NCBI GenBank assembly: GCA_965178295.1
Contig: CBCXTT010000002.1
Coordinates: forward strand, 170,925 to 234,924
Source: Alphaproteobacteria bacterium
GTDB taxonomy: Bacteria; Pseudomonadota; Alphaproteobacteria; UBA7879
Length of the DNA stretch: 64,000 nt
Direction of reading: 5' to 3'
Shown: piece after piece, positions 1 to 64,000 of the stretch
How the letters are laid out: every line of letters starts with the position of its first letter
Position numbering within the stretch: the stretch's first letter is position 1
The notes under the pieces: model-generated
Database searches by the model: none
What the model was told of the DNA's origin: nothing
The model's input: only the letters and a program-made list of their open reading frames with translations
Program-made: the position numbers and the translations under genes

Positions 1-1147
1 TTGAATAACGCACACTCACATTGAGTCGTTTCATGAGTTGCGTAACATCTTTGTGATACAGGGGAATAAAACGACTAATGTCTACACTAGAGAAGCGCTT
101 CATCATGACCAGAAGGTGTAACTTTTTACCCCGAATCAAAGATGTCAAGCAGCGTGTGAGTCGTGTGTCCATATCGTCGACTTTATACATATGTTCATCC
201 AAAAAGCGCTTAGAGCTAATAATGGGACGCGTGTGCGCTTCTAGAAAACGTGCTTTCTCTTGAACGAGCCTCTGCATGCTATGGAACGATCGTTCCTCTA
301 AATGGATCACACGATCCCATAGATCACAACGCACCGGCACCGCCATTTCTGCTGCAGCTGTTGGTGTTGGGGCCCTCTTGTCTGCGACATAATCACTCAA
401 CGTTATATCAGTTTCATGCCCCACAGCAGAAATGACGGGGATCGAGCACGCCGCAACAGCACGGACCAATCCCTCATCATTAAAAGCCCACAAATCCTCA
501 ACACTACCACCTCCACGCGCGATAATAAGAACATCTGGCCTGCATGAATCAGGAAGACATGCTACTTCCTGCAAAGCAGAAATTATTTCCGCCGCCGCCT
601 TATCGCCCTGTACATGGACAGGCCATAAAAAAATGTGGGATGGAAACCTATCCTCAATACGGTGTAGAATATCTTGAATCACAGCACCTGTCTCAGATGT
701 AATAATGCCTATTTTTTTTGGTAAATACGGCAAGGGTTGTTTGCTCGATTCCTCAAATAAGCCTTCTTTCTCAAGGCGTTCTTTACGTTCCTGCAAAACT
801 TTTAAAAGAGCGCCTACACCTGCCGGCTCCAAGCGCTCTATGACAAATTGATACTTAGAACGTGCAGGATATGTGGTAATGCGACCTTGGCAAATCACCT
901 CCAGCCCTTCCTCTGGTTGGTGTTTGAGAGAGCCTGCAACACCACGCCAACAAACCGCATCTAGAGCTGCTGTCTCATCCTTAAGAGACATGTAGAGATG
1001 TCCCGATGTGTGGCGCTTAAAGCCCGATATTTCTCCCTTAAGACGAATATTAGAGAAATTATTCTGCACTACACTCTGAATAGCGCGCGAGATCTGATGC
1101 ACCGTCATTGTGGGTATAGTACGCTGTGAAACATTCGATTCGGACAT
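1..1147 (-). CDS. xseA: exodeoxyribonuclease VII large subunit, partial (C-terminus runs off window start)
   Basis: Reverse-strand translation from ATG at 1145-1147 gives MSESNVSQRTIPTMTVHQISRAIQSVVQNNF...GHLYMSLKDETAALDAVCW...IARGGGSVEDLWAFNDE...VISAVGHETDITLSDYVADKRAPTPTAAAE with no stop before position 1. This is the typical XseA OB-fold plus catalytic region. It is absent from the ORF track because it is truncated by the window edge. Confidence 0.85.
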   Translation of the reverse strand, partial: MSESNVSQRTIPTMTVHQISRAIQSVVQNNFSNIRLKGEISGFKRHTSGHLYMSLKDETAALDAVCWRGVAGSLKHQPEEGLEVICQGRITTYPARSKYQFVIERLEPAGVGALLKVLQERKERLEKEGLFEESSKQPLPYLPKKIGIITSETGAVIQDILHRIEDRFPSHIFLWPVHVQGDKAAAEIISALQEVACLPDSCRPDVLIIARGGGSVEDLWAFNDEGLVRAVAACSIPVISAVGHETDITLSDYVADKRAPTPTAAAEMAVPVRCDLWDRVIHLEERSFHSMQRLVQEKARFLEAHTRPIISSKRFLDEHMYKVDDMDTRLTRCLTSLIRGKKLHLLVMMKRFSSVDISRFIPLYHKDVTQLMKRLNVSVRYS

Positions 1148-1189
1148 AGGCTTTAATGTACCAGAAAATAGATGCAATTTATAGGTATC

Positions 1190-1215
1190 TTGACAAAAAG
1201 ATGAGAGTATATAAT
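1190..1215 (+). promoter_or_regulatory. putative sigma70-like promoter (TTGACA ... TATAAT) in xseA/MFS divergent intergenic region
   Basis: TTGACA at 1190-1195 and TATAAT at 1210-1215. The spacer is 14 nt (short); an alternative -10 TAATGA gives a 16-nt spacer. The element is about 100 nt upstream of the 1318 start codon. Confidence 0.3.
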
Positions 1216-1317
1216 GATTCCAACCTATAAATGAAGAGAATCTAAGCAGGCTAAGCATTCTATTTTGCATGCAGAAACCTCTTTTAACACGCTCTAGATT
1301 GCACAAGAGGAAAGAGT

Positions 1318-2568
1318 TTGGCAATGAAAAAACGATTGCTCTTATCATCTCTGATAGGCAACCTGATCGAATATTATGACTACGCCTTATATGGTTTTCT
1401 CACAACCAGTATTGCCATGCGATTCTTTCCAAAAAACACAGGGAAGATCGCACTACTTGAAACTTTTGGAATCTATGCTTTAGGATCTATCTCAAAACCT
1501 CTGGGCGCTTTCTTCTTTGGGCACATGAGTGACCACTATGGACGCTCCCAAGCCCTTAAGATCAATATGCTTGGCATTGCGGCTCCCACTGCCATAATCG
1601 GTCTGCTGCCGGGCTATGATACTTGGGGATACTTTGCAGTTTTTGGCCTCATTGTTTGTCGTTTTTCTCAAGGATTTTTTCTAGGTGGAGAAGTGGATAT
1701 CAATCGTGTATATATTTTTGAGCACATACGCGGACAATTTCCCTGCTTAGCCAACAGCTTTAGTGGATCTTCCAGTTATGTAGGCATTTTTCTTGCCTCA
1801 AGTGCGTCCACTTATATATTAAAAGATGGCATGCCTGACGACGCCTGGCGTTGGCTGTTTTTAGCGTCCGGAGGGCTTGCGCTTATTCTCTTCGCCACGC
1901 GTCAGTTCTTACCAGAGACACCTGATTTTCTTGCAGCAAAAGAAAGGGGGATTCCTTTGAAAGATATATTAAAAAATTTAAAAAAACCTATATTTTCAGC
2001 CATATTGATATGCGGGGCAGTTGGCGGGTGCTATCATTTTTTTATGATTTTTTCTGTCCCTTTTATCAGTAATATTTTAGGGATAATGTCAATCGAACAT
2101 GCAACAGCCCTCATACCAAATAGTTTGCTATTATTTGTCTTATTATCCCCACTCGTAGGGCTCCTTGCAGATAAAATTGGCCCCACTCGTGTGCAAATAT
2201 ATGGTGTCTATATGATGTTTGCTACACTCACCCTCTTTGGACTCTCACTTGAATTGCGAATCATCACCCCCTATATCTTTTTTCTTATCAGTCTCTCTTT
2301 AGCGCTCTTTTCTACACCAGGGTATCTTATACTACTGGATGCTTTTCCCACAGCGTGCCGATGTAGGGCGCTTGGCCTAGGACATACAATCGGATCTATG
2401 CTCTTTTCAGGCGTCACGCCAATGATCACAACATACTTATATCAGGTAAGTAACAACATTTACCCTCCCCTCATATGGGTTGGAATTTTAATATCAGGTG
2501 TAATTTTTGCGTTAAGGATATTGCCTACACAGATGCATACACTTAGCTCCGGCCATATTCTTTCATAA
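1318..2568 (+). CDS. MFS transporter, ProP-like proline/betaine (metabolite:H+ symporter) family
   Basis: 416 aa with multiple TM segments. N-terminal LIGNLIEYYDYALYGF motif is characteristic of ProP-type MFS permeases. Confidence 0.85.
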   Translation: MAMKKRLLLSSLIGNLIEYYDYALYGFLTTSIAMRFFPKNTGKIALLETFGIYALGSISKPLGAFFFGHMSDHYGRSQALKINMLGIAAPTAIIGLLPGYDTWGYFAVFGLIVCRFSQGFFLGGEVDINRVYIFEHIRGQFPCLANSFSGSSSYVGIFLASSASTYILKDGMPDDAWRWLFLASGGLALILFATRQFLPETPDFLAAKERGIPLKDILKNLKKPIFSAILICGAVGGCYHFFMIFSVPFISNILGIMSIEHATALIPNSLLLFVLLSPLVGLLADKIGPTRVQIYGVYMMFATLTLFGLSLELRIITPYIFFLISLSLALFSTPGYLILLDAFPTACRCRALGLGHTIGSMLFSGVTPMITTYLYQVSNNIYPPLIWVGILISGVIFALRILPTQMHTLSSGHILS

Positions 2569-3016
2569 CACGCGCCTTATCTCGCCCCCATTCGCGCTCT
2601 TTGATCATTGCTCGCTTATCGATTTGTCGTTTACCTGTCGCGATACCTAATTCTATTTTAACACGACCACGCGCATTAAAGTACAGGCACATAGGAACAA
2701 GAGTAACGCCTTTTCTCTGCACAGCGCCTAACAGCTTGTGCATTTCATGTTTATGCATTAACAGACTTCTTGGGCGACGCTCCTCATGATTAAAATGTTT
2801 TGCAGAGCTACACTCATCAATATAGGCATTCACAAGACAGATTGAACCACCTTCATCCGATGCATATGCGTCATTAATGTGTGCGCGTCCTTGACGTAAT
2901 GATTTAACCTCTGACCCTTGAAGCACTAACCCAACTTCCAGGATTTCTTTAATTGTATAGTCAAATCGTGCTCGGCGATTTTGTGCAATAATTTTTCGTT
3001 CCATAACACTTGTCAC
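2543..3016 (-). CDS. smpB: SsrA-binding protein SmpB
   Basis: 157 aa; KIIAQNRRARFDYTIKEILEVGLVLQGSEVKSLRQGRAHINDAYA is the SmpB signature. Likely true start at MERK (about 3004). Confidence 0.9.
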   Translation of the reverse strand: MTSVMERKIIAQNRRARFDYTIKEILEVGLVLQGSEVKSLRQGRAHINDAYASDEGGSICLVNAYIDECSSAKHFNHEERRPRSLLMHKHEMHKLLGAVQRKGVTLVPMCLYFNARGRVKIELGIATGKRQIDKRAMIKEREWGRDKARVMKEYGRS

Positions 3017-3734
3017 TAATACGCTCCTAACTGCCAGAGGTCAATCTCTGCAGAGAAAAAATGTAAAAACACATAAAAATTTTACTTGAAAATGCAATGA
3101 TTAACATCATATATAGCGCTTGTCATCGCATATGAAGAACAAATTTATTTTTGTGTATTGTTTCTGATATATAGCCTTCCTACTTGTGCATAAGTAGTGG
3201 CAGTGTCATATGAAAATGAAGACAAGACTGTATGCAACCAGTGTCCCTGCGCTCTATAAAGTTCGACTCTAAGAAAATAAGCTCGCACAGAGGACGGGCC
3301 CACGGGAGCACACAGTACGATAGCAACGAGGAATTGGCATTCAAATCCCCCCAGCGCATGATATCACTCCGCTCCTATAGAACAAACACAGAGCCCATTC
3401 ACCAATTCCCGCATTCCCAGCGAATGCTCTGAATAGCATTGCTAATCTGGGGTTGGTAAAACATTCCGTATTCTACGAAAAATGAGTGAGCACACTATCC
3501 TGGTATAGATTACCTATGTCACTAAACCTAATGCACTCCTAGCAACGATTGAAAACGCCACAGAAATGGGTCATACCCCTCTTTTCAACATATATCAAAG
3601 GCACATATTTACATTTGAGACTTTTGAATCTGTGTTTGTGACTCAATATGTAGATAAAATTTTGGCACCAGAAAATTTTCTGATCACTACTGATTGCATG
3701 GGGGTTTAATTTTCCCTGTGAGGTAGGAACCGCA

Positions 3735-3759
3735 ATGTATAGTATATAATACTATACAT
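3735..3759. repeat. perfect 11-bp inverted repeat with 3-bp spacer (ATGTATAGTAT-ata-ATACTATACAT)
   Basis: Read directly from the sequence. It lies in the 1.1-kb AT-rich intergenic region between the lpdA stop and the smpB start. Confidence 0.6.
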
Positions 3760-4157
3760 GCAATGCTAGTCCAGTCCAGAAAAGTCTGAGAGCTCAGGAT
3801 TGTCTTACGTCTTGGAACCGCTTTCTGTCTCCTTTTTCCAACTTTAAGCGGGTTTCTTATATTGTAAGTGCCAGAGATTTCCTAAGATTTTATCAATTTT
3901 CTGCTTGTATCAACACGGCGTCCGCCAAACATCTTCTAAGCAGGGTGGTCCGTCTTTTGTGTTGTGCCCTGAGAATACCTGTTAATGGATCACCACAATA
4001 CAATGCAGCCCATACGAAGAAGTGCATATGTTGTTTGATTCTGTTCGGCTGCATCTCTGATTGCGCTTCTGCTCATCTAAAAACATAGCTAAAAATATAA
4101 AGCTTATGCTGCGTGTTCGACATGACGACTGGTGCTCTTCTTTATCAATAGCTATTT

Positions 4158-5572
4158 TTAAAAATGAATCGGTTGCGAAAAAGCGCCCAACGCTGCTTCT
4201 TTTAATGCCTCATTTGTTGTTGGATGTGGATGGCAGGTGCGTACAATATCTTCACTAGACGCTTCATATTCCGTGCCCAAAACAAATTCTGTAATAAGGG
4301 TTCCAGCGTTCGCACCAACAATATGTGCGCCCAAGATCCTATTTGTCTTTGCATGGGTCAAAATTTTAACAAAACCTTCCGTTAATCCGGTTGTTTTTGC
4401 ACGCGTATTTGCTCTGAACGGAAATTTCCCTACAATATAGGGTACATTTTCTTTCATCAGCCCTTGCTCTGTTTTCCCAACTGTTGCCACTTCAGGCATG
4501 GTATAAATCACACTAGGAATTGCCGCATAATTTACATGAGGGTTCTGCCCTGCCAAGTGCTCCATTAACGCAACGCCCTCTGCTTCTGCTCTATGTGCCA
4601 GCATAGGCCCAGGCACAACATCACCAATCGCATAAATCCCCATCATACTTGTGGTGTAATGTTCACCTACTTCAATACAGCCACGTGCGTTACATTTGAC
4701 ACCAACATTTTCAAGTCCAAAACCCTCTTTATACGGGCATCTCCCCGAAGCAACCAACGCAACATCAACATCTAGTGTGTCAGTTGACTGTCCATCTTTT
4801 GCATCCGCCAAGGATAATGAGACCCCTGTCTGATTCACCGTAGCCCCTATCACTTGTGTCCCCAGAACAAATGTCATCCCCTGAGTTTCCAAACTCTTTT
4901 TCAAAGAAACGCATACTTCTTGGTCCATCATAGACACAATCGTTTCATCAAATTCAATAATCGTTACATCTGCACCCAAACGCTGCCATACAGAACCTAA
5001 CTCTAGACCAATATACCCGCCACCAATGACAGCCATTTTTTGAGGAACTTCAGGTAACGATAAAGCCCCCGTCGACGACACTATACGCTTTTCATCAACG
5101 GCAACATCGGGAATACCAGCATTTTCAGCCCCCGTTGCAATCACAATGTTTCTCGATTCAATCGTATATTTTTTTCACCATGTCTCACAGTGATTTGATT
5201 AGGTGCCACAATTTCTGCATGACCCTGCATAAGGTGTACGTTATTTTTCTTCAATAAAAAGGAAATCCCCTGTGTCAGCTCCTCTACAACCTGATCTTTA
5301 AGGGCCAGCATTTTCTTGAGATCAAGGGATACATTGCTTACAACCACACCAAATTTATCTAGATAATGGGCTTCTACATATTTTTCTGAAGCATTCAATA
5401 GGACCTTTGATGGAATACATCCTATATTTAAGCACGTCCCCCCCAGTGTTGGGCGCTTATCAACACAGGCTACCTTAAAACCAAGTTGAGCACCTTTAAT
5501 GGCTGCCGCATAACCACCGGGTCCACCGCCTATTACAACAATATCAAATTTTTCCATAGTGCAGTCCCTCAT
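4158..5572 (-). CDS. lpdA: dihydrolipoyl dehydrogenase (E3), reading frame interrupted by a single frameshift in a poly-A tract
   Basis: Two overlapping ORFs. 5141..5572 is the N-terminal FAD-binding part (DIVVIGGGPGGYAAAIKGAQLG...GGTCLNIGCIPSK). 4158..5144 is the remainder (NAD-binding and dimerisation domains). They join within GTGAAAAAAATATAC, where the coding strand has a 7-nt A run. One extra A restores ...VRHGEKKYTIESRNIVIATGAEN... Confidence 0.85.
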
Positions 5573-5573
5573 A

Positions 5574-6740
5574 TTAAATGTTAAGCAAGATCCGTGACGG
5601 ATTTTCTATCAATTCTTTAACACGCACCAGAAATGTCACGGCTTCCTTTCCGTCAATCACACGGTGATCATAGGTTAGAGCCAAATACATCATCGGTCGA
5701 ATCTCTATACTTTCTCCGACAACACATGGGCGTTTATCAATTTTATGCAGTCCAAGAATACCAGATTGGGGGGGGTTCAATATAGGAGTGGACATAAGAG
5801 AGCCATATACACCCCCATTGGAAATGGTAAATGTACCGCCGCTCATATCGTCAACGGTTAAGTTCCCATTTCGGGTTTTTGTAGCCATCTCTATAAGCGT
5901 GCGTTCAATATCTGAAAAGTCCATTTTATCCGCAGCACGTACCACAGGAACCACCAGCCCCTGATCCGTCCCAACAGCAATGCAAATATTATAATAATTC
6001 TTGTAGACAATATCCTCACCATCAATTGCGGCATTAACGGACGGCACTTCACGTAACGCTTGAATAGCGGCTTTCGTGAAAAAAGACATGAATCCTAATT
6101 TCACCCCATATCGTTTTTTAAATCCATCTTTGTACTGCGACCGCATTTCCACCACTGCACTCATGTCCACTTCATTAAACGTCGTCAACATAGCTGCAGT
6201 ATTTTGAGAGTCCTTTAGGCGCTGTGCAATACGTTTTCGTAATCTTGTCATCCGTACACGCTCTTCGCGAGGTGCGGCATTAGAAGTGGAGCGCATTCCA
6301 AACAATACATCGTCTTTAGTGATCCGGCCATCTTTACCGGTTCCACAAAGAGTGTGTGTATCAAGCCCCGTTTCATCTGAAAGCTTTTTTTCTGCCGGGG
6401 ACAAAATAGGACCATCCTCTATACAAGGTGTCGTCGCCCGCGGGATGGGCGTTGACGACACAAGCGTCGAAGTTGGATCAGCAGATAATGGAACAGCGAT
6501 ATCTTGTACAGTAGTATCTAGCACACCTAAAGAGGTACCTACTTTAACAGCATCGCCCGCCCTCACATATATTTTTGTGATTTTGCCCGCAGATGGAGCA
6601 TATACTTCAATGGTAATTTTCTCTGTTTCAAGTTCTACCAAAGGCGTATCAACCGCTACAACATCACCTTCTTTTTGAAGCCATTGCGCAACCGTTGCTT
6701 CGCTAACAGACTCCCCTAATGTTGGTACTTTGATCTCCAT
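5574..6740 (-). CDS. sucB: dihydrolipoyllysine-residue succinyltransferase (2-oxoglutarate dehydrogenase E2)
   Basis: 388 aa. N-terminal lipoyl domain ([20 protein letters not shown]...), Pro/Ala-rich linker, C-terminal catalytic domain ending ...[14 protein letters not shown]. Confidence 0.9.
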
Positions 6741-6754
6741 TATTTCTTTCCCTT

Positions 6755-9601
6755 CTACATTGTCGCAATAGTATCTAAAGAAAGCGCCTTATCAACAAGC
6801 GCCTTTTGCTCTTGTGCATGCAATTGCGCAAAACCTGTAGCTGGAGAGGCGGCTTCACTCCGACCAACGTACACTGGACGCTTGCTCTCAAATCCTGCAT
6901 CCTGCATCACCTTCTCTAAGCGACTATTGATAAAAAACCATGCGCCCATATTTTCGGGCTCCTCCTGACACCAAATCATATTTTTTGCGTTTTTATATGT
7001 CTTGAGAATCTCCACCAACTGATCGTGGGGAAATGGGTATAGCTGCTCCAGACGAGCCAGGGCTGTATCATATTGCTGAGCGTCGTTACGTGCTGACAAA
7101 AGATCATAGAAAACCTTACCTGTGGATAGTATAACACGTGCTACTCGCTCGGACTTTACATGTACATCATCTTCCCTAATGACAGCCTTAAAGGCACTGC
7201 CTTGCGCCATCTCCTTTAAGGACGATACAGCGAACTTATGCCTTAATAAAGATTTTGGTGTAAAAACAATGAGAGGCTTTCTAAAGGAGCGTAGAATCTG
7301 ACGACGCAGCACATGAAAATAGTTAGCGGGCGTTGTACAATTTACAATTTGCATATTATTTTTTGCACAAAGCTGCAAAAAACGTTCTGGACGCGCAGAT
7401 GAGTGCTCTGGTCCTTGGCCTTCGAATCCATGTGGCAACAACACAACAAGGCCAGACATGCGCAACCATTTATCTTCCGCGGAAGAGAGAAACTGATCAA
7501 AAATCACCTGTGCACCATTAGAAAAATCACCAAATTGTGCTTCCCATAAAACGAGTGATTTTGGATCTGTCAAACTATATCCATACTCAAAGCCCAAAAC
7601 AGAAAATTCTGCTAGTGGGCTATTGATAATCTCAATTTTTTCTTGTCCTGCTTCCAAATGATTCAGAGGTGTAAAGGAGCGTTCGCTGATCTGATCCGTA
7701 AAAACAGCATGACGTTGTGAAAATGTACCTCGTTGACAGTCTTGTCCCGTATGTCGAATGGATATGCCACCAACCAACAATGTTGCATAAGCCAGGGATT
7801 CAGCGGTTGCCCAATCAATATTTTCGCCCGTCTCGATTGCAGTTCTTCGAGCAGATAAAAAACGGTCTAATCGCTTGTGCATATGAAAATCATCTGGCGC
7901 ATTTTCCACAAGTCGCAGACCTAATTCTTTAAGTCGCGCAACAGATAAATTGCTTTTCGGATTTTCATCTGGACTTGCTGCTTTCAGGCCTTTCCAATGC
8001 CCTTCAAGCCAATCTTCCTGCATCATTCGCTCTTTTACAGCAGCCTCAAAATCTTCCAACAGTGCAGCATTGTGCGCTGCTTTCATCCCTTGAAACCGAG
8101 CCTCTGTCATAATCCCTTGCTGAATAAGTTTTTGGGCATAATGTTGCATCGGTGTCAACATGCTCTCAATTTCCTTATACATCTTAGGCTGCGTAAAAGA
8201 AGGATCGTCTCCTTCATTATGACCATTGCGTCGATACCCAATAATATCAATGACTACATCTTTGTTGAAAGTGTGTCGAAATCTTGCCGCTAACCGGCTA
8301 ACAAATAAAATGCTATCCATGTCATGTGCGTTTACATGAAAAATGGGGGCTTGAACAATTTTTGCAACATCAGAACAATACGGTGATGATCTAGAAAAAA
8401 TAGGATTTGTAGTAAATCCAATTTGGTTGTTCGTCACAATATGCAGCGTTCCACCGGTACAATAACCATCAAGCTCAGACAAGCAAAAACATTCTGGCAC
8501 AATTCCTTGTCCAATAAACGCAGCATCGCCATGCACCAAGACACCCATTACTTTCTTGCGCGCCTTATCATTTATCAGATCTTGTTTTGCGCGCACTTTC
8601 CCTAAGGCCACAGGATCAACGGCCTCAAGATGTGATGGGTTTGGCATAAGGGACAAGTGCATTTTGTGTCCTTCAATCACCCTGTCTGATGAGTACCCTA
8701 AATGGTATTTTACATCACCCGTAGCAATATCAGTCAAAGGAAGCACAGTGCCCTGAAATTCAGAAAATATTAGCTCTGCCGGCTTTCCCATGATATTTTT
8801 CAGTACATTTAAGCGACCACGGTGTGCCATGCCCATTATAGCTTCTTGCACACCTAACTGTATTGAAACCCTAAGGGCTTCCTGCAAACATGGAATGAAG
8901 GCTTCCAGGCCATCTAGTCCAAATTTTTTTGCGCCTGTGTACTTTGTGTGTAAAAACGCTTCAAAGGTCTCCGCATACATCAGTTGACGTAATGCGTCTA
9001 AGCGCTCCTCATTTGTAACATTTTTCTCTGCACAAGGACTTTCAACGTGCTGTTGAATCCATGCCTTATGCTCAGGGTCTTGACAATGCATAAATTCAAC
9101 AGCAACGTGATGACAATAAGTCTGACGTAACACCTCCAAAATTTTCTTCAATGTCGCATTCTTAAAGCCCAGCACTCCATCTAAGAAAATAGGACGATCT
9201 AAATCTTCTTCCGAAAACCCATACGTAGATGGATCAAGTTCTGGGTGATTAACCCGTGTATCTAGATTCAAGGGATCCAAATCGGCCTCTAAATGCCCAC
9301 GCACACGATATGCCCGAATGAGCATTAAAACACGCACCGCATCTTTGACGTGTAAAGCCGAATCAGAGGTTATTTCCAAGCCCTCACATACACCATCAGC
9401 GCTGGGCTCATCTAACGCCCAGCTTGCCCGATCATTTTCGCGAAGCACATCTTGAAGATCGTCCGGGTATAATGCAAAAAAAGCACTCCATGAAGTATCC
9501 ACACTGTTGGGGTCTTCCAAATACTTCGCATGTAGGGATTGCAAGATACGTGCATTTGCGCCATATAACAGAGAGGCTTCATCTAATTCATTGTACGTCA
9601 T
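6755..9601 (-). CDS. sucA: 2-oxoglutarate dehydrogenase E1 component
   Basis: 948 aa with a TPP-dependent E1 architecture. It sits immediately upstream of sucB and lpdA in the canonical order. Confidence 0.95.
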
Positions 9602-9686
9602 TGGATGCGACCCTTAGGGTAATTTTATTGCACTTCTACTGTAGCAAACAACTGAAGAAAAAGAACGCCCTTTGTTGGCCGAGTGT

Positions 9687-10961
9687 TTAAGGAGATGCAC
9701 CCGCCCCGTGATTAGCTAACCCGTAACGGCTTATACGCTTGATCATGAACACACCCGGCAATGAAACAAAAAACGCTATGAGAAAAAAAATGGGCCACTT
9801 ATGATCAAGGGCATCCACAACCCAACCACTGCATCCTGCAATAATAGTTGCTAAAGACCACAATGAGGTTAAAAGTGCATACTGTGTTGCTGTATACATA
9901 AGATTTGCTTGCCGGGATAGGTACACCAAAAATACAGCTGTCGTCAGCCCGCTGGTTATATTTTCAAGAAAAATAACAATATACAAAAAATTAATTTGAT
10001 ATCCTAACGTTGCTTGCCACACAAACGTTAAGTGCGACAATGCATGAAATAATCCACAAAAATACAAGGCTTGAAAGAGAGAAAAGCGCACAACTAATGC
10101 CCCGCCAAGCAGTCCTCCAACCAGTGTAGGTGCCATACCAAAGATTTTTGTCACATGGGCAATTTCTGACTTACTGAATCCTACTTCCAGGTAAAAAATA
10201 TTTACCATATTGTGAATCATCGCATCGCCCAAACGAAATACAACAACAAATACAGCAATCCAGGCCCATCCATTCCTTGTTAAGAAATCTTGAAGAGGTG
10301 GCCAAACATATCCCTTAAGAAAATTCTGTTCCAGTGCTACAGGAGTGTTAGGCTCCGGGTTCATAAGCGCTGCTACTACTCCCATTACCACAAGCGCTGC
10401 CATCCACATATATGATACTGCCCAGCCATATGATTCTGCCAAATAAAGCGCTCCTGCAGTTGCTGTGACCGACCCAAACCTATAGCCCGAAATCAACATA
10501 CCAATACCAGGTCCTGCCTGCTCTTTGGATAGTATCTCAATGCGATATGCATCAACCACGATATCTTGTATGCCCGAAAAAAAGGTCAGTAAAAATGTTA
10601 AGAAGATAATGTATCCCAATTGATGAGCAGGATTGCTCCAACTAATCAATAAAAGAAGTATCATTAAGGCCAAGTGAGCTGTCACGAGCCAGCTACGACG
10701 GTGTCCAAACCAATGACCTAGTATAGGAATTTTGATATATCCTACAAGTGGCGCCCATAAAAACTTTAAGACATATGGCAAACTCACCCAGGCGAAAAAG
10801 CCAATAGATGTGTTTGAAACACCTACTTCCTTAAGCCACACCTGTAGCGTCGGCACAGCAAGAAAATACATCATGCCGTAGGGCACACCCAACACCGCCA
10901 TACTGAAAACACGTGGCGAGAAGTACGTCTTAATGTATTGCAAGGTTTCCCCCCCAATCAT
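9687..10961 (-). CDS. ampG: muropeptide permease AmpG (MFS)
   Basis: 424 aa, about 12 TM segments, AmpG-like sequence (…IGFFAWVSLPYVLKFLWAPLVG…). Confidence 0.8.
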   Translation of the reverse strand: MIGGETLQYIKTYFSPRVFSMAVLGVPYGMMYFLAVPTLQVWLKEVGVSNTSIGFFAWVSLPYVLKFLWAPLVGYIKIPILGHWFGHRRSWLVTAHLALMILLLLISWSNPAHQLGYIIFLTFLLTFFSGIQDIVVDAYRIEILSKEQAGPGIGMLISGYRFGSVTATAGALYLAESYGWAVSYMWMAALVVMGVVAALMNPEPNTPVALEQNFLKGYVWPPLQDFLTRNGWAWIAVFVVVFRLGDAMIHNMVNIFYLEVGFSKSEIAHVTKIFGMAPTLVGGLLGGALVVRFSLFQALYFCGLFHALSHLTFVWQATLGYQINFLYIVIFLENITSGLTTAVFLVYLSRQANLMYTATQYALLTSLWSLATIIAGCSGWVVDALDHKWPIFFLIAFFVSLPGVFMIKRISRYGLANHGAGASP

Positions 10962-10966
10962 TCTGC

Positions 10967-12790
10967 CTATTCTGCCGAACGCTTGTGGCGTTTTCGCTCA
11001 TTGGGATCTAAATATCGCTTCCGCAAGCGAATCGTTGCAGGCGTAATTTCAACTAATTCATCATTTTCAATATAGGACAAAGCCTGTTCCAAAGTAAACT
11101 CTTTAGGCGGCGTCAAACGAATACCCTCATCCTTACCAGAAGCGCGAACATTTGAAAGTTTTTTTCCTTTAATAGGGTTCACATCTAAATCATTCTCACG
11201 ACTATGCTCACCAATCACCATACCTTCATATACCTCTACACCAGAATGAGTGAAAAGGATACCCCGATCTTCGAGATTCCATAAAGAATAAGCTGTTGTT
11301 TTACCTGGGCTATTAGAAATCAGAACACCCATGCGACGTCCATCAATATCGCCCCGATATAGCTCATATCCCGCAAATGAGCGATTCATAATACCTGTGC
11401 CACGCGTATCCGTTAGAAATTCGTTGCGATACCCAATCAGGCCCCGAGAAGGACAGCTAAATGTTAAGCGAATCTTATTGCCACCTATAGGTGCCATATC
11501 TGACATCTCTGCCTTACGCAGACCCAGTTTTTCAATTACAACGCCTGTATAGGGCTCATCCACATCTACCTGGACTATTTCTACGGGCTCAAGACGTTTC
11601 CCTGTGCTGTCTGTCTTAAAAAGAACCCTCGGGCGACTGATCGAAAGTTCAAAGCCTTCGCGGCGCATGGTCTCAATCAACACACCTAGCTGAAGCTCCC
11701 CACGACCGGATACTTCATAAGCATCCTTGTGCTCTGTTTCTTGGACACGAATAGAAATATTTCCCTCCATCTCAGCCATTAAGCGATCGCGAATCATACG
11801 TGAAGTCAATTTATTGCCCTCACGTCCCGCTAAGGGAGAGTCATTCACAGAAAATGTCATCGATAGCGTGGGTGGATCAATAGGAGTGGCCAACAGTGCA
11901 TTCTCACACTCAAGAGCGCATACAGTATCCGCTACTGTCGCGTCCTTTAAACCAGCAAAGGCAATAATCTGGCCTGTTACAGCTTCTTCAAGGGCAATTT
12001 TTTCAACCCCTCGTGCAATAAACATCTTAGTGAGACGTCCTTGCTCCTTAAAAGAGCCATCAGGATTCAGTGCCTTAATTGGCATATTAAGTTTGGCCAC
12101 ACCCTGCTCTATACGCCCTGTTAAGATACGCCCAACAAACGGGTCTGCCTCAAGAATCGTTGCAAGAACCTGAAATGGTCCTGCTCCATTGCCCTGAGGG
12201 GGAGCAACATATTCCACAATTTTCTCAAAAACAATTTTCATATTGTCCCGCGGGCCATCCAGGCTACTCGATGCCCACCCCTGCTTTGCAGAAGCATAAA
12301 TCTGCGGGAAATCAAGCTGGGAATCAGTTGCATTTAGTGCCACAAAAAGATCAAAAATCTCTTCTTCAACCGCATCACAACGAGCATCTGATTTATCGAC
12401 TTTATTAATTACCACAATCGGCTTCAACCCTTGTTCCAATGCCTTTGTTAAGACAAACTTTGTTTGTGGCATTGGCCCTTCTGCTGCATCAATTAAAATT
12501 AGGACACCATCGACCATACCCAAAATACGCTCAACTTCACCTCCAAAGTCCGCGTGTCCCGGGGTATCCACAATGTTAAGTTGATAGCCATTCCACTCAA
12601 TAGATGTCGTTTTGGCAAGAATAGTGATACCGCGCTCTTTCTCAATATCATTGGAATCCATCACCCGATGGTCAACATTTTTATGTGCTTTAAAGGTCCC
12701 ACTTTGTTGTAAAAGCTGATCAATGAGGGATGTTTTTCCATGGTCAACGTGCGCAATAATTGCAACGTTGCGAATGTTGTGCTGCTGCAT
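10967..12790 (-). CDS. typA: translational GTPase TypA/BipA
   Basis: 607 aa. The G domain reads IRNVAIIAHVDHGKTSLIDQLL...DTPGHADFGGEVER...NKVDK. EF-G-like domains follow. Confidence 0.95.
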   Translation of the reverse strand: MQQHNIRNVAIIAHVDHGKTSLIDQLLQQSGTFKAHKNVDHRVMDSNDIEKERGITILAKTTSIEWNGYQLNIVDTPGHADFGGEVERILGMVDGVLILIDAAEGPMPQTKFVLTKALEQGLKPIVVINKVDKSDARCDAVEEEIFDLFVALNATDSQLDFPQIYASAKQGWASSSLDGPRDNMKIVFEKIVEYVAPPQGNGAGPFQVLATILEADPFVGRILTGRIEQGVAKLNMPIKALNPDGSFKEQGRLTKMFIARGVEKIALEEAVTGQIIAFAGLKDATVADTVCALECENALLATPIDPPTLSMTFSVNDSPLAGREGNKLTSRMIRDRLMAEMEGNISIRVQETEHKDAYEVSGRGELQLGVLIETMRREGFELSISRPRVLFKTDSTGKRLEPVEIVQVDVDEPYTGVVIEKLGLRKAEMSDMAPIGGNKIRLTFSCPSRGLIGYRNEFLTDTRGTGIMNRSFAGYELYRGDIDGRRMGVLISNSPGKTTAYSLWNLEDRGILFTHSGVEVYEGMVIGEHSRENDLDVNPIKGKKLSNVRASGKDEGIRLTPPKEFTLEQALSYIENDELVEITPATIRLRKRYLDPNERKRHKRSAE

Positions 12791-14538
12791 GTTCTGTCTT
12801 CTCTTATCTTTCCAATAATGCTATTCAGGTATTGTCAGGCGCTCCCGCCAATCCGCTAGTATGACTACCACTGCTCTCAGAGGGCTATCAATTTCATTAA
12901 CAGGTAGTTTCTGGCTTATATCATACAAATACTCGATTGCAAACAAATCTCCTATGCGCATTTTACTCACAACACATCCTGCGATGAAACGGGGTTGATC
13001 AAAAATTCCATCGAGCGGGATAATCAACACACTATCTTGTATGGCACAAGAAAAAATTTTCTCGCAGTGTCTGCGCAATTTGAGAACAATATTGATCAAT
13101 CACAATCTTCAAATTCTTCTAAATTATCAGCTAATATATTAGCATTGTCCCAAATCATGATCCGCTATAGGCGTTTATTATTGTTTGCACAGATAACACA
13201 AGATAAGGTAGCAGTGTCTTGCGCTCCAGATGCAGTATCACAATTTTATGTTAAAGCCTTGCTGCACAAGCCTGGAAGATCTCAACAGTAGCGCTCCATA
13301 AAACAACAGATTGATATTTTGTACAACACCTATTGGCCGCTCATCAGGAAAGAGAGCCATCGAGATACAGAGCGCGGCGGGTTGCTCATAGTCCATACCT
13401 CCAAGTCTGTCGTGAAAAACCGACACAACGCCCCGTACTCAGATCATTATCTTTCTTTCTTACCAAACACTGTCGCCTGCCGCTTCTAATGCATTCTCCA
13501 CAGTGCATACATGCTTTCAAGAGAACGGGAGAGTGCTGCGCGTCTTTTGCAAGATCCACAGTTTCCAAAAACACCCCATCAGTGCGGTCCGGGAACATAA
13601 AAAATGGCTAACCCAAGATCACACCATCATCTCTTGTGTACATTGCGTGCTCTTTCCATATGTTTACATAGAGCTCAAAAAAGCCTAAAAATTCTTCTTC
13701 ATCCTCAAACGTGTGCTGTTATTGCCAATAACAATCACAAATATACTGTCCGCTACAAATATCAGGGACCAGAAGAGAAGAACAGGTGCAATAATAAGGG
13801 AGTGTTTTGGGCATTAGTGGTTGTATAGGTAATAGGTGGCGCCTAACTGGACACTTTGTGTTTTATCATACAACACGAAACGTTCGTTGATCAGGGCAAT
13901 AATGATCCGCAAGGAAAAATTGCGCACCTCACTGAGATGCGCGTAGTCGCGCGCGCACATCATCACAAGCATCCAGTAAAGGCATGTTATGCACACTGCT
14001 GTCTCTCTTTAAGTACAGTACTTGAAAATTGGGTAAAACCGATGCAAACAGAAGGAAAGTTAATCTACCAGTAAAAAGATGGGTTCCGGAAGAACCAACG
14101 GGTGCATATTACGCTCCCATCTCTCGGCATGTTCACATCTCTTAGCGCAAAAGAACTGCTTGCTTTATCTGGACGTCTTTTGGAGATGGCATAGCCATAG
14201 AGTATACGGCACAGTCAATTATCTCTACACAAACCACTCTTCCTATCCATCATTTAATCAATATTGGAATCACTGCATTGCTGCTCTATAGGAATGCGCA
14301 AGAAGAGAATCCTGAATTTGTGCTTCAGTTTAGTATGCGCTATTCCCGCTTCAAGCATGTCCCGTTCTTGATAATCTGTCCGCATTTTATCATATCAAGC
14401 GCTGTTTTCATACTACTCTAATTGCCTTTCATGCAATCGGCCTCTTTCTTTTTTTAAGCAGTCATATATTTCTGTGCTTGATTTGTCTTAAGAGATTCTG
14501 CAAGCTGGAGCTAAGGGCCCAAAGAGAGAAGATGTGTA

Positions 14539-15525
14539 ATGGATTTAAATGTACGTATGCGCCGCTTGCGTCATAATACACGGATGCGTGATATGATACG
14601 TCAAACCTATTTGCAGAAAGAGGATTTTATCCTTCCTCTTTTTGTGCAAGAAGGAAAAGACAAAAAAGTGCCTATTACAGCTATTCCCGGAGCATTTCGC
14701 TACACTGTTGATCGCTTGCCCGAAAAAATTTCCTCTCTTAAAACAAATGGTGTTCAAAATATTTTATTGTTCGGCATAACGAATGAAAAAGACGAACGCG
14801 GAGGTTCAAGTTTAGGAAATTCTAGCTTGATCGTCAAAGCAATAAAAACTATTAAAAAAGAAGATCCATCTTTATTTGTTATTTCTGATATATGCTTATG
14901 CAGCTACACAGACACAGGCCACTGTGGGATTATGAAAGAAATTGCTGGAGTTAAAGACGTTGATAACGACAAAACATTAAAGCTTATTGGAGAGCAAGCA
15001 CTCGCACATGCAGATGCGGGCGTTGACATGGTTGCGCCCAGCGGCATGATGGATGGGGCCGTTCTCGCCATCCGTCAAATACTCGATGCCCACCACATGA
15101 TCCATGTGCCTATAATGGGATACTCTATTAAATATGCTTCGCATATGTATAGTGCCTTCAGAGCTGCAACAGCCTGCGGCATCATAGAGGGCACTCGTTC
15201 CACTCATCAAGCAGATTTTTCAAACAAAGACGAGTGCCTTCGAGAAGCCATGCTCGATATAGAAGAGGGCGCAGATCTAATAATGGTCAAGCCAGCGCAT
15301 ACCTATTTGGATATTCTCACAAGTGTCAAACGAGAGTTTCCCTACATACCGCTAGTTGCATACCACACAAGTGGCGAGTGCGCTATGCTGACTGCTGCCA
15401 TTGAAAGGGGGTGGCTTTCCGAAGAGGCAATTTTTGAAGTTTTGGTGGCGATCAAGAGGGCTGGTGCCGATGTGATTATAAGCTATTTTTCAGAAGAAAT
15501 CATACGTTTTTTGAATGTGCAGTGA
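14539..15525 (+). CDS. hemB: porphobilinogen synthase (delta-aminolevulinic acid dehydratase)
   Basis: 328 aa. RMRRLR...LPLFV N-terminus and an active-site region typical of HemB. Confidence 0.95.
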   Translation: MDLNVRMRRLRHNTRMRDMIRQTYLQKEDFILPLFVQEGKDKKVPITAIPGAFRYTVDRLPEKISSLKTNGVQNILLFGITNEKDERGGSSLGNSSLIVKAIKTIKKEDPSLFVISDICLCSYTDTGHCGIMKEIAGVKDVDNDKTLKLIGEQALAHADAGVDMVAPSGMMDGAVLAIRQILDAHHMIHVPIMGYSIKYASHMYSAFRAATACGIIEGTRSTHQADFSNKDECLREAMLDIEEGADLIMVKPAHTYLDILTSVKREFPYIPLVAYHTSGECAMLTAAIERGWLSEEAIFEVLVAIKRAGADVIISYFSEEIIRFLNVQ

Positions 15526-15803
15526 AACAATTCCTCTACATGCTGCTTCTTGCCTGGATGCACTCACAAAAGAGAGCACATGAAATCTCCACATCTCCAT
15601 TCCATCCGCTATAATGGTGCAGGAAACTGGCAATAACGCCTAGGCAGCATCATAAAACGCGGAGAAAAACCTGCAGCACGAACGGAGATCCTCTCGCCAT
15701 GCTTTCATTACACAACGCAAACCCAGCTCTGCATGCCAATAAAAATCACTAGAAATACAAATGTGTCACCGTAACAGACATGTTTGTGCAAGCTTCTAAA
15801 ATT

Positions 15804-18800
15804 TTACATATTTAAAAATCGCACGCTACCCGATTGAATATCTAAAACAACGATCATACACTTAATATCATAAGCTGCGTATATTTGAGTTAACAGGACT
15901 TTATATCTCGCCATTTGTAGCTGATAGATTTTCTTCAACTCCACATCTGTATTCGCAGAATGCACTGCCTTATAGTCCAAAACATAAATTTTCTTCCCTA
16001 TTTTATCGACGGAGCAAAAGTCTATACGGCACTTAATGGGCACCCCATTATAGGTACCGATAATGGGTAGTTCGGTTTGATGTGGAAGCGCAAGAAGGTT
16101 TTGATACAATTCATTGTTCAGCAAGCTTTCCACCGCCTGTCGTGCACCGAGATCAAGGTTGTGATCCTGTGAAAATTTATGCACAAAACACAGCCGATCT
16201 TGAATCGGAATATCTGCAGCATGCTCCAGAAGACAATGGATATGCATCCCAACCTCAGCGGCATTATGATCATATAATTTAGGCAGAGCGGCCCCATCGT
16301 TCTTCTTGCATCTCTTTCTTTTAGTCGGCGCTGCATCCATGCCATCCGGCATTCTAAATGTGCGAGATTTTGTAACACCTTCTTGCTCTGCAGCGCGAGA
16401 ACAACCTGACTCGGCCCACACGCCGTCATAAAACTGAGGCATATTTTCTGCCGTTGTTGACAGTAGACTATACCAAGATGCCTCTGGGACACCCGACACG
16501 GGTGCCCATCCACCAATATACAATGATTCTTCTGCACGCGTCATCGCAACATACAAAAGACGATAGTACTCGTCCATCTGTTCTTGTTGCACTGCTTCTT
16601 TCAATGATTCAATCCCTGGCACCATATCAGATGAGGAGGGGACACAAATTAACCCTGCCTCACTCCAAAAGTACGGGGAAAGCGTACGCGGTACCTGCGT
16701 TGTATCTGGAAGAATCACAATGGGAGATTGCAACCCTTTAGATCCATGTACAGTCATAACACGCACCGCATTTTCTTCCACTGGGCGCACGATCATGTGC
16801 TTTGCCTTTTCAAAGTGACGCCAAAATCCATCAAGGTCACGGGGTATTTCATCACGAAATATAGCTAAAAACTCCTCAATAATGCCACTGACTTCTGGCC
16901 CCATACGTGCCAAATATGCCTGCCATTTTTTATGTTTATAGAGCAGATTCATGTACAATGCATAAGGCGTAAGGTAATCCACTTTATTCAATAAGCGCCT
17001 CAGCAACACATATGCATTATGAAAAGGTGCCTCATTTTTTCGAGCTCGATTTTTAAGCGCACACCATAAGCTGCCTTGACGATCGTGTGCAGCAAGCGCA
17101 CACAGGTCCTCTTCTGTCATGCCAATGATCGGTGATTTTAAAATAAGAGCCAGCGCCATATCATTTTGTGGAAGCAATAAAAAGTCTGACAGCGCCTGCA
17201 TATCCTTAATAAAAAGATGTGTGCTTAAAGCGATTTTCTCATCTCCGGAAACAGGTATAGATCGATTTTTAAGCGATTTTATTATGGCTCCAACAAAACT
17301 ATCTCTTTTGCGCACAAGAATCATAATATCTTTAGGGGCAATCAGACGATTCGTCCCCTCAAGAAACTTTTTGTCTTGAAGCCAGTTTTCTATTTTATTC
17401 GCAATCATATCGGCCAACTGTATTTCTGTAGATTTTTCTATCAAGAGCTTATCTGCAACTTTCCATGGTTGTGCAGATGTCGCCTCTGATGAAGAGACCA
17501 ATGGCCAAATTTCAATACGCCCCCCCTGGCCTATGCGATGACAGATATGCACAGGGACATGATCTAAGACTTTGTAACGAGCAAACACTGCATCCACAAA
17601 ATTCAGTATGGGTTCAGTTGTTCTAAAAGATGTATCTAGTGTCAAAGATTGAATATCTTCTGTCTTCGTCAAAAAAGTGTTCTGTATGTCCTGAAAAAAG
17701 GCAATATCGGCACCCTGAAAACTAAAAATAGACTGTTTTGTGTCCCCTACTACAAACAGTGTGCGTGTCGCCTTTCTCTCACAATCATCAAAAAAATCAT
17801 GTATAATTTTTTGAATAATCTTCCACTGCGCAGGATTGGTATCTTGTGCCTCATCCAAAAGCACATGATCAATAGACAGATCCAACTTATAGCGCACCCA
17901 CTCAGAGGCTTGCATGGTATGCAAAAGTTCCTGTGTTTTAAAAATCAAATCATCGTAATCGAGAAAAGAATTCTGCATCTTCCATGCAATATAGGAACAA
18001 AACGCTTTATCAAAAAACGTAATGATATGCGTCGAAAAATCCTGAATGCGCTTCTTTTTTACCGTTTCTGCATAATGCAGAACATCCACTGACAATGCAT
18101 CTAAAATATTTGCCCAGTCTGCGTAGTCTATTAGCCATTTTTTGGGATATAAATTCTGCCGAATGGTACCTGATTTCGTCAAAAAACACTCAGTAAGAAC
18201 AGAGAGAGTATCTTGATGGCGGTCAGTCGAACTCGCCCAAGCTGAAAGCGCCTGAGCAGTCTTCTTTGCCCGCACTCCTTCGGTATTAAGCTGCGTAATA
18301 ATTGCGTCTATCTCACACAAGTGAGGAGAAATAAAATATTTCTGTCCATCATTTACTCCCAAGTCCTTGGACAAAGAGGCAAGTATTTTTCTCCCCCCAC
18401 CCCGCTCAATCCAATGATAACGTTCAGCAAACAAGCCATGCAGAATCTCCAGAATACCTTTCCATGTTCGCACCTGTAACACGCCCTCTAAAAGAGCAGG
18501 ATTTTTTAATGCAACGTCTTTTATGGCAGATTCAAATCTCTGGTGCACCTGCGCTATATCCATTACCGAGAAATAAGGCGGAATATTTGCTTCGAGAGGG
18601 AACATGTGCAGCAATTTCTGACAAAATCCATGGAGTGTTTGAATGGCGATTCCTGTGGGGCTTGCGCACCACGCGTCACGTAGAGTTTCAGGCTGCACCT
18701 TGACATCCTGAGGCAAGACACCCAGTGCAACAATATCCGCAGAGCATACATCCGTGGATCTTTCTGCCCATTGATTTAAGCGCGTGATCAGCCGCTCTTT

Positions 18801-18992
18801 TATTTCTTGTGCAGCAGCGTTTGTGTACGTTAGACATAAGATGCGATCAAAAGGCACTCCGGATAATAACAGGCGCAAGATACGATCAATAAGCACTTTT
18901 GTTTTTCCTGTGCCGGCAGAAGCATTAACCCAACAAGATCGCTTCGGATTACTGGCGCTTAACTGCGGATGTATGGTTTTTGTTTTCAACAT
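15804..18992 (-). CDS. addA: double-strand break repair helicase AddA (UvrD-like helicase plus nuclease)
   Basis: 1062 aa. Walker A (NASAGTGKT), UvrD-type helicase motifs and a C-terminal PD-(D/E)XK nuclease region. Adjacent to addB. Confidence 0.9.
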   Translation of the reverse strand: MLKTKTIHPQLSASNPKRSCWVNASAGTGKTKVLIDRILRLLLSGVPFDRILCLTYTNAAAQEIKERLITRLNQWAERSTDVCSADIVALGVLPQDVKVQPETLRDAWCASPTGIAIQTLHGFCQKLLHMFPLEANIPPYFSVMDIAQVHQRFESAIKDVALKNPALLEGVLQVRTWKGILEILHGLFAERYHWIERGGGRKILASLSKDLGVNDGQKYFISPHLCEIDAIITQLNTEGVRAKKTAQALSAWASSTDRHQDTLSVLTECFLTKSGTIRQNLYPKKWLIDYADWANILDALSVDVLHYAETVKKKRIQDFSTHIITFFDKAFCSYIAWKMQNSFLDYDDLIFKTQELLHTMQASEWVRYKLDLSIDHVLLDEAQDTNPAQWKIIQKIIHDFFDDCERKATRTLFVVGDTKQSIFSFQGADIAFFQDIQNTFLTKTEDIQSLTLDTSFRTTEPILNFVDAVFARYKVLDHVPVHICHRIGQGGRIEIWPLVSSSEATSAQPWKVADKLLIEKSTEIQLADMIANKIENWLQDKKFLEGTNRLIAPKDIMILVRKRDSFVGAIIKSLKNRSIPVSGDEKIALSTHLFIKDMQALSDFLLLPQNDMALALILKSPIIGMTEEDLCALAAHDRQGSLWCALKNRARKNEAPFHNAYVLLRRLLNKVDYLTPYALYMNLLYKHKKWQAYLARMGPEVSGIIEEFLAIFRDEIPRDLDGFWRHFEKAKHMIVRPVEENAVRVMTVHGSKGLQSPIVILPDTTQVPRTLSPYFWSEAGLICVPSSSDMVPGIESLKEAVQQEQMDEYYRLLYVAMTRAEESLYIGGWAPVSGVPEASWYSLLSTTAENMPQFYDGVWAESGCSRAAEQEGVTKSRTFRMPDGMDAAPTKRKRCKKNDGAALPKLYDHNAAEVGMHIHCLLEHAADIPIQDRLCFVHKFSQDHNLDLGARQAVESLLNNELYQNLLALPHQTELPIIGTYNGVPIKCRIDFCSVDKIGKKIYVLDYKAVHSANTDVELKKIYQLQMARYKVLLTQIYAAYDIKCMIVVLDIQSGSVRFLNM

Positions 18993-21677
18993 TTATCCAT
19001 CTACCCATTCCTGGAGTCGCGACAGGTGATCACTAGCGTCCATCCCGCCTCCACCATAAGGGCGAGCATAATATGCGGTTTCACTCTTATCAAAAGTGGT
19101 GAAAATATTTTCAAGACCTGAGCGTACGGCCCCTAATATTGCATTTGCTGATGACACAACTGTTTTCTTTTGTCCTGCAATATTGTGACCAGAGACTTGC
19201 CAATAAGAGAGAGCGCCTATTTCTTGAATAGATAAATCTTCTGATGCTATTAATGCTTCCAAAGATAATTGGTTTGACAGCCCACTCTCCACATCCGCCA
19301 AACGAGGCAAAGAACCTGTTTTATAATCGATAATTTCGTGAACACCATTCACATAGAGGTCTATCCGGTCAATAACCCCACGGATAGATATTCGCCCATT
19401 TGGAAGATCTAATGTTATACAGCCCGGCACCTCTACCCAACTTTTAACCAAGTCTGGTTGCAAACGCTCTTGCACCATCAAAAACCACCTGAGAATACGG
19501 AAAATTCTATGCCGAGCAATGGATTGCTCAAGCGGCGTAGTGATATATTGCGTCAAATATACTTCAGCAATTTTCTTCCCCAAATTGAGCCGTACCTCTG
19601 CATTACTAGTATGATAAAAAGTTGGTTGCCATATTTGCAATATTTTGTGCACTAAAATACCAAAAATACGTTCATCAAAGCTCTGATTCAGCCTGTTAAG
19701 GCTTCGAAGTTTTAAAATTTTTTGTACATAAATGGCATACGGATTGAAAAGAAGTGTTTCGATATCTGTGACAGAAAAAGTACGGGGTCGGATAGAAATT
19801 TTAGGTGTTGGTGCTGGTGGCGCACAGGGTAGAATGTCTACTGGACTTTGTGTTAAAAACGTTTTAAAAGCAGCATGCTTTCCTTCTGTCTTTCCTTTTA
19901 AAAACATAGATACAAAGCGAGAAGGCGTAGCCAACTTACCATGTACACATGCACCATCTGTAATCAAAACATTTGGATTGTCTAACAGAACACGAAAATC
20001 ATATAAAAAAATGCACAATGCATCCTCTGCACTTGGCATGCCAATTTTTTCGGCCATCTTTGAGGTCATCCAGGGGTCCTGGATCGGAATGTTAGGCCAA
20101 ACGTCTTCATTCATGCCTCCAATAATTAGATAATCGGCTTTAACAAATCGCGCCTCTAGCACACCCAAAATACGCACCCTTTTTTGGTTTGTACTCTTAG
20201 GTATTCTCACCTGATAATTCTGAAGAATTTTTACGATTTGATCTACATACTCCCCAGAGGGAATCAATATATTGGGCGCAGCCTGGATAGCGTCTAAAAA
20301 ATTACTCGCCTGTTGCACAGATTCATTCGCTTTGGGGTAGAGACTGCCGCACAAAAAAATAATAAAAGACTGGTGCTGCAACACTATGTCTTGAAGCATG
20401 CCGCCTTTTTGTACTGTGCGACGCACCTTCGCAACAGCTTGATCCATATTTTGCACAATATCATGAAACGCATCTATGCGCGAATCGTCGCACTTCCACT
20501 TCGTCCATGGAATAATTGTACCAATGTCTTTTGTGCGAAAACTGCGTTCAAAGGCTCGCGATATTTCCCTCAGTGTGCCATGAGAACTCTGGGACAACGA
20601 TATCCAAGGATGCTTGAGGAGTGACAGTGTGGCTTCTAAGGTTGGGAGAGTAATCCAATCACCAGATAACTTCCATAAACGCCCCAAAGGTGTTTCCAGA
20701 AAAGGCTCGCCGCCAGAATCATCCGCGTCTATTCCCCAGTAAGATAATACACCTAAAACCCGTCGTGCTAAATCACGCGATGGACTTACAATATGCACGA
20801 TGTTGTGCTCATCCAACGCAACGCGCGCCGCCGTTGCAATTGTATGCGCTTCTTCATTAAAAGTAGAACATTGCTGAAACGATACCTCCCGTTGTGTATT
20901 GCGCTCTATGCTTTGAATGTTTAGCTTGTTTTTTTGCAACAGTGCGTGAAAGCCTCGTTGAGGAGAGAGAGCATGCGTATCTTCTGGAATTCTTGAAGAA
21001 AAGCCCGGCAAAAAAAGCGTGCCATTATTCATAGAGGCAATATGCAATAGGAGTGGATCTAGTGTTACATCACGCCTCACATCTATCGCTGCTATCGCCT
21101 GCATGGAAGACTTTGACGGCCAGTGTTCAAGGAGTTGCTCAACAACAATTTTTTGATAAAGGGCGGGTGTAACAACTTTATGTTCTTCTAGAATTTTTGG
21201 CCAATGTGTAGCCATCATATTTAAAAACGCTACTGTTTTTTGACGGTGCGCCGCCATCATGTCGGAGTCCAAAAGAGCAAGTTTTTCAAAGGGCACGCCA
21301 GAGCGAAGACAATCCTCAAACTTGTGATAAAGCTTTAAGGAAAGCGTTGTTAATGCGCCAAAAGTAATACGCTCCTTTTTTTGAAATGCCTCAATAAGTG
21401 GCTGCAATAAAAGTTGTCCTGTTGTCGGCAAAAGCACGCTTGGAAGCTCCTCTCTCATATAAAGGGGCAAGAGTGTGTCTAGAGCATGAAAAGACACTAT
21501 TTTCGGCATGATCATGGATGTACCCTCCTGACGCAATGCAACATCAAGTGCACGGCACAGTCGCTGGGTCGGTAAAATGATATAATAGTCCTCAGAGATT
21601 CTAGGTATAAACCGTTCTACTCTTTCCACTATGATCTCTACCAGTGCAACTGCATTGCAAACGCCTACGACTGGCAT
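18993..21677 (-). CDS. addB: double-strand break repair protein AddB
   Basis: 894 aa. Alphaproteobacterial AddB-like, immediately upstream of addA on the same strand. Confidence 0.85.
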   Translation of the reverse strand: MPVVGVCNAVALVEIIVERVERFIPRISEDYYIILPTQRLCRALDVALRQEGTSMIMPKIVSFHALDTLLPLYMREELPSVLLPTTGQLLLQPLIEAFQKKERITFGALTTLSLKLYHKFEDCLRSGVPFEKLALLDSDMMAAHRQKTVAFLNMMATHWPKILEEHKVVTPALYQKIVVEQLLEHWPSKSSMQAIAAIDVRRDVTLDPLLLHIASMNNGTLFLPGFSSRIPEDTHALSPQRGFHALLQKNKLNIQSIERNTQREVSFQQCSTFNEEAHTIATAARVALDEHNIVHIVSPSRDLARRVLGVLSYWGIDADDSGGEPFLETPLGRLWKLSGDWITLPTLEATLSLLKHPWISLSQSSHGTLREISRAFERSFRTKDIGTIIPWTKWKCDDSRIDAFHDIVQNMDQAVAKVRRTVQKGGMLQDIVLQHQSFIIFLCGSLYPKANESVQQASNFLDAIQAAPNILIPSGEYVDQIVKILQNYQVRIPKSTNQKRVRILGVLEARFVKADYLIIGGMNEDVWPNIPIQDPWMTSKMAEKIGMPSAEDALCIFLYDFRVLLDNPNVLITDGACVHGKLATPSRFVSMFLKGKTEGKHAAFKTFLTQSPVDILPCAPPAPTPKISIRPRTFSVTDIETLLFNPYAIYVQKILKLRSLNRLNQSFDERIFGILVHKILQIWQPTFYHTSNAEVRLNLGKKIAEVYLTQYITTPLEQSIARHRIFRILRWFLMVQERLQPDLVKSWVEVPGCITLDLPNGRISIRGVIDRIDLYVNGVHEIIDYKTGSLPRLADVESGLSNQLSLEALIASEDLSIQEIGALSYWQVSGHNIAGQKKTVVSSANAILGAVRSGLENIFTTFDKSETAYYARPYGGGGMDASDHLSRLQEWVDG

Positions 21678-22411
21678 GATTGCTCTCTAAAAAAAGTTTG
21701 ACCTCTTTCTAAGGCACCAGGGGTTCCAAAGTGATACCATTCCCCATCCAATACAACGCCACCTAAGCGCTTTTTTTTTTGCACCGCATCAAAAACTTTA
21801 ACGGAAGAAAAAACACCTGGATGAAACCCTTGAAAAGCTCGTGGATGAAAAATTTGTACACCGCTATAAACATAAGGAGCCGATGGAAAACGTAGACGGC
21901 GCTCAAGCAGGTCATTCTGCAAACGATAATCGCCCGCCCCATCATATCCCCATGCATTTTCTTTGGGCACCAGCAGCAGAAGTGCATCAAATTTCTGTTC
22001 ATCCCAAGCCATGTCTAGTTGGGAAAAAACAGATTCTTTAGTTGTTTTGAACACAACATCGCCGTTTACAACAAAAAACGGCTCATCTTTAAAAAACTCG
22101 AGTACTTTTAATATCCCTCCTCCCGTATCAAGGCATTTATCTTCCATGGATATTGTAACATGAGGTTTTTTAGAAGCGTGTTCCTGGATTTTCTCCCCCC
22201 AATAACAGGCATTCACCATGATTTTTTTTACTCCATACTCAGCAAGCCGATCTAACAAGCGATCCAACATACTGATGTCCCCAACCTTTAATAAAGGTTT
22301 TGGGGTATCCAAAGTTAAAGGACGCATGCGCACACCCTCCCCGGCAGCCAGAACCATTGCTTGTTGAATTTTCTTAGACATGACGATGTGCCATAGGTAT
22401 GTTTGTCTCAA
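21665..22411 (-). CDS. murU: nucleotidyltransferase, MurU-like (N-acetylmuramate alpha-1-phosphate uridylyltransferase)
   Basis: 248 aa. AMVLAAGEGVRMRPLTLDTPKPLL sugar-nucleotidyltransferase motif. Conserved position between amgK and addB. Its stop overlaps the addB start by 13 nt. Confidence 0.75.
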   Translation of the reverse strand: MRQTYLWHIVMSKKIQQAMVLAAGEGVRMRPLTLDTPKPLLKVGDISMLDRLLDRLAEYGVKKIMVNACYWGEKIQEHASKKPHVTISMEDKCLDTGGGILKVLEFFKDEPFFVVNGDVVFKTTKESVFSQLDMAWDEQKFDALLLLVPKENAWGYDGAGDYRLQNDLLERRLRFPSAPYVYSGVQIFHPRAFQGFHPGVFSSVKVFDAVQKKKRLGGVVLDGEWYHFGTPGALERGQTFFREQSCQS

Positions 22412-23372
22412 GCCATTTTTTAATTGGAGCGAGTCTCGGATTTTTAAAATCTTGAGCTATCCATCTCCAAACCCTAGGGATATGGGTCAAATATACATCT
22501 TTTTTAGATTGTTTTTCCATGCGCTTAAAAATCCCTAGGATTTTAATGCTGCGTTGCGCCCCTAGTGTTGTATATACATCGAAGAATTCAGTCTTATTCA
22601 AACCAGTAAACGCGTCACAATAGCGATCATACATTGCGGATTGAAGATTGTGTGAGATATCCCGACGTGCATCTTCTAAGAGAGAGACAAGATCATAAGG
22701 ACGTGGACCAAAGCACGCATCTTGAAAATCGAGTAGGCCGCATTTTTCAATACCCACACGATCCTCTAAATACATTATGTTGCCTGCATGATAGTCACGC
22801 AAAATAATGGATTGCGGTACTGTTGGAAGATCAGAAAGCGCGTCATGCCATAGGCAATAAAATTCTTCAGCAGCAGTGGGAGAATAGTCTTCTTGCAAGA
22901 CCTCGAAATAGTACCAATCAATGAATACAGACAATTCCCGTTGATAATCCTTCCACTCAAGCGACACAAGATGCTCTGTGTTTTCTTTATACGTTTTATG
23001 AATATGCACCAGCACATCTACTGCCAACGTATAAAGATCTCTCTCATTGATAGAATTTAATATATTCTCATAGGTATTGCGCCCACAATCTTCCAATAGC
23101 AAAAACCCATTCTCCTCATCCGCTTGATAAATGATTGGCACTGTACAGCCAATTTTGGAGAGAACTTTTTGTATGCGTATAAACGGCCGCACATCTTCAA
23201 GCCCGGGTGGGGCATCCATCAAGACATAGGGATGACCGTTGGTATCATGCACGGAAAAATATGTTCGACATGAGCAGTCTCCCGCCAAAAAAGAGGGAGT
23301 AGCATCCGCACATCCCACTTTGTCTAAAAATCCCTTCTTCTCCAAGCTGCGTTGATTCTCTAAATACACCAT
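22374..23372 (-). CDS. amgK: aminoglycoside-phosphotransferase-fold kinase, AmgK-like (MurNAc/GlcNAc anomeric kinase)
   Basis: 332 aa with an APH-fold (…RDYHAGNIMYLEDR...GLLDFQDA…). Overlaps the murU start by 38 nt. Confidence 0.75.
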   Translation of the reverse strand: MVYLENQRSLEKKGFLDKVGCADATPSFLAGDCSCRTYFSVHDTNGHPYVLMDAPPGLEDVRPFIRIQKVLSKIGCTVPIIYQADEENGFLLLEDCGRNTYENILNSINERDLYTLAVDVLVHIHKTYKENTEHLVSLEWKDYQRELSVFIDWYYFEVLQEDYSPTAAEEFYCLWHDALSDLPTVPQSIILRDYHAGNIMYLEDRVGIEKCGLLDFQDACFGPRPYDLVSLLEDARRDISHNLQSAMYDRYCDAFTGLNKTEFFDVYTTLGAQRSIKILGIFKRMEKQSKKDVYLTHIPRVWRWIAQDFKNPRLAPIKKWLETNIPMAHRHV

Positions 23373-23385
23373 ATCTCCTATAGAT

Positions 23386-23832
23386 TCACCGTTTATCTTT
23401 TAGACAGAAAGAGCGATGAACATCATCTAAGGCTTGGATCGCTACTTCAATGACATTTTGTGGCTGGTAGCCACCCATTTTATCGGGCCACTCTATTAGC
23501 GATATACGTTCACTGAGTCCATCTGTATATCCTAAATCCCAAATGCCATCTGCCGATTCAAGGCGATAAAAATCAAAATGCCAGATGGGGAAATTCTCTC
23601 CTTCATATGCCTGAACCAACGTAAAAGTTGGAGAGGGCACAATCATATTACATCCACATAAGGCTTGTATTATAAAACGGGCAAAAGCTGTTTTTCCAGC
23701 CCCCAAATCTCCTGTCAATAAAACAATATCACCTACTCTCAGTGCGAGCGCCAAATGATGGGCTAAAGACCGAGTATCCTCCAGGGATTGTGCTACAATC
23801 GACTCAGAAAAAATATTAGACATTTTAGACAT
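23386..23832 (-). CDS. tsaE: tRNA threonylcarbamoyladenosine biosynthesis protein TsaE (P-loop ATPase)
   Basis: 148 aa with a GDLGAGKT P-loop. YjeE/TsaE family. First gene of the tsaE-amgK-murU-addB-addA block. Confidence 0.85.
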   Translation of the reverse strand: MSKMSNIFSESIVAQSLEDTRSLAHHLALALRVGDIVLLTGDLGAGKTAFARFIIQALCGCNMIVPSPTFTLVQAYEGENFPIWHFDFYRLESADGIWDLGYTDGLSERISLIEWPDKMGGYQPQNVIEVAIQALDDVHRSFCLKDKR

Positions 23833-24899
23833 TGTCGTTTACCGTACACCCACATGTAATGCATTCACTAAAGGCGCTGCCTATGAAAGAACATACCACA
23901 GATATTGCCATAATTGGTGCAGGACCGGTAGGGCTTTTTGCAATTTTTGCGTGTGGCATTCTAAAACTCAACTGTCATGTCATCGATACTCTGGATGAAG
24001 TTGGTGGCCAGTGTACTGCCTTGTACCCTGAAAAACCTATTTATGATATTCCTGCGTTCCCAGAAATTTTAGCGGGAGACTTAATTGATCATTTAAAACA
24101 ACAAGCAGCGCCCTTCAATCCGACATTCCACTTAGGACAACAGGTCACACATATTTCTTCAGCGAACAAGGGTTGGAAAATCACAACATCTCAAGACATT
24201 ATCATTCACACAAAGGCCATTATTATTGCTGCTGGTGTGGGCGCCTTTGGACCCAATCGTCCGCCCCTAAAAAACTTAGAGTGTTACGAAAAATAAAAGT
24301 GTGTTTTATTAATATAAAAAACAAAGAAAAACTGTCGGGAAAAAAAATTGTAATTGTGGGTGGGGGTGATTCGGCAATAGACTGGGCCTTAAGTCTGTCG
24401 GATGTTGCAGATCATTTGCACGTTGTACACCGTCGCTCCAAATTCCGCGCAGCTCCAGATAGCGTTGACAAACTACATAAACTATGCGCACAAGGAAAAA
24501 TTACACTCGAAGTGCCCTATCAACTATATTGGACTCAAGGGAGACAACGCTGGAAATATAACAGAGGTTTGCATCCAAAATTTAGACAAAAATACAAAAA
24601 CATTACAAGCAGATGTGCTGCTACCATTTTTTGGCTTGTCTACGAATCTTGGCCCTATTGCAGAATGGGGCCTCCACTTAGATAAAAAAAATATTTCTGT
24701 TGAGCCAACAACATGCGCAACATCCACACAAGGCATCTTTGCAATTGGCGATATTGCAACATATCCAAATAAATTAAAGCTGATTGTCACTGGATTTTCC
24801 GAGGCTGCATCAGCAGCGCATTCAGCAAGAGCGCATATCTATCCAGATCAGATATTTCACTTTGAATATTCTACAACGCATGGTAAGCCGGCAGCATAA
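23832..24899 (+). pseudogene. fpr: ferredoxin--NADP(+) reductase (thioredoxin-reductase-like FNR), interrupted by two frameshifts
   Basis: Three overlapping ORFs: 23832..24296 (frame 0), 24173..24685 (frame 2) and 24402..24899 (frame 0). The sensible parts concatenate to FNR-like ...IAIIGAGPVGLFA...LECYE / KIKVCFINIKNKEKLSGKKIVIVGGGDSAIDWAL...EVPYQL / IGLKGDNAGN...GIFAIGDIATYPNKLKLIVTGFSEA.... The first shift is at the GAAAAATAAAAG run near 24288-24296. The second is near CTATATTGG around 24525-24535. Likely true start MKEH at 23883. Confidence 0.8.
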
Positions 24900-24900
24900 A

Positions 24901-25803
24901 CTAAAATACAAGCTCCGACCCTTTATAGAGCACCTCATATGCTTCAGCTGTGTATGCACCGTTACGCTCGTGTACTACTAACCCTGGATCTATCTTCAGT
25001 GGTTCCTTTGCCCCCTTGCGCGCTCGCACAATAGTGCGCTTTGAGGACACACCTTTTTTTGGCCAGAGGAGAAAAATTTCTATGCCGCCAAAGTGATATT
25101 TTTTTAAAAAAAATATCACTTCATCGAGGATAGCTGTAGGATAGATTAACGTTAAATATCCACGCGTCCTTAACATCACTTGACAGAATTTTATCCACTG
25201 CTCTAGAGACACATTGACCATTGAACGTGCTATACGCCGACTGTGTGTTTTTGCATGCGTTGCATCATAAAAATAGGGGGGATTTGTAACGATCTGATCA
25301 AAGCTATCCAGTGCAGTAGGGCTATTAATATAAGAATCTGCCACATTATGCTGAAAAAAAGCAATATACAAGTCATTGTGAGTCGCATTAAGAATCGCTA
25401 TATCTAAAAGATCGTTTTGTATCTCAACACCCACAATATCTAAGCACGCCAATCTATGCTTCAATAGAAGCGCAAGAGTTCCAACACCGCACCCCAAATC
25501 AAGAATGCGGTCCATGGGATGAGCCATGACTGATGCTGCTAAAAACACCGTATCACTCCCCGCACGATACCCATCTATGGGTTGTTGCACCGTAACTTCC
25601 CCACCTAAAAAATTTGATACATCATTCATACGTCCTACTTTTTGATAGATTTTTCTGCATTTTCCCCTATGATCAGAGGGTGTTCTTACTATATCGGTAA
25701 ATACACTAAAGGAAAAGGATGTCTGCAAGGAAGTGTCTATACATAAAAACCCTGCCTGTGCTTGAAAATCTTCAGTCCATGCTCGCACAGGATTTACAAG
25801 CAA
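24901..25803 (-). CDS. class I SAM-dependent N6-adenine methyltransferase (NPPY motif), TrmN6/YfiC-like
   Basis: Contains LDLGCGVGTLALLL (SAM binding) and VTNPPYF (N6-adenine methyltransferase motif IV). Likely true start at MNDVSNFLGG, about 25629, because the upstream part overlaps the divergent ispB start. Confidence 0.7.
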   Translation of the reverse strand: MLVNPVRAWTEDFQAQAGFLCIDTSLQTSFSFSVFTDIVRTPSDHRGKCRKIYQKVGRMNDVSNFLGGEVTVQQPIDGYRAGSDTVFLAASVMAHPMDRILDLGCGVGTLALLLKHRLACLDIVGVEIQNDLLDIAILNATHNDLYIAFFQHNVADSYINSPTALDSFDQIVTNPPYFYDATHAKTHSRRIARSMVNVSLEQWIKFCQVMLRTRGYLTLIYPTAILDEVIFFLKKYHFGGIEIFLLWPKKGVSSKRTIVRARKGAKEPLKIDPGLVVHERNGAYTAEAYEVLYKGSELVF

Positions 25804-26733
25804 TGGATGTCCTCATGCAACATCAAATGGATGCACGCGCACCACTTATAGGCACAATTACGGGCAGACTTATCCAAAGCGGGGGAAAGCGCCTTCGCCC
25901 TATGCTGACAATGGCGGCTGCGCATCACTATCAATACAAAGGAACACGGCATATCTCTCTTGCTGCATGTATCGAATTTATTCATACTGCTACTTTATTG
26001 CATGATGATGTTGTGGACGATAGCCAGAAGCGTCGTGGTCAAAAAACCGCAAACATCATATGGGGAAACAAACCGCCCATTCTCGTTGGAGATTTCTTGT
26101 TTTACACAAGCCTTTGGGCTCATTATCCAAGATGGAGACCGAGATATTCTACGTGTTCTTTCTAACGCCTCAACACGTATTACAGAGGGGGAAATCCTCC
26201 AACTTACAGCGGATGAGTTCGCAACAAAAGAAGATAACTATTGGGCAATTATTTCTTCAAAAAACAGGCGGCTTTATTTGAATCTGCTCTTCATGTGGGA
26301 GCGATTATTGGTGGTGCTAAGAAAGAGGAACAACAAGCTTTTAGTACATATGGTCATCATTTGGGGTGTATTTTTCAACTTTCAGATGATTTTCTAGACT
26401 ATTTTGGAACAAAAAATTCCCTAGGGAAAAATGCAGGGGATGATTTTTACGAAGGCAAGATTACACTTCCAGCGTTGCTAGCATATAAGGCTGGAACCGA
26501 TGATGAAAAGAGCTTCTGGACCAGAATTTTTGGAAAAACGCATGTACGCACAGCGCTTGATTTTACCCGCGCGCGGATCCCTCATGATCAAGCATCATGT
26601 GCCCGAGAAAATGCATCACAACATCACCGAGATCGCTCAAAAAGCACTGCAAGCGATTGTTGCTCTAGAGCCATCTCCCTATAAAGAAATCCTCATCCAT
26701 CTCCCAACTTATTGTAGAAACAGGAGTGCCTAG
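25719..26733 (+). pseudogene. ispB: octaprenyl/all-trans-polyprenyl diphosphate synthase, fragmented by at least three frameshifts
   Basis: Four overlapping ORFs in frames 0/1/0/1: 25719..26165, 25960..26397, 26241..26684 and 26500..26733. The pieces read ...GGKRLRPMLT...LLHDDVVDDSQKRRG (first DDxxD), ...GDFLF / TQAFGLIIQDGDRDILRVLSNAS...ISSK / AALFESALHVGAIIGG...FQLSDDFLDY (second DDxxD)... / ...KHHVPEK...[14 protein letters not shown]. Shift 1 is at TTGTTTT near 26100. Shift 2 is at the A6 run near 26255. Shift 3 is near the GCGCGCGG run around 26575. Likely start MLAQ at 25779. Confidence 0.8.
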
Positions 26734-28805
26734 CCTTCTAGCGCACCAAAAATCAAGCACTTGGTGAAACAAAGACCGCACACGCCCCAAGAGATGTAAG
26801 CGTGTCTGCGCAACTTTTATATCATCAACTATCACGACACTTTCATCTAAAAAGCGATTAATACACACACTGATCTGCACGAGTTTAGAGAGCTGTCCAG
26901 AAAGTGTGCATGCCATATAAACAGGTCCAGAGAGTTGCACGGCTAAATCTTTTTCGGCACTGTCACGCAATGCATTATCGCACATACCCGTACCATCAAA
27001 ACACACATTCTGCTTTTTTTCTATCTGGTTCAAGATATTAGAAACCCGTTTGTATGCTGTCAACACACCCACGCCTTCTGCGGTTTCAAAGAATTTTTTA
27101 GCACAGAAAGTGCGTTGGTCATAACATAAAAGTCCACCATTTCTGAGTGATTTAATACACTCAATATATGGTCATAACGGTAGCCTTTATCTTTCATATA
27201 CACATGAAAACGATCTTGTAAAAATTTCCACAGAAACGCTAACGTCTTAGCCTTCTCTTGTTTTCCAGGCACATTAAGCTGATCATAGGCAAAATTCATG
27301 GTTTGCTTTATATCAAGAGACCATTTATTCTCAATCAGCAAACGTAGACACCCTAAGGCCGAACGACGCAAGGCAAAAGGATCTTTAGAACTAGTAGGCA
27401 TGATCCCAACACTGAAAAATGCAATCAACGTATCCAATTTATCGGCAAGCGCCAACACCCGGCTTGACGGTGCGTTTGGACAAACATCGCTCGGTCCTTT
27501 AGGAAAATAATGTTCGCGAATTGCAAGAGCCACATTGTCAGATTTCCCCTGTGCAATTGCATAATAGCATCCTGTGATACCTTGCAATTCTGGAAACTCT
27601 CCAACCATGGCCGTTGCAAGATCTGCCTTGCATAAACGAGCGGCTTCTTCCGCATCTTCAAGTTCTGGAGCTATATTTTGAACCAGCCTTTCCAAGCGCG
27701 TGACCTTTTCTAGCATCGTTCCTAACTGAGCATGAAAGGCTTGTTGTTCTAAACATGCACTCCAAGTGTCAAGGGTGCGCTTTTGATCTTGCTTCCAAAA
27801 AAATGAGGCGTCGGCAAGGCGTGCGGTAAGTGTTTTTTCATTTCCCCGGATAATTTGTTCCCCGCCATCCAGCGCTACCATATTAGAGACGAAGAAAAAA
27901 TAGGGTGCAAGTCGGCCATTCTTTTTTGTTGCAAAACACTTTTGATGTGTCCGCATACTCGTCACCAGAATCTCAGCTGGAAAAGACAAGTATTCTTGTG
28001 AAAAATGCCCCCTGAATATCACGGGCCACTCAACTAGCCCTACCACCTCTTCCAACAATTGTTCATCAAGAACAACGTCAAGATTTGCAGACGCCGCATG
28101 CGCTTCCAACTGGATCCTCACATCATTCCGACGTGCATCTTGATCAATTATCACATATGCAGAGGCGAGTTGTGTTTTATAGGCGTCAAAAGTCCGTACG
28201 GCAAAGGATTTTGGTGCCAGAAAACGATGCCCCATTGTTATATCACCCACAGTAACATGGGGATGCGGCGCATCAAGTGGAATGATTTCTCCATCAAAAA
28301 CAGCCAGCAGTGATTTCAGAGGGCGTACCCATTTAAAACTCGACGCCCCCCAGCGCATGGATTTAGGCCACTTAAAAGAGCGCATCAACCCAAACAATAC
28401 CTCTGAGAGCAAAGCGCTAGTAGCAATACCACCCTGGACACTGGGAGCGAAAAAAAATGTCCCCTTTTTTGGAAGCTCTCGCGTCTTTAGGTCATCCATG
28501 GTCAGGGCCGTTGACGATAAAAAACCCTGAATCGCTGCATCAGATGCCTTAACACTTGGTCCTTTGAGTTCTATATATTTCTTGGGCTGCATTGTTGGCA
28601 AACCTACAACATGTGCAATGAGCCGCCGCGGCGTCGTATAAATATTCATGCCATCATACGGTAGATTATATGAATCCAAAGCCGAGACAAGCCTTTCTTT
28701 AAGCTGAGCCCTTGCTCCAGGTTGCATACGTGCGGGCATTTCCTCAGACAATATCTCCATAAAAAACTCAGCCATCTCGATCCTCGTGATCCTTCCAAAG
28801 CGCAC
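26665..28805 (-). CDS. glyS: glycine--tRNA ligase beta subunit, interrupted by one frameshift near an A6 run
   Basis: ORF 27060..28805 (581 aa, GlyS N-terminal and central regions) plus ORF 26665..27072 (135 aa, C-terminal [11 protein letters not shown]... region). They overlap by 13 nt. The join lies at or next to GTGCTAAAAAATTC (27090-27098 on the + strand). Likely true start [14 protein letters not shown] at 28775, forming an ATGGCTGA overlap with the glyQ stop. Confidence 0.88.
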
Positions 28806-29637
28806 AGGAGCTTTTTGCTAAATGGCGAATGCGACCAATATATGCCGCCCGGTCACACACACTGATTGCCCCACGTGCATCCAATAAATTAAAAAGGTGG
28901 CTCGCCTTGATACAATGATCATAGGCCGCAAGTGGCAAATCTTTTTCTATAAGCACGCCGCACGCGTCTTCTGCCATTTCAAACTGTTTGAGAAGATGTG
29001 CAATATTGGCATGCTCAAAATTGTAGGATGAAAACTGTTGTTCATTCTTGAGGAACACATCGCCATAGGTAATTTTCTCCTCCCCTTCATACCCGTTCCA
29101 GTTCAAATTAAAAAAGCTGTCACAATCTTGTACAAAAATCGCCAAGCGTTCAAGACCATATGTGAGCTCCAGGGACACGGGATCACATGGGATGCCGCCA
29201 ACTTGCTGAAAATATGTATACTGACTAACTTCGGCACCATTGCACCATACTTCCCAACCAAGACCGGAGGCCCCTAAAGTGGGGCTTTCCCAATCATCTT
29301 CGACAAAACAAATGTCATGTTCCGGAGCTTCAAGACCAAGAGCGGCCAGACTCCCCAGGTATAGTTCCTGCGCATTCTCAGGTGATGGCTTAATAATCAC
29401 CTGAAACTGATAGTAATGTTGTGTGCGGTTTGGATTGTTTCCATAGCGACCGTCTGTTGGTCGCCTAGATGGTTGTACATAGGAACATTTCCATGGCTTG
29501 GGCCCCAGGGAGCGAAGCGTCGTTGCAGGATGAAAAGTGCCTGCACCCACTTCAAGGTCATAGGGCTGCAAAATAGCGCACCCTTGTTCCGCCCAATAAC
29601 GCTGTAGTGTTAAAATAATTTCTTGAAAACTTAGCAT
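28768..29637 (-). CDS. glyQ: glycine--tRNA ligase alpha subunit
   Basis: 289 aa; [46 protein letters not shown] is the highly conserved GlyQ N-terminus. Confidence 0.95.
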
Positions 29638-29801
29638 TTGTCCTCAACCAAAAATCTCCGTTAGAGAGTAGTATTATTCGTGCTGGAAAACAAGAAAATT
29701 AATCCCTACCATCCTCAAGAGATGAAGATAACTATTTACTTAGGACGTGTTTTTACGCTACCGTGTTCAAATGTATATTTTTCTAATCAGAGGGGAAAGT
29801 T

Positions 29802-31817
29802 GTGACAGAAAAAAAGCAGGAAGAGCATAAGCCTTATATACCAGGTAGCACGAGATATCCAGAACTTACTATTAAAGCGATTGTTCTAGGTTCTCTGCTC
29901 GCCATACTTTTGGGCGCATCTAATGCATACCTAGGCCTTAAAATTGGGCAAACCATTACAGCATGTATCCCTGCCGCCGTTGCCTCTATGGCCATTCTGC
30001 GCCTTTTCCGTGAATCTAATATCTTAGAGAATAATATGGTGCAAACGATGGCTTCCGCAGGTGAAGTGATGGCAGCCGCTTCTATTTTTACTTTACCCGC
30101 TCTCATCATGATTGGGTACTGGAAAAATTTTTCATACTTTGAAACAGCCTCCATCACACTTGTTGGTGGCTTTATTGGTATATTGTTCTCTATACCCCTT
30201 AGACGTGCATTGATCGTTGAAAAAAAACTTACCTATCCCGAAGGTGTCGCAACAGCCCATGTACTAGCAGCGGGTGATAATCACGGAGCAGATATTGGTA
30301 TCCTTGTCAAATCTGGTATTTTTTCGGCAATCATTCAGTTTTGCCAGTCTGGCCTACAGATCTTAACGGATAGTGTGAGCCGTTGGTTTGTTGTAAAAAA
30401 TACGGTTTTTGGTTTTGGAAGCGGACTATCAGCCGCCATGATTGGTGCTGGGTATATTGTTGGTATTCGTGTTGGGTTAGGTCTCGCGACGGGGGCCCTC
30501 ATCATGTATGGCATCACTATTCCCACCTACAGCACAATCATCGGTATACCAGCAGAAGCTGCTAATGCACATGACGCCGCGCTGATGATAAAAATCCCTC
30601 TACGCTACATGGGTGTAGGGGCTATGCTTGTGGGAGGTCTTGCCGCCCTATTTTCTGTTCTAGCGCCTATTAAAACGGGCATTATGCATGCATTTTCTGC
30701 TTTCAAGAATGCGGGTAAAGAATCAAAAATTATGCGCACAGATCAAGATATTCCCATGAAATACGTTTTGATAGGCACAGTAGCCCTCTTTATTCCGGTT
30801 GCGTTCTTAATCCATCACGTACTCTTAGAACAAGGCCTCCCTATATCTTCAATCACATATGCGCTTGCAATAAGTGCGAGCATTATTGGCACTTTTATTA
30901 TTGGTTTTTTAACTGCCTCTATCTCTGGATATTTATCTGGATTAGTGGGAAATTCTGCAACTCCCCTCTCCGGTATTTTAATTGCCTCCGTCCTGCTTAT
31001 TGCGATTATTTTGATGGCAATTATTGGTAGCGAGGTTAATTTCCAAGAAAATGCAGAAGCAGCCCTCGGTGTCACGGCAGTTGTTATTCTCATCACCGCC
31101 ATTGTTGCTAGCATTGGCGCTGTAAGCTGTGATAATCTTCAGGATTTAAAATCTGGCTACATTCTAGGAGCCACGCCCTGGAAGCAACAAACAGGTCTGT
31201 TTATTGGAGTGATCGTCAGTGCAATTGTCATCACACCTGTGCTTAAAGTTTTGTTTGAGGCCTATGGTATGGGCGGCATTTTCCCACGGGAGGGCATGGA
31301 TCCAACAAAGAATCTAGCCGCCCCACAAGCCGTACTGATTGCAACTGTTGCAAAAGGTATGGTTGCTCAAGCGCTGCCTTATGGCATGATTTCTCTGGGC
31401 GGACTTATATCATGCGCTGTGATTATATTTAATAAAATAATGGAAAAGTTTGGACAACAAGGTACACCAGCTTTAGCTGTTGCATTAGGTATATATCTTC
31501 CTCTAGATATGTCTATCCCATTATTTATTGGCGGTCTCTTGAGTTTTTTAGCTATGCGTAAGCGTGATACGCTCCCATCAAAACAAGCGCAATCCGCCTA
31601 TAGTGCAGGCGTTCTCTTTGCTTCAGGCGCTATCGCAGGTGAAGCCTTGATCGGCATATTCTTGGCAGTCCCTTTTGCAGCACTACAAAGCACAACCATA
31701 TTTCGTTTTGTTCCAACGTGCATAACCCCCTATGTGGATAGCATGTCTCTCGTGGTCATTGGAATACTTGGTTGGATGCTTTATCGAGCCGGTATCGGTA
31801 AACGATCAAACAGATAG
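29802..31817 (+). CDS. oligopeptide transporter, OPT superfamily
   Basis: 671 aa, about 16 TM segments. N-terminal PGSTRYPELTIKAIVLGSLLAILLGASNAYLGLKIGQT is typical of the bacterial OPT family. GTG start preceded by AGAGGGGAAAG. Confidence 0.85.
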   Translation: MTEKKQEEHKPYIPGSTRYPELTIKAIVLGSLLAILLGASNAYLGLKIGQTITACIPAAVASMAILRLFRESNILENNMVQTMASAGEVMAAASIFTLPALIMIGYWKNFSYFETASITLVGGFIGILFSIPLRRALIVEKKLTYPEGVATAHVLAAGDNHGADIGILVKSGIFSAIIQFCQSGLQILTDSVSRWFVVKNTVFGFGSGLSAAMIGAGYIVGIRVGLGLATGALIMYGITIPTYSTIIGIPAEAANAHDAALMIKIPLRYMGVGAMLVGGLAALFSVLAPIKTGIMHAFSAFKNAGKESKIMRTDQDIPMKYVLIGTVALFIPVAFLIHHVLLEQGLPISSITYALAISASIIGTFIIGFLTASISGYLSGLVGNSATPLSGILIASVLLIAIILMAIIGSEVNFQENAEAALGVTAVVILITAIVASIGAVSCDNLQDLKSGYILGATPWKQQTGLFIGVIVSAIVITPVLKVLFEAYGMGGIFPREGMDPTKNLAAPQAVLIATVAKGMVAQALPYGMISLGGLISCAVIIFNKIMEKFGQQGTPALAVALGIYLPLDMSIPLFIGGLLSFLAMRKRDTLPSKQAQSAYSAGVLFASGAIAGEALIGIFLAVPFAALQSTTIFRFVPTCITPYVDSMSLVVIGILGWMLYRAGIGKRSNR

Positions 31818-32386
31818 CTTGCACATTAAATCTACTATCCTATAAAAGATCTGATCAATATCTATGGGTCGTATATCTGAAATGGTGCTCAATATATGAG
31901 TCAAACCTCTATGCAGAGCGGTCTCTTGGGTTTTTAGCTATGCGTAAACGCTCGCATCCCATTGGGAAGCGCTCTTATCTATGAGACATTCCAAGCCTTC
32001 GGCACATATAGAAGCAGATTTTAACGCACAGAAAGAAGTACATGCTGCTCCCTTAACACTTATGACGATCTAGCAGAGGCTGCGTCATAAGGATTGCAGC
32101 GACCAAGGTTAACTTTGTACACAAAAGTACAGCAAAAAATTTATAGGCAATGCGCTGCATAAGCTCCGTGGAGCACGTAACCAAATCAGAGTGTTGTGTG
32201 CCCACTTCCTGTGAGACTCTCTATATTATCGTATGCGGCTTGTTAGTAAAAGAGACGAGCGGTATATTATAAGCGCTTCACCTCTGGACAGCCCATCTCC
32301 CATGAGGGCCGCTCATGAACTTTACGAGTATCCCATCTCTGTATTTCCCAAAAAAAAAATATATATGCAATCTTTGGACATGGAAA

Positions 32387-33505
32387 TCAAGGTACACAAT
32401 AAACAGCCGAAGAAGGAATATAGCGATGACAAATAGCCTCTGCAAAACCCTTTTCCTGCAGCCTCAAAAGACTATGGTTTATTTTCTCTTTATACGGACT
32501 CCCCTTTGGCAAGGAAAAAGAGACTTCGTCAATCGCAAGCCGTATATCAGAGACTTTAAGGGCGAAATTTTTATGCTCTTGCACTTCTTGCGCAAGAGAT
32601 ACGTAGTCATCGATTACAACATCCACCTCCTGAGTGTGAAGCGCCTCTATAGCCGCATCTAATGTTTCGTAAGAGATCACTTTTGCAGTTGATCGCTTCG
32701 CTATTACAGCATTCTCTGAACCCCGTACAACCCCCGAGACCATATCCTGTAAATCCTCAATGTTTGAAATTGTCTGATTATTGTAGCTATACAAGGTAGA
32801 AGATAAAGCACTTGTAATCATACCAAAAAAACCCGATACAAAAACGAGTGATACAATAAGCCAAAAAGCCATAAAAACTCGCGCTTGGGGCCCTTCTGGT
32901 CTGTATAAAACTTTGATTTGAATAAGGCGCGCAAACATAAACCACATACTGTCGCCAATACCTCGAAAATACCTTGTGCTGATTTCAGGAGCATGCCATC
33001 TGTAAAAAAACCAATACACATGCGCAGCAACAATAAAGAAAATAGCAATAATAAAGAAACCGACCTCACCCAATTTTTTCATAAATATGTGTAATGCATC
33101 TAAAAAACCTAAATGAATCTCATGAAACGCCACACCTATTTGCTCAATAAAAAAAGGGCGCGTAAAGTCCAAGCGTGACAGCCTATCTCGTGTAGCAGAA
33201 ACAGGGCCAAGAACGAGATCAATGTGACCGTTTTCAAGAGACTCCAGAGCTGAGGAAATATTAGAACCAAGAGATGTAAGGGTATAGGACAATTGATTGT
33301 CCTGCGCAATTTCGTCCCATATGTCAATTGCAAATCCAGAGGGAATGTCTGAAGAAAGAAAAGAAAACGGTTTATGGTCAACGTATCCAACACGCACATC
33401 AATAGCACACAGAAAAGTGGGCCAGAGAAAAATAATGATAAATCGCTTGATCACGTTATTATGCCTCCCTTCTTTCATTTGATCTTCCTTAAAAAAATCT
33501 GTCAA
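32387..33505 (-). CDS. ionotropic glutamate receptor-like ligand-gated channel (GluR0-type: periplasmic SBP lobe 1 - M1 - pore loop - M2 - SBP lobe 2)
   Basis: 372 aa. Signal/TM segment first, then an SBP_bac_3-like lobe (VRVGYVDHKPFSF...GHIDLVLGPVSATRDRLSRLDFTRPF). Next comes TM VGFFIIAIFFIVAAHVYWFF, then a pore-helix-like FRGIGDSMWFMFARLIQ (compare iGluR SLWFSLGAFMQQG), then TM VFMAFWLIVSLVFVSGFFGMITSALSS (compare iGluR M3 ...ISSYTANLAAFLT). A second SBP lobe follows (…VDVVIDDYVSLAQEV...SFSLPKGSPYKEKINHSLLRLQEKG). No TVGYG K+ filter and no M4. Probable true start at MKEGRHNN. Confidence 0.7.
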   Translation of the reverse strand: MTDFFKEDQMKEGRHNNVIKRFIIIFLWPTFLCAIDVRVGYVDHKPFSFLSSDIPSGFAIDIWDEIAQDNQLSYTLTSLGSNISSALESLENGHIDLVLGPVSATRDRLSRLDFTRPFFIEQIGVAFHEIHLGFLDALHIFMKKLGEVGFFIIAIFFIVAAHVYWFFYRWHAPEISTRYFRGIGDSMWFMFARLIQIKVLYRPEGPQARVFMAFWLIVSLVFVSGFFGMITSALSSTLYSYNNQTISNIEDLQDMVSGVVRGSENAVIAKRSTAKVISYETLDAAIEALHTQEVDVVIDDYVSLAQEVQEHKNFALKVSDIRLAIDEVSFSLPKGSPYKEKINHSLLRLQEKGFAEAICHRYIPSSAVYCVP

Positions 33506-33587
33506 GCAAACTTTTTAGACGCGTCGGCATGTTTTACACGTATACTAGAAAAGAGTCACATGGTCACGATGTAAAGTTTAAGAGCTG

Positions 33588-35531
33588 ATGATACGCCTTG
33601 CATACCTCATTCTGTTTTATTTCATAGCATGCGCATACAGCACAAGGGCGGAGGACATACCAAGTACATGCATTCAAGCGCTGAAACACACACTGAACAA
33701 CACACACATGCCTCAAAAAATTCCTAAAAATTGTAAGATTGTTGGCGATTTTCTTGCCTGGTATCAATATCAAGAAACTACAAAACATAATGATTTTGAT
33801 AAAATTATGTTTTTTATTCATACACATCCATCTTGGCCCAAGATAAAGGTGTTGCAACAGCGAGCCGAAGAAAGTATCGCCAGCACAACTTCTTCTAGCA
33901 CAATTATTCGCTGGTTCATGCAGTATACACCAATTACAAGTGTCGGCAACATCCACTATGCACATGCATTGCTACAATCTGGAAAAGAAGTGGAAGCAGT
34001 AATACAAATTAAACACGCCTGGCGCAAGCAACAGATGACACAAAAACAACAGAAATTCTTCTACCAGAAATATAAGAAGTACTTAAATACGAAAGATTTA
34101 ATGCATCGGCTTGAAACACTTGGATGGAGCAGCAATAGCAAAGGCATATATGGCCTTAAAAGCTACCTAAGTGCAGAGATTCAAAATTTAGCACTCGCTC
34201 TGATTGGATTAATACAGCGTGAAAGCAACATTGATATCCTCATCAAAAAAGTTCCCTCGCGATATCAACACCATCCTCTTCTACTATTTCACCGCATTAA
34301 ATGGCGCCTTAGACATAAAAAATATGATAGCGCGCTTGCATTAATGCACAAAGCAATCACAGAAAAAGCAGATACAGCGAATCCTGCTGCCTGGCTGCAA
34401 ATTCGGCGCACACTATATCGCTACTTGCTGAAAAAAAAACAGTACAAAGAGGCCTATCATATCATACAGCATCATGTAGAAAAAGACCCAAAAGCAGTGG
34501 ACTTAGAATGGTGTTCTGGCTGGATTGCCTTAAGATTTTTAGACGATCCAGAGCGTGCAAACACTCATTTTCAAAACGTCTATTATATAGCGACAACACC
34601 CATAAGCCAGGCCAAGGGATGTTACTGGGTCGCTCAAGCACAAAAAAAAATGGGAAATATTCAAGCGTATAAGGACTGGCTGAAAAGAGCGAGTAATTTT
34701 TACATTACGTTTTACGGTCAGCTAGCGCAACAAGAGCTTTACGGGAAGATTTCCATTACGCTAAAAGAAGGCATATCTGCAAAAAACTTAAATCACTTAT
34801 GGGATGAGTATATCAATCTTTTCTCTGTACTAAAAAAGTGGGAATTGAGTCGCCATATAAAACCTTTTTTACTCCACATGGCGCATGCATCAAAATCACC
34901 ACAAGATCAGGAGTTTGCAGTTAAAATGGCGGCACAATATGCGCCAGAGTTTATAGTACTCACAACAAAAGTTGCAGGACGCAAGGGTATGATCCCACTG
35001 GATATTACATTCCCAACATTAACATTACACCAGATCCCCAAAAAAATACCCGTCGATCTAGCCGTTATACATGCTGTTATTCGCCAGGAGAGCGGATTTG
35101 ATCAATATGGAACCAGTCCTGCCGGTGCACAGGGTTTGATGCAACTGATGCCAGAAGTCGCCAAAAATGTTGCACAAAGATGGAAGATACCCTTTACAAA
35201 AGGCTGTCTCCATAACGCTTCACATATGAATGTACAGATTGGAAGCACCCACATGGCGGACTTACTCAAGACTTTTGAAGGGGATATTATTCTCTCCCTT
35301 GCAAGCTATAATGCCGGTCTTAGTAATGTGAAAAAATGGATTAAACACTATGGAGATCCACGAAAAAATGTGCATATATTGGATTGGATTGAAACAATCC
35401 CCTTCAAAGAAACGCGTTCATACATATATCGCGTTTTAGAATCTGTCTCTATTTATGAAAGTATGCTTAATACGAAGAGTCCACATGGTGTTTCTTCGCT
35501 AAGAATGCCCAGCCTCGAGAAAACAACATAG
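33588..35531 (+). CDS. slt: soluble lytic murein transglycosylase (Slt family)
   Basis: 647 aa. Signal peptide, superhelical repeat region, and a C-terminal SLT catalytic domain (VIRQESGFDQYGTSPAGAQGLMQLMPEVAKNVA...ASYNAG). Confidence 0.85.
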   Translation: MIRLAYLILFYFIACAYSTRAEDIPSTCIQALKHTLNNTHMPQKIPKNCKIVGDFLAWYQYQETTKHNDFDKIMFFIHTHPSWPKIKVLQQRAEESIASTTSSSTIIRWFMQYTPITSVGNIHYAHALLQSGKEVEAVIQIKHAWRKQQMTQKQQKFFYQKYKKYLNTKDLMHRLETLGWSSNSKGIYGLKSYLSAEIQNLALALIGLIQRESNIDILIKKVPSRYQHHPLLLFHRIKWRLRHKKYDSALALMHKAITEKADTANPAAWLQIRRTLYRYLLKKKQYKEAYHIIQHHVEKDPKAVDLEWCSGWIALRFLDDPERANTHFQNVYYIATTPISQAKGCYWVAQAQKKMGNIQAYKDWLKRASNFYITFYGQLAQQELYGKISITLKEGISAKNLNHLWDEYINLFSVLKKWELSRHIKPFLLHMAHASKSPQDQEFAVKMAAQYAPEFIVLTTKVAGRKGMIPLDITFPTLTLHQIPKKIPVDLAVIHAVIRQESGFDQYGTSPAGAQGLMQLMPEVAKNVAQRWKIPFTKGCLHNASHMNVQIGSTHMADLLKTFEGDIILSLASYNAGLSNVKKWIKHYGDPRKNVHILDWIETIPFKETRSYIYRVLESVSIYESMLNTKSPHGVSSLRMPSLEKTT

Positions 35532-36729
35532 CAAATGCCCCGTTTCCAAAAACATTAAAGGCCGTATTAACCGGATCAGCCAAAATATAAAGGGTTGTAA
35601 TCAACGCCCCCATCTCTGGTGAAAACTGAAAACACTGCTCCAAAAGCGGCAGCATCACAATAATTCCACCACCTGGTACACCGGCAATTGAAAACTTAAT
35701 GAGCACAAAATACCCTGCAAATACGAGATATTCCATCAAAGTTGGCATTGTTCCACCAAAGCCAAGCATAATAGCCATTGCAAGCAAGGGGACGCCCAAG
35801 CTATCGCCCACTAGGTGAATGTTGGTCGTCATTGGAACTACTGCATCTATACTAGGATCATGCTTTGTATTGAGACGCACCCCTGAAATAGTAAGTGGTA
35901 AAGCGGCCGCACTTGACATTGTAGTACCCGCTGCCACTAACGCTGGAAACATATTGCGCACAGACGCAACAAAAGCATGAAAACGGAATTTCGATGCACC
36001 CGCATAAAGTAGAGTGGTATAAGACAGTTGCAGCAGGCAAATAAGAATTAAAACAGATCCACATTGTTGTAGCAGCGTGTCCATAAGACCTTCAGCAGAA
36101 AACTTCAAAACAAACCCAAAAATAAACACAGGAACAAGGGGCACAAAAAAACGATAGAGAAAGACATTAATCATGACTGTTGCCCCCTCTTGAAAACGCT
36201 GCAAAAACAAGCGTGGCAAATAGCCACTTAACGCACCCAAAATCAGTCCTGTAAAAAGAGCCGTGTCATTTGCCAAAAACTTCGGCAAAAAAAAGTCCCA
36301 GAGGGGCGTAGTGACTTGATTGCTAGAATCCATACAAAGCGCCAAAGGAAAGTGTGGTAAGGTCATTTGACTGACGCCATACGAAATCATCGCAGAGACA
36401 AAATTAGACCCGCAAATGCATAGCAATAAACATAGGACAAACAAAAAAATACCACCATGCATACGCGATATAGCAAGAAAAAGAAACATAAAGATCAGAA
36501 AAGGTAAAATAAAAATCAGGATTTCTTTAAGGCTCAAGCTCAGCGCAAAAAAGAAAGAAATCATACCTGACGGCATCCAGTCTACACAAACATACGCTGT
36601 GAAAAGTAGCATGATAATTTGCACTGGTAAACTTTTTAAATGAAAAAAAATTCGTCTAGTGGTTGTGATCATTCTCATATTCTCGCCGTTTGCGCATAGC
36701 GAGTATAACAAATATTGAGAGCCAAACAA
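35467..36729 (-). CDS. dicarboxylate/amino acid:cation symporter (DAACS; GltP/SstT-like)
   Basis: Polytopic membrane protein with DAACS signatures (MSSAAALPLTISG; AGVPGGGIIVMLPLL). The track ORF overlaps SURF1. Likely true start at MLLFTAY, about 36612. Confidence 0.75.
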   Translation of the reverse strand: MFGSQYLLYSLCANGENMRMITTTRRIFFHLKSLPVQIIMLLFTAYVCVDWMPSGMISFFFALSLSLKEILIFILPFLIFMFLFLAISRMHGGIFLFVLCLLLCICGSNFVSAMISYGVSQMTLPHFPLALCMDSSNQVTTPLWDFFLPKFLANDTALFTGLILGALSGYLPRLFLQRFQEGATVMINVFLYRFFVPLVPVFIFGFVLKFSAEGLMDTLLQQCGSVLILICLLQLSYTTLLYAGASKFRFHAFVASVRNMFPALVAAGTTMSSAAALPLTISGVRLNTKHDPSIDAVVPMTTNIHLVGDSLGVPLLAMAIMLGFGGTMPTLMEYLVFAGYFVLIKFSIAGVPGGGIIVMLPLLEQCFQFSPEMGALITTLYILADPVNTAFNVFGNGAFAMLFSRGWAFLAKKHHVDSSY

Positions 36730-37366
36730 GTGCTAAACAAGCCCATGTCACCACATAGCCCAAATGATTGTTTGAAACAGGAATAATGTCTGGCATGGGG
36801 TGGGGTGGGGTTCCAGTATCTGGACGCATATAATCCACATAAATAGGCAGAATATATATACCTAGCGTCTGCGCCATATCCTGTATATCAACATAGGCCC
36901 ATTCTCGCTTTGTGGACTGATGCGCGGGCATAAACCAGCGTTTTTCATCTGGTACACGGACCCGACCTACAAAATCCGCTCCACAAACATTCTGTTGAGT
37001 CATATCTGTTTTTTCCACCCAACCAATATTAACCAGTAAATTCTCACCGTTTTCCAGAGTGACAATACGAAACAGATAATAGCCGGGACGTCTATGATGT
37101 ATCTTTCCAGACACAAAAAGATTCGTACCTCTAACCCATTGTCCAGCAATATGCACACGACGGAACGAATTTTCTGCAGGCCTATTCTTTAACATCTCCT
37201 CAACAGACATAAGGGGCTCCTTTGTACTGCAGTGCATTGCAGCAATAATACTTTTTTTCCAAATCAACCGTTGAGCCTGCCAACAAGCAAGAGATGACAG
37301 AAGACCAGCACCACAGAAAGCTGCTATAACATACCAAAAATATGTAAGTCTGCCAACACGCGCCAC
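36656..37366 (-). CDS. SURF1 family cytochrome c oxidase assembly protein
   Basis: 236 aa. N-terminal TM plus a WQAQRLIWKK motif. C-terminal VSNNHLGYVVTWACLALVWL is typical of SURF1. Immediately downstream of ctaE. Confidence 0.85.
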   Translation of the reverse strand: MARVGRLTYFWYVIAAFCGAGLLSSLACWQAQRLIWKKSIIAAMHCSTKEPLMSVEEMLKNRPAENSFRRVHIAGQWVRGTNLFVSGKIHHRRPGYYLFRIVTLENGENLLVNIGWVEKTDMTQQNVCGADFVGRVRVPDEKRWFMPAHQSTKREWAYVDIQDMAQTLGIYILPIYVDYMRPDTGTPPHPMPDIIPVSNNHLGYVVTWACLALVWLSIFVILAMRKRREYENDHNH

Positions 37367-37386
37367 TAGGTTCTATGCTCCAAATA

Positions 37387-38274
37387 TCAAGAGCCCCACC
37401 AATAGACAAAAACAAAAACAAATAGCCAGATAACATCCAAAAAATGCCAGTACCAGGCAGCCGCATCAAGTCCAACACAATGATCGATAGTAAATCGTTT
37501 TTTCAGTGCCCTAAAAAAACAAACAACTAAAAATAGCGTCCCAAACAGGACATGTGCTCCATGCAAACCTGTTAACATATAAAAATTAGAGCCATATATA
37601 CCATCTTTAAGCGTAAACGTCGCGTTCAGATATTCAAGCGCCTGAATACAGGTAAATACAAGCCCCAAACATATAGTTACAAATAATCCTTGTAAGACGG
37701 CCTTGTTCTGACGACCATGCTTTACAGCTGCGTGGGCCCATGTTAGACTAGTCGCGGATAAAAGGAGCAATAGCGTATTAAGATAGGGCAGATGAAACGG
37801 ATCAATAGGCTGAATATTCTTAGGTGGCCACATGCTTCCAATAGCTTCTGCAGGACTGAAGCTTGCATCAAAAAAAGACCAGAAAAAAGCAAAAAACAAC
37901 ATAACTTCTGACACGATAAAAAAGGCCATGCCCAGCCGAAGCCCCTTTTGCACAACGCATGTATGATGATGCTCTAGAGATTCTCTAATAACATCTCTCC
38001 ACCAACCGGCAGAAACAAGCACCAAGAAAGCAATACCTATCCAAAAAACAATTTTTTCATAGTCGTGCACATATAGCACCATCCCGATCGCCACAACAAA
38101 TAATGCTAACGCGGTTACAAACGGCCAAGCACTCGGTTCAACCAAATGATAATTATGATGTTGGGCTTTTTGTGACATGGTGCGCCTCTCTCTCATCGTC
38201 GTCCGCCCACCATGAGGAGATAAAAGCCCCCACAGTACCGCCCTTAGGATACCCAAATTTTTTAGACGACGCAA
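37387..38274 (-). CDS. ctaE: cytochrome c oxidase subunit III
   Basis: COX3 signature (…HHHTCVVQKGLRLGMAFFIVSEVMLFFAFFW…WYWHFLDVIWLFVFVFVYWWGS). Likely true start MSQKAQHHNYHLV at about 38178; the ORF upstream of that overlaps the preceding gene. Confidence 0.9.
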   Translation of the reverse strand: MRRLKNLGILRAVLWGLLSPHGGRTTMRERRTMSQKAQHHNYHLVEPSAWPFVTALALFVVAIGMVLYVHDYEKIVFWIGIAFLVLVSAGWWRDVIRESLEHHHTCVVQKGLRLGMAFFIVSEVMLFFAFFWSFFDASFSPAEAIGSMWPPKNIQPIDPFHLPYLNTLLLLLSATSLTWAHAAVKHGRQNKAVLQGLFVTICLGLVFTCIQALEYLNATFTLKDGIYGSNFYMLTGLHGAHVLFGTLFLVVCFFRALKKRFTIDHCVGLDAAAWYWHFLDVIWLFVFVFVYWWGS

Positions 38275-39829
38275 TTATATGTTGTTTGGCATAATAAAAT
38301 GGAATCACTAAAATTTCCTTACGCAACATATGATCCAGGGCCTGTCCACTATGCTTCAACTTTTCTAAATTATATGTTCTACTGATTACCTCAATAAGCT
38401 TATCCACTTGATCATTCACCACTCCCGTATAATTCTTGCTTCCTTGTTTGTGAGCAAATTTGCTTAAAAAATGGCTTTGAAGACTATAGTTTGGAAATCG
38501 ATGACCGGGCCATTGATGGAATGCCATATCAAAATTAAAATCATTTTTCTTTTGTGCAAATTCTACTTCGGGCAGCACATGAATACTGCTAGTGATGCCA
38601 ACAGCACGCAAGCGCCGCACAAACTCTTGAACCACCTTAGTATATGTTTTGTTTGGCATCATAATGCGGAATGTAAAATTAGCGTTAAATCGTTGATTGT
38701 ACAATACCCCGTCCCGCATTTTCCATCCTGCTTCCCTCAACAATCTCCGCGCACTTTTAAGACGCGTATTCCATAATTGATCAGATTCCTCCCACGGCAG
38801 CACCTCTGAAGAGGCGTACGATGTATTTTCAAAAAAGCTTTTTATTTGAACCGCTCGGCCGCTAAAAGAAATTTGGTTAAACCAGTGAAAATCAAAAATT
38901 AGGTAAAGGGCTTCTCGAACTTTTACATCATGAAAAAATGTATGTCGCGTATTAAAAATAAGCCCTTTCATGCCAACTGGACGCGTCTGATCTTGCATAA
39001 GTAAATGTGTCTGAGAGGATAGTCTGTCCAAGTACCGAATACTTTCTGGTGAAAGATCAAAGCAAACATCCACTATACCTTTGCGCAACGCCTCAACAAG
39101 CGCCAGCGCGTTCTTGTAATACTTCACAATGACAGTATCAAAGTTAAACCTTCCTTTATGCACAAATAAATCTTTTGCCCAATAATCCTGTACTCGAGAG
39201 AATTTTACATAGTCTCCAAGTTTGTATTCATCAAGTTTATAGGGGCCGCACGAGCGAATGTCTCCATCAATATTCTTAATAACAGGCATCATTGCTAAAA
39301 ATGCAATAAGCTGCGGTTTGTAGGTACTACCTTCTTTCAACTGAAAAGCGATGCGGTGTGCATCTGTTATGTGCACAGACTGTATTTGTGTAAAGATATT
39401 TTTCTGCAAAGGTGTCCCCTCTCTGCCCCAACATACAAACGCTTCTTTAACATCCACAGCTGTTACAGGTGTGCCATCTTCCCAATGTGCTTTAGGATTA
39501 ATGGAAAAAGTTACACAGTTGTCTTTGATACTTAGGTCTTCTGCAATTTGCGGATAAAGGGACAAAGGCTCGTCCATGGATTGGCTCATGAGTTTGCCCA
39601 AGGACAGCGAAAGATAGCGATCCGCCCTCCCAACAAAGTTCAGCGGGTTCAGAGTATCAACAGTACCAACCACACCCACCACCACAGTACCAGACTTGGG
39701 TGCGTCTGGTTCTACGTAAGAAAAATGGGTGTCTTCTGCACTATATTTGAGGGTCTCAAAGGGCGTATACCCATAGTCCGAACAAGCGGTCATGCATGCA
39801 AAAAAAATACCTGCGACACAAATACGCAT
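38153..39829 (-). CDS. ABC transporter substrate-binding protein, family 5 (peptide/opine/nickel type; YejA-like), no adjacent permease or ATPase genes
   Basis: 558 aa with an N-terminal lipoprotein-like signal (MRICVAGIFFACMTACS) and a large SBP_bac_5 fold. It is flanked by ctaE and an MFS gene, not by ABC membrane or ATPase components. Confidence 0.8.
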   Translation of the reverse strand: MRICVAGIFFACMTACSDYGYTPFETLKYSAEDTHFSYVEPDAPKSGTVVVGVVGTVDTLNPLNFVGRADRYLSLSLGKLMSQSMDEPLSLYPQIAEDLSIKDNCVTFSINPKAHWEDGTPVTAVDVKEAFVCWGREGTPLQKNIFTQIQSVHITDAHRIAFQLKEGSTYKPQLIAFLAMMPVIKNIDGDIRSCGPYKLDEYKLGDYVKFSRVQDYWAKDLFVHKGRFNFDTVIVKYYKNALALVEALRKGIVDVCFDLSPESIRYLDRLSSQTHLLMQDQTRPVGMKGLIFNTRHTFFHDVKVREALYLIFDFHWFNQISFSGRAVQIKSFFENTSYASSEVLPWEESDQLWNTRLKSARRLLREAGWKMRDGVLYNQRFNANFTFRIMMPNKTYTKVVQEFVRRLRAVGITSSIHVLPEVEFAQKKNDFNFDMAFHQWPGHRFPNYSLQSHFLSKFAHKQGSKNYTGVVNDQVDKLIEVISRTYNLEKLKHSGQALDHMLRKEILVIPFYYAKQHIIASSKKFGYPKGGTVGAFISSWWADDDEREAHHVTKSPTS

Positions 39830-41071
39830 CTATAAATCGTAATACGGACCTTTATAAGTTACCAATGTTGAAAAACAAAGAAGCGCTACAGACATAATGA
39901 CCAACGACGGGGCATAATATGACTCCAGAGCACCAACAGCATATTTCATAACCAAAGGAGATAGACTCGCTCCAATACCCATACCTAAGGAAAAGCTAAA
40001 CGCCACTCCACTATATCGATCTTTCGCTGGAAACAAGCGCTGCACAAAAGCATGCTCCGGGCCCGCGATGCTTGCAACGCATGTACCCAAAAGAATTTGG
40101 GCAATAATAAACCCCAAAGTCATAAAATTTTGCAACAAATAAAACAGGGGCACAGCAAATAGGAACGCATAGATACAAGACAATCTCATCATGTTTTGAC
40201 CGCCTATTTTATCAAGAACAAACCCCCAAGCAGGCGCACAAAAAATGAAGGTCACGATCCCAATCATCGTAAACTCTAAAACGTAATGCTCGGATACATT
40301 AAAATAGTTCACCAGGTAGATCGCAATAAATTTATACATAGTGTACGAGAGAGTACCATTCAACACGCCAATACACATTGTCGTCAGCACAGCATGTTTG
40401 TGACGAAACAAGGCATCTGTTAAAGGAGAACGAATAGTTTCTTTTTTCTCGTGTATCTTTGTGAAAGCTGGGGATTCATCCATATACAAACGTATGTACA
40501 GCCCCACGAGACTGATGAGTGCACCTAGCATAAAAGCAACGCGCCACGACCACTCGGGCATCCAATCAAACGTAATCACAACACCAACCGCTGTTGCTGC
40601 CAAAGCCCCAATTACACTGGCGCCTGTAATAAGCCCACCAGCCATACCTGGATAGCTCTTCCCTACATGTTCAAGCGTATAAATAGCAGACCCGTTATAT
40701 TCTCCTCCTGTGCACAGTCCCTGCATCAGGCGACAAATAACTAAAACTATAGGCGCAACGATGCCAATGTGTGCATAAGTTGGCAACACGCCAATAACAA
40801 ACGTCGGCAATCCCATGCAACTTACCGTCAGAACAAGGGCTTTCTTACGACCAAAAACATCCCCTATGTATCCAAACACACTGCCGCCAAAAGGTCGTGC
40901 AATAAAAGCTAGCGCAAACGCCATCCAACCTGCCATAAACGCATATTCGCCCTCCGCAGGGAAAAAGGCCTTTCCAATACGTTCTGAACAAACCGCGTAA
41001 AGCATAAAATCATAAAACTCCAAAGAAGTGCCTGCTATACTCGCTAGAATAACTTTTGCTTTTTTCATCAA
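39830..41071 (-). CDS. MFS transporter, ProP-like proline/betaine family (second copy in window)
   Basis: 413 aa. SIAGTSLEFYDFMLYAV N-terminal motif. AAGGAGG Shine-Dalgarno 7 nt upstream. Confidence 0.85.
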   Translation of the reverse strand: MMKKAKVILASIAGTSLEFYDFMLYAVCSERIGKAFFPAEGEYAFMAGWMAFALAFIARPFGGSVFGYIGDVFGRKKALVLTVSCMGLPTFVIGVLPTYAHIGIVAPIVLVICRLMQGLCTGGEYNGSAIYTLEHVGKSYPGMAGGLITGASVIGALAATAVGVVITFDWMPEWSWRVAFMLGALISLVGLYIRLYMDESPAFTKIHEKKETIRSPLTDALFRHKHAVLTTMCIGVLNGTLSYTMYKFIAIYLVNYFNVSEHYVLEFTMIGIVTFIFCAPAWGFVLDKIGGQNMMRLSCIYAFLFAVPLFYLLQNFMTLGFIIAQILLGTCVASIAGPEHAFVQRLFPAKDRYSGVAFSFSLGMGIGASLSPLVMKYAVGALESYYAPSLVIMSVALLCFSTLVTYKGPYYDL

Positions 41072-42597
41072 ACCTCCTTAACGCTTCATAAAAAGTTGCA
41101 TGAAGCTTTTCTCAAAAACATATTTCAAAATAGGAGTTAGTATAGACAGAAACTTCTTACTTTGCAAATTCTGCCTCCTCAGCGTTTCTTATTGGTTAAT
41201 TTTGATGTAAAAAATGGTTGCTAATTTATTCACAAGTACTATATTATATAGAAATATTGAATATATGAAAAATATGTTTGGAAACACCCCGAAATCACCC
41301 TCCTATTGTTACACAAAGCTGATGGGAGATTGGGATTATGCAGCAGCTATGCTCGCTGTTATTACGATTTCTGCTCTTTGGAAGCTCAATCCCACATTGA
41401 CTATCTGCGCTCAGTTATGGATCAAAGCCGTGCGACAGTGTGAGTGCACGAACAATACCTCAACATCAACAAAATGGATATTGTCCAGGCACAAATCCTC
41501 TCCAACAGTCAAATGATAAGCGTAGTAAAAATGACAGAAGTGGTGGCATAGAGGAAGATATGGGATCAGTATGGGGCACATATTGTAAGAAAACTGCGTC
41601 TCTCCGAGGGCTGCACAAGCGATGGAAGCACTACGTTGAGCAGGAGACGTCATCTCACAGAGAGATCAGATGACGGGATTACCATTTTCTACAACATTGA
41701 TGATACAATGCCTAGGATTTCTCACCCTTCTTGAGAGTATAGGGTGCGCGTCTACCCAAACACTTCCAAAAGTACGCATCCAAACCCGCTACAGGGTGTG
41801 TAGTATCCACAAATTTGTGCTATTGAGCGCTCTCATATACGTCATACACGCATCCTCCCCCCTACACAAGAAATTCCATGCGGCATAGAGAGCTAAAAAA
41901 TGTAGCGGTTTGAGGTCATCTGTCGGGAAAACATGACTCTGGTACGCCCAACATGCTACTCTAGATAGAGGTCCAAAAATTCCAACAACAGTCAGACTAC
42001 ATATGCGTCATATGCGATTATCTCTTCATCCCACCCCGCACTTATACAGGTATACCACGAAGCCGATCCCAGAGAAAATTGGCGGTTCCTCTCTTATATG
42101 GCAAGTGTGACGAAAAGTCGCCAAATCAATCAGAAGAGATAGTAATATATAAAATATACAGTAATAAAAATCATAACTGCTTTCTTGGGAGATCCATTGG
42201 AGAAGATGCATATCCGGCCTACTCTTCAGTGCTGCACAAAAAGGTGACAATTAGTGGTGTAGAAAAAATGATAAAAGAAACGCTAGTACACATTCTAGCC
42301 TCAATGCGTGATACGACTAGAGGGGTAAAATACACTACTAAAAATCTTGTCTTTTTTTATCACTATTGTTCTGAACACGAGTATTAGTTAAGTTGCACTC
42401 TACGCGCTCTCCCTTCCTCTCACATCTCTTTTAACCCTGCAACAGAGTTCAGAATCTGAGACTCTTTCAGCTTCTAACGCTGATGATACTTTGGTAATCC
42501 TGAAGCAAGAGAAGCTCTGCATTAATTAATATAAAATAGTGTTTCTTCCGTGCCACTTTGAAGAAAAAGAACAGACAAGAAACCAGCGAAAAAACAT

Positions 42598-42651
42598 TAC
42601 TATGCAAGATAGCGCAACTATGCAAGATAGCGCAACTATGCAAGATAGCGC
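42598..42651. repeat. 18-bp tandem repeat x3 (ACTATGCAAGATAGCGCA), in-frame within a small ORF (MQDSAT x3)
   Basis: Three perfect 18-bp units at 42598-42651, then a degenerate fourth (CAAATACAAGATTGT). Confidence 0.9.
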
Positions 42652-42763
42652 ACAAATACAAGATTGTATGAATGCTCTTGAAAATCGTGTTTTTATACTT
42701 ACACAAGCCGCCTCTAGTAATAACGGCGCTCTACGTGTGCACCAAATGTGGTCTCTGCAGTAA
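42601..42763 (+). CDS. hypothetical small protein (about 53 aa) with N-terminal MQDSAT hexapeptide repeats
   Basis: The first canonical ATG lies inside the repeat. The ORF reads MQDSATMQDSATMQDSAQIQDCMNALENRVFILTQAASSNNGALRVHQMWSLQ*. There is no obvious SD. A second mini-ORF starting ATGCAAGAT (MQDAGAARR...) lies at 44292..44420 and is followed by a hairpin plus T-run. Confidence 0.2.
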
Positions 42764-44435
42764 AAATATGCAGAAAATTAGTAGAGAAATTTCCTGACTT
42801 ATGGCTCAGGTATGAGATAGTATTCACGTGCGTCCGTTTCTGGTGTGCAAAAATTTATATCCACGGCACGTCTGAACTGTGCACTAAGAAGTGATGAGAC
42901 GAATGCGTCGTCACGCACAGCACAAAAAAGCTTCTATCGCACTGCACATGTTGGAACTTCCCTTGGACAAAGATACATAAATTTCATAGATTGATCTGTT
43001 AAAATTCTGTATATAGCGCGGCCTTAACGTTGCAATTCTGTGCTGATTACATAAAGGTGTAGATTGAATTGTCTCAGACTCATAGAAGTAGTGGAAACAC
43101 AGAGGAAATGCTCTTCAGCAGTAGAGATTCGGCCTCCAATCCTGACCTAGAGATGCGGATAAGAGATCCTTCCAACGTTCGAGGGCGGCTGATGTGCTCT
43201 ATGCATAGGTATACACAGCACACTCACAATCAAAAAGATTAGCCATTAGGCATGAGGAATGCAGCATGCACAGTGAGCGTCAGGGGCAATCTGTGTGAAC
43301 ACTGCAGCAACTTCCAGAGGTGTGATCGAAAATCAGTTGGGATTGCCAGAAATGGCTGGTCACATAAAGCATCGAATCAAAAACATGACATCAAACATAG
43401 TACAAAAGACAATATACGCAATATATCCATTACTCTCTATAATCACAGTGTCAATACTGCATTGCAAATACGAGCTTGATAAGACTGTGGACAATAATAG
43501 TGCCATGCAATAGCGTGGAAAGTGCAAAAAGTAGAGATATAGAAAAAAGCATCATCATATCAAAAGGAGCTCTAGATATGAGTGATTATAGCATTAATCT
43601 TTCTGGACAAATCGTTTAGGTGAATATGCAACTAACACTCATGTATAAAGCGCACGCAATAATAGGCGTACACAGCACTGAGTAATAAATATATTCCCTG
43701 TCAGGCAATCAGGGTAGAAATATTTTTGTCCACGTCACACAGGTGAGAGTCTACATCCAAGCGTCGTAGAGTTACCATAAGGACCTGGATTACTATCGTC
43801 CAAAAAAGTCTTTTTACTGCACACAGAGCACAGGGGTTTTTCAGATTTTGTTACACAGTGTTTCACACTAAATTACTACAGAATAGCAACTGCTGTACAA
43901 GTGGAAAACACCACACAAAGTTGTCCGATTTTGGTCAGCAGTCTTCATATCGATAACCGTTGCGGCGATATTGACTATGATGGAATATTTAGATGCTCAT
44001 TAGATCCAAAAAATTCCTGAAATTACACTATCCGGAGCAGATAGTGGATCAATCTATGGGCACTGAGATAGAGTGCACTCTTATTATAAACGCAGGTTTG
44101 AGTGCACCGACAACAGGGGGGTGGAAGAAGGAACCATCAAGCTTAAACAATTTAAATTCCAAAAATCACATCTTCTCAATTGCAAGTAGCGGTTAGTTCT
44201 CGAACATACTGCATGGTATTTCCATAGCATGGTATTGCGTACAATATTGCGTATATTGCATAGTGATTTCACCTTTAACAGAATAAATGCCATGCAAGAT
44301 GCAGGAGCCGCGCGCAGAATGCATCCACTGAATCCGTCTCAAGATAATGGAGCGATACAGAAGAAGGCACATAAGATAAGAATTGACGATGCACAACATC
44401 CTGAAGTTAGTACATCATAAAACACAACCCCCCCT

Positions 44436-44460
44436 CTCTCTACGCTGAGAGTACTTTTTC
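44436..44460 (+). terminator. putative rho-independent terminator (CTCTC-tacgct-GAGAG + TACTTTTTC) on + strand
   Basis: Hairpin directly followed by a T-run on the + strand. It overlaps the gltX stop on the opposite strand. It sits 16 nt after the stop of the + strand mini-ORF 44292..44420. Confidence 0.3.
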
Positions 44461-45783
44461 AAAACGAGACTGAATATTTTGTCGACCCATAAGTTGTAAA
44501 ATCTTTTGCAACTCTGGGCCATGTGCAGCACCTGTCAAGACACGGCGCAAGGGCATAAAAAATTCTTTTCCCGTGCAGGTACTCTCTTCTTTAAATGTCT
44601 GAAACCAGTCCGCCATATCATCACCCTTCCACTGAGCGATATGCTCACAAGCAGCTCGAATAAACGCAATATCTTCTTGTTCCATATTAAGCGCTACTTC
44701 TCCATAGCATATATCCCACCACAAAGATACGTCCTGAAAATTTGTAAGATTCGTCCGTACATTAGTCCAAAAATTCTCTGTAATATTACGACCTTCGGGA
44801 AAATATTTTTTTACCTCTGAGAATGGCATGTTGCGCAATACTTGAGCATTGAGCGTCTTAAGCACTGGCCACGAAAACTTGGGGGTCGCGCGTGCGAACT
44901 TTCTAAAACTAAACTCCTTAATTAAAGGTGCCATATCTGTAAAAGGCGTAAGAGGATCAGACGTTCCCAATCGCGCTAATACATCGCATAATGCTTCAGC
45001 CGTAACACCAGCATCTTGTAATGCGCCTACACTCAGGCTACCCAATCGTTTAGAAAGGCCATCACCTTGTGCATCGGTCACTAAGGTCAAATGTGCAAAT
45101 GAAAAATCTTTAGGTCTGCAGCCCAGAGCATCTATGAGCTGAATCTGTATTGCTGTATTTGCAACGTGATCCTCACCGCGCACAATATGAGTAATCTGCA
45201 TATCTATATCATCTACAACTGATGCCAGTGTATATATCGGGCTTCCATCAGAGCGCACTAACACAGGATCGCTTAAATGCGCTCCATTAAACTGTACTGC
45301 ACCACGCACCAGGTCATGCCATTCAATCGGTTTTTCTTCAAGCTTGAAGCGCCAATGCGGCTCCCTCCCTTCCGCTTCAAATGCTTTGCGAGCCTCAGCA
45401 TCCAGTTGCAATGCCGCCCGATCATACAGCGGTGGCTTACCCTGGTCTAATTTTTGTTTGCGCTTGAAGGCGAGTTCTTCCGGTGTTTCATAACACGGAT
45501 AGAGCCGCCCAATAGATTGTAAATATGCTACTTGAGCCGCGTATCTCTCTAATCTTTTAGATTGCTGCGCCTCTTCATCAATGGTAATCCCCAGCCAGGC
45601 TAAATCCGCATAGATTCTATCCACATATACAGTTTCATTCCGCACTGTGTCCGTATCATCAAAGCGTAAAAGAAATGTGCCGCCTTCATGTTGGGCAAAA
45701 AGCCAGTTTATAAGGGCAGTCCTCAAGTTTCCTACATGCAAATACCCTGTAGGGCTTGGGGCAAAACGCACTTTAACAGTCAT
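44440..45783 (-). CDS. gltX: glutamate--tRNA ligase
   Basis: 447 aa. Class I HIGH motif RFAPSPTGYLHVGNLRTAL and the KMSK-equivalent region. Typical non-discriminating/discriminating GluRS length. Confidence 0.95.
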   Translation of the reverse strand: MTVKVRFAPSPTGYLHVGNLRTALINWLFAQHEGGTFLLRFDDTDTVRNETVYVDRIYADLAWLGITIDEEAQQSKRLERYAAQVAYLQSIGRLYPCYETPEELAFKRKQKLDQGKPPLYDRAALQLDAEARKAFEAEGREPHWRFKLEEKPIEWHDLVRGAVQFNGAHLSDPVLVRSDGSPIYTLASVVDDIDMQITHIVRGEDHVANTAIQIQLIDALGCRPKDFSFAHLTLVTDAQGDGLSKRLGSLSVGALQDAGVTAEALCDVLARLGTSDPLTPFTDMAPLIKEFSFRKFARATPKFSWPVLKTLNAQVLRNMPFSEVKKYFPEGRNITENFWTNVRTNLTNFQDVSLWWDICYGEVALNMEQEDIAFIRAACEHIAQWKGDDMADWFQTFKEESTCTGKEFFMPLRRVLTGAAHGPELQKILQLMGRQNIQSRFEKVLSA

Positions 45784-46262
45784 ACATCCTCAGTATTTAA
45801 ACCACCCATATGGCATAACAATTTCCAGGCCTCTGTGTCAATAGGCATCACAGAAAGGCGCGACTGGCGCACCAAAGCAATATCCTTCAAGTCTGGAGCG
45901 GCTTTTATAGACGCCAAGGTAACAGGCTGCGGCATCGGGACAATCGGCTCAACAGCTACTAGACAAAATTTAGGCTCTATTGGGTCTGGATAAGCCTCAC
46001 GCACAATCTTCAGCACCCCCACAATGCGCTTGTCACTCAAAGAGTGATAAAAAAAAGCTTGGTCCCCCACCGTCATTTTCCGCATATTTCCCTGAGCCTG
46101 GTAATTGCGCACACCATCCCATTCACCAACGCCTTCCTTAACTTGATCCGACCACGACCAACGCCTCGGTTCCGATTTCAATAACCAATAATACAATATA
46201 CAGTACATCTCCGATAATGCATCCAAAGAATATCGGAGATTTGCCTCTATAGCAATATTCAC
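45780..46262 (-). CDS. EVE (PUA-like) domain protein
   Basis: YWLLKSEPRRWSWSDQVKEGVGEWDGVRNYQAQGNMRKMTVGDQAFFYHS is the EVE-domain signature. Likely start MYCILYYW at about 46205. Confidence 0.75.
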   Translation of the reverse strand: MNIAIEANLRYSLDALSEMYCILYYWLLKSEPRRWSWSDQVKEGVGEWDGVRNYQAQGNMRKMTVGDQAFFYHSLSDKRIVGVLKIVREAYPDPIEPKFCLVAVEPIVPMPQPVTLASIKAAPDLKDIALVRQSRLSVMPIDTEAWKLLCHMGGLNTEDV

Positions 46263-47065
46263 ATCAGAACAATATCAAGAGACATGTTGTGCGCCCTTCG
46301 CCCATATATCTAGTTCAGACAAGCACCGCGTCATCCGCCATACAACGTTACTGAACGGCATAGCTCACCAATAGACACTCTTTCGCTAGACACTAAGATA
46401 TTATACCTGTCATCCAATTCACATACGATTCGCTCAAAGAATTATATCTTGTGACGCTCACAGATGGAAAAAGGAAAGATAAACACTCTAGGCAATATAA
46501 TGGTTGATGTAATCATTACGCATATTTTAGCAATTGCGGCTCACAGCATGTGCGCAAATCTTGCGATGCGCCCTATTGTTGTCTGTTCGAGTAATGCCTC
46601 TATCTATGATCGTTATGCCCCTTGCTTCCCCCCTGGGGTGGTTGGTGATTGCGCGCCATAGAGAAGAGCGCACTGCGACGTAGAAAAAACGGCCCTAGTA
46701 GGGAAGGACGGCGTAGGACAGACAGATAACAAGATAATAAAGCTGCCCTTTTGTAGGCAGAACGCATTCGAAAAATTTTCATCCAAAAAATAATGGGGGT
46801 TTGGTCAAAATAGCTGCCTATAGCTATCCTGCCACATGCAAGCGCATATACTTACAAGAGTGCAGGCCACCGATGTTTAGGCTTGCAATAACCCAAGGTT
46901 GACGCTACTGTGGGTGGCCCCAGTCATCGTGAACAAATTATCGTATGACAACAGGCATGAGGCCGAAGAGACCAATGCCGATGCATTCTTGAGAGATACC
47001 AGGAATATACAGTACGCATTTTCCCTTCATCTCGAAATTTAAAAAAGATGCACTAACATTTTTTC

Positions 47066-47082
47066 ATACACTTTCAGTGTAT
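47066..47082. promoter_or_regulatory. 17-bp palindrome ATACACT-TTC-AGTGTAT upstream of metal ABC transporter operon (candidate Zur/Mur/MntR-type operator)
   Basis: Perfect 7-3-7 inverted repeat, about 60-80 nt upstream of the first gene of the znuCBA-like operon, in a divergent promoter region. Confidence 0.4.
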
Positions 47083-47143
47083 ACGTGTGTAAAATGTTTT
47101 GAAGTTTGTATGATTGAGATAAAAAGTAGATGTCACCTTTTTT

Positions 47144-47932
47144 TTGGAATATTTGGGCGCGATTGGGCGCTGTTTTGCTTCTCATAATATTACTGGTATT
47201 AGCCGTATGGTGGGCGCTTTGAGCAAACCGTCAACCATTGTTTGGGACAATGTAACTATAGTCTATAGAAAACATGTCGCGCTCTCTCAAGCATGTGGCT
47301 CCATAAAGCCAGGATCCTTAACAGCCGTGATTGGTCCAAATGGGGGTGGAAAAACAACATTTGTTCGTGCGATTATGGGCCAGGTTCCAATCAAAAGTGG
47401 GTACATAAAATTTCAAGATGGTAAAAAACTTATTCCAGCATATCTTCCTCAAAAATCGTCTTTAGATGCAACATTTCCAATGACACTTAGAGAAGTTATT
47501 GGAATGGGACTTTGTAGTCAGATCGGGGCATTTAGGGCATTTTCATCTGAAGCGCACAAGAAAATCGCTCAAGTCATTCAAGACGCGGGTTTGACAGGAC
47601 TAGAAAAGAGATTTGCAGCAGATTTGTCTGGAGGGCAGTTTCAGCGTATGCTCTTTGCGCGACTTATGCTACAAGAAAAACCAATTATTATTTTAGATGA
47701 GCCTTTTGTGGGTATTGACTCAAAAACACGCAAGAAGCTTGTACAACTTATCTTAAAGTGGCACACACAAGGCAAGACAATAATTGTGGTGCTTCATGAG
47801 TTGAATTTAGTGCGGCAATATTTTCCGGACGTTGTGCTCGTTGGCCGAAAAATTGTTGGGTGGGGAAAAACAGACCAAGTTCTAACCCATGAAAATATGG
47901 AATTAGCTTTTCAGAATCTATTGGAGATTTAG
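47144..47932 (+). CDS. znuC: metal (Zn2+/Mn2+) ABC transporter ATP-binding protein
   Basis: Walker A GPNGGGKTT, ABC signature LSGGQFQRMLFARLM, Walker B IIILDEP. The exact start is uncertain because the track uses an alternative start. Confidence 0.85.
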   Translation: MEYLGAIGRCFASHNITGISRMVGALSKPSTIVWDNVTIVYRKHVALSQACGSIKPGSLTAVIGPNGGGKTTFVRAIMGQVPIKSGYIKFQDGKKLIPAYLPQKSSLDATFPMTLREVIGMGLCSQIGAFRAFSSEAHKKIAQVIQDAGLTGLEKRFAADLSGGQFQRMLFARLMLQEKPIIILDEPFVGIDSKTRKKLVQLILKWHTQGKTIIVVLHELNLVRQYFPDVVLVGRKIVGWGKTDQVLTHENMELAFQNLLEI

Positions 47933-48774
47933 TGGAGATTTTTTTTGAGCCCTTTCATTATTTGTTCATGAAGCGTGCATTAGTGAGTTGCTTGTGCCTG
48001 TCTTGCGCAAGCGCTCCGGTTGGAGTGTTTCTGATCTTAAGACGCATGAGTCTAATGGGAGATGCATTATCCCATTCTATTTTACCTGGCGCAGCTATAG
48101 GATATATTATTGCCGGTCTTTCTCTGCTCGCAATGGGTATAGGAGGCACTATATCAGGATTATTGGTCGCTATATTATCTGGCATTGTTTCGAGACGTAC
48201 AGCACTTAAGGAGGATGCATCATTTGCTGGATTTTTTATTATAGCGGTAGCATCAGGAGTGTTGATAATCTCAATGCGACATAATGCTGTAGACCTTATG
48301 CATGTTTTATTTGGGAGTGCACTTGCGGTAAACAAGTCTGCACTTATATTGATAGGAAGTATTTCTGCTTTTACATTGCTTGTTCTAGCCATCATCTATC
48401 GCCCACTTTTGATGGAGTGCTTTGATCCAGAATATTTTTCTAATATTAGGGGCCGTGGGTCTGTTTATCATATTTTATTTTTAGTGCTTGTTGTGACAAA
48501 TCTTGTCTCGGGATTTCAGGCACTTGGCACTTTGCTGGCCCTGGGCATTATGATGTTGCCGGCAATTGCGTCACGCTTTTGGGCTCAGCGAATTGCAAAC
48601 ATGATTTTGTGTGCTATGGTGGGCGCCTTCATTTCTAGTTATTTTGGCTTGTTGCTCGCCTATTTCTTTAACTTACCTACGGGGCCAGCCATTGTTTTAG
48701 TTGTAGGTGTTTTTTATGTCATCTCTGTCGTTTTTGGTCGCTATGGCGCCTTCATTAAATGGGGTAAACTATGA
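47932..48774 (+). CDS. znuB: metal ABC transporter permease (ZnuB/MntB family)
   Basis: 280 aa, about 8 TM segments, ABC-3 family. Start overlaps the znuC stop. Confidence 0.85.
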   Translation: MEIFFEPFHYLFMKRALVSCLCLSCASAPVGVFLILRRMSLMGDALSHSILPGAAIGYIIAGLSLLAMGIGGTISGLLVAILSGIVSRRTALKEDASFAGFFIIAVASGVLIISMRHNAVDLMHVLFGSALAVNKSALILIGSISAFTLLVLAIIYRPLLMECFDPEYFSNIRGRGSVYHILFLVLVVTNLVSGFQALGTLLALGIMMLPAIASRFWAQRIANMILCAMVGAFISSYFGLLLAYFFNLPTGPAIVLVVGVFYVISVVFGRYGAFIKWGKL

Positions 48775-49691
48775 AGAAGCATATACTTCTATGCGCTTTT
48801 TTTTTGGTGTCCGCATCAATTAATGCATCGATAGCACCCCTTTCTTCTCCTCTTAGAGCAGTTGCAACATTTAGCATTTTAGCGGATTTTGTGAAACAAG
48901 TAGGGCGTGAGCATGTAGTTGTGTCGATTGTTGGACCTAATAGCGATGCACATATATATGAGCCAACACCACAGGATGTCAGAATCGTAAGCGCAGCAGA
49001 TATAATTTTTACAAATGGATTCGGTTTTGAAGGTTGGCTGTCGCGCTTAATAGAGACGTCAGGCTGCAAGGGCAAGATAGTGGTTGCGACAGAGGGCATT
49101 ATACCAAGACTCTTAAATGATCCTGATGAAGGTGTGGTTGAGGATCCGCACGCCTGGCATGACGTTATGTACGTTAAGCGATATATTCAAAATATACAAA
49201 AGGCATTGTCAACAATAGACCCAGAGCGTCGTGATATCTATGCAAGCAATGCAGTCGCTTACTTGAAGGAACTTGAAGATTTAAATCAAGAAATTATACA
49301 ACAAATAGAAGAAATCCCCCCTGAAGCACGGACAATCATTACAGCGCATGATGCATTTGGATATTTTGGTGCGCGTTATGGCATTAATTTCTTGGCACCT
49401 GTCGGTATTAGCACAGAAGCAGAACCGTCTGTTCAAGATATTGTTCGCCTTATTCAAATGATTCAGGCTCACAATATTAAGATGATATTTGTTGAAAATA
49501 TTTCCAACCCTAAAATGATCCATCAGATTGCTGAAGAAACGGGCGCTTTCGTGGGAGGAGTTCTGTATTCTGATGCCTTGTCAGACACACATGAGCCAGG
49601 GGCAACGTACTTAAATTTAATGCGGCACAATGTACATCTTTTTGTATCATCGATGCGAGGAGGTACGCCAAAAAGCTACAGGGAATTTTAG
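48771..49691 (+). CDS. znuA: metal ABC transporter periplasmic substrate-binding protein (ZnuA/MntC/TroA family)
   Basis: 306 aa with a signal peptide (MKKHILLCAFFLVSASINA) and a cluster-9 SBP fold. Start overlaps the znuB stop by 4 nt. Confidence 0.85.
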   Translation: MKKHILLCAFFLVSASINASIAPLSSPLRAVATFSILADFVKQVGREHVVVSIVGPNSDAHIYEPTPQDVRIVSAADIIFTNGFGFEGWLSRLIETSGCKGKIVVATEGIIPRLLNDPDEGVVEDPHAWHDVMYVKRYIQNIQKALSTIDPERRDIYASNAVAYLKELEDLNQEIIQQIEEIPPEARTIITAHDAFGYFGARYGINFLAPVGISTEAEPSVQDIVRLIQMIQAHNIKMIFVENISNPKMIHQIAEETGAFVGGVLYSDALSDTHEPGATYLNLMRHNVHLFVSSMRGGTPKSYREF

Positions 49692-50291
49692 CCTTTAAGA
49701 GTACCTAATGCACTGATGTAAAACGCCAAATTCTCTAAAACTTGTTACAAATTTATGCGCGACCTTCTGCGCGCAACACACTTATTCTAAGTACTATCCG
49801 AAATAAACTTGGTCCGCTCTCTGTGACTGATATCAAATTTTTCGCAGCGTTGCGTTATGGGGGGCGTATATACGAGGATATCTGTTGATGTTTGCTGAGA
49901 AAAATTGGTGCGCAAGAGAATACACAAGATGCTGTGAGCGTCATAAGCCAATGAAAGGCATGCTTTTTATATATGATAATGGTTTGTTATATCTCTCTAG
50001 TGCACATATAACACATCCTGTTCAAACGGATAATGAAATGAAGATCTACAGACGTCACTATCCATGGGCATAATCACACAATGCGCTGCCGCCCGCCCCG
50101 CCTCGGCTGTAGCGGAGTGGAGCTATCAGGGACTACACAAGTCAATAGAGGAGGATCATGAGAAAAAAGCACAATAGGGGTATTGTTTTGTAAAACAATC
50201 ATATCCTTAGTGCCCCCCCCGAGGCTTTTGTGCTGCACAAAGGCACATAGTGCAGGACTCTAGGGAGAATGATGCTGTTGTGTGGGGCGCA

Positions 50292-52940
50292 TCATGTTGA
50301 GACCATTACCTGAAGTCGATTAAGAGCATCTTTGTTCTTTTGTAAGGTCTCTCTATCGCAAGCCAGTTGATCACGTGCTTTCTCAATCACTAAAAAAGGC
50401 GCTTTGGCTATAAACTCTCCGTTATTGAGACGTTTTGATGTATGCTCTATAGCGCGCGTACATTGATCAATTTTTTTCTTGAGGCGAGCTTGCTCCACAG
50501 AAAGATCAATAATGCCATCAATAGGAATAAAGAAAATATCTTTCTCCACAATCATTTGTAACATGTTTTGCCCTGGTGTAGTTGCGGCTTTGATGTTTTG
50601 AATGCACCCAAGCTTGCAAATGATATCTGTGTGTCGCTTAAGTCGTTCTTTGGTTGGTATATCCGTAGTCCCAATATATATATCCAGCTTTACCGCGGAT
50701 GGTAAGTGCATTTCTGCACGCAATGATCGAACAGCAGAGACAAACGCAATAAGCCAGCTGATCTCTTTTTCTGCATTATTGAAATTTTGAGTAAGAGTTG
50801 TATCCGGCCACTTACCTGTGATCAGAGCTGTTTTTCCACCCAGCACTTCCCAGAGCGCTTCTGTTGTATAAGGAATAATAGGGTGAAGCAGATGATATAA
50901 TGTACCTAACGCCCAAGATATGGTGCGTTTTGTTTCTGTGACGATCTCCCGCTCTGTGCTGGAGAGCAACGGTTTTGTAATTTCAAGATACCAATCACAA
51001 AACGCACCCCATGTGAAATGGTACAGTTTTGATGCAGCCTCATTGAATCGGTACGTATTGAGACTGTTGGAGACATCGTGAATAAGATCGGTAAGTTGGG
51101 AGGCCATCCATTGATTCGCGACCACCTTACATGTATTGGGATCAAAAGTGTCCTGCCAAGAAGCGCCAGCCATGATGGCATACCGTGATGCATTCCATAA
51201 TTTTGTAATAAAATTACGACCACCTGTTATTTTGTCTTCTGATGCGCGAATATCTCGGCCAATGGTTGCAAGCTGTGCTAAAGAAAATCTCAAGGCATCC
51301 GCTCCGTATTGCTCAATAAGGGCAAGTGGGTCGATTACATTTCCCTTAGACTTAGACATTTTTTGACCGTTTTGATCGCATACCAGAGCATGCACATATA
51401 CTGTTTTAAACGGTACTTGTTTAGTGAAATGCAAGCCCATCATCATCATCCGCGCCACCCAGAAGAAAATAATGTCAAATCCAGTAACAAGAACGGATGT
51501 CGGGTAGAATTTTTCCATTTCAGATGTGCGCTCAGGCCATCCAAGAGACGTCAGTGGCCAGAGGGCTGACGAAAACCATGTATCTAGAACATCTTCATCC
51601 TGCACAAGAGGCGTCGAGGTGCCGTAATGTGTATGCGCCTGTTGTGCCGCATCTACTTCATCGTGAGCAACAAATATGTGGCCATCTGGCCCGTACCAGG
51701 CTGGAACCTGATGCCCCCACCATATTTGTCGCGAAATGCACCAAGGCTGTATGTTGCGCATCCACTCAAAATAAGTAGTTTTCCAATTGTCGGGGACAAA
51801 TTTTGTCTCACCAGATTCAATGGCTTCAATGGCAGGTTTTGCCAGTATTTTAGCATCTAAAAACCACTGCTCTGTTAGGTATGGCTCAATGACAATGTCA
51901 GATTTTTCACCGTATGGCACGACATGTGAGATGACTTCAGTTTTTTCTAAAAGATCTAAGCGTTCAAATGATTCTAATACTTTTTGTCGTGCCTCATTAA
52001 GTGTCAGTCCTCTAAAGTCCAGGGGCACAGCATCATTCTCATTAAGCCTGAGCTCTCTAGTAAGAATATTAATGACAGGTAGATCGTGTCGTTTCCCTAC
52101 CTCAAAGTCATTGAAATCATGAGCGGGCGTTATCTTAACGGCACCGCTACCTTTTTCAGGGTCTGTATACGTATCGGCAATGATAGGTATGCGGCGACCT
52201 ATGATAGGAAGCAGAATTTCTTGTCCAACCATATGTTTGTATCTTTCATCGTGTGGATGAACAGCAACCGCAGTATCACCAAAAAAGGTTTCAGGCCGTG
52301 TTGTGGCAACAATAATGTGCTCTGTGGTACTATCTGCCACAGGGTATTTTAAATGCCACATATGTCCGAGCTCTTCTTTTTGTACAACCTCCAAATCGGA
52401 AATAGCTGTTTGAAATTTAGAATCCCAATTTATGAGTCGTTTGTCTTTGTATATTATCTTTTCTTGATAGAGCTTGACAAATACATCACGCACAACGCTA
52501 TTTGCTGCTGCATCCATTGTGAATCGCTCTCGTGACCATAAGGCGCTAGCACCTAATTGTTTCAGTTGGCGCACGATATTGCTTCCGGATTTTTCTTTCC
52601 ACGCCCAGACATGGTTGATAAATTCTTCTCGGCCCAATTCATGTCTAAAGATATTGTTGTCATTTAACTGGCGTTCAACGACACACTGGGTTGCAATGCC
52701 TGCATGGTCTGTTCCAGGCTGCCATAGGACATCTTGTCCCAACATTCTGTGATAGCGAATTAAAATGTCTTGTATGGTAAAAGTGAGTGCATGCCCTAGG
52801 TGCAGAGATCCTGTGACATTCGCAGGCGGCATAATAATACTATAAGGCGCTGAATCTGTGCTGGATAAATGTGTGGTGCAGTGCCATTTCTTTCTATATT
52901 GGGCCTCGATTTCAGAAAAAATAGGTTTTGTTTCTAACAT
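50292..52940 (-). CDS. valS: valine--tRNA ligase
   Basis: 882 aa. HIGH-type motif PPANVTGSLHLGHAL, KMSKS motif, and a C-terminal coiled coil. Confidence 0.95.
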   Translation of the reverse strand: MLETKPIFSEIEAQYRKKWHCTTHLSSTDSAPYSIIMPPANVTGSLHLGHALTFTIQDILIRYHRMLGQDVLWQPGTDHAGIATQCVVERQLNDNNIFRHELGREEFINHVWAWKEKSGSNIVRQLKQLGASALWSRERFTMDAAANSVVRDVFVKLYQEKIIYKDKRLINWDSKFQTAISDLEVVQKEELGHMWHLKYPVADSTTEHIIVATTRPETFFGDTAVAVHPHDERYKHMVGQEILLPIIGRRIPIIADTYTDPEKGSGAVKITPAHDFNDFEVGKRHDLPVINILTRELRLNENDAVPLDFRGLTLNEARQKVLESFERLDLLEKTEVISHVVPYGEKSDIVIEPYLTEQWFLDAKILAKPAIEAIESGETKFVPDNWKTTYFEWMRNIQPWCISRQIWWGHQVPAWYGPDGHIFVAHDEVDAAQQAHTHYGTSTPLVQDEDVLDTWFSSALWPLTSLGWPERTSEMEKFYPTSVLVTGFDIIFFWVARMMMMGLHFTKQVPFKTVYVHALVCDQNGQKMSKSKGNVIDPLALIEQYGADALRFSLAQLATIGRDIRASEDKITGGRNFITKLWNASRYAIMAGASWQDTFDPNTCKVVANQWMASQLTDLIHDVSNSLNTYRFNEAASKLYHFTWGAFCDWYLEITKPLLSSTEREIVTETKRTISWALGTLYHLLHPIIPYTTEALWEVLGGKTALITGKWPDTTLTQNFNNAEKEISWLIAFVSAVRSLRAEMHLPSAVKLDIYIGTTDIPTKERLKRHTDIICKLGCIQNIKAATTPGQNMLQMIVEKDIFFIPIDGIIDLSVEQARLKKKIDQCTRAIEHTSKRLNNGEFIAKAPFLVIEKARDQLACDRETLQKNKDALNRLQVMVST

Positions 52941-53014
52941 AACAATCTCCTAAACATGCAATCATCCGTTCAGTATCATAAAAACTCTATATCTAGTGGA
53001 ATTTAGCATCAAAA

Positions 53015-53836
53015 TCAACGAAACTTTTTCTCAATAATCTGACGTATTTCTTTTTGTATAATGTCATGAACTATTTTCGGCAAGTGTGTTGCAATCCACT
53101 CTTTAAGCATTGGCTGAGCAGCAAGTATCATCATGTCTTCAAGCGTTGCATTGGCTGAGGTTCTTGTATCCGGTGGGTGTAAGATTTGATTGTTTTCCGT
53201 TTCTGATTCAAGCTGATTGAGAGTAGAAAGAGATTGATCTATAGCTTTTGCAACCGTGTGTGAGATGATACTGGAGCGTTGCGCATTACCGTGATTCTCA
53301 TCTTCTAGGGCAGATTGCTCACCTGAAGAATTCATACACTTTGTACCTGAGGTAGAGGGCATCTCACTCGACTCTGCGCTTACCCTGGTTATAGGCGCGT
53401 CTTTCTTGAGCAGCGTAACAAGCTCCTCTAAAGCGGCATCATAATCTTCTGTGCGGCCACCAGCTTCATCATCCCCATCGTCAGCACCTTCTCCTTGTGA
53501 GGATAAAGCGACAATCGACCCATCTTTTTGGATCTCTTGTGTGAGCTCTAAAATGTCATGATTATTATTATCGACATTGGGCATTGCACTCTCTGAGCAT
53601 GTACCCGACATAGAACGAGCAGATGGCGCATCAATAGTATCTGCTGACAAGAGTGTGGTGTCACTTGCAGATGAATGCATATGAATGCTATCTGGTTTCT
53701 GATTGCCCCCTGACCCAGTGGCTTCTTTGTTCACCGCAGCACCAGCGGTTTGCGGATCATTATCGGCTGCCATGATCTGCCGAATGGAGGCTAAAATTGC
53801 TTCCATGGACATGTCTTGCTCGTTTTCAGCGCCCAT
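53015..53836 (-). CDS. popZ: PopZ-like polar organizing protein (DUF2497)
   Basis: N-terminal MEAILASIRQIMAADNDP helix, a long acidic, Ser/Pro-rich low-complexity middle, and a conserved C-terminal LAAQPMLKEWIATHLPKIVHDIIQKEIRQI. Sits at the conserved tolC/valS-adjacent position. Likely start at the MSMEAIL methionines. Confidence 0.7.
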   Translation of the reverse strand: MGAENEQDMSMEAILASIRQIMAADNDPQTAGAAVNKEATGSGGNQKPDSIHMHSSASDTTLLSADTIDAPSARSMSGTCSESAMPNVDNNNHDILELTQEIQKDGSIVALSSQGEGADDGDDEAGGRTEDYDAALEELVTLLKKDAPITRVSAESSEMPSTSGTKCMNSSGEQSALEDENHGNAQRSSIISHTVAKAIDQSLSTLNQLESETENNQILHPPDTRTSANATLEDMMILAAQPMLKEWIATHLPKIVHDIIQKEIRQIIEKKFR

Positions 53837-53848
53837 CTATTCCTGTCC

Positions 53849-55270
53849 TTACAACTCCCTGTATTGATCCACGATCACATCTTTTGATTGATTGAGTACC
53901 TCAAAGGTATCATTAGACGCACCCCAAACGCTTCCAACTGTCGTTGGGTTGTAGGCCGGATCTGTTATACCAAACCTTGATGAAGATAACACCCCCATTT
54001 TTGCAAGCAATTCAAAGCTCGATACAACTTTGGTTGCAGCAGCAACAATCAGCTTGTTTGTGGCATCCAGTCTCTTTTGTCCGGCTGTAATGACATCTAG
54101 ATATGTTTTGCTGCCCAAGCGATATTCGGCTTGAACATTCTTAAACGCCAGATCAGTAGATTTGTGTTGGGCTTCGAACTGGGGAATTTTTGCAACCTGC
54201 TCCTGGTAAGTGTACCACACTTTTAAAATATCTTGGATTGTTGAACGTCGTTTTTGCACTGCCTGAAGCTTAGCCGTAGCGGCATCGTATTTCTTGGCTC
54301 GAACGCCTGCTTGTATCGATCCACGCACATCCAGTGGGATGCTTAGAGTAAGACCTAAAACGCCAGTATTTTGACGTTGAGTTGTATGAGAGCCTGCTCC
54401 AAGCGCGCCTATGGCATCTGTGCCTTGACGACCATAGCTTGCATTAAAATCAACGCTGGGCATCAAACTTGACAACGCATCATCAGCACCCGCTTCAGCA
54501 GCGGTGACGACTGCATCAGCTGTTTTTATATCAAAGTTATGCGTCAGTGTGATACGAACCAATTCCTCTTCTGTGTGCGGGAGGTCGACAGGTTCTTTGG
54601 GGGTTTCCAGATTTTCTGGAGGCATTGCACCAATAATACGAATATACTGTGACTCAGCATTTTTAACTTGCATTTTTCGCTCAATAAGGTGAGCTTTTGC
54701 CCCTTCATATTCTGCGCGAATCGCCTCTACTGATGCAATTGTATCTTCCCCTACATCAAATCGTGACCGGGCAGCATGGAGTTCGGTTTCATAGACTTTC
54801 GCATTTGATTCAGCCGCATTCTTTAGAAGACGTGCCGCGACAAGCTCAACATATGTCTGAACAGCGGCGACCAAAAAGAACATGCGGCTGGACTCTGTGT
54901 TGTACAACGCACGCTCTTTCACGCTTTCGGCCCCCTTAATGCTTGCCAGAGTGGCGCCACCATTGAACAGGTTTTGTGACATTTTTATTATACCGCTATT
55001 TGTACGACTTTGCTGATGTGGCGCTCCACTTGGAGGCACAGATGATTTTGTCGATGTGAATGTTGTGTGTGTTCCAAGCTCCACACTCAAGACTGGAAAC
55101 CACCCTCTCTCTGCCTGTGACAAGCCTTCTTCAGATTTTTTTTGTCCAGATACGGCAATATCAATTTCTATGCTATTTTCATAGGCACGTTTTACAGCTT
55201 CATCTAACGTGAACGCGCTCACAACATTGCACAAAAATAACGCGCCACAGATCACTAAACTATATTTCAT
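53849..55270 (-). CDS. tolC: TolC family outer membrane efflux protein
   Basis: 473 aa with a signal peptide and two OEP repeat halves. Confidence 0.85.
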   Translation of the reverse strand: MKYSLVICGALFLCNVVSAFTLDEAVKRAYENSIEIDIAVSGQKKSEEGLSQAERGWFPVLSVELGTHTTFTSTKSSVPPSGAPHQQSRTNSGIIKMSQNLFNGGATLASIKGAESVKERALYNTESSRMFFLVAAVQTYVELVAARLLKNAAESNAKVYETELHAARSRFDVGEDTIASVEAIRAEYEGAKAHLIERKMQVKNAESQYIRIIGAMPPENLETPKEPVDLPHTEEELVRITLTHNFDIKTADAVVTAAEAGADDALSSLMPSVDFNASYGRQGTDAIGALGAGSHTTQRQNTGVLGLTLSIPLDVRGSIQAGVRAKKYDAATAKLQAVQKRRSTIQDILKVWYTYQEQVAKIPQFEAQHKSTDLAFKNVQAEYRLGSKTYLDVITAGQKRLDATNKLIVAAATKVVSSFELLAKMGVLSSSRFGITDPAYNPTTVGSVWGASNDTFEVLNQSKDVIVDQYREL

Positions 55271-55411
55271 GCACTTCTCCCCTCACTCTCTTTACATTAA
55301 TGCAACACATAATCATTCTAGAGCGCTATTACAAAAGAATCAATCGTTGCTAACGCACAATATATGCTTCAATAATCACGTTGATTGAAAAAGTAGTGCA
55401 ATATCCACTCT

Positions 55412-55753
55412 TTAGTAAGTGGGAATTGATGGATCAATTTCTAGAGCATAAGCGTTAATACCCCCTTTTAGGCTGTGTGCGCAATAGCGATTTTCCCGAA
55501 GCAGCTGAGCAATTCTTAGACTGCGAACGCCATGATGGCAGTAAACAATCACTTCTTTATCTCTCGGCAGCATGTGCATTTTCTCGTGAATTTCTCTCAG
55601 GGGTATATGAATGGCACCGGGTAGAGCCGCTAACGCCACCTCCCAAGGCTCACGCACATCAAGAATACAGTGATTATCTGAATGATTGATTAACGCTGCA
55701 CATTCAGCAGCCGATACTTGGAATGCTTTATTATCACTCATTACTTTTCTCAC
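55412..55753 (-). CDS. rhodanese-like domain protein (single-domain sulfurtransferase)
   Basis: 113 aa. Active-site CHHGVRS loop. Confidence 0.8.
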   Translation of the reverse strand: MRKVMSDNKAFQVSAAECAALINHSDNHCILDVREPWEVALAALPGAIHIPLREIHEKMHMLPRDKEVIVYCHHGVRSLRIAQLLRENRYCAHSLKGGINAYALEIDPSIPTY

Positions 55754-55847
55754 CTCAATTCTCCCCCTTCATTTTACTACAATATTGTTTTAACAAAAAC
55801 TTAAAACTTGACCGTGAGGGGCGGATAGTATTTAAGAATAAGAGGAT

Positions 55848-55921
55848 GGCCGGGTGGCAGAGCGGTTATGCAGAGGACTGCAACTCCTTGTACGTCGGTT
55901 CGATTCCGGTCCCGGCCTCCA
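55848..55921 (+). tRNA. tRNA-Cys (anticodon GCA)
   Basis: GGCCGGGTGGCAGAGCGGTTATGCAGAGGACTGCAACTCCTTGTACGTCGGTTCGATTCCGGTCCCGGCCTCCA folds as follows. 7-bp acceptor stem GGCCGGG/CCCGGCC. Anticodon loop CTGCAAC with U33 and GCA at 34-36. T-loop TTCGATT. Encoded CCA. Architecture matches E. coli tRNA-Cys nearly position for position. Confidence 0.9.
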
Positions 55922-56377
55922 AAAATATTTGGAGCATATTTTTCTATTGTGCTCCATATCCCAGTTGTTATCGTTATTCTCTTCATAGCCTGGCATCACG
56001 TGCATTCAGAACGATCATCATTTGCGCAACGATTAACGTCCAGAAACAATTGTATAATGACATTGTATATTGTGTTCGGTCGACAATTCCAAGCGCATCA
56101 GCCTATCGTTGACAACAGGAACAGTGTCTTCAAAATAAGTATTTGGACTTTCTGAATTACTCGTAAAATTGTGTTTGGTGATAGACTCAGGGGATCTGTA
56201 CTGTAAAATCTATGATGTCCTTTAGGGGCCGCGATATTTATTTTGTGTGGCGCCACCTCTTCACCCGCCCATAAAACGTGGTTGTTGCAAGGATCTGGAG
56301 ACATGTCATGCTGCACGGCAAGCAAATGCGGAGTATATCGGGAGAGTATCTATGGTAAGCAACCCCTTTTTTTGTTG

Positions 56378-57313
56378 TTACATACGATTTTTAAAAGAGA
56401 GCGCATAATCATATAGGTCTTTCTTACGCATTGCTGTCAAAGGTAGGAGCGCAGCAACACATTGTTTTATAGGCGTGTGTGGAAGCAGTAAAGAGAATAT
56501 TGCGTCTAAATTTTTTTCTGTTAAATTTTTTGCTGTATGTCTGTGTTCTTGTGGTGGCCCAATAACAAGGACACATTCTCCCTTCTGCGTTAGAGTATTA
56601 TGATCAAAATCTTTTAAGCTTGTCCGGTGTATTGCTTCAAACTTTTTTGTAAGTTCTCGGGCGATTGCAAGAGGGCGATTGCCTAAAATAGCGTATGCGT
56701 CTTCTATAACGTCCGGTAAGCGATGATGTGTTTCATACAAAATTAGAGCGCCTGGTATGTGACGCAACGCATCAAAAATTTTCTGTCGCACACCAGATTT
56801 TTTAGGTAAAAATCCTGAGAAATAAAAACTATTAGCTTCGATTCCTGACAGTATATACGCTGTAATGCATGCACTAGAACCTGGTATAGCTGTTACAGGT
56901 ATGTGATGAGCGTAGCACTCTTGAACTAATTTCCCCCCCGGATCAGAAATGAGAGGGGTACCTGCATCACTTACAAGCGCAATTTTCCTCCCGTCCTGTA
57001 AGCGCTCTAAAATTTTTGGTCGTACCTTTTGTGCATTATGGTCATGATAAGATGTGCGCTTGGTTTGCAAACCATATGCTGTAGAAAGTTTGGCCGTTTC
57101 GCGGGTGTCTTCACACAATAATTCATCCACGTTATGCAAAACATGTAGGGCGCGCAAACTTATGTCTGCCAAATTCCCAATGGGGGTTGCCACGAGATAG
57201 AGCCCTGGTGTTATATGAGTCTTGTGACAAAACGATATTTGATCGAGGAGGTCTAATGAAAGTTTTTTGTTCCCGGAAGGCATGGATGGTTCTCCTGGTA
57301 GCATGGTGTGCAA
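56378..57313 (-). CDS. rsmI: 16S rRNA (cytidine1402-2'-O)-methyltransferase
   Basis: LYLVATPIGNLADISLRALHVL N-terminus and the tetrapyrrole-methylase fold characteristic of RsmI. Confidence 0.9.
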   Translation of the reverse strand: MHTMLPGEPSMPSGNKKLSLDLLDQISFCHKTHITPGLYLVATPIGNLADISLRALHVLHNVDELLCEDTRETAKLSTAYGLQTKRTSYHDHNAQKVRPKILERLQDGRKIALVSDAGTPLISDPGGKLVQECYAHHIPVTAIPGSSACITAYILSGIEANSFYFSGFLPKKSGVRQKIFDALRHIPGALILYETHHRLPDVIEDAYAILGNRPLAIARELTKKFEAIHRTSLKDFDHNTLTQKGECVLVIGPPQEHRHTAKNLTEKNLDAIFSLLLPHTPIKQCVAALLPLTAMRKKDLYDYALSFKNRM

Positions 57314-58362
57314 CGACCGCTCTTTCCATACCTAGGGCAAGTGCTGAGAAAACTCAAGGGATTTTTAGTCATTCTACGCCCTTGCGTGTAGGCGTTTTAC
57401 TCCCCTTGAGTGGGCCGTACAAGAAGACAGGCGAGTCTCTTCTGAATGCAATCATACTCAGTGTTTTTGACAATCAGGCAGACAATATTGAACTGTTTAT
57501 CGAAGATACAAAAGGGGATGCCGAGGAAGCCATTATGGGATTGCGCCAACTTCTAGAATATGGAGCAGAAGTTGTGCTTGGGCCCATATTTACGACTGAA
57601 ATAAAAAATCTAAGGTATTATGCATGCCCTGTTCCTATTTTATCATTTTCTAACAATACAGATTTTATGCGAGAGCATTTTTACACTCTTGGTTACAGCC
57701 CCGCACAACAAGCAATTCAGCTTCTAAACTATGTGCACAAAACACACCCGGGTGAAACAGCGCTTATTTTGTCACCGAGTGATTTTGGGGAATACATCAC
57801 AAAGCTTGTTGTAGAACAAAATTGGCCTATTGCGCTCTATACATATTCTAAAGATCATAAGGCGCAGCAAAGTATTTTTCAAAAAATAAAAAATAAAAAA
57901 TATGAGAATGTTTGGGTCCCAGAAGGTGGTGTGGTAGGCATTTCTATCGTTGGGCAAATGCGTTTCTCTCTTCCTGATGTAGATTTTCAGCTTTTAGGAT
58001 CGGACGCATGGGAGGATTCCATGATTATCAAGGATCCGAGTTACAAGGGTGGGTGGTATGCGGGCCCGCATTCAAAGCATCGCCAAACCTTTATGCAAAA
58101 TTACCAAAAACAATATGGGACTCCCCCATCTCGTTTGTCGTCCATAGCTTACGATGCTTTATCACTTATCATTGCGCTGAGTGCGCAAGGTGATTTTGAC
58201 AGTAGAAAGCTTGTTATTCCCGGGGGTTTTAAGGGCATGGATGGGTTTTTTAGGCTGATGCCAAACGGTAGCGTTGAGCGATCATTTTCTATTCTAGAAA
58301 TGCGTGGCGGGGGAAAAATAAAAGTGCTTCAGCCCTCCAACCTATGGCATTTGACATCCTGA
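57256..58362 (+). CDS. LpoA/LppC (YraM)-like periplasmic-binding-fold protein, divergent from rsmI
   Basis: Signal peptide (MKVFCSRKAWMVLLVAWCATTALSIPRASA) and a type I periplasmic-binding-protein fold. rsmI/yraM-like divergent arrangement. Strong SD GAGGAGG before the ATG at 57256. The track ORF starts at 57187. Confidence 0.65.
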   Translation: MKVFCSRKAWMVLLVAWCATTALSIPRASAEKTQGIFSHSTPLRVGVLLPLSGPYKKTGESLLNAIILSVFDNQADNIELFIEDTKGDAEEAIMGLRQLLEYGAEVVLGPIFTTEIKNLRYYACPVPILSFSNNTDFMREHFYTLGYSPAQQAIQLLNYVHKTHPGETALILSPSDFGEYITKLVVEQNWPIALYTYSKDHKAQQSIFQKIKNKKYENVWVPEGGVVGISIVGQMRFSLPDVDFQLLGSDAWEDSMIIKDPSYKGGWYAGPHSKHRQTFMQNYQKQYGTPPSRLSSIAYDALSLIIALSAQGDFDSRKLVIPGGFKGMDGFFRLMPNGSVERSFSILEMRGGGKIKVLQPSNLWHLTS

Positions 58363-58459
58363 TGCTACAGATGAACGGAGGGGGTATTGATACCACATAA
58401 TATCAAAGAAATAGATTCGCTGAATCCTAATATGATTTAGAGTCAATTTTTTTAGATGT

Positions 58460-59158
58460 TTACATTACTTTAATCAAAGATTTGATGCCATAGATGGAAA
58501 GAGCTATTGCAGAGGCAACATTTATAAGGGAAACAATAGAAACAATACCAGTAGTCCGGCTTTCGTTCCAGATGACATGGGCAAAGTGTTTAGCGATGCC
58601 GTGTTTAGGAAGAGATATGTTCGGCGTAAGACGATATAGTCTTGTAATGACGCTTGAAAGAATGACCCACCAAGTTGTTGCGCCAAGCCCAACACCTAAG
58701 GCTAAATCTCGTAAATCAACATATGTTAACGACTGATTAAAAACATTATAGCTTTTAAACATAGAAATAAAAAGTATTGTAGTCATGGGGCTTAAAAAGC
58801 TTAAAATGAGAACATTTAGAAATGAGGACCATAAATCTGTTGATCCTGCTTCAACAGAAGAATCTGGGCCAGAGATTTTATAAATTTTAAACGCAAGATA
58901 GAGCAGGAAAAAGCAGGCACACAAATTGATCCAATCATCGTATGCCTGGACAAATTTATAGATGGTTGTCGCAAACAATCCTGTACCAATAGTGTAGAGT
59001 ATATCAGCTATTGACGCGCCCAAGCCTGTTGTAACGCCCCCCCAAAAACCGTGAGTAATACTTTGTCGTATACATAAAATTCCAACAGGTCCAATGGGCG
59101 CTGCCACAGAAAACCCTACTAAAAAACCCTTCACAAAAATTATAGATGTGTCGTCCAT
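58460..59158 (-). CDS. LysE/RhtB family amino-acid exporter
   Basis: 232 aa, 6 TM segments, LysE-type translocator pattern. Confidence 0.8.
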   Translation of the reverse strand: MDDTSIIFVKGFLVGFSVAAPIGPVGILCIRQSITHGFWGGVTTGLGASIADILYTIGTGLFATTIYKFVQAYDDWINLCACFFLLYLAFKIYKISGPDSSVEAGSTDLWSSFLNVLILSFLSPMTTILFISMFKSYNVFNQSLTYVDLRDLALGVGLGATTWWVILSSVITRLYRLTPNISLPKHGIAKHFAHVIWNESRTTGIVSIVSLINVASAIALSIYGIKSLIKVM

Positions 59159-59279
59159 AAATGTTATATAACATTTTATTTGATTATAGTGTCAAAAAAT
59201 ATAGTGTATAGGAAATACCCTGCGGATCTATTGCCTGAGCAGTAAAAAGCATGGTAGAAAAGCAGGTGGGTGGAGTATA

Positions 59280-59867
59280 ATGAAAAAAGCCAAAATGAAA
59301 AGCACCACGAAAGAGAGCGCGATTATCGCGATGATTGCTGAAAGCTTAAGCCGGCAAGTGTTTACATCCCATGATGCCAGTCGGATAGCAGTCCAGCTTG
59401 ATGTTTGGTGTTCTTTATTCTGTATCTGCGATGCATTCGTCGATATTTTTAATAACCCACTCATTGAAGAAAATGAGAAATCTGTTGTAGCGGCATCCTT
59501 TTTGCCTGATGATGATCTATCGTTTTTCAGAGCACTCTTGAATGCGCTTTCAGATATGGGTCAGATGAATGTATTGCCTGCATTAGCTTGGGATCTGCGA
59601 GCATTGATTGCAAAGAAACAGGGGCATCTTACAGCATCTGTAACGACTATGATTGCTTTGGATGCAGTACAAAAAAAAGGCTTCTCGGAAGTACTGAAAC
59701 AGCACTTTGGGGGACAAGTAGAGATTGAAAATAATATATCTCAAAAAGTGTTGGGGGGCTTTGTGTTGAGAATGGGAAATTATATTTTTGATGCCTCTTT
59801 ACGACACGATTTTTATGTGCTTGAGCGACAAATGAAAGGCCTAGACCATGGCGTTAACAGCAGCTGA
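59280..59867 (+). CDS. atpH: F0F1 ATP synthase subunit delta
   Basis: 195 aa. C-terminal ...[18 protein letters not shown] is typical of OSCP/delta. First gene of atpHAGDC. Confidence 0.8.
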
Positions 59868-61388
59868 AATCACAACGATTTTAGAGAAAAGGATTCAAGA
59901 CTATCATCGCAAAACTAATCTTGAGCAAGCGGGTCAAGTGGTGAGTATAGGTGATGGAATTGCCAGAATTTATGGCCTTGATGAGGTACGCGCAGGTGAA
60001 ATGATCTCATTCGAAAATGGAACAAAGGGCATGGCACTTAACCTGGATGAGGATAGTGTGGGAGTTGTTATTTTTGGCGAGAGCCATGAAGTTGCAGAAG
60101 GAGATACAGTGTACCCCACGGGTCATATGGTTCAGGTTCCGGTAGGGCCCGAACTTTTGGGACGCGTTGTGGATCCGCTCGGAACTCCTATTGATGGCAA
60201 AGGATGTATAAAAACAAAAAATATGGGTGATGTGGAGACAAGCGCACCCAGCATTATTGCGAGACAATCTGTTTATGAGCCTATGCAAACAGGGATTAAG
60301 GCCATTGACTGCTTGGTGCCCATTGGACGCGGTCAACGTGAACTTATTATTGGTGATAGACAAACAGGGAAAACCGCTGTTGCTTTGGATGCCATTTTAA
60401 ACCAAAAGAAGGCATTTGATTCAAACAATGACGGCCAAAAACTGTATTGTATTTATGTAGCCATTGGTCAAAAAAACTCGACGGTTGCACAGATTGTTCG
60501 CACTCTAGAGGAGAGGGGCGCACTGGAATATACTATCGTTGTATCTGCCACCGCAGCCGATGCTGCGTCCTTCCAATTTTTAGCGCCCTATACAGGGTGT
60601 GTAATGGGTGAATATTTTCGCGATAATGGGATGCATGCCCTTGTTGTGTATGATGATTTGTCAAAACAAGCTGTTGCGTATCGTCAGATGTCTCTTTTGT
60701 TGCGTCGCCCACCGGGGCGCGAAGCCTATCCAGGAGACGTGTTTTATTTGCATTCTCGTTTGCTAGAGCGTGCAGCAAAATTGAGCGATGCAGAAGGGGG
60801 TGGATCTTTGACGGCTTTACCGATTATTGAAACACAGTCGGGCGATGTATCTGCTTATATTCCAACCAATGTCATCTCTATTACAGATGGGCAAATATTT
60901 TTGGAAACCGACTTGTTTTATAAAGGTCAACGCCCCGCAGTAAATGTTGGGCTTTCTGTAAGTCGTGTGGGATCGGCAGCGCAAGTAAAGGCAATGAAGC
61001 AAGTATCGGGTAGCATCAAGCTTGAGCTTGCTCAATACCGTGAAATGGCAGCGTTTTCTCAGTTTTCCTCGGATCTTGATGACGCAACAAAACAGTTACT
61101 TGATCGGGGAGAACGCTTGTGTGAATTGCTCAAACAGCCCCAATACAGCCCTCTATCCGTCCCAGAGCAAGTATTAGTTATTTTTGCAGGTGTGCGAGGC
61201 TATTTAGATGAAATTGATGTAAAAGATGTACAGATTTTTTGTGCAGGACTTGTTATTTTCGCGCGGTCGGATGGCGTGAATGTTCTAGGTGCGCTTCAGG
61301 AGGAAGCAATACTCACAGAGCGCCTTGAGCAAAAAATTGGAAGACTTATCGAAAAATTCAAAAACGTTCTGCGCAAACAGAGGCAGAC

Positions 61389-61401
<13 letters not shown>
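59848..61401 (+). CDS. atpA: F0F1 ATP synthase subunit alpha
   Basis: 517 aa. Walker [10 protein letters not shown] and highly conserved alpha-subunit sequence. Confidence 0.97.

Positions 61402-64000
<2,599 letters not shown>

Follow-up and report, generated by a model that had tools for sequence, protein, structure and literature searches.

Nine clustered single-base indels in fpr, ispB, and glyS of an alphaproteobacterial contig, probably errors of a locally poor consensus

The window analyzed here, a 64,000-nucleotide stretch of an alphaproteobacterial contig, contains the gene order addAB-murU-amgK-tsaE-fpr-MTase-ispB-glyS-glyQ-OPT, which is common to its two nearest relatives, L081 and L083. 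The proteins of these two syntenic relatives were compared with the window DNA by frameshift-aware alignment, which located nine single-base indels in fpr, ispB, and glyS, all within positions 24294–27099. A sequence-only reading of the same DNA had named these three genes, which was confirmed by NCBIfam matches split across frames, and the comparison with syntenic regions that it proposed found all genes of the block intact in both relatives and uninterrupted at all nine sites. That reading had counted six frameshifts, two in fpr, three in ispB, and one in glyS, whereas we obtained three, four, and two, respectively.

The fpr gene (23883–24899, plus strand) encodes a TrxR-type ferredoxin-NADP+ reductase and passes through frames 3, 1, 2, and 3, giving a protein of 338 aa once three bases are removed. 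One extra base was located in 'gAAAAATaaaag' at 24289–24294 (A4 extended to A5, or the T), and another in 'taTTAAtat' at 24309–24312, 16 nt past the first. The 15 nt following the first indel then encode KSVFY, in agreement with the family consensus (Y in 120/120 and S in 104/120 homologs). A third extra base lies in the non-homopolymer context 'ctaTATTgga' at 24527–24530, where the original frame is regained. ORF boundaries and distant references had suggested a single deletion within the A run 24289–24293, which closer references and HMM scores replaced by the insertion pair; the three-insertion model outscores the one-deletion model by 12.7 bits. The corrected Fpr is full length and without stops, exhibits 78% identity to P0001 of L081, and retains 71 of the 72 family-invariant residues. 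Within the out-of-frame segment, all 20 highly conserved columns (conserved in at least 97% of homologs) are retained after correction. Between fpr and ispB, and hence in the middle of the cluster, lies a TrmN-like methyltransferase gene (24904–25629, minus strand), whose product aligned colinearly over its full length with the L081 protein at 53.5% identity, with no shifts and no stops. Scans of JGI metagenomes with this methyltransferase and with AmgK found no close relatives.

The ispB gene for octaprenyl-diphosphate synthase (25719–26733, plus strand) runs through frames 3, 1, 2, 3, and 1, and gives 337 aa once four bases are removed, with the DDVVDD and DDFLD motifs intact. Its first indel is an extra T (T3 extended to T4) in 'ttgTTTTaca' at 26100–26103, placed at the same site by seven different reference proteins. 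The second is an extra A in an A6 run at 26259–26264, whose correction brings back the invariant SKTAALF motif, and the third is an extra G in 'acaGGcgg' at 26267–26268, 7 nt past the second. The fourth lies in 'cGGATCCCtc' at 26575–26581, where one base is extra and its exact identity is ambiguous. As in fpr, a one-base deletion, here at 26259–26264, had been suggested by ORF boundaries and distant references, and it was replaced by an insertion pair in view of closer references and HMM scores. This two-insertion model is better by 8 bits, and the residues K-T-A are invariant in 9/9 homologs. Close insertion pairs of this kind mimic single −1 shifts if ORF boundaries alone are used.

The glyS gene for the glycine-tRNA ligase beta subunit (26730–28775, minus strand) encodes 681 aa after correction, and its corrected stop codon overlaps that of ispB, as it does in L081. 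One base is missing in a T6 run of the plus strand or in the adjoining AA (27090–27099), which breaks the gene into ORFs of 581 and 135 aa. At the 3′-end, one extra base in an A5 run of the plus strand (26748–26752) masks the true C-terminus, ...DFGALEG*, and appends a false 28-aa tail; the consensus C-terminus of the relatives is ...DF..(L/I)EG*. The adjacent glyQ is intact and shares 83% identity with L081. Conserved-column counts of GlyS against a Rhodobacterales-heavy set were misleading, as divergence affects the lineage at large and another sequence of the set had nearly the same number of mismatches (28 against 31); they were superseded by a relative-rate comparison against L081. A search of the genome contig collection with GlyS gave no match closer than 46% identity.

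Eight of the nine events are insertions (p = 0.04 for bias). The same method and reference detected no indel in seven flanking genes (10.9 kb), and the presence of all nine events in 2.8 kb out of the 15.6 kb thus assessed has a probability of 8e-6. For the window as a whole, nine of ten events fall in this 2.8-kb span out of approximately 50 kb of coding sequence (about 1e-8), and the ~35 kb beyond the 15.6 kb contain a single frameshift. Chance is excluded as the source of this clustering, which the sequence-only reading had recognized and which proved denser than claimed. The lesions form two patches, at 24.29–24.53 kb and 26.10–27.10 kb (largest-gap test, p = 0.025), and the probability of zero events in the methyltransferase between them is 0.07 under uniform errors across the span. 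The earlier argument against a uniform homopolymer-error model also holds: the window contains 62 A/T runs of at least 7 bases, almost all read through cleanly, and homopolymer-run density in the cluster is 1.6–2.4 times that outside, which does not explain the clustering. Even within fpr, A8 runs at 24340–24347 and 24684–24691 are correctly read. The implied mostly-homopolymer character of the events was inaccurate, as the insertions occurred mostly in runs of 1–5 bases. The GC content and skew of the block are like those of its surroundings.

Outside the cluster, the long genes are clean, as had been stated: addA, addB, and OPT showed no shift in the alignment test, and the family profiles of sucA, valS, typA, atpA, and atpD are matched along their entire length. 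The only broken gene there is lpdA (4158–5572, minus strand), in which one base is missing in a T7 run at 5169–5175 (A8 reduced to A7 on the coding strand), and profile positions 1–127 and 137–461 lie on two separate ORFs. Overlapping minus-strand ORFs at 35.4–41.1 kb were considered as split genes and rejected, since they are separate intact genes for SURF1, CtaE, a peptide-binding protein, and an MFS transporter. The window also contains ORF-poor spacers of 1.1–3.4 kb, in whose tested frames no Pfam match was obtained. Such long gene-free spacers suggest that the lineage has lost genes in the past, in which case the prior for real pseudogenes is higher.

No internal stops interrupt the three corrected proteins, which are full length, have intact catalytic and cofactor motifs, and maintain 57–78% identity to the nearest relative throughout. 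Changes specific to the window or to L081 at conserved columns were counted as 19:10 for the broken genes and 35:26 for the intact genes (Fisher p = 0.50, with moderate power), and most of these lineage-specific changes are conservative. Synonymous sites are saturated at the 50–80% protein identity of these comparisons. The broken genes thus exhibited no excess of substitution over their intact neighbors in a comparison of limited power, in which real indels of very recent origin would give the same picture. In fpr, ispB, and glyS, no further neutral lesions were found in the form of stops, larger deletions, or lost invariant residues.

We infer that the nine indels are consensus errors, stemming from a segment of low coverage or low quality, and not mutations of the organism, with a probability of roughly 0.78. 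Among the three explanations offered by the sequence-only reading, this one fits the evidence best. It is favored by the predominance of insertions, two pairs of which are spaced by only 7 and 16 nt, by the location of most events in short runs, and by the essential nature of the functions affected. Spontaneous bacterial indels are biased to deletions and to long runs, while scattered extra bases remain in a low-coverage long-read or pyrosequencing consensus. The affected functions are of a housekeeping type, comprising the GlyRS beta subunit, encoded beside an intact glyQ, and the synthesis of the ubiquinone side chain, in a genome with cytochrome oxidase genes. Across the contig stretch of ~24.3–27.1 kb, the reads behind the consensus would have been insufficient in number or quality, and extra base calls, mostly copies of the adjacent base, may have persisted into the assembly. 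Gene callers would consequently report fragments in place of fpr, ispB, and glyS. The clean methyltransferase means that two separate bad patches, as delimited above, have to be assumed within this stretch. Gene-fragmenting indels are a known flaw of long-read assemblies (PMC12007338), and homology-confirmed frameshifts absent from relatives are generally taken as sequencing errors (PMC3711429). The present case resembles the indel errors of draft and long-read assemblies (Kastor, PMC12007338; GeneTack 'singleton' frameshifts, PMC3711429) in that conserved genes are split by single-base indels, correction yields full-length ORFs, orthologues lack the shifts, and some events lie in homopolymers. 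It differs from them in that nine events occur in 2.8 kb, not contig-wide, and are mostly short-run insertions. Such localized short-run insertions suggest a local dip in coverage or quality and not a genome-wide systematic error.

It is unlikely, though worth weighing, that the indels are genuine mutations of very recent date. In that case an alphaproteobacterium, probably host-associated and with other signs of genome erosion, would only now have been deprived of fpr, ispB, and the C-terminal portion of glyS, following relaxed selection or a bottleneck. The spacers without Pfam match and the broken lpdA are consistent with this, and 3 of the 10 events lie in A/T runs of at least 6 bases, where mutations are known to concentrate in such genomes (PMC3017870). 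The young pseudogenes of host-restricted bacteria, such as Blochmannia with its frameshifts in A/T runs (PMC3017870), likewise include housekeeping genes with frameshifts, within an AT-leaning genome that has long gene-free spacers. The block examined here differs from them by showing no relaxed constraint, stops, or deletions, by the clustering in adjacent genes, by the dominance of insertions, and by the intact state of the relatives. Nine independent events on three adjacent genes with none in the neighbors would need a local insertion-specific hypermutation, a process that we do not know of in bacteria. The 8:1 excess of insertions also reverses the bias toward deletions that is usual, cells normally cannot dispense with glyS and ispB, the partner gene glyQ is intact, and both relatives retain all three genes. 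A recently relaxed or hypermutable region, as put forward in the sequence-only reading, is not supported, since invariant residues are nearly all kept, no extra lineage-specific change is seen, and the relatives are intact. It is very improbable that the indels are genuine in the sense that a deep-branching alphaproteobacterium copes with several +1 frameshifts in essential genes, by tolerance or by correction, or has a localized insertion-specific mutational hot spot from fpr to glyS.

Still less credible is a bypass of real frameshifts by +1 ribosomal frameshifting or transcriptional slippage, by which functional protein would still be made. Eight of the nine events would indeed have to be corrected in one direction (+1), perfect P-site re-pairing is possible at TTT_T 26100–26103, AAA_A 26259–26264, and the minus-strand TTT_T of 26748–26752, and cases in which slippage rescues indels have been documented for endosymbionts (PMC5009743, PMC3017870). 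However, the nine sites have no motif in common, their runs of 1–6 bases are short of the A/T runs above 7–8 tied to transcriptional realignment (PMC3711429), the orthologues of L081 and L083 conserve no shift site, and with three or four inefficient shifts in succession in each gene, hardly any product would be made. The systems known for programmed +1 frameshifting or transcriptional realignment (prfB, dnaX, and IS transposases; PMC5009743) share with this block the need for a frame change to obtain the full-length product, but the block has no conserved site, slippery-plus-stop motif, or long A/T run, and requires several shifts per gene. Equally hard to accept is the remaining proposal of the sequence-only reading, that the segment is a decaying second copy, duplicated or transferred, with intact copies elsewhere in the genome. 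No second copy of fpr, ispB, or glyS was found within the 64-kb window of a contig of at least 362 kb, and no repeat pair flanks the region, which gives this proposal no support within the window. The block moreover stands in the ancestral gene order, matches its surroundings in GC content and skew, includes or adjoins the intact methyltransferase and glyQ genes, and lacks an excess of substitutions. If the indels were real after all, a nine-event insertion cluster in essential genes would be unusual.

On the preferred reading of a poor consensus patch, annotation pipelines are expected to call three or four false pseudogenes here (fpr, ispB, glyS, and probably lpdA). These would wrongly imply that ubiquinone synthesis and glycyl-tRNA charging have been lost, and may distort metabolic reconstruction and claims of genome reduction for a lineage so sparsely sampled that public data hold only two distant relatives. 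The corrected coordinates given here let Fpr, IspB, and GlyS of this organism be rebuilt.

Three genes in the 23.8–27.1 kb region appear in the ORF list as fragments, with consecutive NCBIfam profile segments falling in different frames: fpr (thioredoxin-reductase-type ferredoxin-NADP+ reductase), ispB (octaprenyl-diphosphate synthase) and glyS (glycine-tRNA ligase beta subunit). A TrmN-like methyltransferase gene located between fpr and ispB on the opposite strand is unbroken. The lesions were mapped by dynamic-programming alignment of relatives' proteins with the window DNA, permitting one-base frame changes. This frameshift-aware alignment located three one-base insertions in fpr (at approximately 24294, 24309–24312 and 24527–24530), four in ispB (26100–26103, 26259–26264, 26267–26268 and 26575–26581), and one missing base (27090–27099) and one extra base (26748–26752) in glyS. 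The six events counted in the sequence-only reading hence became nine, of which eight are insertions. The extra base in glyS hides its true stop; once corrected, the C-terminus reads ...DFGALEG-stop, in agreement with the family. Two insertion pairs, spaced by 16 nt (fpr) and 7 nt (ispB), mimic lone −1 shifts when judged on ORF ends alone. Profile HMMs, built with the nearest relative left out, favored the pair models over a single −1 shift by 12.7 bits (fpr) and 8 bits (ispB), because the short stretches in between code KSVFY, whose Y occurs in 120/120 homologs, and the invariant K-T-A within SKTAALF, respectively. Every inserted base is readable as a copy of an adjacent base, and the runs are mostly 1–5 bases long. 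The corrected ispB and glyS are convergent with stop codons overlapping at 26730–26733, and a tail-to-tail overlap of a few bases also occurs in the nearest relative (contig L081, 11886–11889). The deposited methyltransferase call, P0121, covers 24901–25803 (minus strand, 295 aa) versus 24904–25629. In both relatives the protein has 242 aa, and the deposited call exceeds it at the N-terminus by approximately 53 residues. Its start is probably over-extended, since it exceeds the relatives' proteins and runs into the ispB start.

The same alignment method and reference detected no shift in tsaE, amgK, murU, glyQ, OPT, addB and addA (10.9 kb), nor did the method detect one in the methyltransferase or the first 1.7 kb of glyS. 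Of the 15.6 kb assessed, a 2.8-kb span holds all nine events (p = 8e-6). The remaining sizeable genes of the window were full length by family-profile coverage with the lone exception of lpdA, which places 9 of 10 events inside 2.8 kb of approximately 50 kb (p ~1e-8). These values bear out the earlier claim of a non-uniform distribution; its companion, that about 20 kb of long genes carry no frameshift, stands for the genes it named, and lpdA is the exception among the other sizeable genes of the window. This dihydrolipoyl dehydrogenase gene (4158–5572, minus strand), downstream of intact sucA-sucB, reads as two ORFs of 143 and 328 aa because of one base missing in the T7 run at 5169–5175 (A8 to A7 on the coding strand), the sole frameshift detected in the window outside the cluster. 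The lpdA deletion and the base lost from the T6 run of glyS resemble ordinary genome-wide homopolymer under-call, and the eight insertions have the look of a distinct problem confined to the cluster. Runs of A/T of at least 5 bases are 1.6 times denser within the cluster, and those of at least 7 bases 2.4 times; 62 of the latter exist in the window, nearly all in frame, including two A8 runs of fpr. Homopolymers do not account for the cluster, in line with the sequence-only reading's argument against a uniform homopolymer error model. The cluster divides into two patches, with 1.57 kb free of events between them (largest-gap test, p = 0.025); this interval takes in the 3' end of fpr, the entire methyltransferase and the initial 0.4 kb of ispB.

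The window is approximately 43% G+C, without a break in composition at the cluster. The source organism is a deep-branching alphaproteobacterium, and its best GlyS match in a search of 185,579 species genomes was 44–46% identical. A protein search with the provisionally reconstructed Fpr gave a single match at 77% identity (P0001), the rest being at most 67%. P0001 is encoded on L081, an 18.3-kb contig whose genes are arranged exactly as in the window (addA, addB, murU, amgK, tsaE, fpr, methyltransferase, ispB, glyS, glyQ, OPT). The syntenic comparison proposed earlier was run on it, and all its genes are uninterrupted (Fpr 336 aa, IspB 342 aa, GlyS 680 aa). The methyltransferase search led to another relative, L083, which carries glyQ-glyS-ispB-methyltransferase-fpr; none is interrupted, glyQ and fpr being truncated by the contig ends. 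Relatives above approximately 65% Fpr identity were only L081 (SRR29340332), L082 (SRR24908305) and L083 (SRR17244156), each a contig assembled from the raw reads of a public run. The collections searched contained neither another assembly nor a sister strain, and two JGI metagenome scans gave no relatives. None of the three contigs belongs to the species-representative genome set or the JGI metagenomes, and the lineage is therefore very sparsely sampled.

Removal of eight bases and addition of one yielded Fpr (338 aa), IspB (337 aa) and GlyS (681 aa) without internal stops, in which the motifs GGGDSAIDWAL, DDVVDD, DDFLD and SKTAALF are intact. Fpr retains 71 of the 72 residues invariant among 120 homologs (the lone change is M to I), and its out-of-frame segment retains 20/20 columns conserved in at least 97% of homologs. 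Relative rates were compared by counting window-specific versus L081-specific changes at columns conserved in outgroups. The ratios were 7:2 (Fpr), 8:5 (IspB) and 4:3 (GlyS C-terminal domain) in the broken sequences, and 24:13 (GlyS 1–559), 5:8 (methyltransferase) and 6:5 (GlyQ) in the unbroken controls. The pooled values, 19:10 for broken and 35:26 for control sequences, did not differ (Fisher p = 0.50), and the changes were mostly conservative. This parity, together with the intact motifs and invariant residues, shows purifying selection on the correct frames up to essentially the present, though very recent indels would pass the same tests. Substitutions outnumber indels about ten to one in mutation-accumulation work; if this ratio is correct, nine real indels should bring dozens of substitutions. 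These were not seen, and at five to one the test is just borderline.

Elsewhere in the window, a 3.4-kb stretch (41077–44440) holds no ORF above approximately 140 codons and gave no Pfam match in six frames and no Rfam match at gathering thresholds. Genes that eroded away completely long ago may have left this stretch, or it may be non-coding DNA of an unfamiliar kind; it contains an 18-nt unit, ACTATGCAAGATAGCGCA, in approximately 3.7 tandem copies (42599–42664). Two further ORF-poor stretches, 3040–4158 (1.1 kb) and 12821–14515 (1.7 kb), gave no Pfam match in six frames and in plus-strand frames, respectively. Sizeable ORFs of 420 aa (35467–36729, minus), 160 aa (45780–46262, minus) and 391 aa (57187–58362, plus) matched no NCBIfam profile at the thresholds applied. 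A GlnH-like amino-acid-binding protein (32387–33505, minus) carries approximately 110 extra residues (125–237) between its lobes, which match profile positions 35–113 and 115–242.

Most likely the cluster stems from a locally bad patch of consensus sequence, one of the options of the sequence-only reading. Nine independent events strike three adjacent genes and spare the genes around them, and insertions exceed deletions 8:1 (p = 0.04). The genes hit are normally indispensable: glyS encodes GlyRS beta, whose partner glyQ adjoins it intact, and ispB serves the ubiquinone side chain of an organism whose genome carries ctaE and SURF1. Beyond the cluster, the frameshift in lpdA, next to intact sucAB, adds to this list of functions. 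A technical cause is favored because of this clustering, the insertion bias, the 7- and 16-nt spacing, the mostly short runs and the indispensable functions, all five being expected of a locally under-covered or low-quality consensus and none of natural mutation. Published surveys deem homology-confirmed frameshifts without counterpart in relatives probable sequencing errors (PMC3711429), and gene-fragmenting indels are a recognized defect of error-prone read assemblies (PMC12007338).

Genuine recent pseudogenization of the broken genes is rather improbable, even with selection tests that are compatible with very recent indels and long gene-free spacers, lacking Pfam matches in the frames tested, that hint at a possible history of gene loss in the lineage. 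Recoding of the frameshifted genes is very unlikely, as the indel sites share no common motif, the runs are short and each gene would require several low-efficiency events in succession (PMC5009743, PMC3711429), and the orthologues are uninterrupted. The proposal of a decaying duplicate hardly deserves credence for a block that keeps the ancestral gene order and has neither flanking repeats nor surplus substitutions. As a probable patch of bad consensus, the cluster is commonplace and holds little scientific interest, and it is relevant to the annotation of a rarely sampled lineage.

Follow-up and report, generated by a model that had tools for sequence, protein, structure and literature searches.

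The ispB-type gene found in four pieces in this window (the whole 64,000-nt stretch of DNA analysed) most probably does not owe its fragmentation to biology. With a probability of about 0.75, the breaks would be consensus errors left uncorrected where the assembly is locally weak, an origin in sequencing or assembly that we infer from the pattern of lesions. The lesions are one-base changes that crowd into a short stretch shared with neighbouring genes and carry no signatures of decay. The source of the DNA is, by the identity of its ValS (72% to one relative but ~54% to Rhodospirillales such as Nisaea and Azospirillum), to be placed as a deeply branching alphaproteobacterium, and the G+C content of the window is 42.8%.

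The interrupted gene and its joined product

The gene occupies 25719–26733 on the forward strand and would encode a trans-polyprenyl diphosphate synthase, as judged by alignment, by family and structure matches and by the gene order shared with two relatives, the contig L037 and L038. In both of these ispB is intact and lies among the same neighbours, the local arrangement being methyltransferase, ispB and glyS–glyQ as it is here. As given, the gene lacks a single uninterrupted reading frame. Four overlapping ORFs on the forward strand (25719–26165, 25960–26397, 26241–26684 and 26500–26733) run in frames 0, 1, 0 and 1, and when joined at the points of shift they give a product of 336–337 aa. 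This product is 64% and 62% identical over the full length to the intact proteins P0001 (336 aa) and P0002 (342 aa), both taken from public read-set assemblies, and ~46–48% identical to ordinary alphaproteobacterial octaprenyl and decaprenyl diphosphate synthases. The sequence-only reading had already recognized a complete IspB spread over four ORFs in two alternating frames, and this is borne out. The start it proposed, at 25779, has to be moved upstream to 25719, as the N-terminus MSARK...LENLQSMLAQDL encoded from there aligns with the N-termini of the relatives.

Structure comparison aligns residues 16–331 of the joined product to residues 12–328 of 3MZV (E = 5e-83), and the matches also include 4JXN and, at E = 3e-67, 3WJK. 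The family domain PF00348 is present in all 120 of the homologues listed for it. Both aspartate-rich motifs are intact and conform to DDxxD, as had been stated from the sequence: the first (FARM) reads LLHDDVVDD at 25995–26021 and the second (SARM) FQLSDDFLD at 26373–26399, both on the forward strand. In this family, long chains go with residues that are small and non-aromatic four and five positions ahead of the first motif. The sequence there, IHT-A-T-L-L-H-DD, places Ala at −5 and Thr at −4, both of them small, as the long-chain rule demands. The best-scoring NCBIfam model is the octaprenyl model NF008140, but its score of 262 bits stays below the equivalog cut-off of 412, so the chain length of the product (C40, C45 or C50) is left unassigned. 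The gene is predicted to be an ordinary orthologue of the long-chain IspB/DdsA type.

The lesions were placed by a codon-by-codon comparison with the two relatives and by frameshift-aware alignment. The latter, which had been proposed as a check, gave a full-length match to intact IspB with shifts at three places only, and these are the three places named from the sequence alone. The first (26097–26107) contains the run TTGTTTT at 26097–26103, where an extra T (T3 to T4 at 26100–26103) splits GDFLF from TQAF. The relatives read GGT GAT TTT CTN TTY ACC CAR, and the window reads TTG TTT T AC ACA A. The second place, the A6 region at 26257–26271, reads TCAAAAAACAGGCGG and holds two +1 insertions, A5 to A6 at 26259–26264 and G to GG at 26267–26268; the stretch has 26 nt in the window and 24 nt in both relatives. 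Dropping one A and one G restores SKTAALFE, including its K–T pair, which sits in highly conserved columns of the homologue alignment. A single −1 deletion at this place was considered and set aside, as it would break the K–T motif and add one residue. The sequence-only reading was thus right about the position of the middle shift, but the shift is better read as two insertions, which makes four in ispB and not three. The third place (26566–26580) has an extra base in the CG repeat CGCGCGCGG, and dropping it restores DFTRA-G-SLMIKHH at a length equal to that of the relatives. The gene is best read as holding four one-base insertions at three places.

Broken neighbours and the clustering of lesions

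Upstream of ispB, a gene for a thioredoxin-reductase-like ferredoxin-NADP reductase (FNR-like; 23883–24899, forward strand) is also interrupted; it is 78% identical to its counterpart in L037 once the frame is followed. It leaves its frame at 24294–24310 and regains it at ~24527. Two of its lesions lie at 24285–24312, namely an extra T at 24294, which turns A9 into A5-T-A4, and an extra T at ~24310; removing both gives EKKSVFYNIKNKEK where the relative has EKNSVFYYIKNKEK. The other is an extra base in CTATATTGG (24521–24534), at ~24527, which returns translation to the first frame. Three one-base insertions are the best reading of this gene. The methyltransferase gene that separates it from ispB (24904–25629, reverse strand) is intact and falls inside the lesion-free interval 24530–26099.

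On the other side, glyS, for the beta subunit of glycine–tRNA ligase (26730–28775, reverse strand), converges with ispB, the native glyS stop overlapping the ispB stop in CTAG as it does in the relatives. Its C-terminal domain is interrupted twice, both lesions being confined to the last ~17% of the gene. The first (27087–27104) is in a coding-strand A6 run (T6 at 27094–27099 on the forward strand) and may be −1 or +2. The second (26742–26757) is an extra T, T4 to T5 on the coding strand (A5 at 26748–26752 on the forward strand), which abolishes the native ending ...LDFGALEG and its stop, so that the ORF runs on to 26665; GlyS of the relatives ends in ...LNFD(A/V)LEG and a stop. The gene of the partner subunit, glyQ, is intact, at 82–83% identity.

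The only lesion beyond this cluster is ~19 kb away in lpdA, the gene for dihydrolipoyl dehydrogenase (4158–5572, reverse strand), which lies downstream of intact sucA and sucB. It is split into ORFs of 143 aa and 328 aa, which cover positions 1–127 and 137–461 of TIGR01350 and when joined span 1–461 of 461 at 537 bits. The shift (5163–5179) is in a coding-strand A7 run (T7 at 5169–5175 on the forward strand) and may again be −1 or +2.

The census is thus three lesions in the FNR-like gene, four in ispB and two in glyS, with nine or ten one-base lesions lying inside 24294–27099 (2.8 kb), and a single one in lpdA. Eight lesions can be oriented, and every one of them is a +1 insertion, a direction that is judged from relatives only 60–78% identical in protein sequence; the remaining two lie in A runs and may be either −1 or +2. 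After correction of the frame, the four broken genes are free of stop codons and of longer deletions that would break the frame.

The rest of the window is in good order. Frameshift-aware alignment against the proteins of a relative (contigs L037 and L039) detected no shift in 18 other genes, ~24 kb of coding sequence. In profile comparison, the other large ORFs match their families over the full length, these being sucA, sucB, typA, ampG, hemB, smpB, gltX, an SLT protein, a symporter of the SDF family (sodium:dicarboxylate), SURF1, ctaE, a family-5 solute-binding protein, MFS transporters and the atp genes. L037 has an identical gene order (addA, addB, murU-like, amgK-like, tsaE, FNR-like reductase, methyltransferase, ispB, glyS, glyQ and an OPT transporter) with every gene intact. 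When events were placed uniformly in a simulation, at least six of seven fell within 2.9 kb of the 64 kb in 5e-6 of trials, and the cluster is therefore not the outcome of uniform placement. A repeat or an anomaly of composition was looked for as its cause within 24.3–27.1 kb and ruled out, none being found there.

Error, decay and other explanations

The sequence-only reading had ended in a fork, in which either a truly inactivated ispB would mean quinone auxotrophy or the region is error-ridden. The second branch is favoured because the FNR-like gene and glyS are broken within the same 2.8 kb, all orientable lesions are +1 and the joined proteins show no relaxed constraint; auxotrophy is the less likely of the two. 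We found no independent copy of the species with which the lesions could be compared. Among GTDB representatives it was not found, the loci there reaching at most 48% identity; look-ups of contigs by exact protein with GlyQ and the methyltransferase returned none; a look-up of protein clusters for 10 proteins of the window gave 10 singletons of 10; and of two scans of metagenome DNA, one was without a match and the other found only glyQ of other species, at 67–74% identity. The choice between artefact and decay consequently rests on the pattern of the lesions.

If the lesions are artefacts, ispB would be a functional, ordinary orthologue fragmented by errors of one base each, for the most part insertions that are not real. 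A short stretch with poor support at ~24.29–27.10 kb would have corrupted the FNR-like gene and glyS as well, and lpdA would carry one further error of the same kind. A dip in coverage, an unpolished patch or a poor join between reads are candidate local causes. This reading is favoured by lesions that are shared by neighbouring genes, clustered and, where they can be oriented, all +1; by the lack of relaxed constraint; by the breaking of core functions, including glyS beside an intact glyQ; and by the different look of the real decay in comM, described later in the text. Errors of assembly are expected to be one-base indels, locally concentrated and blind to essentiality, and what is found are such indels in glyS, lpdA, ispB and the FNR-like gene with the 18 compared genes clean. 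However, runs of A8 to A10, T10, G8 and C8 are in frame within intact ORFs elsewhere in the window. The assembly is thus not generally poor at homopolymers, general miscalling of such runs is ruled out as a sufficient cause, and some cause particular to this stretch has to be supposed. In an assembly made from short reads only, indel errors in such number would also be unusual.

The same long runs in frame speak for a generally accurate assembly and so count towards the principal alternative, that the lesions are real and recent. Here a host-restricted, gene-losing alphaproteobacterium would have a dead ispB and a dead FNR-like gene, a GlyS cut in its C-terminal domain and one lost copy of lpdA, and it would need another prenyl synthase or imported quinone or prenyl chains. 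We regard this as improbable, though far from negligible. Several lesions per gene are what dead genes build up, the glyS lesions touch the end of the gene only, and by our own count it is only mildly unlikely (~0.03) for three of the four broken genes to be near neighbours. Bacteria often carry more than one lpdA.

Gene loss in the genome also makes real pseudogenes plausible. Compared with its relative the genome is clearly losing genes, those missing being UPF0102, BON, comM, SBP/Gly-transporter, NUDIX and a gene for a 185-aa protein, and an ORF-free tract of 3.4 kb at 41072–44439 points the same way. In L039, UPF0102, BON and comM (~2.5 kb) stand between rsmI and a rhodanese gene. The window has instead, at 55753–56378, 625 nt with a tRNA-Cys (55848–55921) and a relic of comM at 56043–56237 on the reverse strand, which reads ISRPLKDIIDFTVQIP followed by a stop and V..., retains ~65 codons and has several in-frame stops. 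This relic is the only gene of the window that has clearly decayed, and it is quite unlike the lesions of the ispB cluster. Searches with tblastn found no remnant of the NUDIX gene of the relatives in the gap at 46262–47144, of their SBP_bac_3/Gly_transporter gene and a 352-aa gene in the gap at 49691–50292, or of the 185-aa gene in the gap at 31817–32387. The 3.4-kb tract has no ORF longer than 102 aa and no coding signal, and one ORF from it gave no Pfam match.

Some other features of the window were recorded. Three copies of an 18-nt tandem unit lie at 42599–42664, inside the 3.4-kb tract. Long stretches with short ORFs only are also found at 12790–14539 (1.7 kb), three ORFs of which had no match in Pfam, and at 3016–4158 (1.1 kb). 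A PopZ-like protein (53015–53836, reverse strand) has 273 aa where that of the relative has 393, and only the two ends align. A solute-binding protein of 372 aa (32387–33505, reverse strand) matches its family at residues 45–124 and 238–362, which suggests either an insertion of ~110 residues or an extended N-terminus.

The spectrum of the lesions does not fit well with real loss. In 151 curated pseudogenes of symbiotic leaf-nodule Burkholderia, 300 of the 696 indels were insertions, and of the 396 deletions only 131 removed a single nucleotide (PMC6054270). At these rates the chance that eight of eight lesions are insertions is ~0.43^8 = 0.001. A natural pseudogene is expected to show a mixed spectrum, with deletions at least as frequent as insertions, multi-base events and nonsense mutations, and the lesions here have no such mixture.

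Nor does either ispB or the C-terminal domain of GlyS show a sign of relaxed constraint, although the power of these measures is limited for a very young pseudogene. At columns conserved to at least 95%, the joined IspB has seven departures found in the window only, mostly V, M or L to I, against one to four in the relatives; at columns conserved to at least 85% it has nine, against 6–11. The intact valS, treated as a control by the same measure, gave 11 versus 3 and 16 versus 13 at the two thresholds, an asymmetry that is equal or larger. For GlyS the ratio of divergence in the out-of-frame C-terminal part to that in the N-terminal part is 1.4 here and 1.7 between relatives. Changes at conserved residues are thus not in excess in either protein.

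The functions affected argue in the same direction. glyS is essential and its partner glyQ is strongly constrained; E. coli cannot do without ispB, and the same apparently holds for A. baumannii (PMC7519801). Quinone would still be needed in this organism, as the window retains ctaE, SURF1, sucAB and the ATP synthase. In its most specific form the alternative would have a respiring, host-restricted, deeply branching alphaproteobacterium that very recently lost the sole quinone side-chain synthase it had, along with the FNR-like reductase and the GlyS C-terminal domain, while keeping cytochrome oxidase, 2-oxoglutarate dehydrogenase and ATP synthase. A host or partner would then have to supply it with polyprenyl chains or ubiquinone, and in that form we consider it slightly less credible still than real loss in general.

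Recoding would leave the genes alive and the sequence correct, with expression achieved by transcriptional slippage or ribosomal frameshifting at A or T runs. Poly-A and poly-T runs are known recoding sites (PMC3711429), and several of the lesions do lie in suitable contexts, the lpdA site and the first glyS shift on A_AAA_AAT and the first ispB shift and second glyS shift on TTT_T. But four corrections would be required in ispB and three in the FNR-like gene, the sequence at several sites is not slippery (CGCGCGG, CTATATT and the T inside an A run) and the runs are short, 4–7 nt. Furthermore, no conserved slippery site was found in the orthologues of L037 and L038: there is no conserved recoding signal, since the ORFs of these relatives are uninterrupted and use different codons at every site. 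We give recoding almost no credence. The A_AAA_AAT context is in frame both in lpdA (5169–5175) and at the first shift of glyS (27094–27099), and TTT_T is shared by ispB (26100–26103) and the second shift of glyS (26748–26752); these shared contexts are taken as places where one-base slips or miscalls happen and not as recoding signals.

The contig might also be bacterial DNA integrated in the nuclear genome of a host and decaying there neutrally. The absence of the species from the GTDB representatives searched would fit with a contig inside a eukaryote assembly. However, ~48 of the 52 genes are intact, including ORFs of 880–1060 aa, nonsense mutations are lacking and the lesions sit in a cluster instead of being scattered. 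This is very unlikely, if a shade less so than recoding.

The distinction has practical consequences. If local sequence errors are the cause, then neither 24.3–27.1 kb nor the lpdA site ought to be annotated as pseudogenic, and a metabolic reconstruction should retain IspB, the FNR-like reductase, GlyS and LpdA. Were the lesions real, the organism would rely on supply from outside or on a further prenyl synthase encoded in another part of its genome, and it would be a rare respiring bacterium without quinone side-chain synthesis of its own, pointing to dependence on a host.

Comparison with known systems

In insect endosymbionts, frameshifted genes are rescued at poly(A) tracts by transcriptional slippage. 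Three sites in the window resemble these in lying in A runs of the coding strand, but the runs are A5 to A7, shorter than the tracts of the endosymbionts, and most of the sites fall outside A runs.

The young pseudogenes of leaf-nodule Burkholderia (PMC6054270) resemble the window in having several frameshifts per gene and in belonging to a genome that is losing genes. Set against the young pseudogenes of host-restricted bacteria, the lesions of the window are one-base only and, where orientable, all insertions; stops, longer deletions and relaxed constraint are lacking, and a subunit of an aminoacyl-tRNA synthetase is among the genes affected.

Other parallels come from errors in sequence, such as the indels that break up genes in draft assemblies (PMC12007338 is an example) and frameshifted singleton genes checked against their homologues (PMC3711429). 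There, as here, single-base indels split conserved and even essential genes whose homologues elsewhere are intact. The window differs in that nearly all of its lesions fall in one 2.8-kb stretch, long homopolymers outside it being correct.

As an enzyme, the joined product is at home among the long-chain IspB/DdsA synthases (PF00348), represented by the decaprenyl diphosphate synthase of Rhodobacter capsulatus (3MZV) and by E. coli IspB (3WJK). Unlike theirs, the frame of ispB in the window is broken at three places, yet the joined product aligns with these enzymes end to end and shares with them both DDxxD motifs, GKRLRP, KT, GDDxxEGK and the small residues before the first motif.

Follow-up and report, generated by a model that had tools for sequence, protein, structure and literature searches.

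The glyS gene, which encodes the beta subunit of glycine--tRNA ligase (GlyRS), is broken in the deposited sequence of the 64-kb window (the whole stretch of DNA that was analysed), and the question is whether this break is an error of the assembly, a frameshift tolerated through slippage, or a genuine mutation. A sequence-only reading of the same DNA had set artefact against tolerated slippage. This was the right question to pose; however, slippage gains no support from our analysis, and the evidence favours the artefact. We conclude that the break in glyS is probably a local consensus error in the deposited assembly.

The gene lies directly downstream of glyQ, the stop codon of which overlaps the start of glyS, and this position within a conserved neighbourhood agrees with the assignment to GlyS (Table 1). 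The glyQ product is 83% identical, over residues 1-285, to its counterpart on L001, a Logan contig of a relative with a GlyS that is 57-60% identical to that of the window. The part of glyS that precedes the break spans the domains B1, B2, B3 and HD and reaches into the beginning of the anticodon-binding domain; it aligns gap-free to residues 1-563 of the GlyS of L001 with 60% identity, while the segment past the break is 43% identical to residues 560-675 of the same protein. The frame break that had been noticed beside the A6 run is real as a feature of the deposited sequence: glyS changes frame at 27094-27099 and resumes in another frame, with TIGR00211 matched at positions 1-567 and then at 576-681. 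Chance plays no role here, since the orthologue is clear and the break in its frame is deterministic. It should be noted that the distance of 13 nt that had been given between the break and the stop of the long ORF corresponds to the region shared by two mechanical ORFs, bounded by the GTG at 27072 and the last base of the stop at 27060; the break is indeed upstream of that stop, yet 32-39 nt away from it.

The A6 run belongs to the motif GTGCTAAAAAATTC, which is present in the deposited glyS. Addition of one A (A6 to A7) restores the reading frame and gives a gap-free alignment with all homologues examined. We also shifted the missing base step by step along 27149-27062, and the protein resulting from each placement was scored against a hidden Markov model built from 119 homologues. 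The score was maximal in the A run (838.5-839.7 bits, compared to at most 836.4 bits elsewhere), suggesting that the A run is the best site for the missing base; the site is modestly resolved, with a margin of 2-3 bits and a resolution of approximately +/-15 nt. Other types and placements of the lesion, namely a deletion of 2 nt or the loss of one base close to CCGCAG, further downstream, had lower scores against the homologue profile and were rejected.

Table 1. Positions of the genes, frame breaks and related features discussed in the text (strand given relative to the forward strand of the window).
Feature	Position	Strand	Observation
lpdA	4161-5605	-	isolated lesion at A7 run (coding strand), 5169-5175; lipoamide_DH profile split 1-127 / 129-461
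Fpr/thioredoxin-reductase-like flavoprotein	23883-24899	+	three single-base insertions; repaired: 337 aa, no stops
Fpr-like gene, lesion sites	A5 24289-24293; T4/TT 24304-24310; TT 24529-24530	+	
Methyltransferase	24901-25803	-	intact amid the frameshift cluster; matches the gene of the relative
ispB-like octaprenyl-diphosphate synthase	25719-26733	+	three to four single-base indels; repaired: NF008140 3-316 of 323
ispB, lesion sites	T4 26100-26103; A6 26259-26264 with or without GG 26267-26268; C3/CGCG 26566-26577	+	
Second glyS ORF, 135 aa	26665-27072	-	TIGR00211 576-681; -1 frame relative to the long ORF
Spurious 29-aa C-terminal extension from the T5 lesion	26665-26729	-	no counterpart in any homologue compared
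Natural glyS stop TAG	26730-26732	-	repaired reading frame; reached only after T5 is changed to T4
T5 run on the coding strand (A5 on the + strand)	26748-26752	-	second glyS lesion, one extra base; T4 gives the conserved end VLDFGALEG followed by the stop
glyS segment past the break, -1 frame	26753-27093	-	C-terminal anticodon-binding (DALR-like) helices; TIGR00211 576-681
Out-of-frame tail of the long glyS ORF	27060-27093	-	stop TGA at 27060-27062; same bases coding in the correct frame
Long glyS ORF, 581 aa	27060-28805	-	TIGR00211 1-567 of 684
A6 run (T6 on the + strand)	27094-27099	-	first glyS lesion, one base missing; peak of profile score
In-frame part of glyS, from ATG at 28775 to the A run	27094-28775	-	approximately 562 native residues; TIGR00211 1-567
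glyQ, glycine--tRNA ligase alpha subunit, 289 aa	28768-29637	-	intact; NF006827 464 bits, TIGR00388 448 bits

The gene had been described as interrupted by a single frameshift, and a second lesion, in the T5 run at 26748-26752, was overlooked. With the deposited T5, the last five residues of GlyS after ...VLDF are replaced by a 29-aa extension. The C-termini of the closest relatives are ...VLNFDVLEG and ...LNFDALEG, and most distant homologues end in ...F/L-x-x-[IVL]-EG, with the exceptions of P0004 (...NFGALV), P0005 (...NFGELV) and P0011 (...EV). As deposited, therefore, glyS is not a single uninterrupted frame but is broken by two single-base lesions (27094-27099 and 26748-26752), and its match to TIGR00211 (PF02092 and PF05746) is split. 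With both repairs, the gene occupies 26730-28775 and encodes 681 aa that match TIGR00211 end to end, in one stretch over profile positions 1-684 of 684, with 673 bits (cut-off 300).

Could the first break be a real frameshift that is corrected in expression, either by -1 ribosomal frameshifting at the A6 run or by RNA polymerase adding an A within it? The zero-frame heptamer, A_AAA_AAT, fits the X_XXY_YYZ pattern, and a -1 shift on it would yield exactly the correct GlyS protein; to this extent, the site resembles those of the dnaX type. However, it differs from the dnaX type in having neither a downstream stem-loop, nor an upstream Shine-Dalgarno-like stimulator, nor conservation in relatives. 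The 103 nt downstream of the A6 run have a minimum free energy of -20.2 kcal/mol, where shuffled sequences average -19.7 kcal/mol (z = -0.16), indicating no stimulatory structure; the 20 nt upstream of the heptamer contain no GGAGG/AGGA element; and a search of Rfam returned no known frameshift element. The A-site codon that is efficient in bacterial -1 frameshifting is AAG, whereas the glyS site has AAT. Furthermore, the motif itself is uninformative: the intact genes, 49.5 kb in total, contain 40 A_AAA_AAN heptamers in frame, and 15 of these are AAAAAAT. Nor is the frameshift conserved, as GlyS is uninterrupted both in L001 (680 aa, with A4 at the homologous site) and in a second relative, L038 (679 aa, with A3); these are the closest relatives, with 57-60% amino-acid identity.

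For transcriptional slippage, it is pertinent that insertions in transcripts favour A/T homopolymers (PMC5574713), and that the poly(A) rescue described for Blochmannia and Buchnera likewise concerns an essential information-processing gene with a one-base indel in an A run and no other degradation (PMC3017870). The rescued genes of these endosymbionts, however, carry single indels in tracts of at least 9 nt, one lesion per gene, conserved across populations or species (PMC3017870), whereas the run in glyS is 6 nt long, a second lesion is found in a 5-nt run, and the relatives are intact. Genome-wide, indels arise in transcripts at approximately 1e-5 per nt, with an exponential increase as runs become longer, and no frame-restoring case was observed in Buchnera (PMC5574713). 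In addition, the second lesion of glyS and the three to four lesions in each of the neighbouring genes described below require deletions at short, non-slippery runs, which no single mechanism provides. Rescue of glyS by slippage is thus unsupported, and we find it hardly credible as an explanation of the locus.

The next question is whether a genuine frameshift at this position would destroy the gene. It had been taken for granted that it would create a null, and this does not necessarily follow. The break aligns to residue ~569/570 of E. coli GlyS, and the deposited long ORF ends within approximately six residues of the end of EcGlyRS575 (PDB 7EIV), an E. coli beta subunit cut at residue 575 and devoid of the 114 C-terminal anticodon-binding residues, which expresses well and assembles into an active heterotetramer with normal activation of glycine and a reduced level of tRNA charging (Ju et al., PMC8464048). 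Because the break falls near this end and the truncation is tolerated in vitro, the essentiality of glyS discriminates less between artefact and biology than had been claimed. A recent genuine frameshift could accordingly have left a hypomorphic beta subunit, truncated before the last anticodon-binding helices, and the missing domain might be supplied in trans by termination-reinitiation at GTG/GTG/TTG (27061-27072). These three codons are in frame within 13 nt of the stop of the long ORF, and AAGG is located 7 nt upstream of the second GTG; however, this context is ordinary coding sequence (E-G-V-G-V-L).

Selection on the segment past the break was assessed by the ratio of identities of the C-terminal and N-terminal parts around the break, compared to 20 outgroups. 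This ratio is 0.66 for the GlyS of the window, versus 0.65 and 0.64 for two intact sister lineages, so in this comparison the segment past the break shows no extra divergence. Such conservation is what continued use of the segment predicts, and thus it is also compatible with a truncated but functional subunit. Nevertheless, EcGlyRS575 was engineered for crystallisation and charges tRNA at a reduced level, and a natural GlyS that is split or truncated was not found among the 119 other homologues listed, all of which are 673-730 aa long. The T5 lesion, moreover, would leave the putative stand-alone anticodon-binding domain with a scrambled C-terminus, and truncation leaves unexplained the three to four lesions in each of ispB and the Fpr-like gene, which occupy non-boundary positions within the same 2.8 kb. 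We therefore consider a genuine truncation of the beta subunit to be unlikely. A three-piece GlyRS, consisting of the alpha subunit, a beta body that stops at the position corresponding to E. coli residue ~570 and an anticodon-binding module translated on its own after a restart at GTG/TTG, would be a natural counterpart of EcGlyRS575, and it appears very unlikely.

The neighbours of glyS were compared to the proteins of the relative using tblastn and a frameshift-aware dynamic-programming alignment to the window. L001 has the same gene order as the window (OPT, glyQ, glyS, polyprenyl synthase, methyltransferase, Pyr_redox, tsaE, APH, NTP-transferase, addB, addA), and every gene in it is intact; the genes of L038 are likewise uninterrupted and have the same syntenic order. 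In the window, glyQ, OPT, tsaE, APH, NTP-transferase, addB and the part of addA that is present on L001 are intact besides the methyltransferase. Two further genes of the cluster, ispB and the Fpr-like reductase, are frameshifted repeatedly, with the deposited ispB truncated at 149 of approximately 337 aa. The alignments by tblastn pass through stops in one frame, which raised the possibility of an alternative genetic code; this was rejected, as the apparent stops are out-and-back frameshifts, with conserved middle segments in another frame. In both the Fpr-like gene and ispB, the middle segments that are out of frame retain an identity of 52-71% to the relative when read in the original frame. 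The mechanical ORF of the methyltransferase (300 aa, TTG start) extends approximately 58 codons further upstream than the 242-aa homologue, and the true start is probably near 25629.

The sequence-only reading had proposed glyS as the best single indicator of whether the local frameshifts are artefacts. If the lesions are real, both ispB and the Fpr-like gene would be true nulls, and three to four separate shifts in a single gene are beyond rescue by any slippage mechanism; therefore, glyS does not hold this rank. The better indicator is ispB, together with lpdA, and the three lesions of the Fpr-like gene are a stronger test as well. Real loss of ispB and lpdA is biologically implausible, because the machinery that depends on them is intact in the window (sucA, sucB, COX3, SURF1 and ATP synthase). 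The frameshift in lpdA stands alone, 19 kb away from the main cluster of lesions, in the gene directly downstream of the intact sucA and sucB.

Taken over the whole window, the lesions have a uniform character. All of them are exactly 1 nt in size, six to eight of the nine to ten are insertions, and most are found in short runs of 2-5 nt. Of the ten lesions in the 64 kb, nine are confined to 2.8 kb (24294-27094); the naive binomial probability of such clustering is 6e-12, and the observed count was reached in none of 200,000 simulated placements. Within this interval, the lesions form two bursts (24294-24530 and 26100-27099), including two pairs that are 16 and 7 nt apart. Approximately 40 other genes of the window are intact, as judged by a single-piece full-profile match in Pfam or by synteny, the exception being lpdA; those intact by Pfam include sucA, sucB, typA, hemB, smpB, valS, gltX, znuABC, COX3, SURF1 and atpHAG. 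There are 70 homopolymers of at least 7 nt in the window, and the only one at a lesion is the run in lpdA. The longest runs, T10 at 21771-21780, A9 at 34431-34439, A9 at 34642-34650 and T9 at 48797-48805, lie inside the coordinates of ORFs that read intact; thus, the places most prone to slippage or miscalling leave the frame unbroken. As the long runs elsewhere are correct, the problem would be one of local quality rather than a systematic homopolymer bias. The GC content of the lesion cluster (0.422) is nearly equal to that of the whole window (0.428), ruling out an anomaly of composition, and repeat-mediated misassembly was rejected since no significant direct or inverted repeats are present in 22-30 kb.

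Real decay of the gene has to be considered too, the more so as the window contains long stretches that appear to be gene-less. Approximately 3.3 kb at 41.1-44.4 kb have no coding signal in six frames (codon-usage log-odds) and no Pfam matches at E <= 1, and no Rfam matches at E <= 0.1 were found in 41.0-44.5 kb; an 18-nt tandem repeat, ACTATGCAAGATAGCGCA, is present in this stretch in approximately 3.7 copies (42599-42664). Non-coding DNA of this length is unusual in a bacterium, and the stretch could be an old decayed gene region. A shorter stretch of approximately 1.3 kb between typA and hemB (13.2-14.5 kb) also has no coding signal and no family matches (Pfam E <= 1); the same-strand ORF fragments in it have implausible translations rich in Cys, His and Arg. 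Such stretches may be compatible with a host-restricted genome that is capable of real decay, and as hints of a decaying genome they also speak for a genuine truncation of the beta subunit. Elsewhere in the window, a 375-aa protein encoded on the minus strand (32390-33514) combines a solute-binding fold of the periplasmic type (SBP_bac_3) with the pore of a ligand-gated ion channel (Lig_chan, Lig_chan-Glu_bd), and is a GluR0-like homologue of prokaryotic glutamate receptors.

If glyS were genuinely decaying, with glycine charging taken over by a second glyS or by an alpha2-type GlyRS encoded elsewhere, then glyS, ispB and the Fpr-like gene would all be real pseudogenes, and a gene that is already dead would be expected to accumulate several hits. 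Among the real inactivating mutations of decaying host-restricted genomes, in addition, single-base indels in homopolymers are the commonest, which counts against an artefact. On the other hand, glyQ is intact immediately upstream and well conserved, and the locus is the ancestral syntenic site. There is no second copy of glyS in the 64-kb window, and no second close GlyS from the same assembly was found in a collection of 5.8 billion proteins, which holds the proteins of this assembly. In that collection, the 571-aa truncated GlyS and the products of glyQ and tsaE occur once each, on one NCBI contig only, and the next-best GlyS is 57% identical. A search for an independent sequence of the organism gave best matches of 41% identity among genome contigs and at most 43% among metagenome contigs, and none of them represents this organism.

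Other marks of a pseudogene are absent from the three genes. The repaired frames of glyS, ispB and the Fpr-like gene contain no in-frame stops and no larger gaps; nonsense codons, deletions of more than 1 nt and excess divergence were not found, and the alignments at the junctions are gap-free. Real decay would be expected to have left nonsense codons and deletions too; this expectation depends on the substitution-to-indel ratio of bacteria in general rather than of this lineage, and this is a caveat on the case for an artefact. Natural decay in bacteria is usually deletion-biased, whereas the lesions of the window are mostly insertions. Decay of glyS is, in our judgement, quite unlikely.

The artefact is favoured because the lesions are clustered, are 1 nt in size, are mostly insertions in short runs and are accompanied neither by other damage nor by relaxed selection, and because the relatives are intact. 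From the type, position and clustering of the lesions, the intact rest of the window and the lack of signs of decay or recoding, we infer a technical cause, as far as sequence comparison can indicate one. The pattern of locally clustered single-base lesions in otherwise conserved genes is that of indel errors in draft and long-read assemblies (annotated as 'frameshifted'), in which single-base errors, mostly in homopolymers, are clustered in housekeeping genes and conservation is intact after repair. It should be noted that nanopore data typically show deletions in long runs, whereas the lesions of the window prefer short runs and insertions. A plausible course of events would be that errors of base calling or of the consensus occurred in two short bursts, for example in a thinly covered or single-read patch; A6 would have been written where the gene has A7, and the T5 at 26748-26752 would be a second error of length. 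The organism itself would then most likely have an ordinary intact GlyS of 681 aa, and its ispB and Fpr-like reductase would be intact as well.

If the lesions are artefacts, the region of 24.3-27.1 kb of this assembly is unfit for calling pseudogenes, recoding or gene fission, and the truncation of annotated proteins such as the 571-aa 'GlyS' in public collections is itself artefactual. Should the lesion in glyS be real, the bacterium would be viable with a GlyRS beta subunit that has no covalently attached anticodon-binding domain, and the in-vitro result obtained for the E. coli enzyme would be extended to nature.

Follow-up and report, generated by a model that had tools for sequence, protein, structure and literature searches.

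Does the open reading frame (ORF) at 32387-33505 on the minus strand of a 64,000-nucleotide stretch of bacterial DNA (the whole stretch analysed, here termed the window) encode a ligand-gated ion channel and, if so, one of which kind? An earlier note, made from the sequence alone, had read it as a homologue of the ionotropic glutamate receptors (iGluRs). Searching prokaryotes for the iGluR topology, Ger, Rendon, Tilson & Jakobsson (2010, PLoS One 5:e12827; PMC2950845) found 22 putative channels, comprising a Group 1 with a K+ filter, which includes GluR0, and a Group 2 with a P-region unlike any known filter, whose members (YP_168531.1 being one of the accessions) were mis-annotated as ABC binding proteins and were judged closer to the eukaryotic iGluRs (PMC2950845). 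GluR0 (Slr1257) of Synechocystis PCC 6803 is the only functionally characterised bacterial iGluR (Chen et al. 1999), and in the literature searched functional data were found for no filter-less bacterial member, GluR0 alone among the bacterial members having been shown to conduct. The class, its eukaryote-like pore and its ABC mis-annotation have thus been in print since 2010, and the gene in the window is a very divergent further member.

The ORF list counts 372 aa for this frame from a TTG codon. An ATG at 33478, nine codons inside the TTG-started ORF, is the more likely start, having AAGGAAG 6-7 nt upstream at Shine-Dalgarno distance, and the resulting 363-aa product has the same sequence as the NCBI-derived protein P0001 of our protein collection. 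The gene was taken as 32387-33478, and residue numbers follow the 363-aa form throughout. The gene and its upstream region are as follows.

32387..33478, minus strand: complete iGluR-homologue gene, 363 aa plus stop (stop codon 32387-32389), placed using the ORF list, the ATG with its AAGGAAG and P0001.
33479..33587, no strand: divergent intergenic region shared with slt (109 bp; slt start 33588), presumed promoter region, from the ORF map.

A consensus scan of this 109-bp region for sigma-70-like sites gave none that was strong above shuffle expectation, and promoter and terminator scans at the locus gave nothing beyond that expectation. The neighbour on one side is an OPT oligopeptide transporter gene in convergent orientation, that on the other is the divergent slt, beyond which lies an SDF-family symporter (a weak match), with glyQS also in the neighbourhood. 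The map agrees with the earlier note in showing a standalone gene, divergent from slt and free of partner transporter genes: no ABC permease or ATPase gene adjoins it in the window, and of ABC systems the window yielded a single complete one, of the Znu type for metals, at a distance of about 14 kb. Codon usage is typical of the window (rank 12 of 20), as is GC3, and with its intact ORF and Shine-Dalgarno sequence the gene looks native and not decayed. Recent horizontal transfer was rejected on the same typical GC3 and codon usage, and a role in a defence system on the zero matches returned by PADLOC.

In order to define the architecture of the product we combined profile searches, hydropathy and sequence comparison with solved structures. 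Pfam placed SBP_bac_3 over residues 38-363 (61 bits) with Lig_chan inside it, over ORF residues 152-256 (44.9 bits at a gathering score of 30.8, E=1.3e-11), which is the split-domain HMM signature that had been expected; Ion_trans and Lig_chan-Glu_bd scored slightly below their Pfam thresholds and Ion_trans_2 (PF07885) gave no Pfam match in the window protein. Three segments, at about 17-41, 140-170 and 205-238, stood out as hydrophobic in the hydropathy profile. Using phmmer, the best sequence match amongst solved structures was the ligand-binding core of GluR0 (Slr1257), aligned in two blocks around the hydrophobic insert, followed by the Nostoc punctiforme GluR0 core and then by full-length kainate and AMPA receptors, which aligned through the insert over residues 56-359; these matches to GluR0 cores and iGluRs far exceed chance. 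Both motifs quoted in the earlier note, SMWFMFARLIQ and FVSGFFGMITSALSS, are present in the ORF. The segments of the protein are listed below.

33404..33478, minus strand: signal peptide, residues 1-25 (MKEGRHNNVIKRFIIIFLWPTFLCA), with a basic n-region and a hydrophobic core (hydropathy, model helix 7-18, first beta-strand at residue 27).
33119..33403, minus strand: S1 clamshell segment, residues 26-120, with the motif P92-x-S94-x-T96-x2-R99, which binds the alpha-carboxylate.
33002..33106, minus strand: pre-M1 helix (125-135) and M1 transmembrane helix (137-159), from AlphaFold and hydropathy; the Lig_chan match begins here.
32921..32971, minus strand: re-entrant pore helix M2, residues 170-186 (YFRGIGDSMWFMFARLI), from the AlphaFold helix, conservation and an ungapped alignment to GluA2 M2.
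32891..32920, minus strand: filter-equivalent loop, residues 187-196 (QIKVLYRPEG), from the 150-relative alignment and HMMER alignments to GluA2.
32777..32890, minus strand: M3 transmembrane (gate) helix, residues 197-234, with conserved R200, W206 and T222, from the AlphaFold helix, conservation and alignments.
32390..32776, minus strand: S2 clamshell segment, residues 235-363, with G253-S254, D291 (contact to the alpha-amino group) and C350/C361, from phmmer to the GluR0 core at residues 248-351 and column counts; the protein ends here, with no M4.

Signal-peptide cleavage after LCA is plausible, and there is no lipobox. The pore helix M2 carries the family-conserved G173 and W179, whilst the M3 segment SGFFGMITSALS occupies the place of SYTANLAAFLT in the iGluRs. 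A structure model built with AlphaFold as a monomer, using an alignment of 150 relatives, reached a pLDDT of 91.8 and a pTM of 0.83, as against a pLDDT of 41 from the single sequence alone. From the N-terminus the model consists of the signal helix (7-18), the S1 beta/alpha lobe, the pre-M1 helix (125-135) and M1 (137-159), then a short helix (170-186), a loop (187-196), the long M3 helix (197-234) and the S2 lobe, which runs to 361. In Foldseek searches the top 47 matches were all chains of the AMPA-receptor ligand-binding and transmembrane domains (LBD-TMD), matched over nearly the whole of the window protein. The structure check proposed in the earlier note thus came out in its favour, since the model puts a pore helix and loop between M1 and M3, and these between the two lobes, and AMPA-receptor chains head the Foldseek matches. 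The clamshell is split into S1 and S2 by a pore module (M1, re-entrant P-loop and M3), which is the architecture that defines prokaryotic iGluRs, and the segment of about 115 residues that breaks the substrate-binding fold is the Lig_chan match, folding as M1-P-M3. There is neither an amino-terminal domain nor an M4, S1 following directly upon the signal peptide and the last S2 helix ending at residue 361, so that Pfam, hydropathy and the AlphaFold model agree on the iGluR topology without M4 that had been claimed.

What kind of pore this module would form was approached through its filter region and its class. Neither T-x-G-Y-G nor TxVGYG occurs in the window protein, in which the loop reads QIKVLYRP, and because this replaces the canonical TVGYG filter its channel is not expected to be K+-selective. 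In the alignment TTVGYGD is found in 50 of the 150 best relatives and is absent from 100, the second group including the window protein together with every one of its nearest relatives, and the loop of the window protein and of its nearest filter-less relatives is one residue shorter than that of the K-filter relatives. As a test of class, Pfam was run on five filter-less and five K-filter relatives together with the window protein. Lig_chan matched all eleven proteins (the filter-less relative P0004 only below the gathering score), whilst Ion_trans_2 matched 5/5 of the K-filter relatives, 0/5 of the filter-less relatives and not the window protein. When searched against the PDB, a channel-segment profile of the filter-less class (31 sequences, the window protein first) retrieved only iGluRs in its top 60, led by AtGLR3.4 (3.2e-10) and then GluA2 (1.5e-8), and the corresponding K-filter profile retrieved only K+ channels in its top 60, led by MloK1 (2e-16) and followed by KcsA, Kv and KCNQ. 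The Ion_trans_2 split and these profile searches support, at the level of the class, the earlier reading of a protein without TVGYG whose pore resembles the eukaryotic iGluR type more than it does that of GluR0.

Residue by residue, HMMER aligned the pore helix, loop and M3 of the window protein to GluA2 without gaps and with equal loop length, placing Q187 on the first Gln of GluA2 MQQGCD, the Q/R site, and P194 on the Pro of SPR. Searched by itself against GluA2 the window channel segment gave an E of 2 or more, which is not significant, significance being reached in the full-length and profile searches only. Within the filter-less group the loop varies strongly at positions 187-193, leaving no recognisable selectivity signature in the sequence; the flanking W179, P194, R200 and W206 are conserved in both the filter-less and the K-filter groups and are all kept in the window protein, as are all the near-invariant channel positions of the filter-less group (W in M1, G173, W179, P194, W206 and T222). 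Its own loop carries the basic residues Lys189 and Arg193 and has no acidic '+4' residue, which together could lower cation conductance, and its M3 has F-G where the family consensus is T-A.

For the iGluR and GluR0 cores a standard set of residues is established that holds the ligand by its alpha-carboxylate and alpha-amino groups. In the window protein S94, T96 and R99 of S1 and G253-S254 and D291 of S2 line up with the GluR0 residues, and amongst the 150 relatives the family columns hold R in 132/150, T in 113/150, S or T in 113/150 and D in 101/150. The same set was noted for Groups 1 and 2 (PMC2950845), and in the window protein the residues that would hold an amino acid by these two groups are intact. 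S254 is followed by Glu255, at a position where K-filter relatives mostly have Thr or Ser and filter-less ones vary; side-chain specificity is therefore not readable from sequence, and the ligand need not be glutamate. All members of the closest subgroup share the C-terminal Cys pair C350/C361, which would fit a disulfide in the oxidising periplasm.

The earlier note had also called such bacterial iGluRs sparse, and this did not hold. An exhaustive HMMER search of 1.84 billion cluster representatives returned 3,034 matches at E<1e-3, 1,224 at E<1e-10 and 62 at E<1e-30, with the channel insert present in all of the 150 best and the best non-self match at 33% identity. A word-indexed search with the window protein returned only the protein itself, the family becoming visible by exhaustive HMMER. 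From these counts and an identity of at most 33% the family is large and the window copy an outlier within it. In the four filter-less relatives whose contigs were usable the gene likewise stands alone, with no adjoining ABC permease and no partner common across clades. By neighbour joining the window protein grouped with P0003 and P0044 in a small clade of filter-less proteins, the deeper topology of the tree being unreliable at 20-30% identity. With the single protein as query, no locus with a related protein was found amongst the GTDB species representatives, and no iGluR-like gene lay within ±10 kb of glyQ at any of 80 proteobacterial glyQ loci, even at E≤0.01, the GlyQ positive control being recovered at 80/80.

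Set against known systems, the window protein shows both defining features of Group 2, the topology with a P-region of unknown type and an iGluR-like pore, and neither of those of Group 1, T-x-V-G-Y-G and Ion_trans_2. It shares with Group 2 the order S1-M1-P-M3-S2, a signal peptide, the lack of a K+ signature, the S1 Arg and S2 Asp, a standalone gene and a pore module with more affinity to that of eukaryotic iGluRs than to K+ channels. Alphaproteobacteria are amongst the bacteria in which the class occurs, the accession YP_168531.1 coming from Ruegeria pomeroyi, a member of that group. It differs in being at most 33% identical to any member and in its loop, QIKVLYRP with two basic residues, where its own nearest relatives mostly carry FLR-DVLYDP. 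GluR0 has a TVGYG filter and is K+-selective, whereas the window protein is without that filter, its loop is shorter by one residue and it lacks Ion_trans_2. The LBD-TMD fold of the eukaryotic iGluRs (AMPA GluA2, kainate, NMDA and delta receptors and plant GLR3.4) matches nearly the whole window protein, with the ungapped GluA2 alignment of pore helix, loop and M3 and with AtGLR3.4 as the best class-profile match. Compared with these receptors, however, the window protein has no amino-terminal domain, M4, cytoplasmic tail or acidic '+4' residue, keeps the SYTANLAAF gate motif only loosely as SGFFGMITSAL and reaches an identity of only 14-19%. The Class F periplasmic binding proteins for amino acids in ABC importers (GlnH, ArtJ and LAO-binding protein) are contiguous, soluble or lipid-anchored and encoded beside permease and ATPase genes, unlike the window protein, whose fold is split by a pore module and whose gene stands alone. 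It has been proposed that filter-less bacterial iGluRs link GluR0, which resembles a K+ channel, to the glutamate receptors of animals and plants with their non-selective cation pores. With over a thousand diverged relatives in metagenomes the window gene raises no new question; as a compact 363-aa, confidently modelled member that retains every conserved scaffold residue, it is a candidate for the functional characterisation of the class.

Taken together, the gene probably encodes a filter-less prokaryotic iGluR-type subunit ('Group 2' of Ger et al.) and a putative amino-acid-gated channel, the most likely form of which would be a periplasm-facing tetramer of the P-loop type, gated by an amino acid and without K+ selectivity. 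The earlier interpretation as a ligand-gated channel or sensor, as opposed to the binding protein of an ABC system, finds support in the split fold, the pore module and the lack of ABC genes, and of its two options we infer a channel rather than a sensor. Tetramerisation, M3 gating and ion flux are taken over from GluR0 and the eukaryotic iGluRs, onto an architecture, a fold, ligand contacts and a pore-class affinity that the sequence and model show. The cleavable signal peptide should direct the N-terminus to the periplasm and, by homology, four subunits would form one central pore that the loop enters from the cytoplasmic side. Binding of a periplasmic amino acid would close the clamshell, pulling on the M3 helices so that the gate opens. 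Ions passing down their gradient would shift the membrane potential, and external amino-acid availability would in this way become an electrical or ionic signal.

The main rival to the channel reading is a non-conducting, membrane-embedded amino-acid sensor, in which the clamshell would still bind a ligand but the pore module would have degenerated to an anchor or scaffold that passes no ions, any signal going through protein contacts. The loop, which is unconserved and carries basic residues, speaks for such a sensor. Of the positions that never vary in the closest subgroup, however, most belong to the channel module (G173, W179, P194, W206 and T222), S2 contributing the Cys pair alone, and simple anchoring would call for neither a conserved pore helix nor a conserved post-loop Pro nor the 'TS-LT' motif of M3. 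The protein also has no cytoplasmic output domain, no recurrent partner gene was seen at the four relatives, and we regard a sensor as unlikely.

Within the channel reading there is a slim chance of a variant, less probable than even the sensor, namely an amino-acid-gated channel that is, for instance, anion-permeable or of very low cation conductance and is gated by a neutral or basic amino acid, not by glutamate, properties that would be unprecedented for the family. It is suggested by the ring that Lys189 and Arg193 of each subunit would form, by the missing acidic '+4' residue and by Glu255, which stands where glutamate-binding iGluRs place a ligand-contacting Thr. In those receptors this Thr contacts the side-chain carboxylate of the ligand. 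If the variant were true, a genome-reduced, possibly host-associated alphaproteobacterium might read host amino-acid levels with a channel, and a eukaryote-like pore in an alphaproteobacterium would bear on the origin of the eukaryotic iGluR pores.

A further explanation is that the gene is a relic without current function, drifting to loss in a genome undergoing reduction. The coding density of the window is only about 79%, with gene-free stretches of 1.7 and 3.4 kb, the protein is at most 33% identical to anything else and in places its M3 does not follow the family consensus. Against decay, the ORF is intact at full family length, the signal peptide, the ligand-backbone contacts, the near-invariant channel residues and the Cys pair are all kept, and the confidence of the AlphaFold model is very high. 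Ten housekeeping proteins of the window are likewise all singletons at 90% identity amongst about 15 billion proteins, and for this reason the divergence of the iGluR homologue would reflect its lineage and not its decay. A relic is accordingly quite improbable.

Far less room is left for an ordinary substrate-binding protein of an amino-acid ABC transporter, tethered to the membrane by its hydrophobic segments, which we hold to be very improbable. Its nearest NCBIfam models are indeed GlnH, ArgT and cystine-binding proteins, and JGI calls some of the relatives 'polar amino acid transport system substrate-binding protein', but all of these models score far under their cut-offs and match in two pieces (GlnH at 67.7 bits against a cut-off of 303, split into two stretches), the fold is broken by the Lig_chan segment described above, and no ABC permease or ATPase gene adjoins the gene here or at the four relatives. 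Least probable of all, and like the binding-protein reading contradicted by the features examined, is a K+-selective channel gated by glutamate, of the GluR0 type known from Synechocystis (Slr1257), given the lack of TxVGYG, the loop one residue shorter than in K-filter relatives, the missing Ion_trans_2 match that 5/5 of those relatives tested have, and a channel-class profile that matches iGluRs and not K+ channels.

As to the bearer of the putative channel, GlyQ of the window is at best 70-71% identical to alphaproteobacterial sequences, e.g. those of Sneathiella and Rhodospirillaceae MAGs, and together with the ten singleton housekeeping proteins this points to a lineage without a sequenced close relative. 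Of the earlier description as a host-associated-looking alphaproteobacterium, the second part is moderately supported by GlyQ, whilst host association is only suggested, by the low coding density and the gene-free stretches. The rest of the window is housekeeping in character, with sucAB-lpd, typA, hemB, addAB, glyQS, gltX, valS and atpA, several MFS transporters and the Znu-type ABC system.

The C-terminal end of the iGluR homologue, the filter-less prokaryotic glutamate-receptor-type channel homologue of 363 amino acids, carries a pair of cysteines spaced as Cys-x10-Cys:

32390-32431, C350 and C361 of the iGluR homologue

This pair was invariant throughout the closest filter-less subgroup, and the consensus built from the 150 aligned relatives also shows it (ICxxYLxxxxxxC). 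C350 and C361 probably form a periplasmic disulfide in lobe 2, recalling the one that is conserved in lobe 2 of eukaryotic iGluRs.

The genes surrounding four relatives that likewise lack the TVGYG potassium filter were compared, two of them in the following neighbourhoods:

L082 4647-7077 and L083 934-3377, metagenome loci with P0160 and P0162

Both P0160 and P0162, which come from different metagenomes, divergently adjoin genes for a threonine dehydratase (PALP and Thr_dehydrat_C domains) and an alpha/beta-hydrolase, and P0030 and P0151 (loci L081 and L084) each have a 96-aa ORF before them and, after them, two large proteins for which a Pfam search returned no match. The neighbours shared within each pair look like clade-specific conserved neighbourhoods.

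Two genes away from the iGluR homologue lies a symporter-family gene, and two further binding-protein genes were found in the window:

35467-36729 (-), divergent sodium:dicarboxylate symporter (SDF) family protein (Pfam 1.8e-30)
38153-39829 (-), SBP_bac_5 periplasmic binding protein, between cox3 and an MFS transporter
57187-58362 (+), Peripla_BP_6 periplasmic binding protein

No NCBIfam equivalog was found for the SDF-family protein. Since its longest ORF overlaps the slt 3′ end by 65 nt and a SURF1-like ORF by 74 nt, the true start is probably internal to that ORF. The proximity of an amino-acid or dicarboxylate carrier to a putative amino-acid-gated channel could reflect a functional link or be a coincidence. 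The window ORF map showed no ABC permease or ATPase ORFs adjoining the SBP_bac_5 and Peripla_BP_6 genes, which may be orphan binding proteins remaining after gene loss.

Coding density across the whole window was only ~79%, and two stretches contained no ORF >102 aa:

41072-44439, gene-free stretch of 3.4 kb
12791-14538, gene-free stretch of 1.7 kb

An Rfam search of both gave no match, and eight fragmentary ORFs of the 3.4-kb stretch had no hit when scanned with Pfam. Together with the low density, these stretches may represent pseudogene debris in a genome in reduction.

The source of the window is an isolated, otherwise unsequenced lineage. Housekeeping genes were checked for cluster membership, among them those at:

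28768-29637
59848-61401
10967-12790
50292-52940

GlyQ, GltX, HemB, AtpA, Slt, ZnuA-like, TypA, SucB, ValS and TolC-like proteins were all singletons (10/10) when ~15 billion proteins were clustered at 90% identity, all ten are encoded on a single 362-kb NCBI contig, and the best identity of GlyQ to GTDB species representatives was 70-71%.

What the first reader, a model, noticed from the sequence alone, without database searches (positions are those of the whole stretch)
41072..44440. 3.4-kb ORF-poor, AT-richer block between an MFS gene and gltX
No ORF longer than about 100 aa occurs on either strand across about 3.4 kb in an otherwise tightly packed region, and the block looks AT-richer by eye than the roughly 45% GC of the rest of the window. 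It contains a coding-phase 18-bp tandem repeat, two mini-ORFs beginning ATGCAAGAT, and hairpin plus T-run structures. Candidate explanations are a decayed gene cluster or degraded island, a cluster of small-protein or sRNA genes, or a regulatory or non-coding locus. This is the least explained stretch of the window.
Basis: seen in the sequence. Interest (0 to 1): 0.55.

Follow-up and report, generated by a model that had tools for sequence, protein, structure and literature searches.

The report
Orphan 3.4-kb non-coding spacer
The 3.4 kb between the transporter gene and gltX really has no genes, but every test shows featureless, unconstrained DNA with no detectable gene relic, RNA or small protein, most likely leftover eroded DNA in a loosely packed genome, so it is ordinary.

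Summary
Window 41072-44439 lies between the MFS transporter (start ATG at 41068, minus strand) and gltX (stop at 44440, minus strand). It has no ORF above 102 aa and is the largest block in the window without coding signal.

"AT-richer" is only marginally true: 40.6% GC against 42.8% for the window, not about 45%. That value equals the GC of fourfold-degenerate sites in the window's genes (39.8%).

Nothing functional was detected:
- no codon bias and no 3-base periodicity;
- no Pfam, NCBIfam or PHROG hit in six frames, while a positive control on two split genes worked;
- no hit for either strand against 5.8 billion proteins;
- no Rfam family and no excess RNA structure;
- no similarity to phages, plasmids, or 77 loci around gltX and MFS homologues.

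The two "MQD" mini-ORFs and the ATGCAAGAT coincidence are at chance level. The 18-bp x3 repeat is real, and related copies lie at 43410 and 44244.

No sufficiently close relative was retrievable for alignment: the nearest gltX is 66% identical.

Best reading: unconstrained spacer DNA long resident in this genome, probably eroded genes or mobile DNA. Only its edges are functional. The erosion origin is inferred, not shown. Low interest.

The parts
41072..44439 (.). Non-coding block between the MFS transporter gene and gltX; no detectable gene, gene relic or known RNA
   Evidence: ORF list. Codon-usage LLR is near the shuffled background against 22.8 +/- 7.8 in genes. No 3-periodicity. Six-frame Pfam, NCBIfam and PHROGs scans gave nothing credible. 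Both strands against 5.8 billion proteins: no hit at E<=10. Rfam: none.
41073..41079 (-). Shine-Dalgarno AAGGAGG of the MFS gene, 4 nt before its likely ATG start (41066-41068)
   Evidence: Read directly from the sequence. MFS identity from Pfam MFS_1/Sugar_tr.
41139..41168 (-). Sigma-70-like promoter candidate for the MFS gene (TTGCAA/TTTGCA, 17-18 nt, TATACT)
   Evidence: Consensus scan. Promoter-like sites are not significantly enriched in the block overall (15 against 10.2 +/- 2.9), so this is a positional inference only.
44434..44451 (-). Weak 5-bp hairpin overlapping the gltX stop codon; there is no canonical intrinsic terminator after gltX
   Evidence: z = -1.6. Read-through from gltX into the block is therefore possible (inference).
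42599..42664 (+). 18-bp tandem repeat ACTATGCAAGATAGCGCA: three perfect copies plus a degenerate partial fourth
   Evidence: TRF score 108, 100% matches. Family D1. No other copy in the window. No match in viral or metagenome contigs.
43410..43424 (+). CAATATACGCAATAT, a 15-nt copy of a motif related to the 18-bp unit; forms a perfect inverted repeat with 44244-44258
44244..44264 (-). Inverted partial copy of the 18-bp unit (20 of 23 aligned positions, 2 gaps), within a patch of short local duplications
   Evidence: Local alignment scored 27 against a null of 19.1 +/- 2.2, P about 0.006..
42530..42763 (+). Open frame holding the repeat (MQDSAT x3 ...); judged a chance ORF, not a gene
   Evidence: Highest codon LLR of the block (15.4 bits, P 0.02-0.05), falling to 11.1 (chance level) once the repeat is collapsed. 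No SD. The only HMMER hits are two repeat proteins matching repeat-on-repeat.
44292..44420 (+). Second 'MQD' mini-ORF (42 aa), convergent with gltX; judged a chance ORF
   Evidence: LLR 7.7 bits for its 76-codon open frame, within the simulated null. No SD at its ATG. No hit.
42720..42839 (-). Best local RNA fold in the block; not significant after multiple testing
   Evidence: z = -3.7 and -3.5. It is one of about 170 windows tested. Mean z over the block is -0.01 (plus) and -0.27 (minus).

Best explanation
The block is unconstrained spacer DNA that has resided in this genome for a long time. It most probably consists of former gene(s) or mobile DNA eroded beyond recognition and not yet deleted. 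It encodes no protein and no recognisable RNA. Only its edges do anything. The left 100-200 nt carry the promoter, 5'UTR and ribosome-binding site of the MFS transporter gene. The right edge is the 3' end of gltX, which lacks a strong terminator, so the block may be passively transcribed by read-through. The 18-bp repeat and its two related copies are best read as recent slippage or template-switch duplications in DNA under no constraint.

Shown: absence of coding, homology and structure signals, and a native-like neutral composition.

Inferred: the origin by gene erosion, and the lack of function.
For: 1. There is no coding signal. The best-frame codon LLR in 300-nt windows runs from -25 to +10, against 22.8 +/- 7.8 in genes and -19 +/- 7.6 in shuffles. 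Open frames of 40 codons or more score -0.041 per codon, against a simulated null of -0.045 to -0.033. There is no 3-periodicity.

2. There is no homology. Six-frame translations gave 0 Pfam hits at E<=1 and only 13-15-bit noise in NCBIfam and PHROGs. The same method recovers two split genes elsewhere in the window at 5e-18 and 3e-56. Both strands against 5.8 billion proteins gave nothing at E<=10. Blastn against plasmids and phages gave nothing. Tblastx against 752 kb around gltX and MFS homologues gave a best E of 0.38.

3. There is no RNA signal. Rfam found nothing at gathering or E<=5 thresholds. Mean fold z is about 0.

4. The composition is that of neutral sites in this genome. Block GC is 40.6%, against 39.8% at fourfold sites and 38.1% for GC3. 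T>A on the minus strand matches fourfold sites of the mostly minus-strand genes.

5. The dinucleotide signature deviates from the genic average (delta* 100 against 43 +/- 14). It deviates in the same direction as the other long gaps of the window, 12791-14538 and 3017-4157.

6. The genome is loosely packed. About 81% of the window is covered by supported ORFs. Three further gaps of 0.9-1.75 kb also lack any Pfam relic. Four genes are frameshift-split.

7. This kind of DNA is known. About 25% of the R. prowazekii genome is non-coding and largely regarded as junk or decayed genes (PMC4683814 abstract; PMC3899985).
Against: There is no positive trace of any ancestral gene, so 'eroded gene' is an argument by exclusion. 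The stop-triplet depletion that looked like a coding ghost is genome-wide. After controlling for trinucleotides, the excess of 60-aa-or-longer open frames is marginal (22 against 15 +/- 3, P about 0.03).

Bacteria usually delete useless DNA, so retention of 3.4 kb needs either weak deletion bias or some function.

The four split genes all break at or near A-runs and include glyS and lpdA. They may be homopolymer sequencing errors rather than evidence of genome decay.

The motif family (three loci, P about 0.006) is not explained in detail.

No sufficiently close relative was retrievable (nearest gltX 66% identical), so lack of conservation could not be tested. The word-index protein search is insensitive to remote homology, and long queries may dilute it further.
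Confidence: 0.6

Rival explanations
1. The block holds lineage-specific functional non-coding elements. Candidates are one or more sRNAs, a long 5' leader or regulatory region for the MFS operon, or an array of protein-binding sites built on the 18-bp motif.
For: A motif family occurs at three loci within 1.7 kb: three tandem copies, one direct copy and one inverted copy, with P about 0.006. One 120-nt window folds with z = -3.5 to -3.7. A promoter-like site at 42556>42528 and a terminator-like site at 42299>42282 lie on the minus strand about 230 nt apart. The unusual length of the spacer is itself suggestive.
Against: There are no Rfam hits. Mean fold z is about 0, and the single outlier is expected among about 170 tests. 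Promoter-like and terminator-like sites are not enriched. The three tandem copies are 100% identical, which is typical of recent slippage rather than maintained binding sites. No conservation data exist.
Confidence: 0.15
2. It is the remnant of horizontally acquired DNA: an integrated plasmid with iterons, a prophage, or an IS or MITE. Its genes have decayed.
For: It has the strongest dinucleotide-signature deviation in the window. Three tandem 18-bp direct repeats sit next to an AT-rich stretch (42521-42540) with an inverted partial copy, loosely resembling an iteron arrangement. A 15-nt perfect inverted repeat spans 849 bp.
Against: There is no similarity to 72,556 plasmids or 50,697 phages at the DNA level. 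There are no PHROG, transposase, Rep or integrase domains in any frame. No tRNA or att-like flank is present; the only tRNA is at 55848. GC equals the host's neutral-site GC, and the signature resembles other host gaps. The inverted repeat has no target-site duplication (sequence). The 18-bp period is not helically phased.
Confidence: 0.1
3. It encodes small proteins: the two MQD mini-ORFs, or a 35-aa hydrophobic peptide at 43451-43558 on the minus strand.
For: The two MQD frames have the highest codon LLR in the block, at 0.27 and 0.25 per codon, which is gene-like. The repeat period is a multiple of 3.
Against: The LLR is P 0.02-0.05 and falls to chance level after the repeat is collapsed. 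Neither MQD start has a Shine-Dalgarno sequence. No protein in 5.8 billion shares significant similarity. HMMER against 1.84 billion representatives returns only two repeat-on-repeat artefacts. The ATGCAAGAT coincidence is not significant.
Confidence: 0.05
4. It is an assembly artefact: a chimeric or mis-joined stretch, or an error-ridden sequence hiding real genes.
For: Four genes in the window carry frameshifts at or near A-runs, which suggests homopolymer indel errors. The source record could not be inspected.
Against: Many ORFs of 800-1060 aa are intact, so the error rate is low. A few indels cannot erase codon bias, periodicity and all profile hits over 3.4 kb, and the control on split genes shows they remain detectable. 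Both junctions are biologically sensible: the MFS RBS and the gltX stop. The composition is native-like.
Confidence: 0.04
5. It contains the chromosomal replication origin.
For: Gene orientation and GC skew change sign between about 46 and 56 kb. The block is the largest intergenic region nearby.
Against: There is no perfect DnaA box. One-mismatch boxes number 4 in 3.4 kb, against about 1.8 expected from the window's own density, with no cluster. There is no CtrA site TTAA-N7-TTAA. The skew follows gene orientation, and the block itself has a skew of about 0. The switch point lies outside the block.
Confidence: 0.03

Closest known systems
Long eroded intergenic spacers ('junk DNA') of genomes under reductive evolution, e.g. 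Rickettsia prowazekii (about 25% non-coding; PMC4683814, PMC3899985, PMC2374718)
   Same: A kilobase-scale ORF-free stretch between housekeeping genes. It has no codon bias, base composition at the genome's neutral equilibrium, co-occurrence with split genes, and lowered coding density (about 81% here).
   Different: In Rickettsia the ancestral genes were identified by comparison with close relatives (own knowledge of that literature; not checked in the papers here). Here no sufficiently close relative was retrievable (nearest gltX 66% identical) and no relic is detectable, so the origin is inferred. The split genes here may be sequencing errors.
Plasmid-type iteron arrays or repeated protein-binding sites
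   Same: Direct tandem repeats of about 18 bp beside an AT-rich stretch, with additional partial copies in direct and inverted orientation.
   Different: No initiator (Rep) gene or any gene is nearby. There are only three copies, they are 100% identical and contiguous, and the 18-bp period is not helically phased. No plasmid similarity was found.
Poly(A)-tract frameshifts in endosymbiont genes (own knowledge: described for Buchnera and Blochmannia, where transcriptional slippage can rescue them; not checked in a paper here)
   Same: The four split genes elsewhere in the window break at or near A-runs of 5-7 bases.
   Different: This concerns the genomic context, not the block itself. It cannot be distinguished here from homopolymer sequencing error.
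Large structured bacterial ncRNAs (own knowledge: OLE, GOLLD, ROOL, HEARO)
   Same: They occupy long ORF-free intergenic regions.
   Different: No Rfam family matched anywhere in the block. There is no excess of predicted structure, and the block is several times longer than any of these RNAs.

Membership tests
Pseudogene or relic of a known protein family | Translated similarity to a protein family or to any known protein, in one or several frames | tested here: not met
   Pfam gave 0 hits at E<=1. NCBIfam and PHROGs gave only 13-15-bit noise. The search against 5.8 billion proteins gave none at E<=10 on either strand. The positive control works.
Pseudogene or relic of a known protein family | Similarity to genes that flank the orthologous neighbours in relatives | tested here: not met
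   Tblastn and tblastx against L008, L009 and 65 MFS loci gave a best E of 0.38. Synteny beyond EVE-gltX is not conserved.
Unconstrained spacer ('junk') DNA | ORF lengths, codon usage and periodicity indistinguishable from random sequence of the same composition | tested here: met
Unconstrained spacer ('junk') DNA | Base composition equal to that of neutral (fourfold-degenerate) sites of the same genome | tested here: met
   Block GC is 40.6%, against 39.8% at fourfold sites. Strand asymmetry is in the same direction.
Unconstrained spacer ('junk') DNA | Neutral divergence or absence in close relatives | not testable with these tools
   The nearest relative has 66% GltX identity on a 6.4-kb contig. 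The source species was not found in the genome collection.
Known non-coding RNA family (Rfam 15) | Covariance-model match at or near the gathering score | tested here: not met
   No match at gathering. The only match at E<=5 was a 20.7-bit miRNA model, which is noise.
Small-protein gene | Start codon with a ribosome-binding site, gene-like codon usage beyond chance, and homologues | tested here: not met
Prophage, plasmid or IS remnant | DNA or protein similarity to mobile elements, plus terminal repeats with a target-site duplication or a tRNA/att flank | tested here: not met
Iteron-type replication origin | Three or more direct repeats of 17-22 bp | tested here: met
   18 bp x 3.0 copies.
Iteron-type replication origin | Adjacent initiator (rep) gene | tested here: not met
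   No protein domain in any frame.
Chromosomal oriC (alphaproteobacterial type) | Cluster of DnaA boxes, CtrA sites, and location at the skew switch | tested here: not met

The most novel reading that the evidence does not exclude
The block is a lineage-specific functional non-coding locus of a deep-branching alphaproteobacterium. It could be a long unstructured or novel RNA transcribed between gltX and the MFS operon. Alternatively it could be a set of binding sites for an unknown DNA-binding protein, defined by the TGCAA(G/T)ATA(G)CGCAA motif present at three loci. That would explain why 3.4 kb is retained despite bacterial deletion bias.
Probability: 0.1. Interest if true: 0.5.

Novelty: new member of a known kind. 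Interest (0 to 1): 0.15.

Why it matters
It matters little by itself. It is one more example of kilobase-scale featureless spacer DNA in a bacterial genome with lowered coding density.

Its modest value is as a marker. This deep-branching alphaproteobacterial lineage tolerates non-coding DNA: about 19% of the window, with four orphan gaps. That fits a host-associated or small-population lifestyle.

It is also a clean negative control region for neutral composition in this genome. If a close relative is sequenced, the block could show which genes were lost next to gltX.

Tried and rejected
- Synteny via the genome collection with GltX returned only distant phyla.
- An exact look-up of the window's GltX found no contig.
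- The neighbours of the two nearest GltX homologues (a 201-aa orphan in L008; AnmK in L009) leave no trace in the block.
- 65 metagenomic MFS loci show no shared synteny and no similarity to the block.
The single job went to the best mini-ORF and returned only repeat artefacts.
- The minus frame 0 has only 44 stops against about 60 in the other frames, with six long open stretches in register. This looked like a ghost gene, but it has no periodicity, codon bias or homology. Rejected as chance.
- Stop-triplet depletion was considered as evidence of ex-coding DNA. Rejected because it is genome-wide.
- A weak WcaK (pyruvyl transferase) NCBIfam hit at about 43223-43417 on the plus strand scored 15 bits against a cut-off of 399, with no Pfam counterpart. 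Treated as noise.
- The origin-of-replication idea was rejected for the block.
- Exact scans for the repeat dimer in viral and metagenome contigs found nothing.
- Structure prediction of the mini-ORFs was not run, because neither outcome would be decisive.
Full report
**What is there**

The block runs from 41072 to 44439. On its left is an MFS transporter gene on the minus strand (Pfam MFS_1/Sugar_tr). Its likely ATG is at 41068, preceded by AAGGAGG at 41073-41079. On its right is gltX on the minus strand (44440-45783), preceded by an EVE-domain gene. The longest start-to-stop ORF in the block, on either strand, is 102 aa. The longest stop-to-stop frame is 140 aa, which is what shuffled sequence yields (104 +/- 21, P=0.07). 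A codon-usage scan of the whole window shows this is the largest stretch without coding signal, about 3 kb against 1.2 kb or less elsewhere.

- The block is 40.6% GC against 42.8% for the window (not about 45%) and 43.1% for genes. The difference is real but small, about 2 sd.
- That GC matches neutral sites in the window's genes: 39.8% at fourfold-degenerate sites and 38.1% at third positions. The T>A excess on the minus strand mirrors the fourfold sites of the mostly minus-strand genes. The composition is what unconstrained DNA long resident in this genome should have.
- The 18-bp repeat (42599-42652, three perfect copies plus a degenerate fourth) is real.
- The shared ATGCAAGAT start of two mini-ORFs is not significant. 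The 9-mer occurs at three independent places in the window, with 1.5 expected.
- Terminator-like hairpins are not enriched: 5 against 2.7 +/- 1.5.

**Coding potential**

- The best-frame codon log-likelihood in 300-nt windows runs from -25 to +10 inside the block. Genes give 22.8 +/- 7.8 and shuffles give -19 +/- 7.6.
- There is no 3-base periodicity. Chi-square p exceeds 0.02 in every 600-nt window, against 1e-3 to 1e-7 in the flanking genes.
- Open frames of 40 codons or more score -0.041 per codon, the same as simulated sequence.
- An apparent excess of medium-length open frames (22 of 60 aa or more against 9.7 +/- 2.7 in dinucleotide shuffles) shrinks to 22 against 15 +/- 3 when trinucleotides are preserved.
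- The underlying depletion of stop triplets is genome-wide, in genes and in gaps alike (ratios 0.82-0.91). It is therefore not a coding ghost.
- The minus frame 0 has fewer stops (44 against about 60) and six open stretches in register. It has no periodicity, codon bias or homology, and I treat it as chance.

**Homology**

- Six-frame translations with stops masked gave no Pfam hit at E<=1. NCBIfam gave only 13-15-bit noise, and PHROGs gave one 14-bit hit.
- The same procedure applied to two split genes elsewhere in the window recovered Pyr_redox_2 at 5e-18 and polyprenyl synthase at 3e-56. The method works on recent pseudogenes.
- The three frames of each strand, concatenated, were searched against 5.8 billion proteins. 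None scored E<=10. The window's GltX and EVE proteins from the source record are in that collection. The result therefore also suggests the source annotation has no protein-coding gene here.
- Blastn against plasmids and phages found nothing.
- The best mini-ORF frame (42530-42760) was searched with HMMER against 1.84 billion representatives. It hit only two tandem-repeat proteins, matching repeat against repeat.

**RNA**

Rfam found nothing in the block at gathering thresholds. At E<=5 it found one noise hit. Sliding-window fold z-scores average -0.01 (plus strand) and -0.27 (minus strand). The single outlier, 42720-42839 on the minus strand with z about -3.6, is expected among about 170 tests. 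ARAGORN finds only tRNA-Cys at 55848.

**Comparative evidence**

- The source is a deep-branching alphaproteobacterium. Hits at about 50% identity carry alphaproteobacterial names. The nearest GltX is 66% identical, on a 6.4-kb contig, and the next is 59%.
- EVE-gltX is conserved, but what lies downstream of gltX differs in each relative: a 201-aa orphan in one, AnmK in the other. None of their neighbouring proteins matches the block.
- 65 metagenomic loci with MFS homologues (61% identity or less) share no synteny with the window and no similarity to the block. The best tblastx E over 752 kb is 0.38.
- Whether the block is conserved, inserted or decayed in situ therefore cannot be tested with the available data.

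**Context in the window**

- Supported ORFs cover about 81% of the window.
- Three other gaps (3017-4157, 12791-14538, 46263-47143) also lack any Pfam relic in six frames.
- The block has the most deviant dinucleotide signature in the window (delta* 100 against 43 +/- 14). The deviation runs in the same direction as in the other long gaps, which are closer to the block than to the genic DNA. This argues for a native non-coding signature rather than foreign DNA.
- Four genes are frameshift-split: lpdA, an FNR/TrxR-like gene, polyprenyl synthase and glyS. The breaks that could be located lie at or near A-runs. They may be poly(A) slippage mutations, as own knowledge suggests for endosymbionts, or homopolymer sequencing errors. 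I therefore give them little weight as evidence of genome decay.

**The one unexplained detail**

The 18-bp unit has relatives at 43410-43424 (direct) and 44244-44264 (inverted). The two are identical to each other over 15 nt, and the inverted copy matches the unit at 20 of 23 aligned positions (P about 0.006). The tandem copies are 100% identical. The 44.2-kb site sits in a patch of short local duplications. I read these as recent slippage or template-switch events in unconstrained DNA. A binding-site family cannot be excluded. An iteron-type origin is unlikely: there is no rep gene, no plasmid similarity and no helical phasing.

A chromosomal origin in the block is also unlikely. There is no DnaA-box cluster and no CtrA site, and the skew switch lies at 46-56 kb.

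**Conclusion**

The block is best explained as unconstrained, long-resident spacer DNA, probably eroded genes or mobile DNA, with functional sequence only at its edges (confidence 0.6). This is a known kind of thing, as in the Rickettsia-type 'junk' spacers (PMC4683814, PMC3899985). The erosion origin is inferred by exclusion and not demonstrated. Rivals are functional ncRNA or binding sites (0.15), a foreign or mobile remnant (0.10), small proteins (0.05), an assembly artefact (0.04) and oriC (0.03). Interest is low.

Noticed in passing
window 4158-5572 (-), 23832-24899 (+), 25719-26684 (+), 26665-28805 (-): Four genes are split by frameshifts: lpdA, an FNR/TrxR-like oxidoreductase, polyprenyl synthase and glyS. 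The breaks that could be located lie at or near A-runs of 5-7 bases. They are either poly(A) slippage pseudogenes or homopolymer sequencing errors. Two of the genes (glyS, lpdA) would normally be indispensable.
   Followed up: partly
window 3017-4157, 12791-14538, 46263-47143: Three further orphan gaps of 0.9-1.75 kb have no Pfam relic in six frames. The two longest share the focal block's dinucleotide signature. Only about 81% of the window is covered by supported ORFs.
   Followed up: partly
window 13494-13995: Four one-mismatch DnaA-box-like 9-mers, all on the plus strand, lie within 500 bp of non-coding DNA upstream of hemB (14539). Their significance was not assessed.
   Followed up: no
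window ~46000-56000: Gene orientation and GC skew change sign here: minus-strand genes with negative skew to the left, plus-strand genes with positive skew to the right. This could mark a replication origin nearby or merely operon layout. The 0.9-kb gap at 46263-47143 has no DnaA-box-like site.
   Followed up: partly
window 32387-33505 (-): An ORF combining a periplasmic binding domain (SBP_bac_3) with ligand-gated ion-channel domains (Lig_chan, Ion_trans). This is a GluR0-like prokaryotic glutamate-receptor channel (classification from own knowledge).
   Followed up: no
whole window: The source lineage is isolated. The nearest GltX in 5.8 billion proteins is 66% identical, and the next is 59%. 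The species was not found in the genome collection of GTDB species representatives.
   Followed up: partly
window 44385-44460 (-): gltX has no canonical intrinsic terminator. There is only a weak 5-bp hairpin over its stop codon and a second hairpin without a U-run. Transcription may therefore read into the spacer towards the MFS gene.
   Followed up: partly
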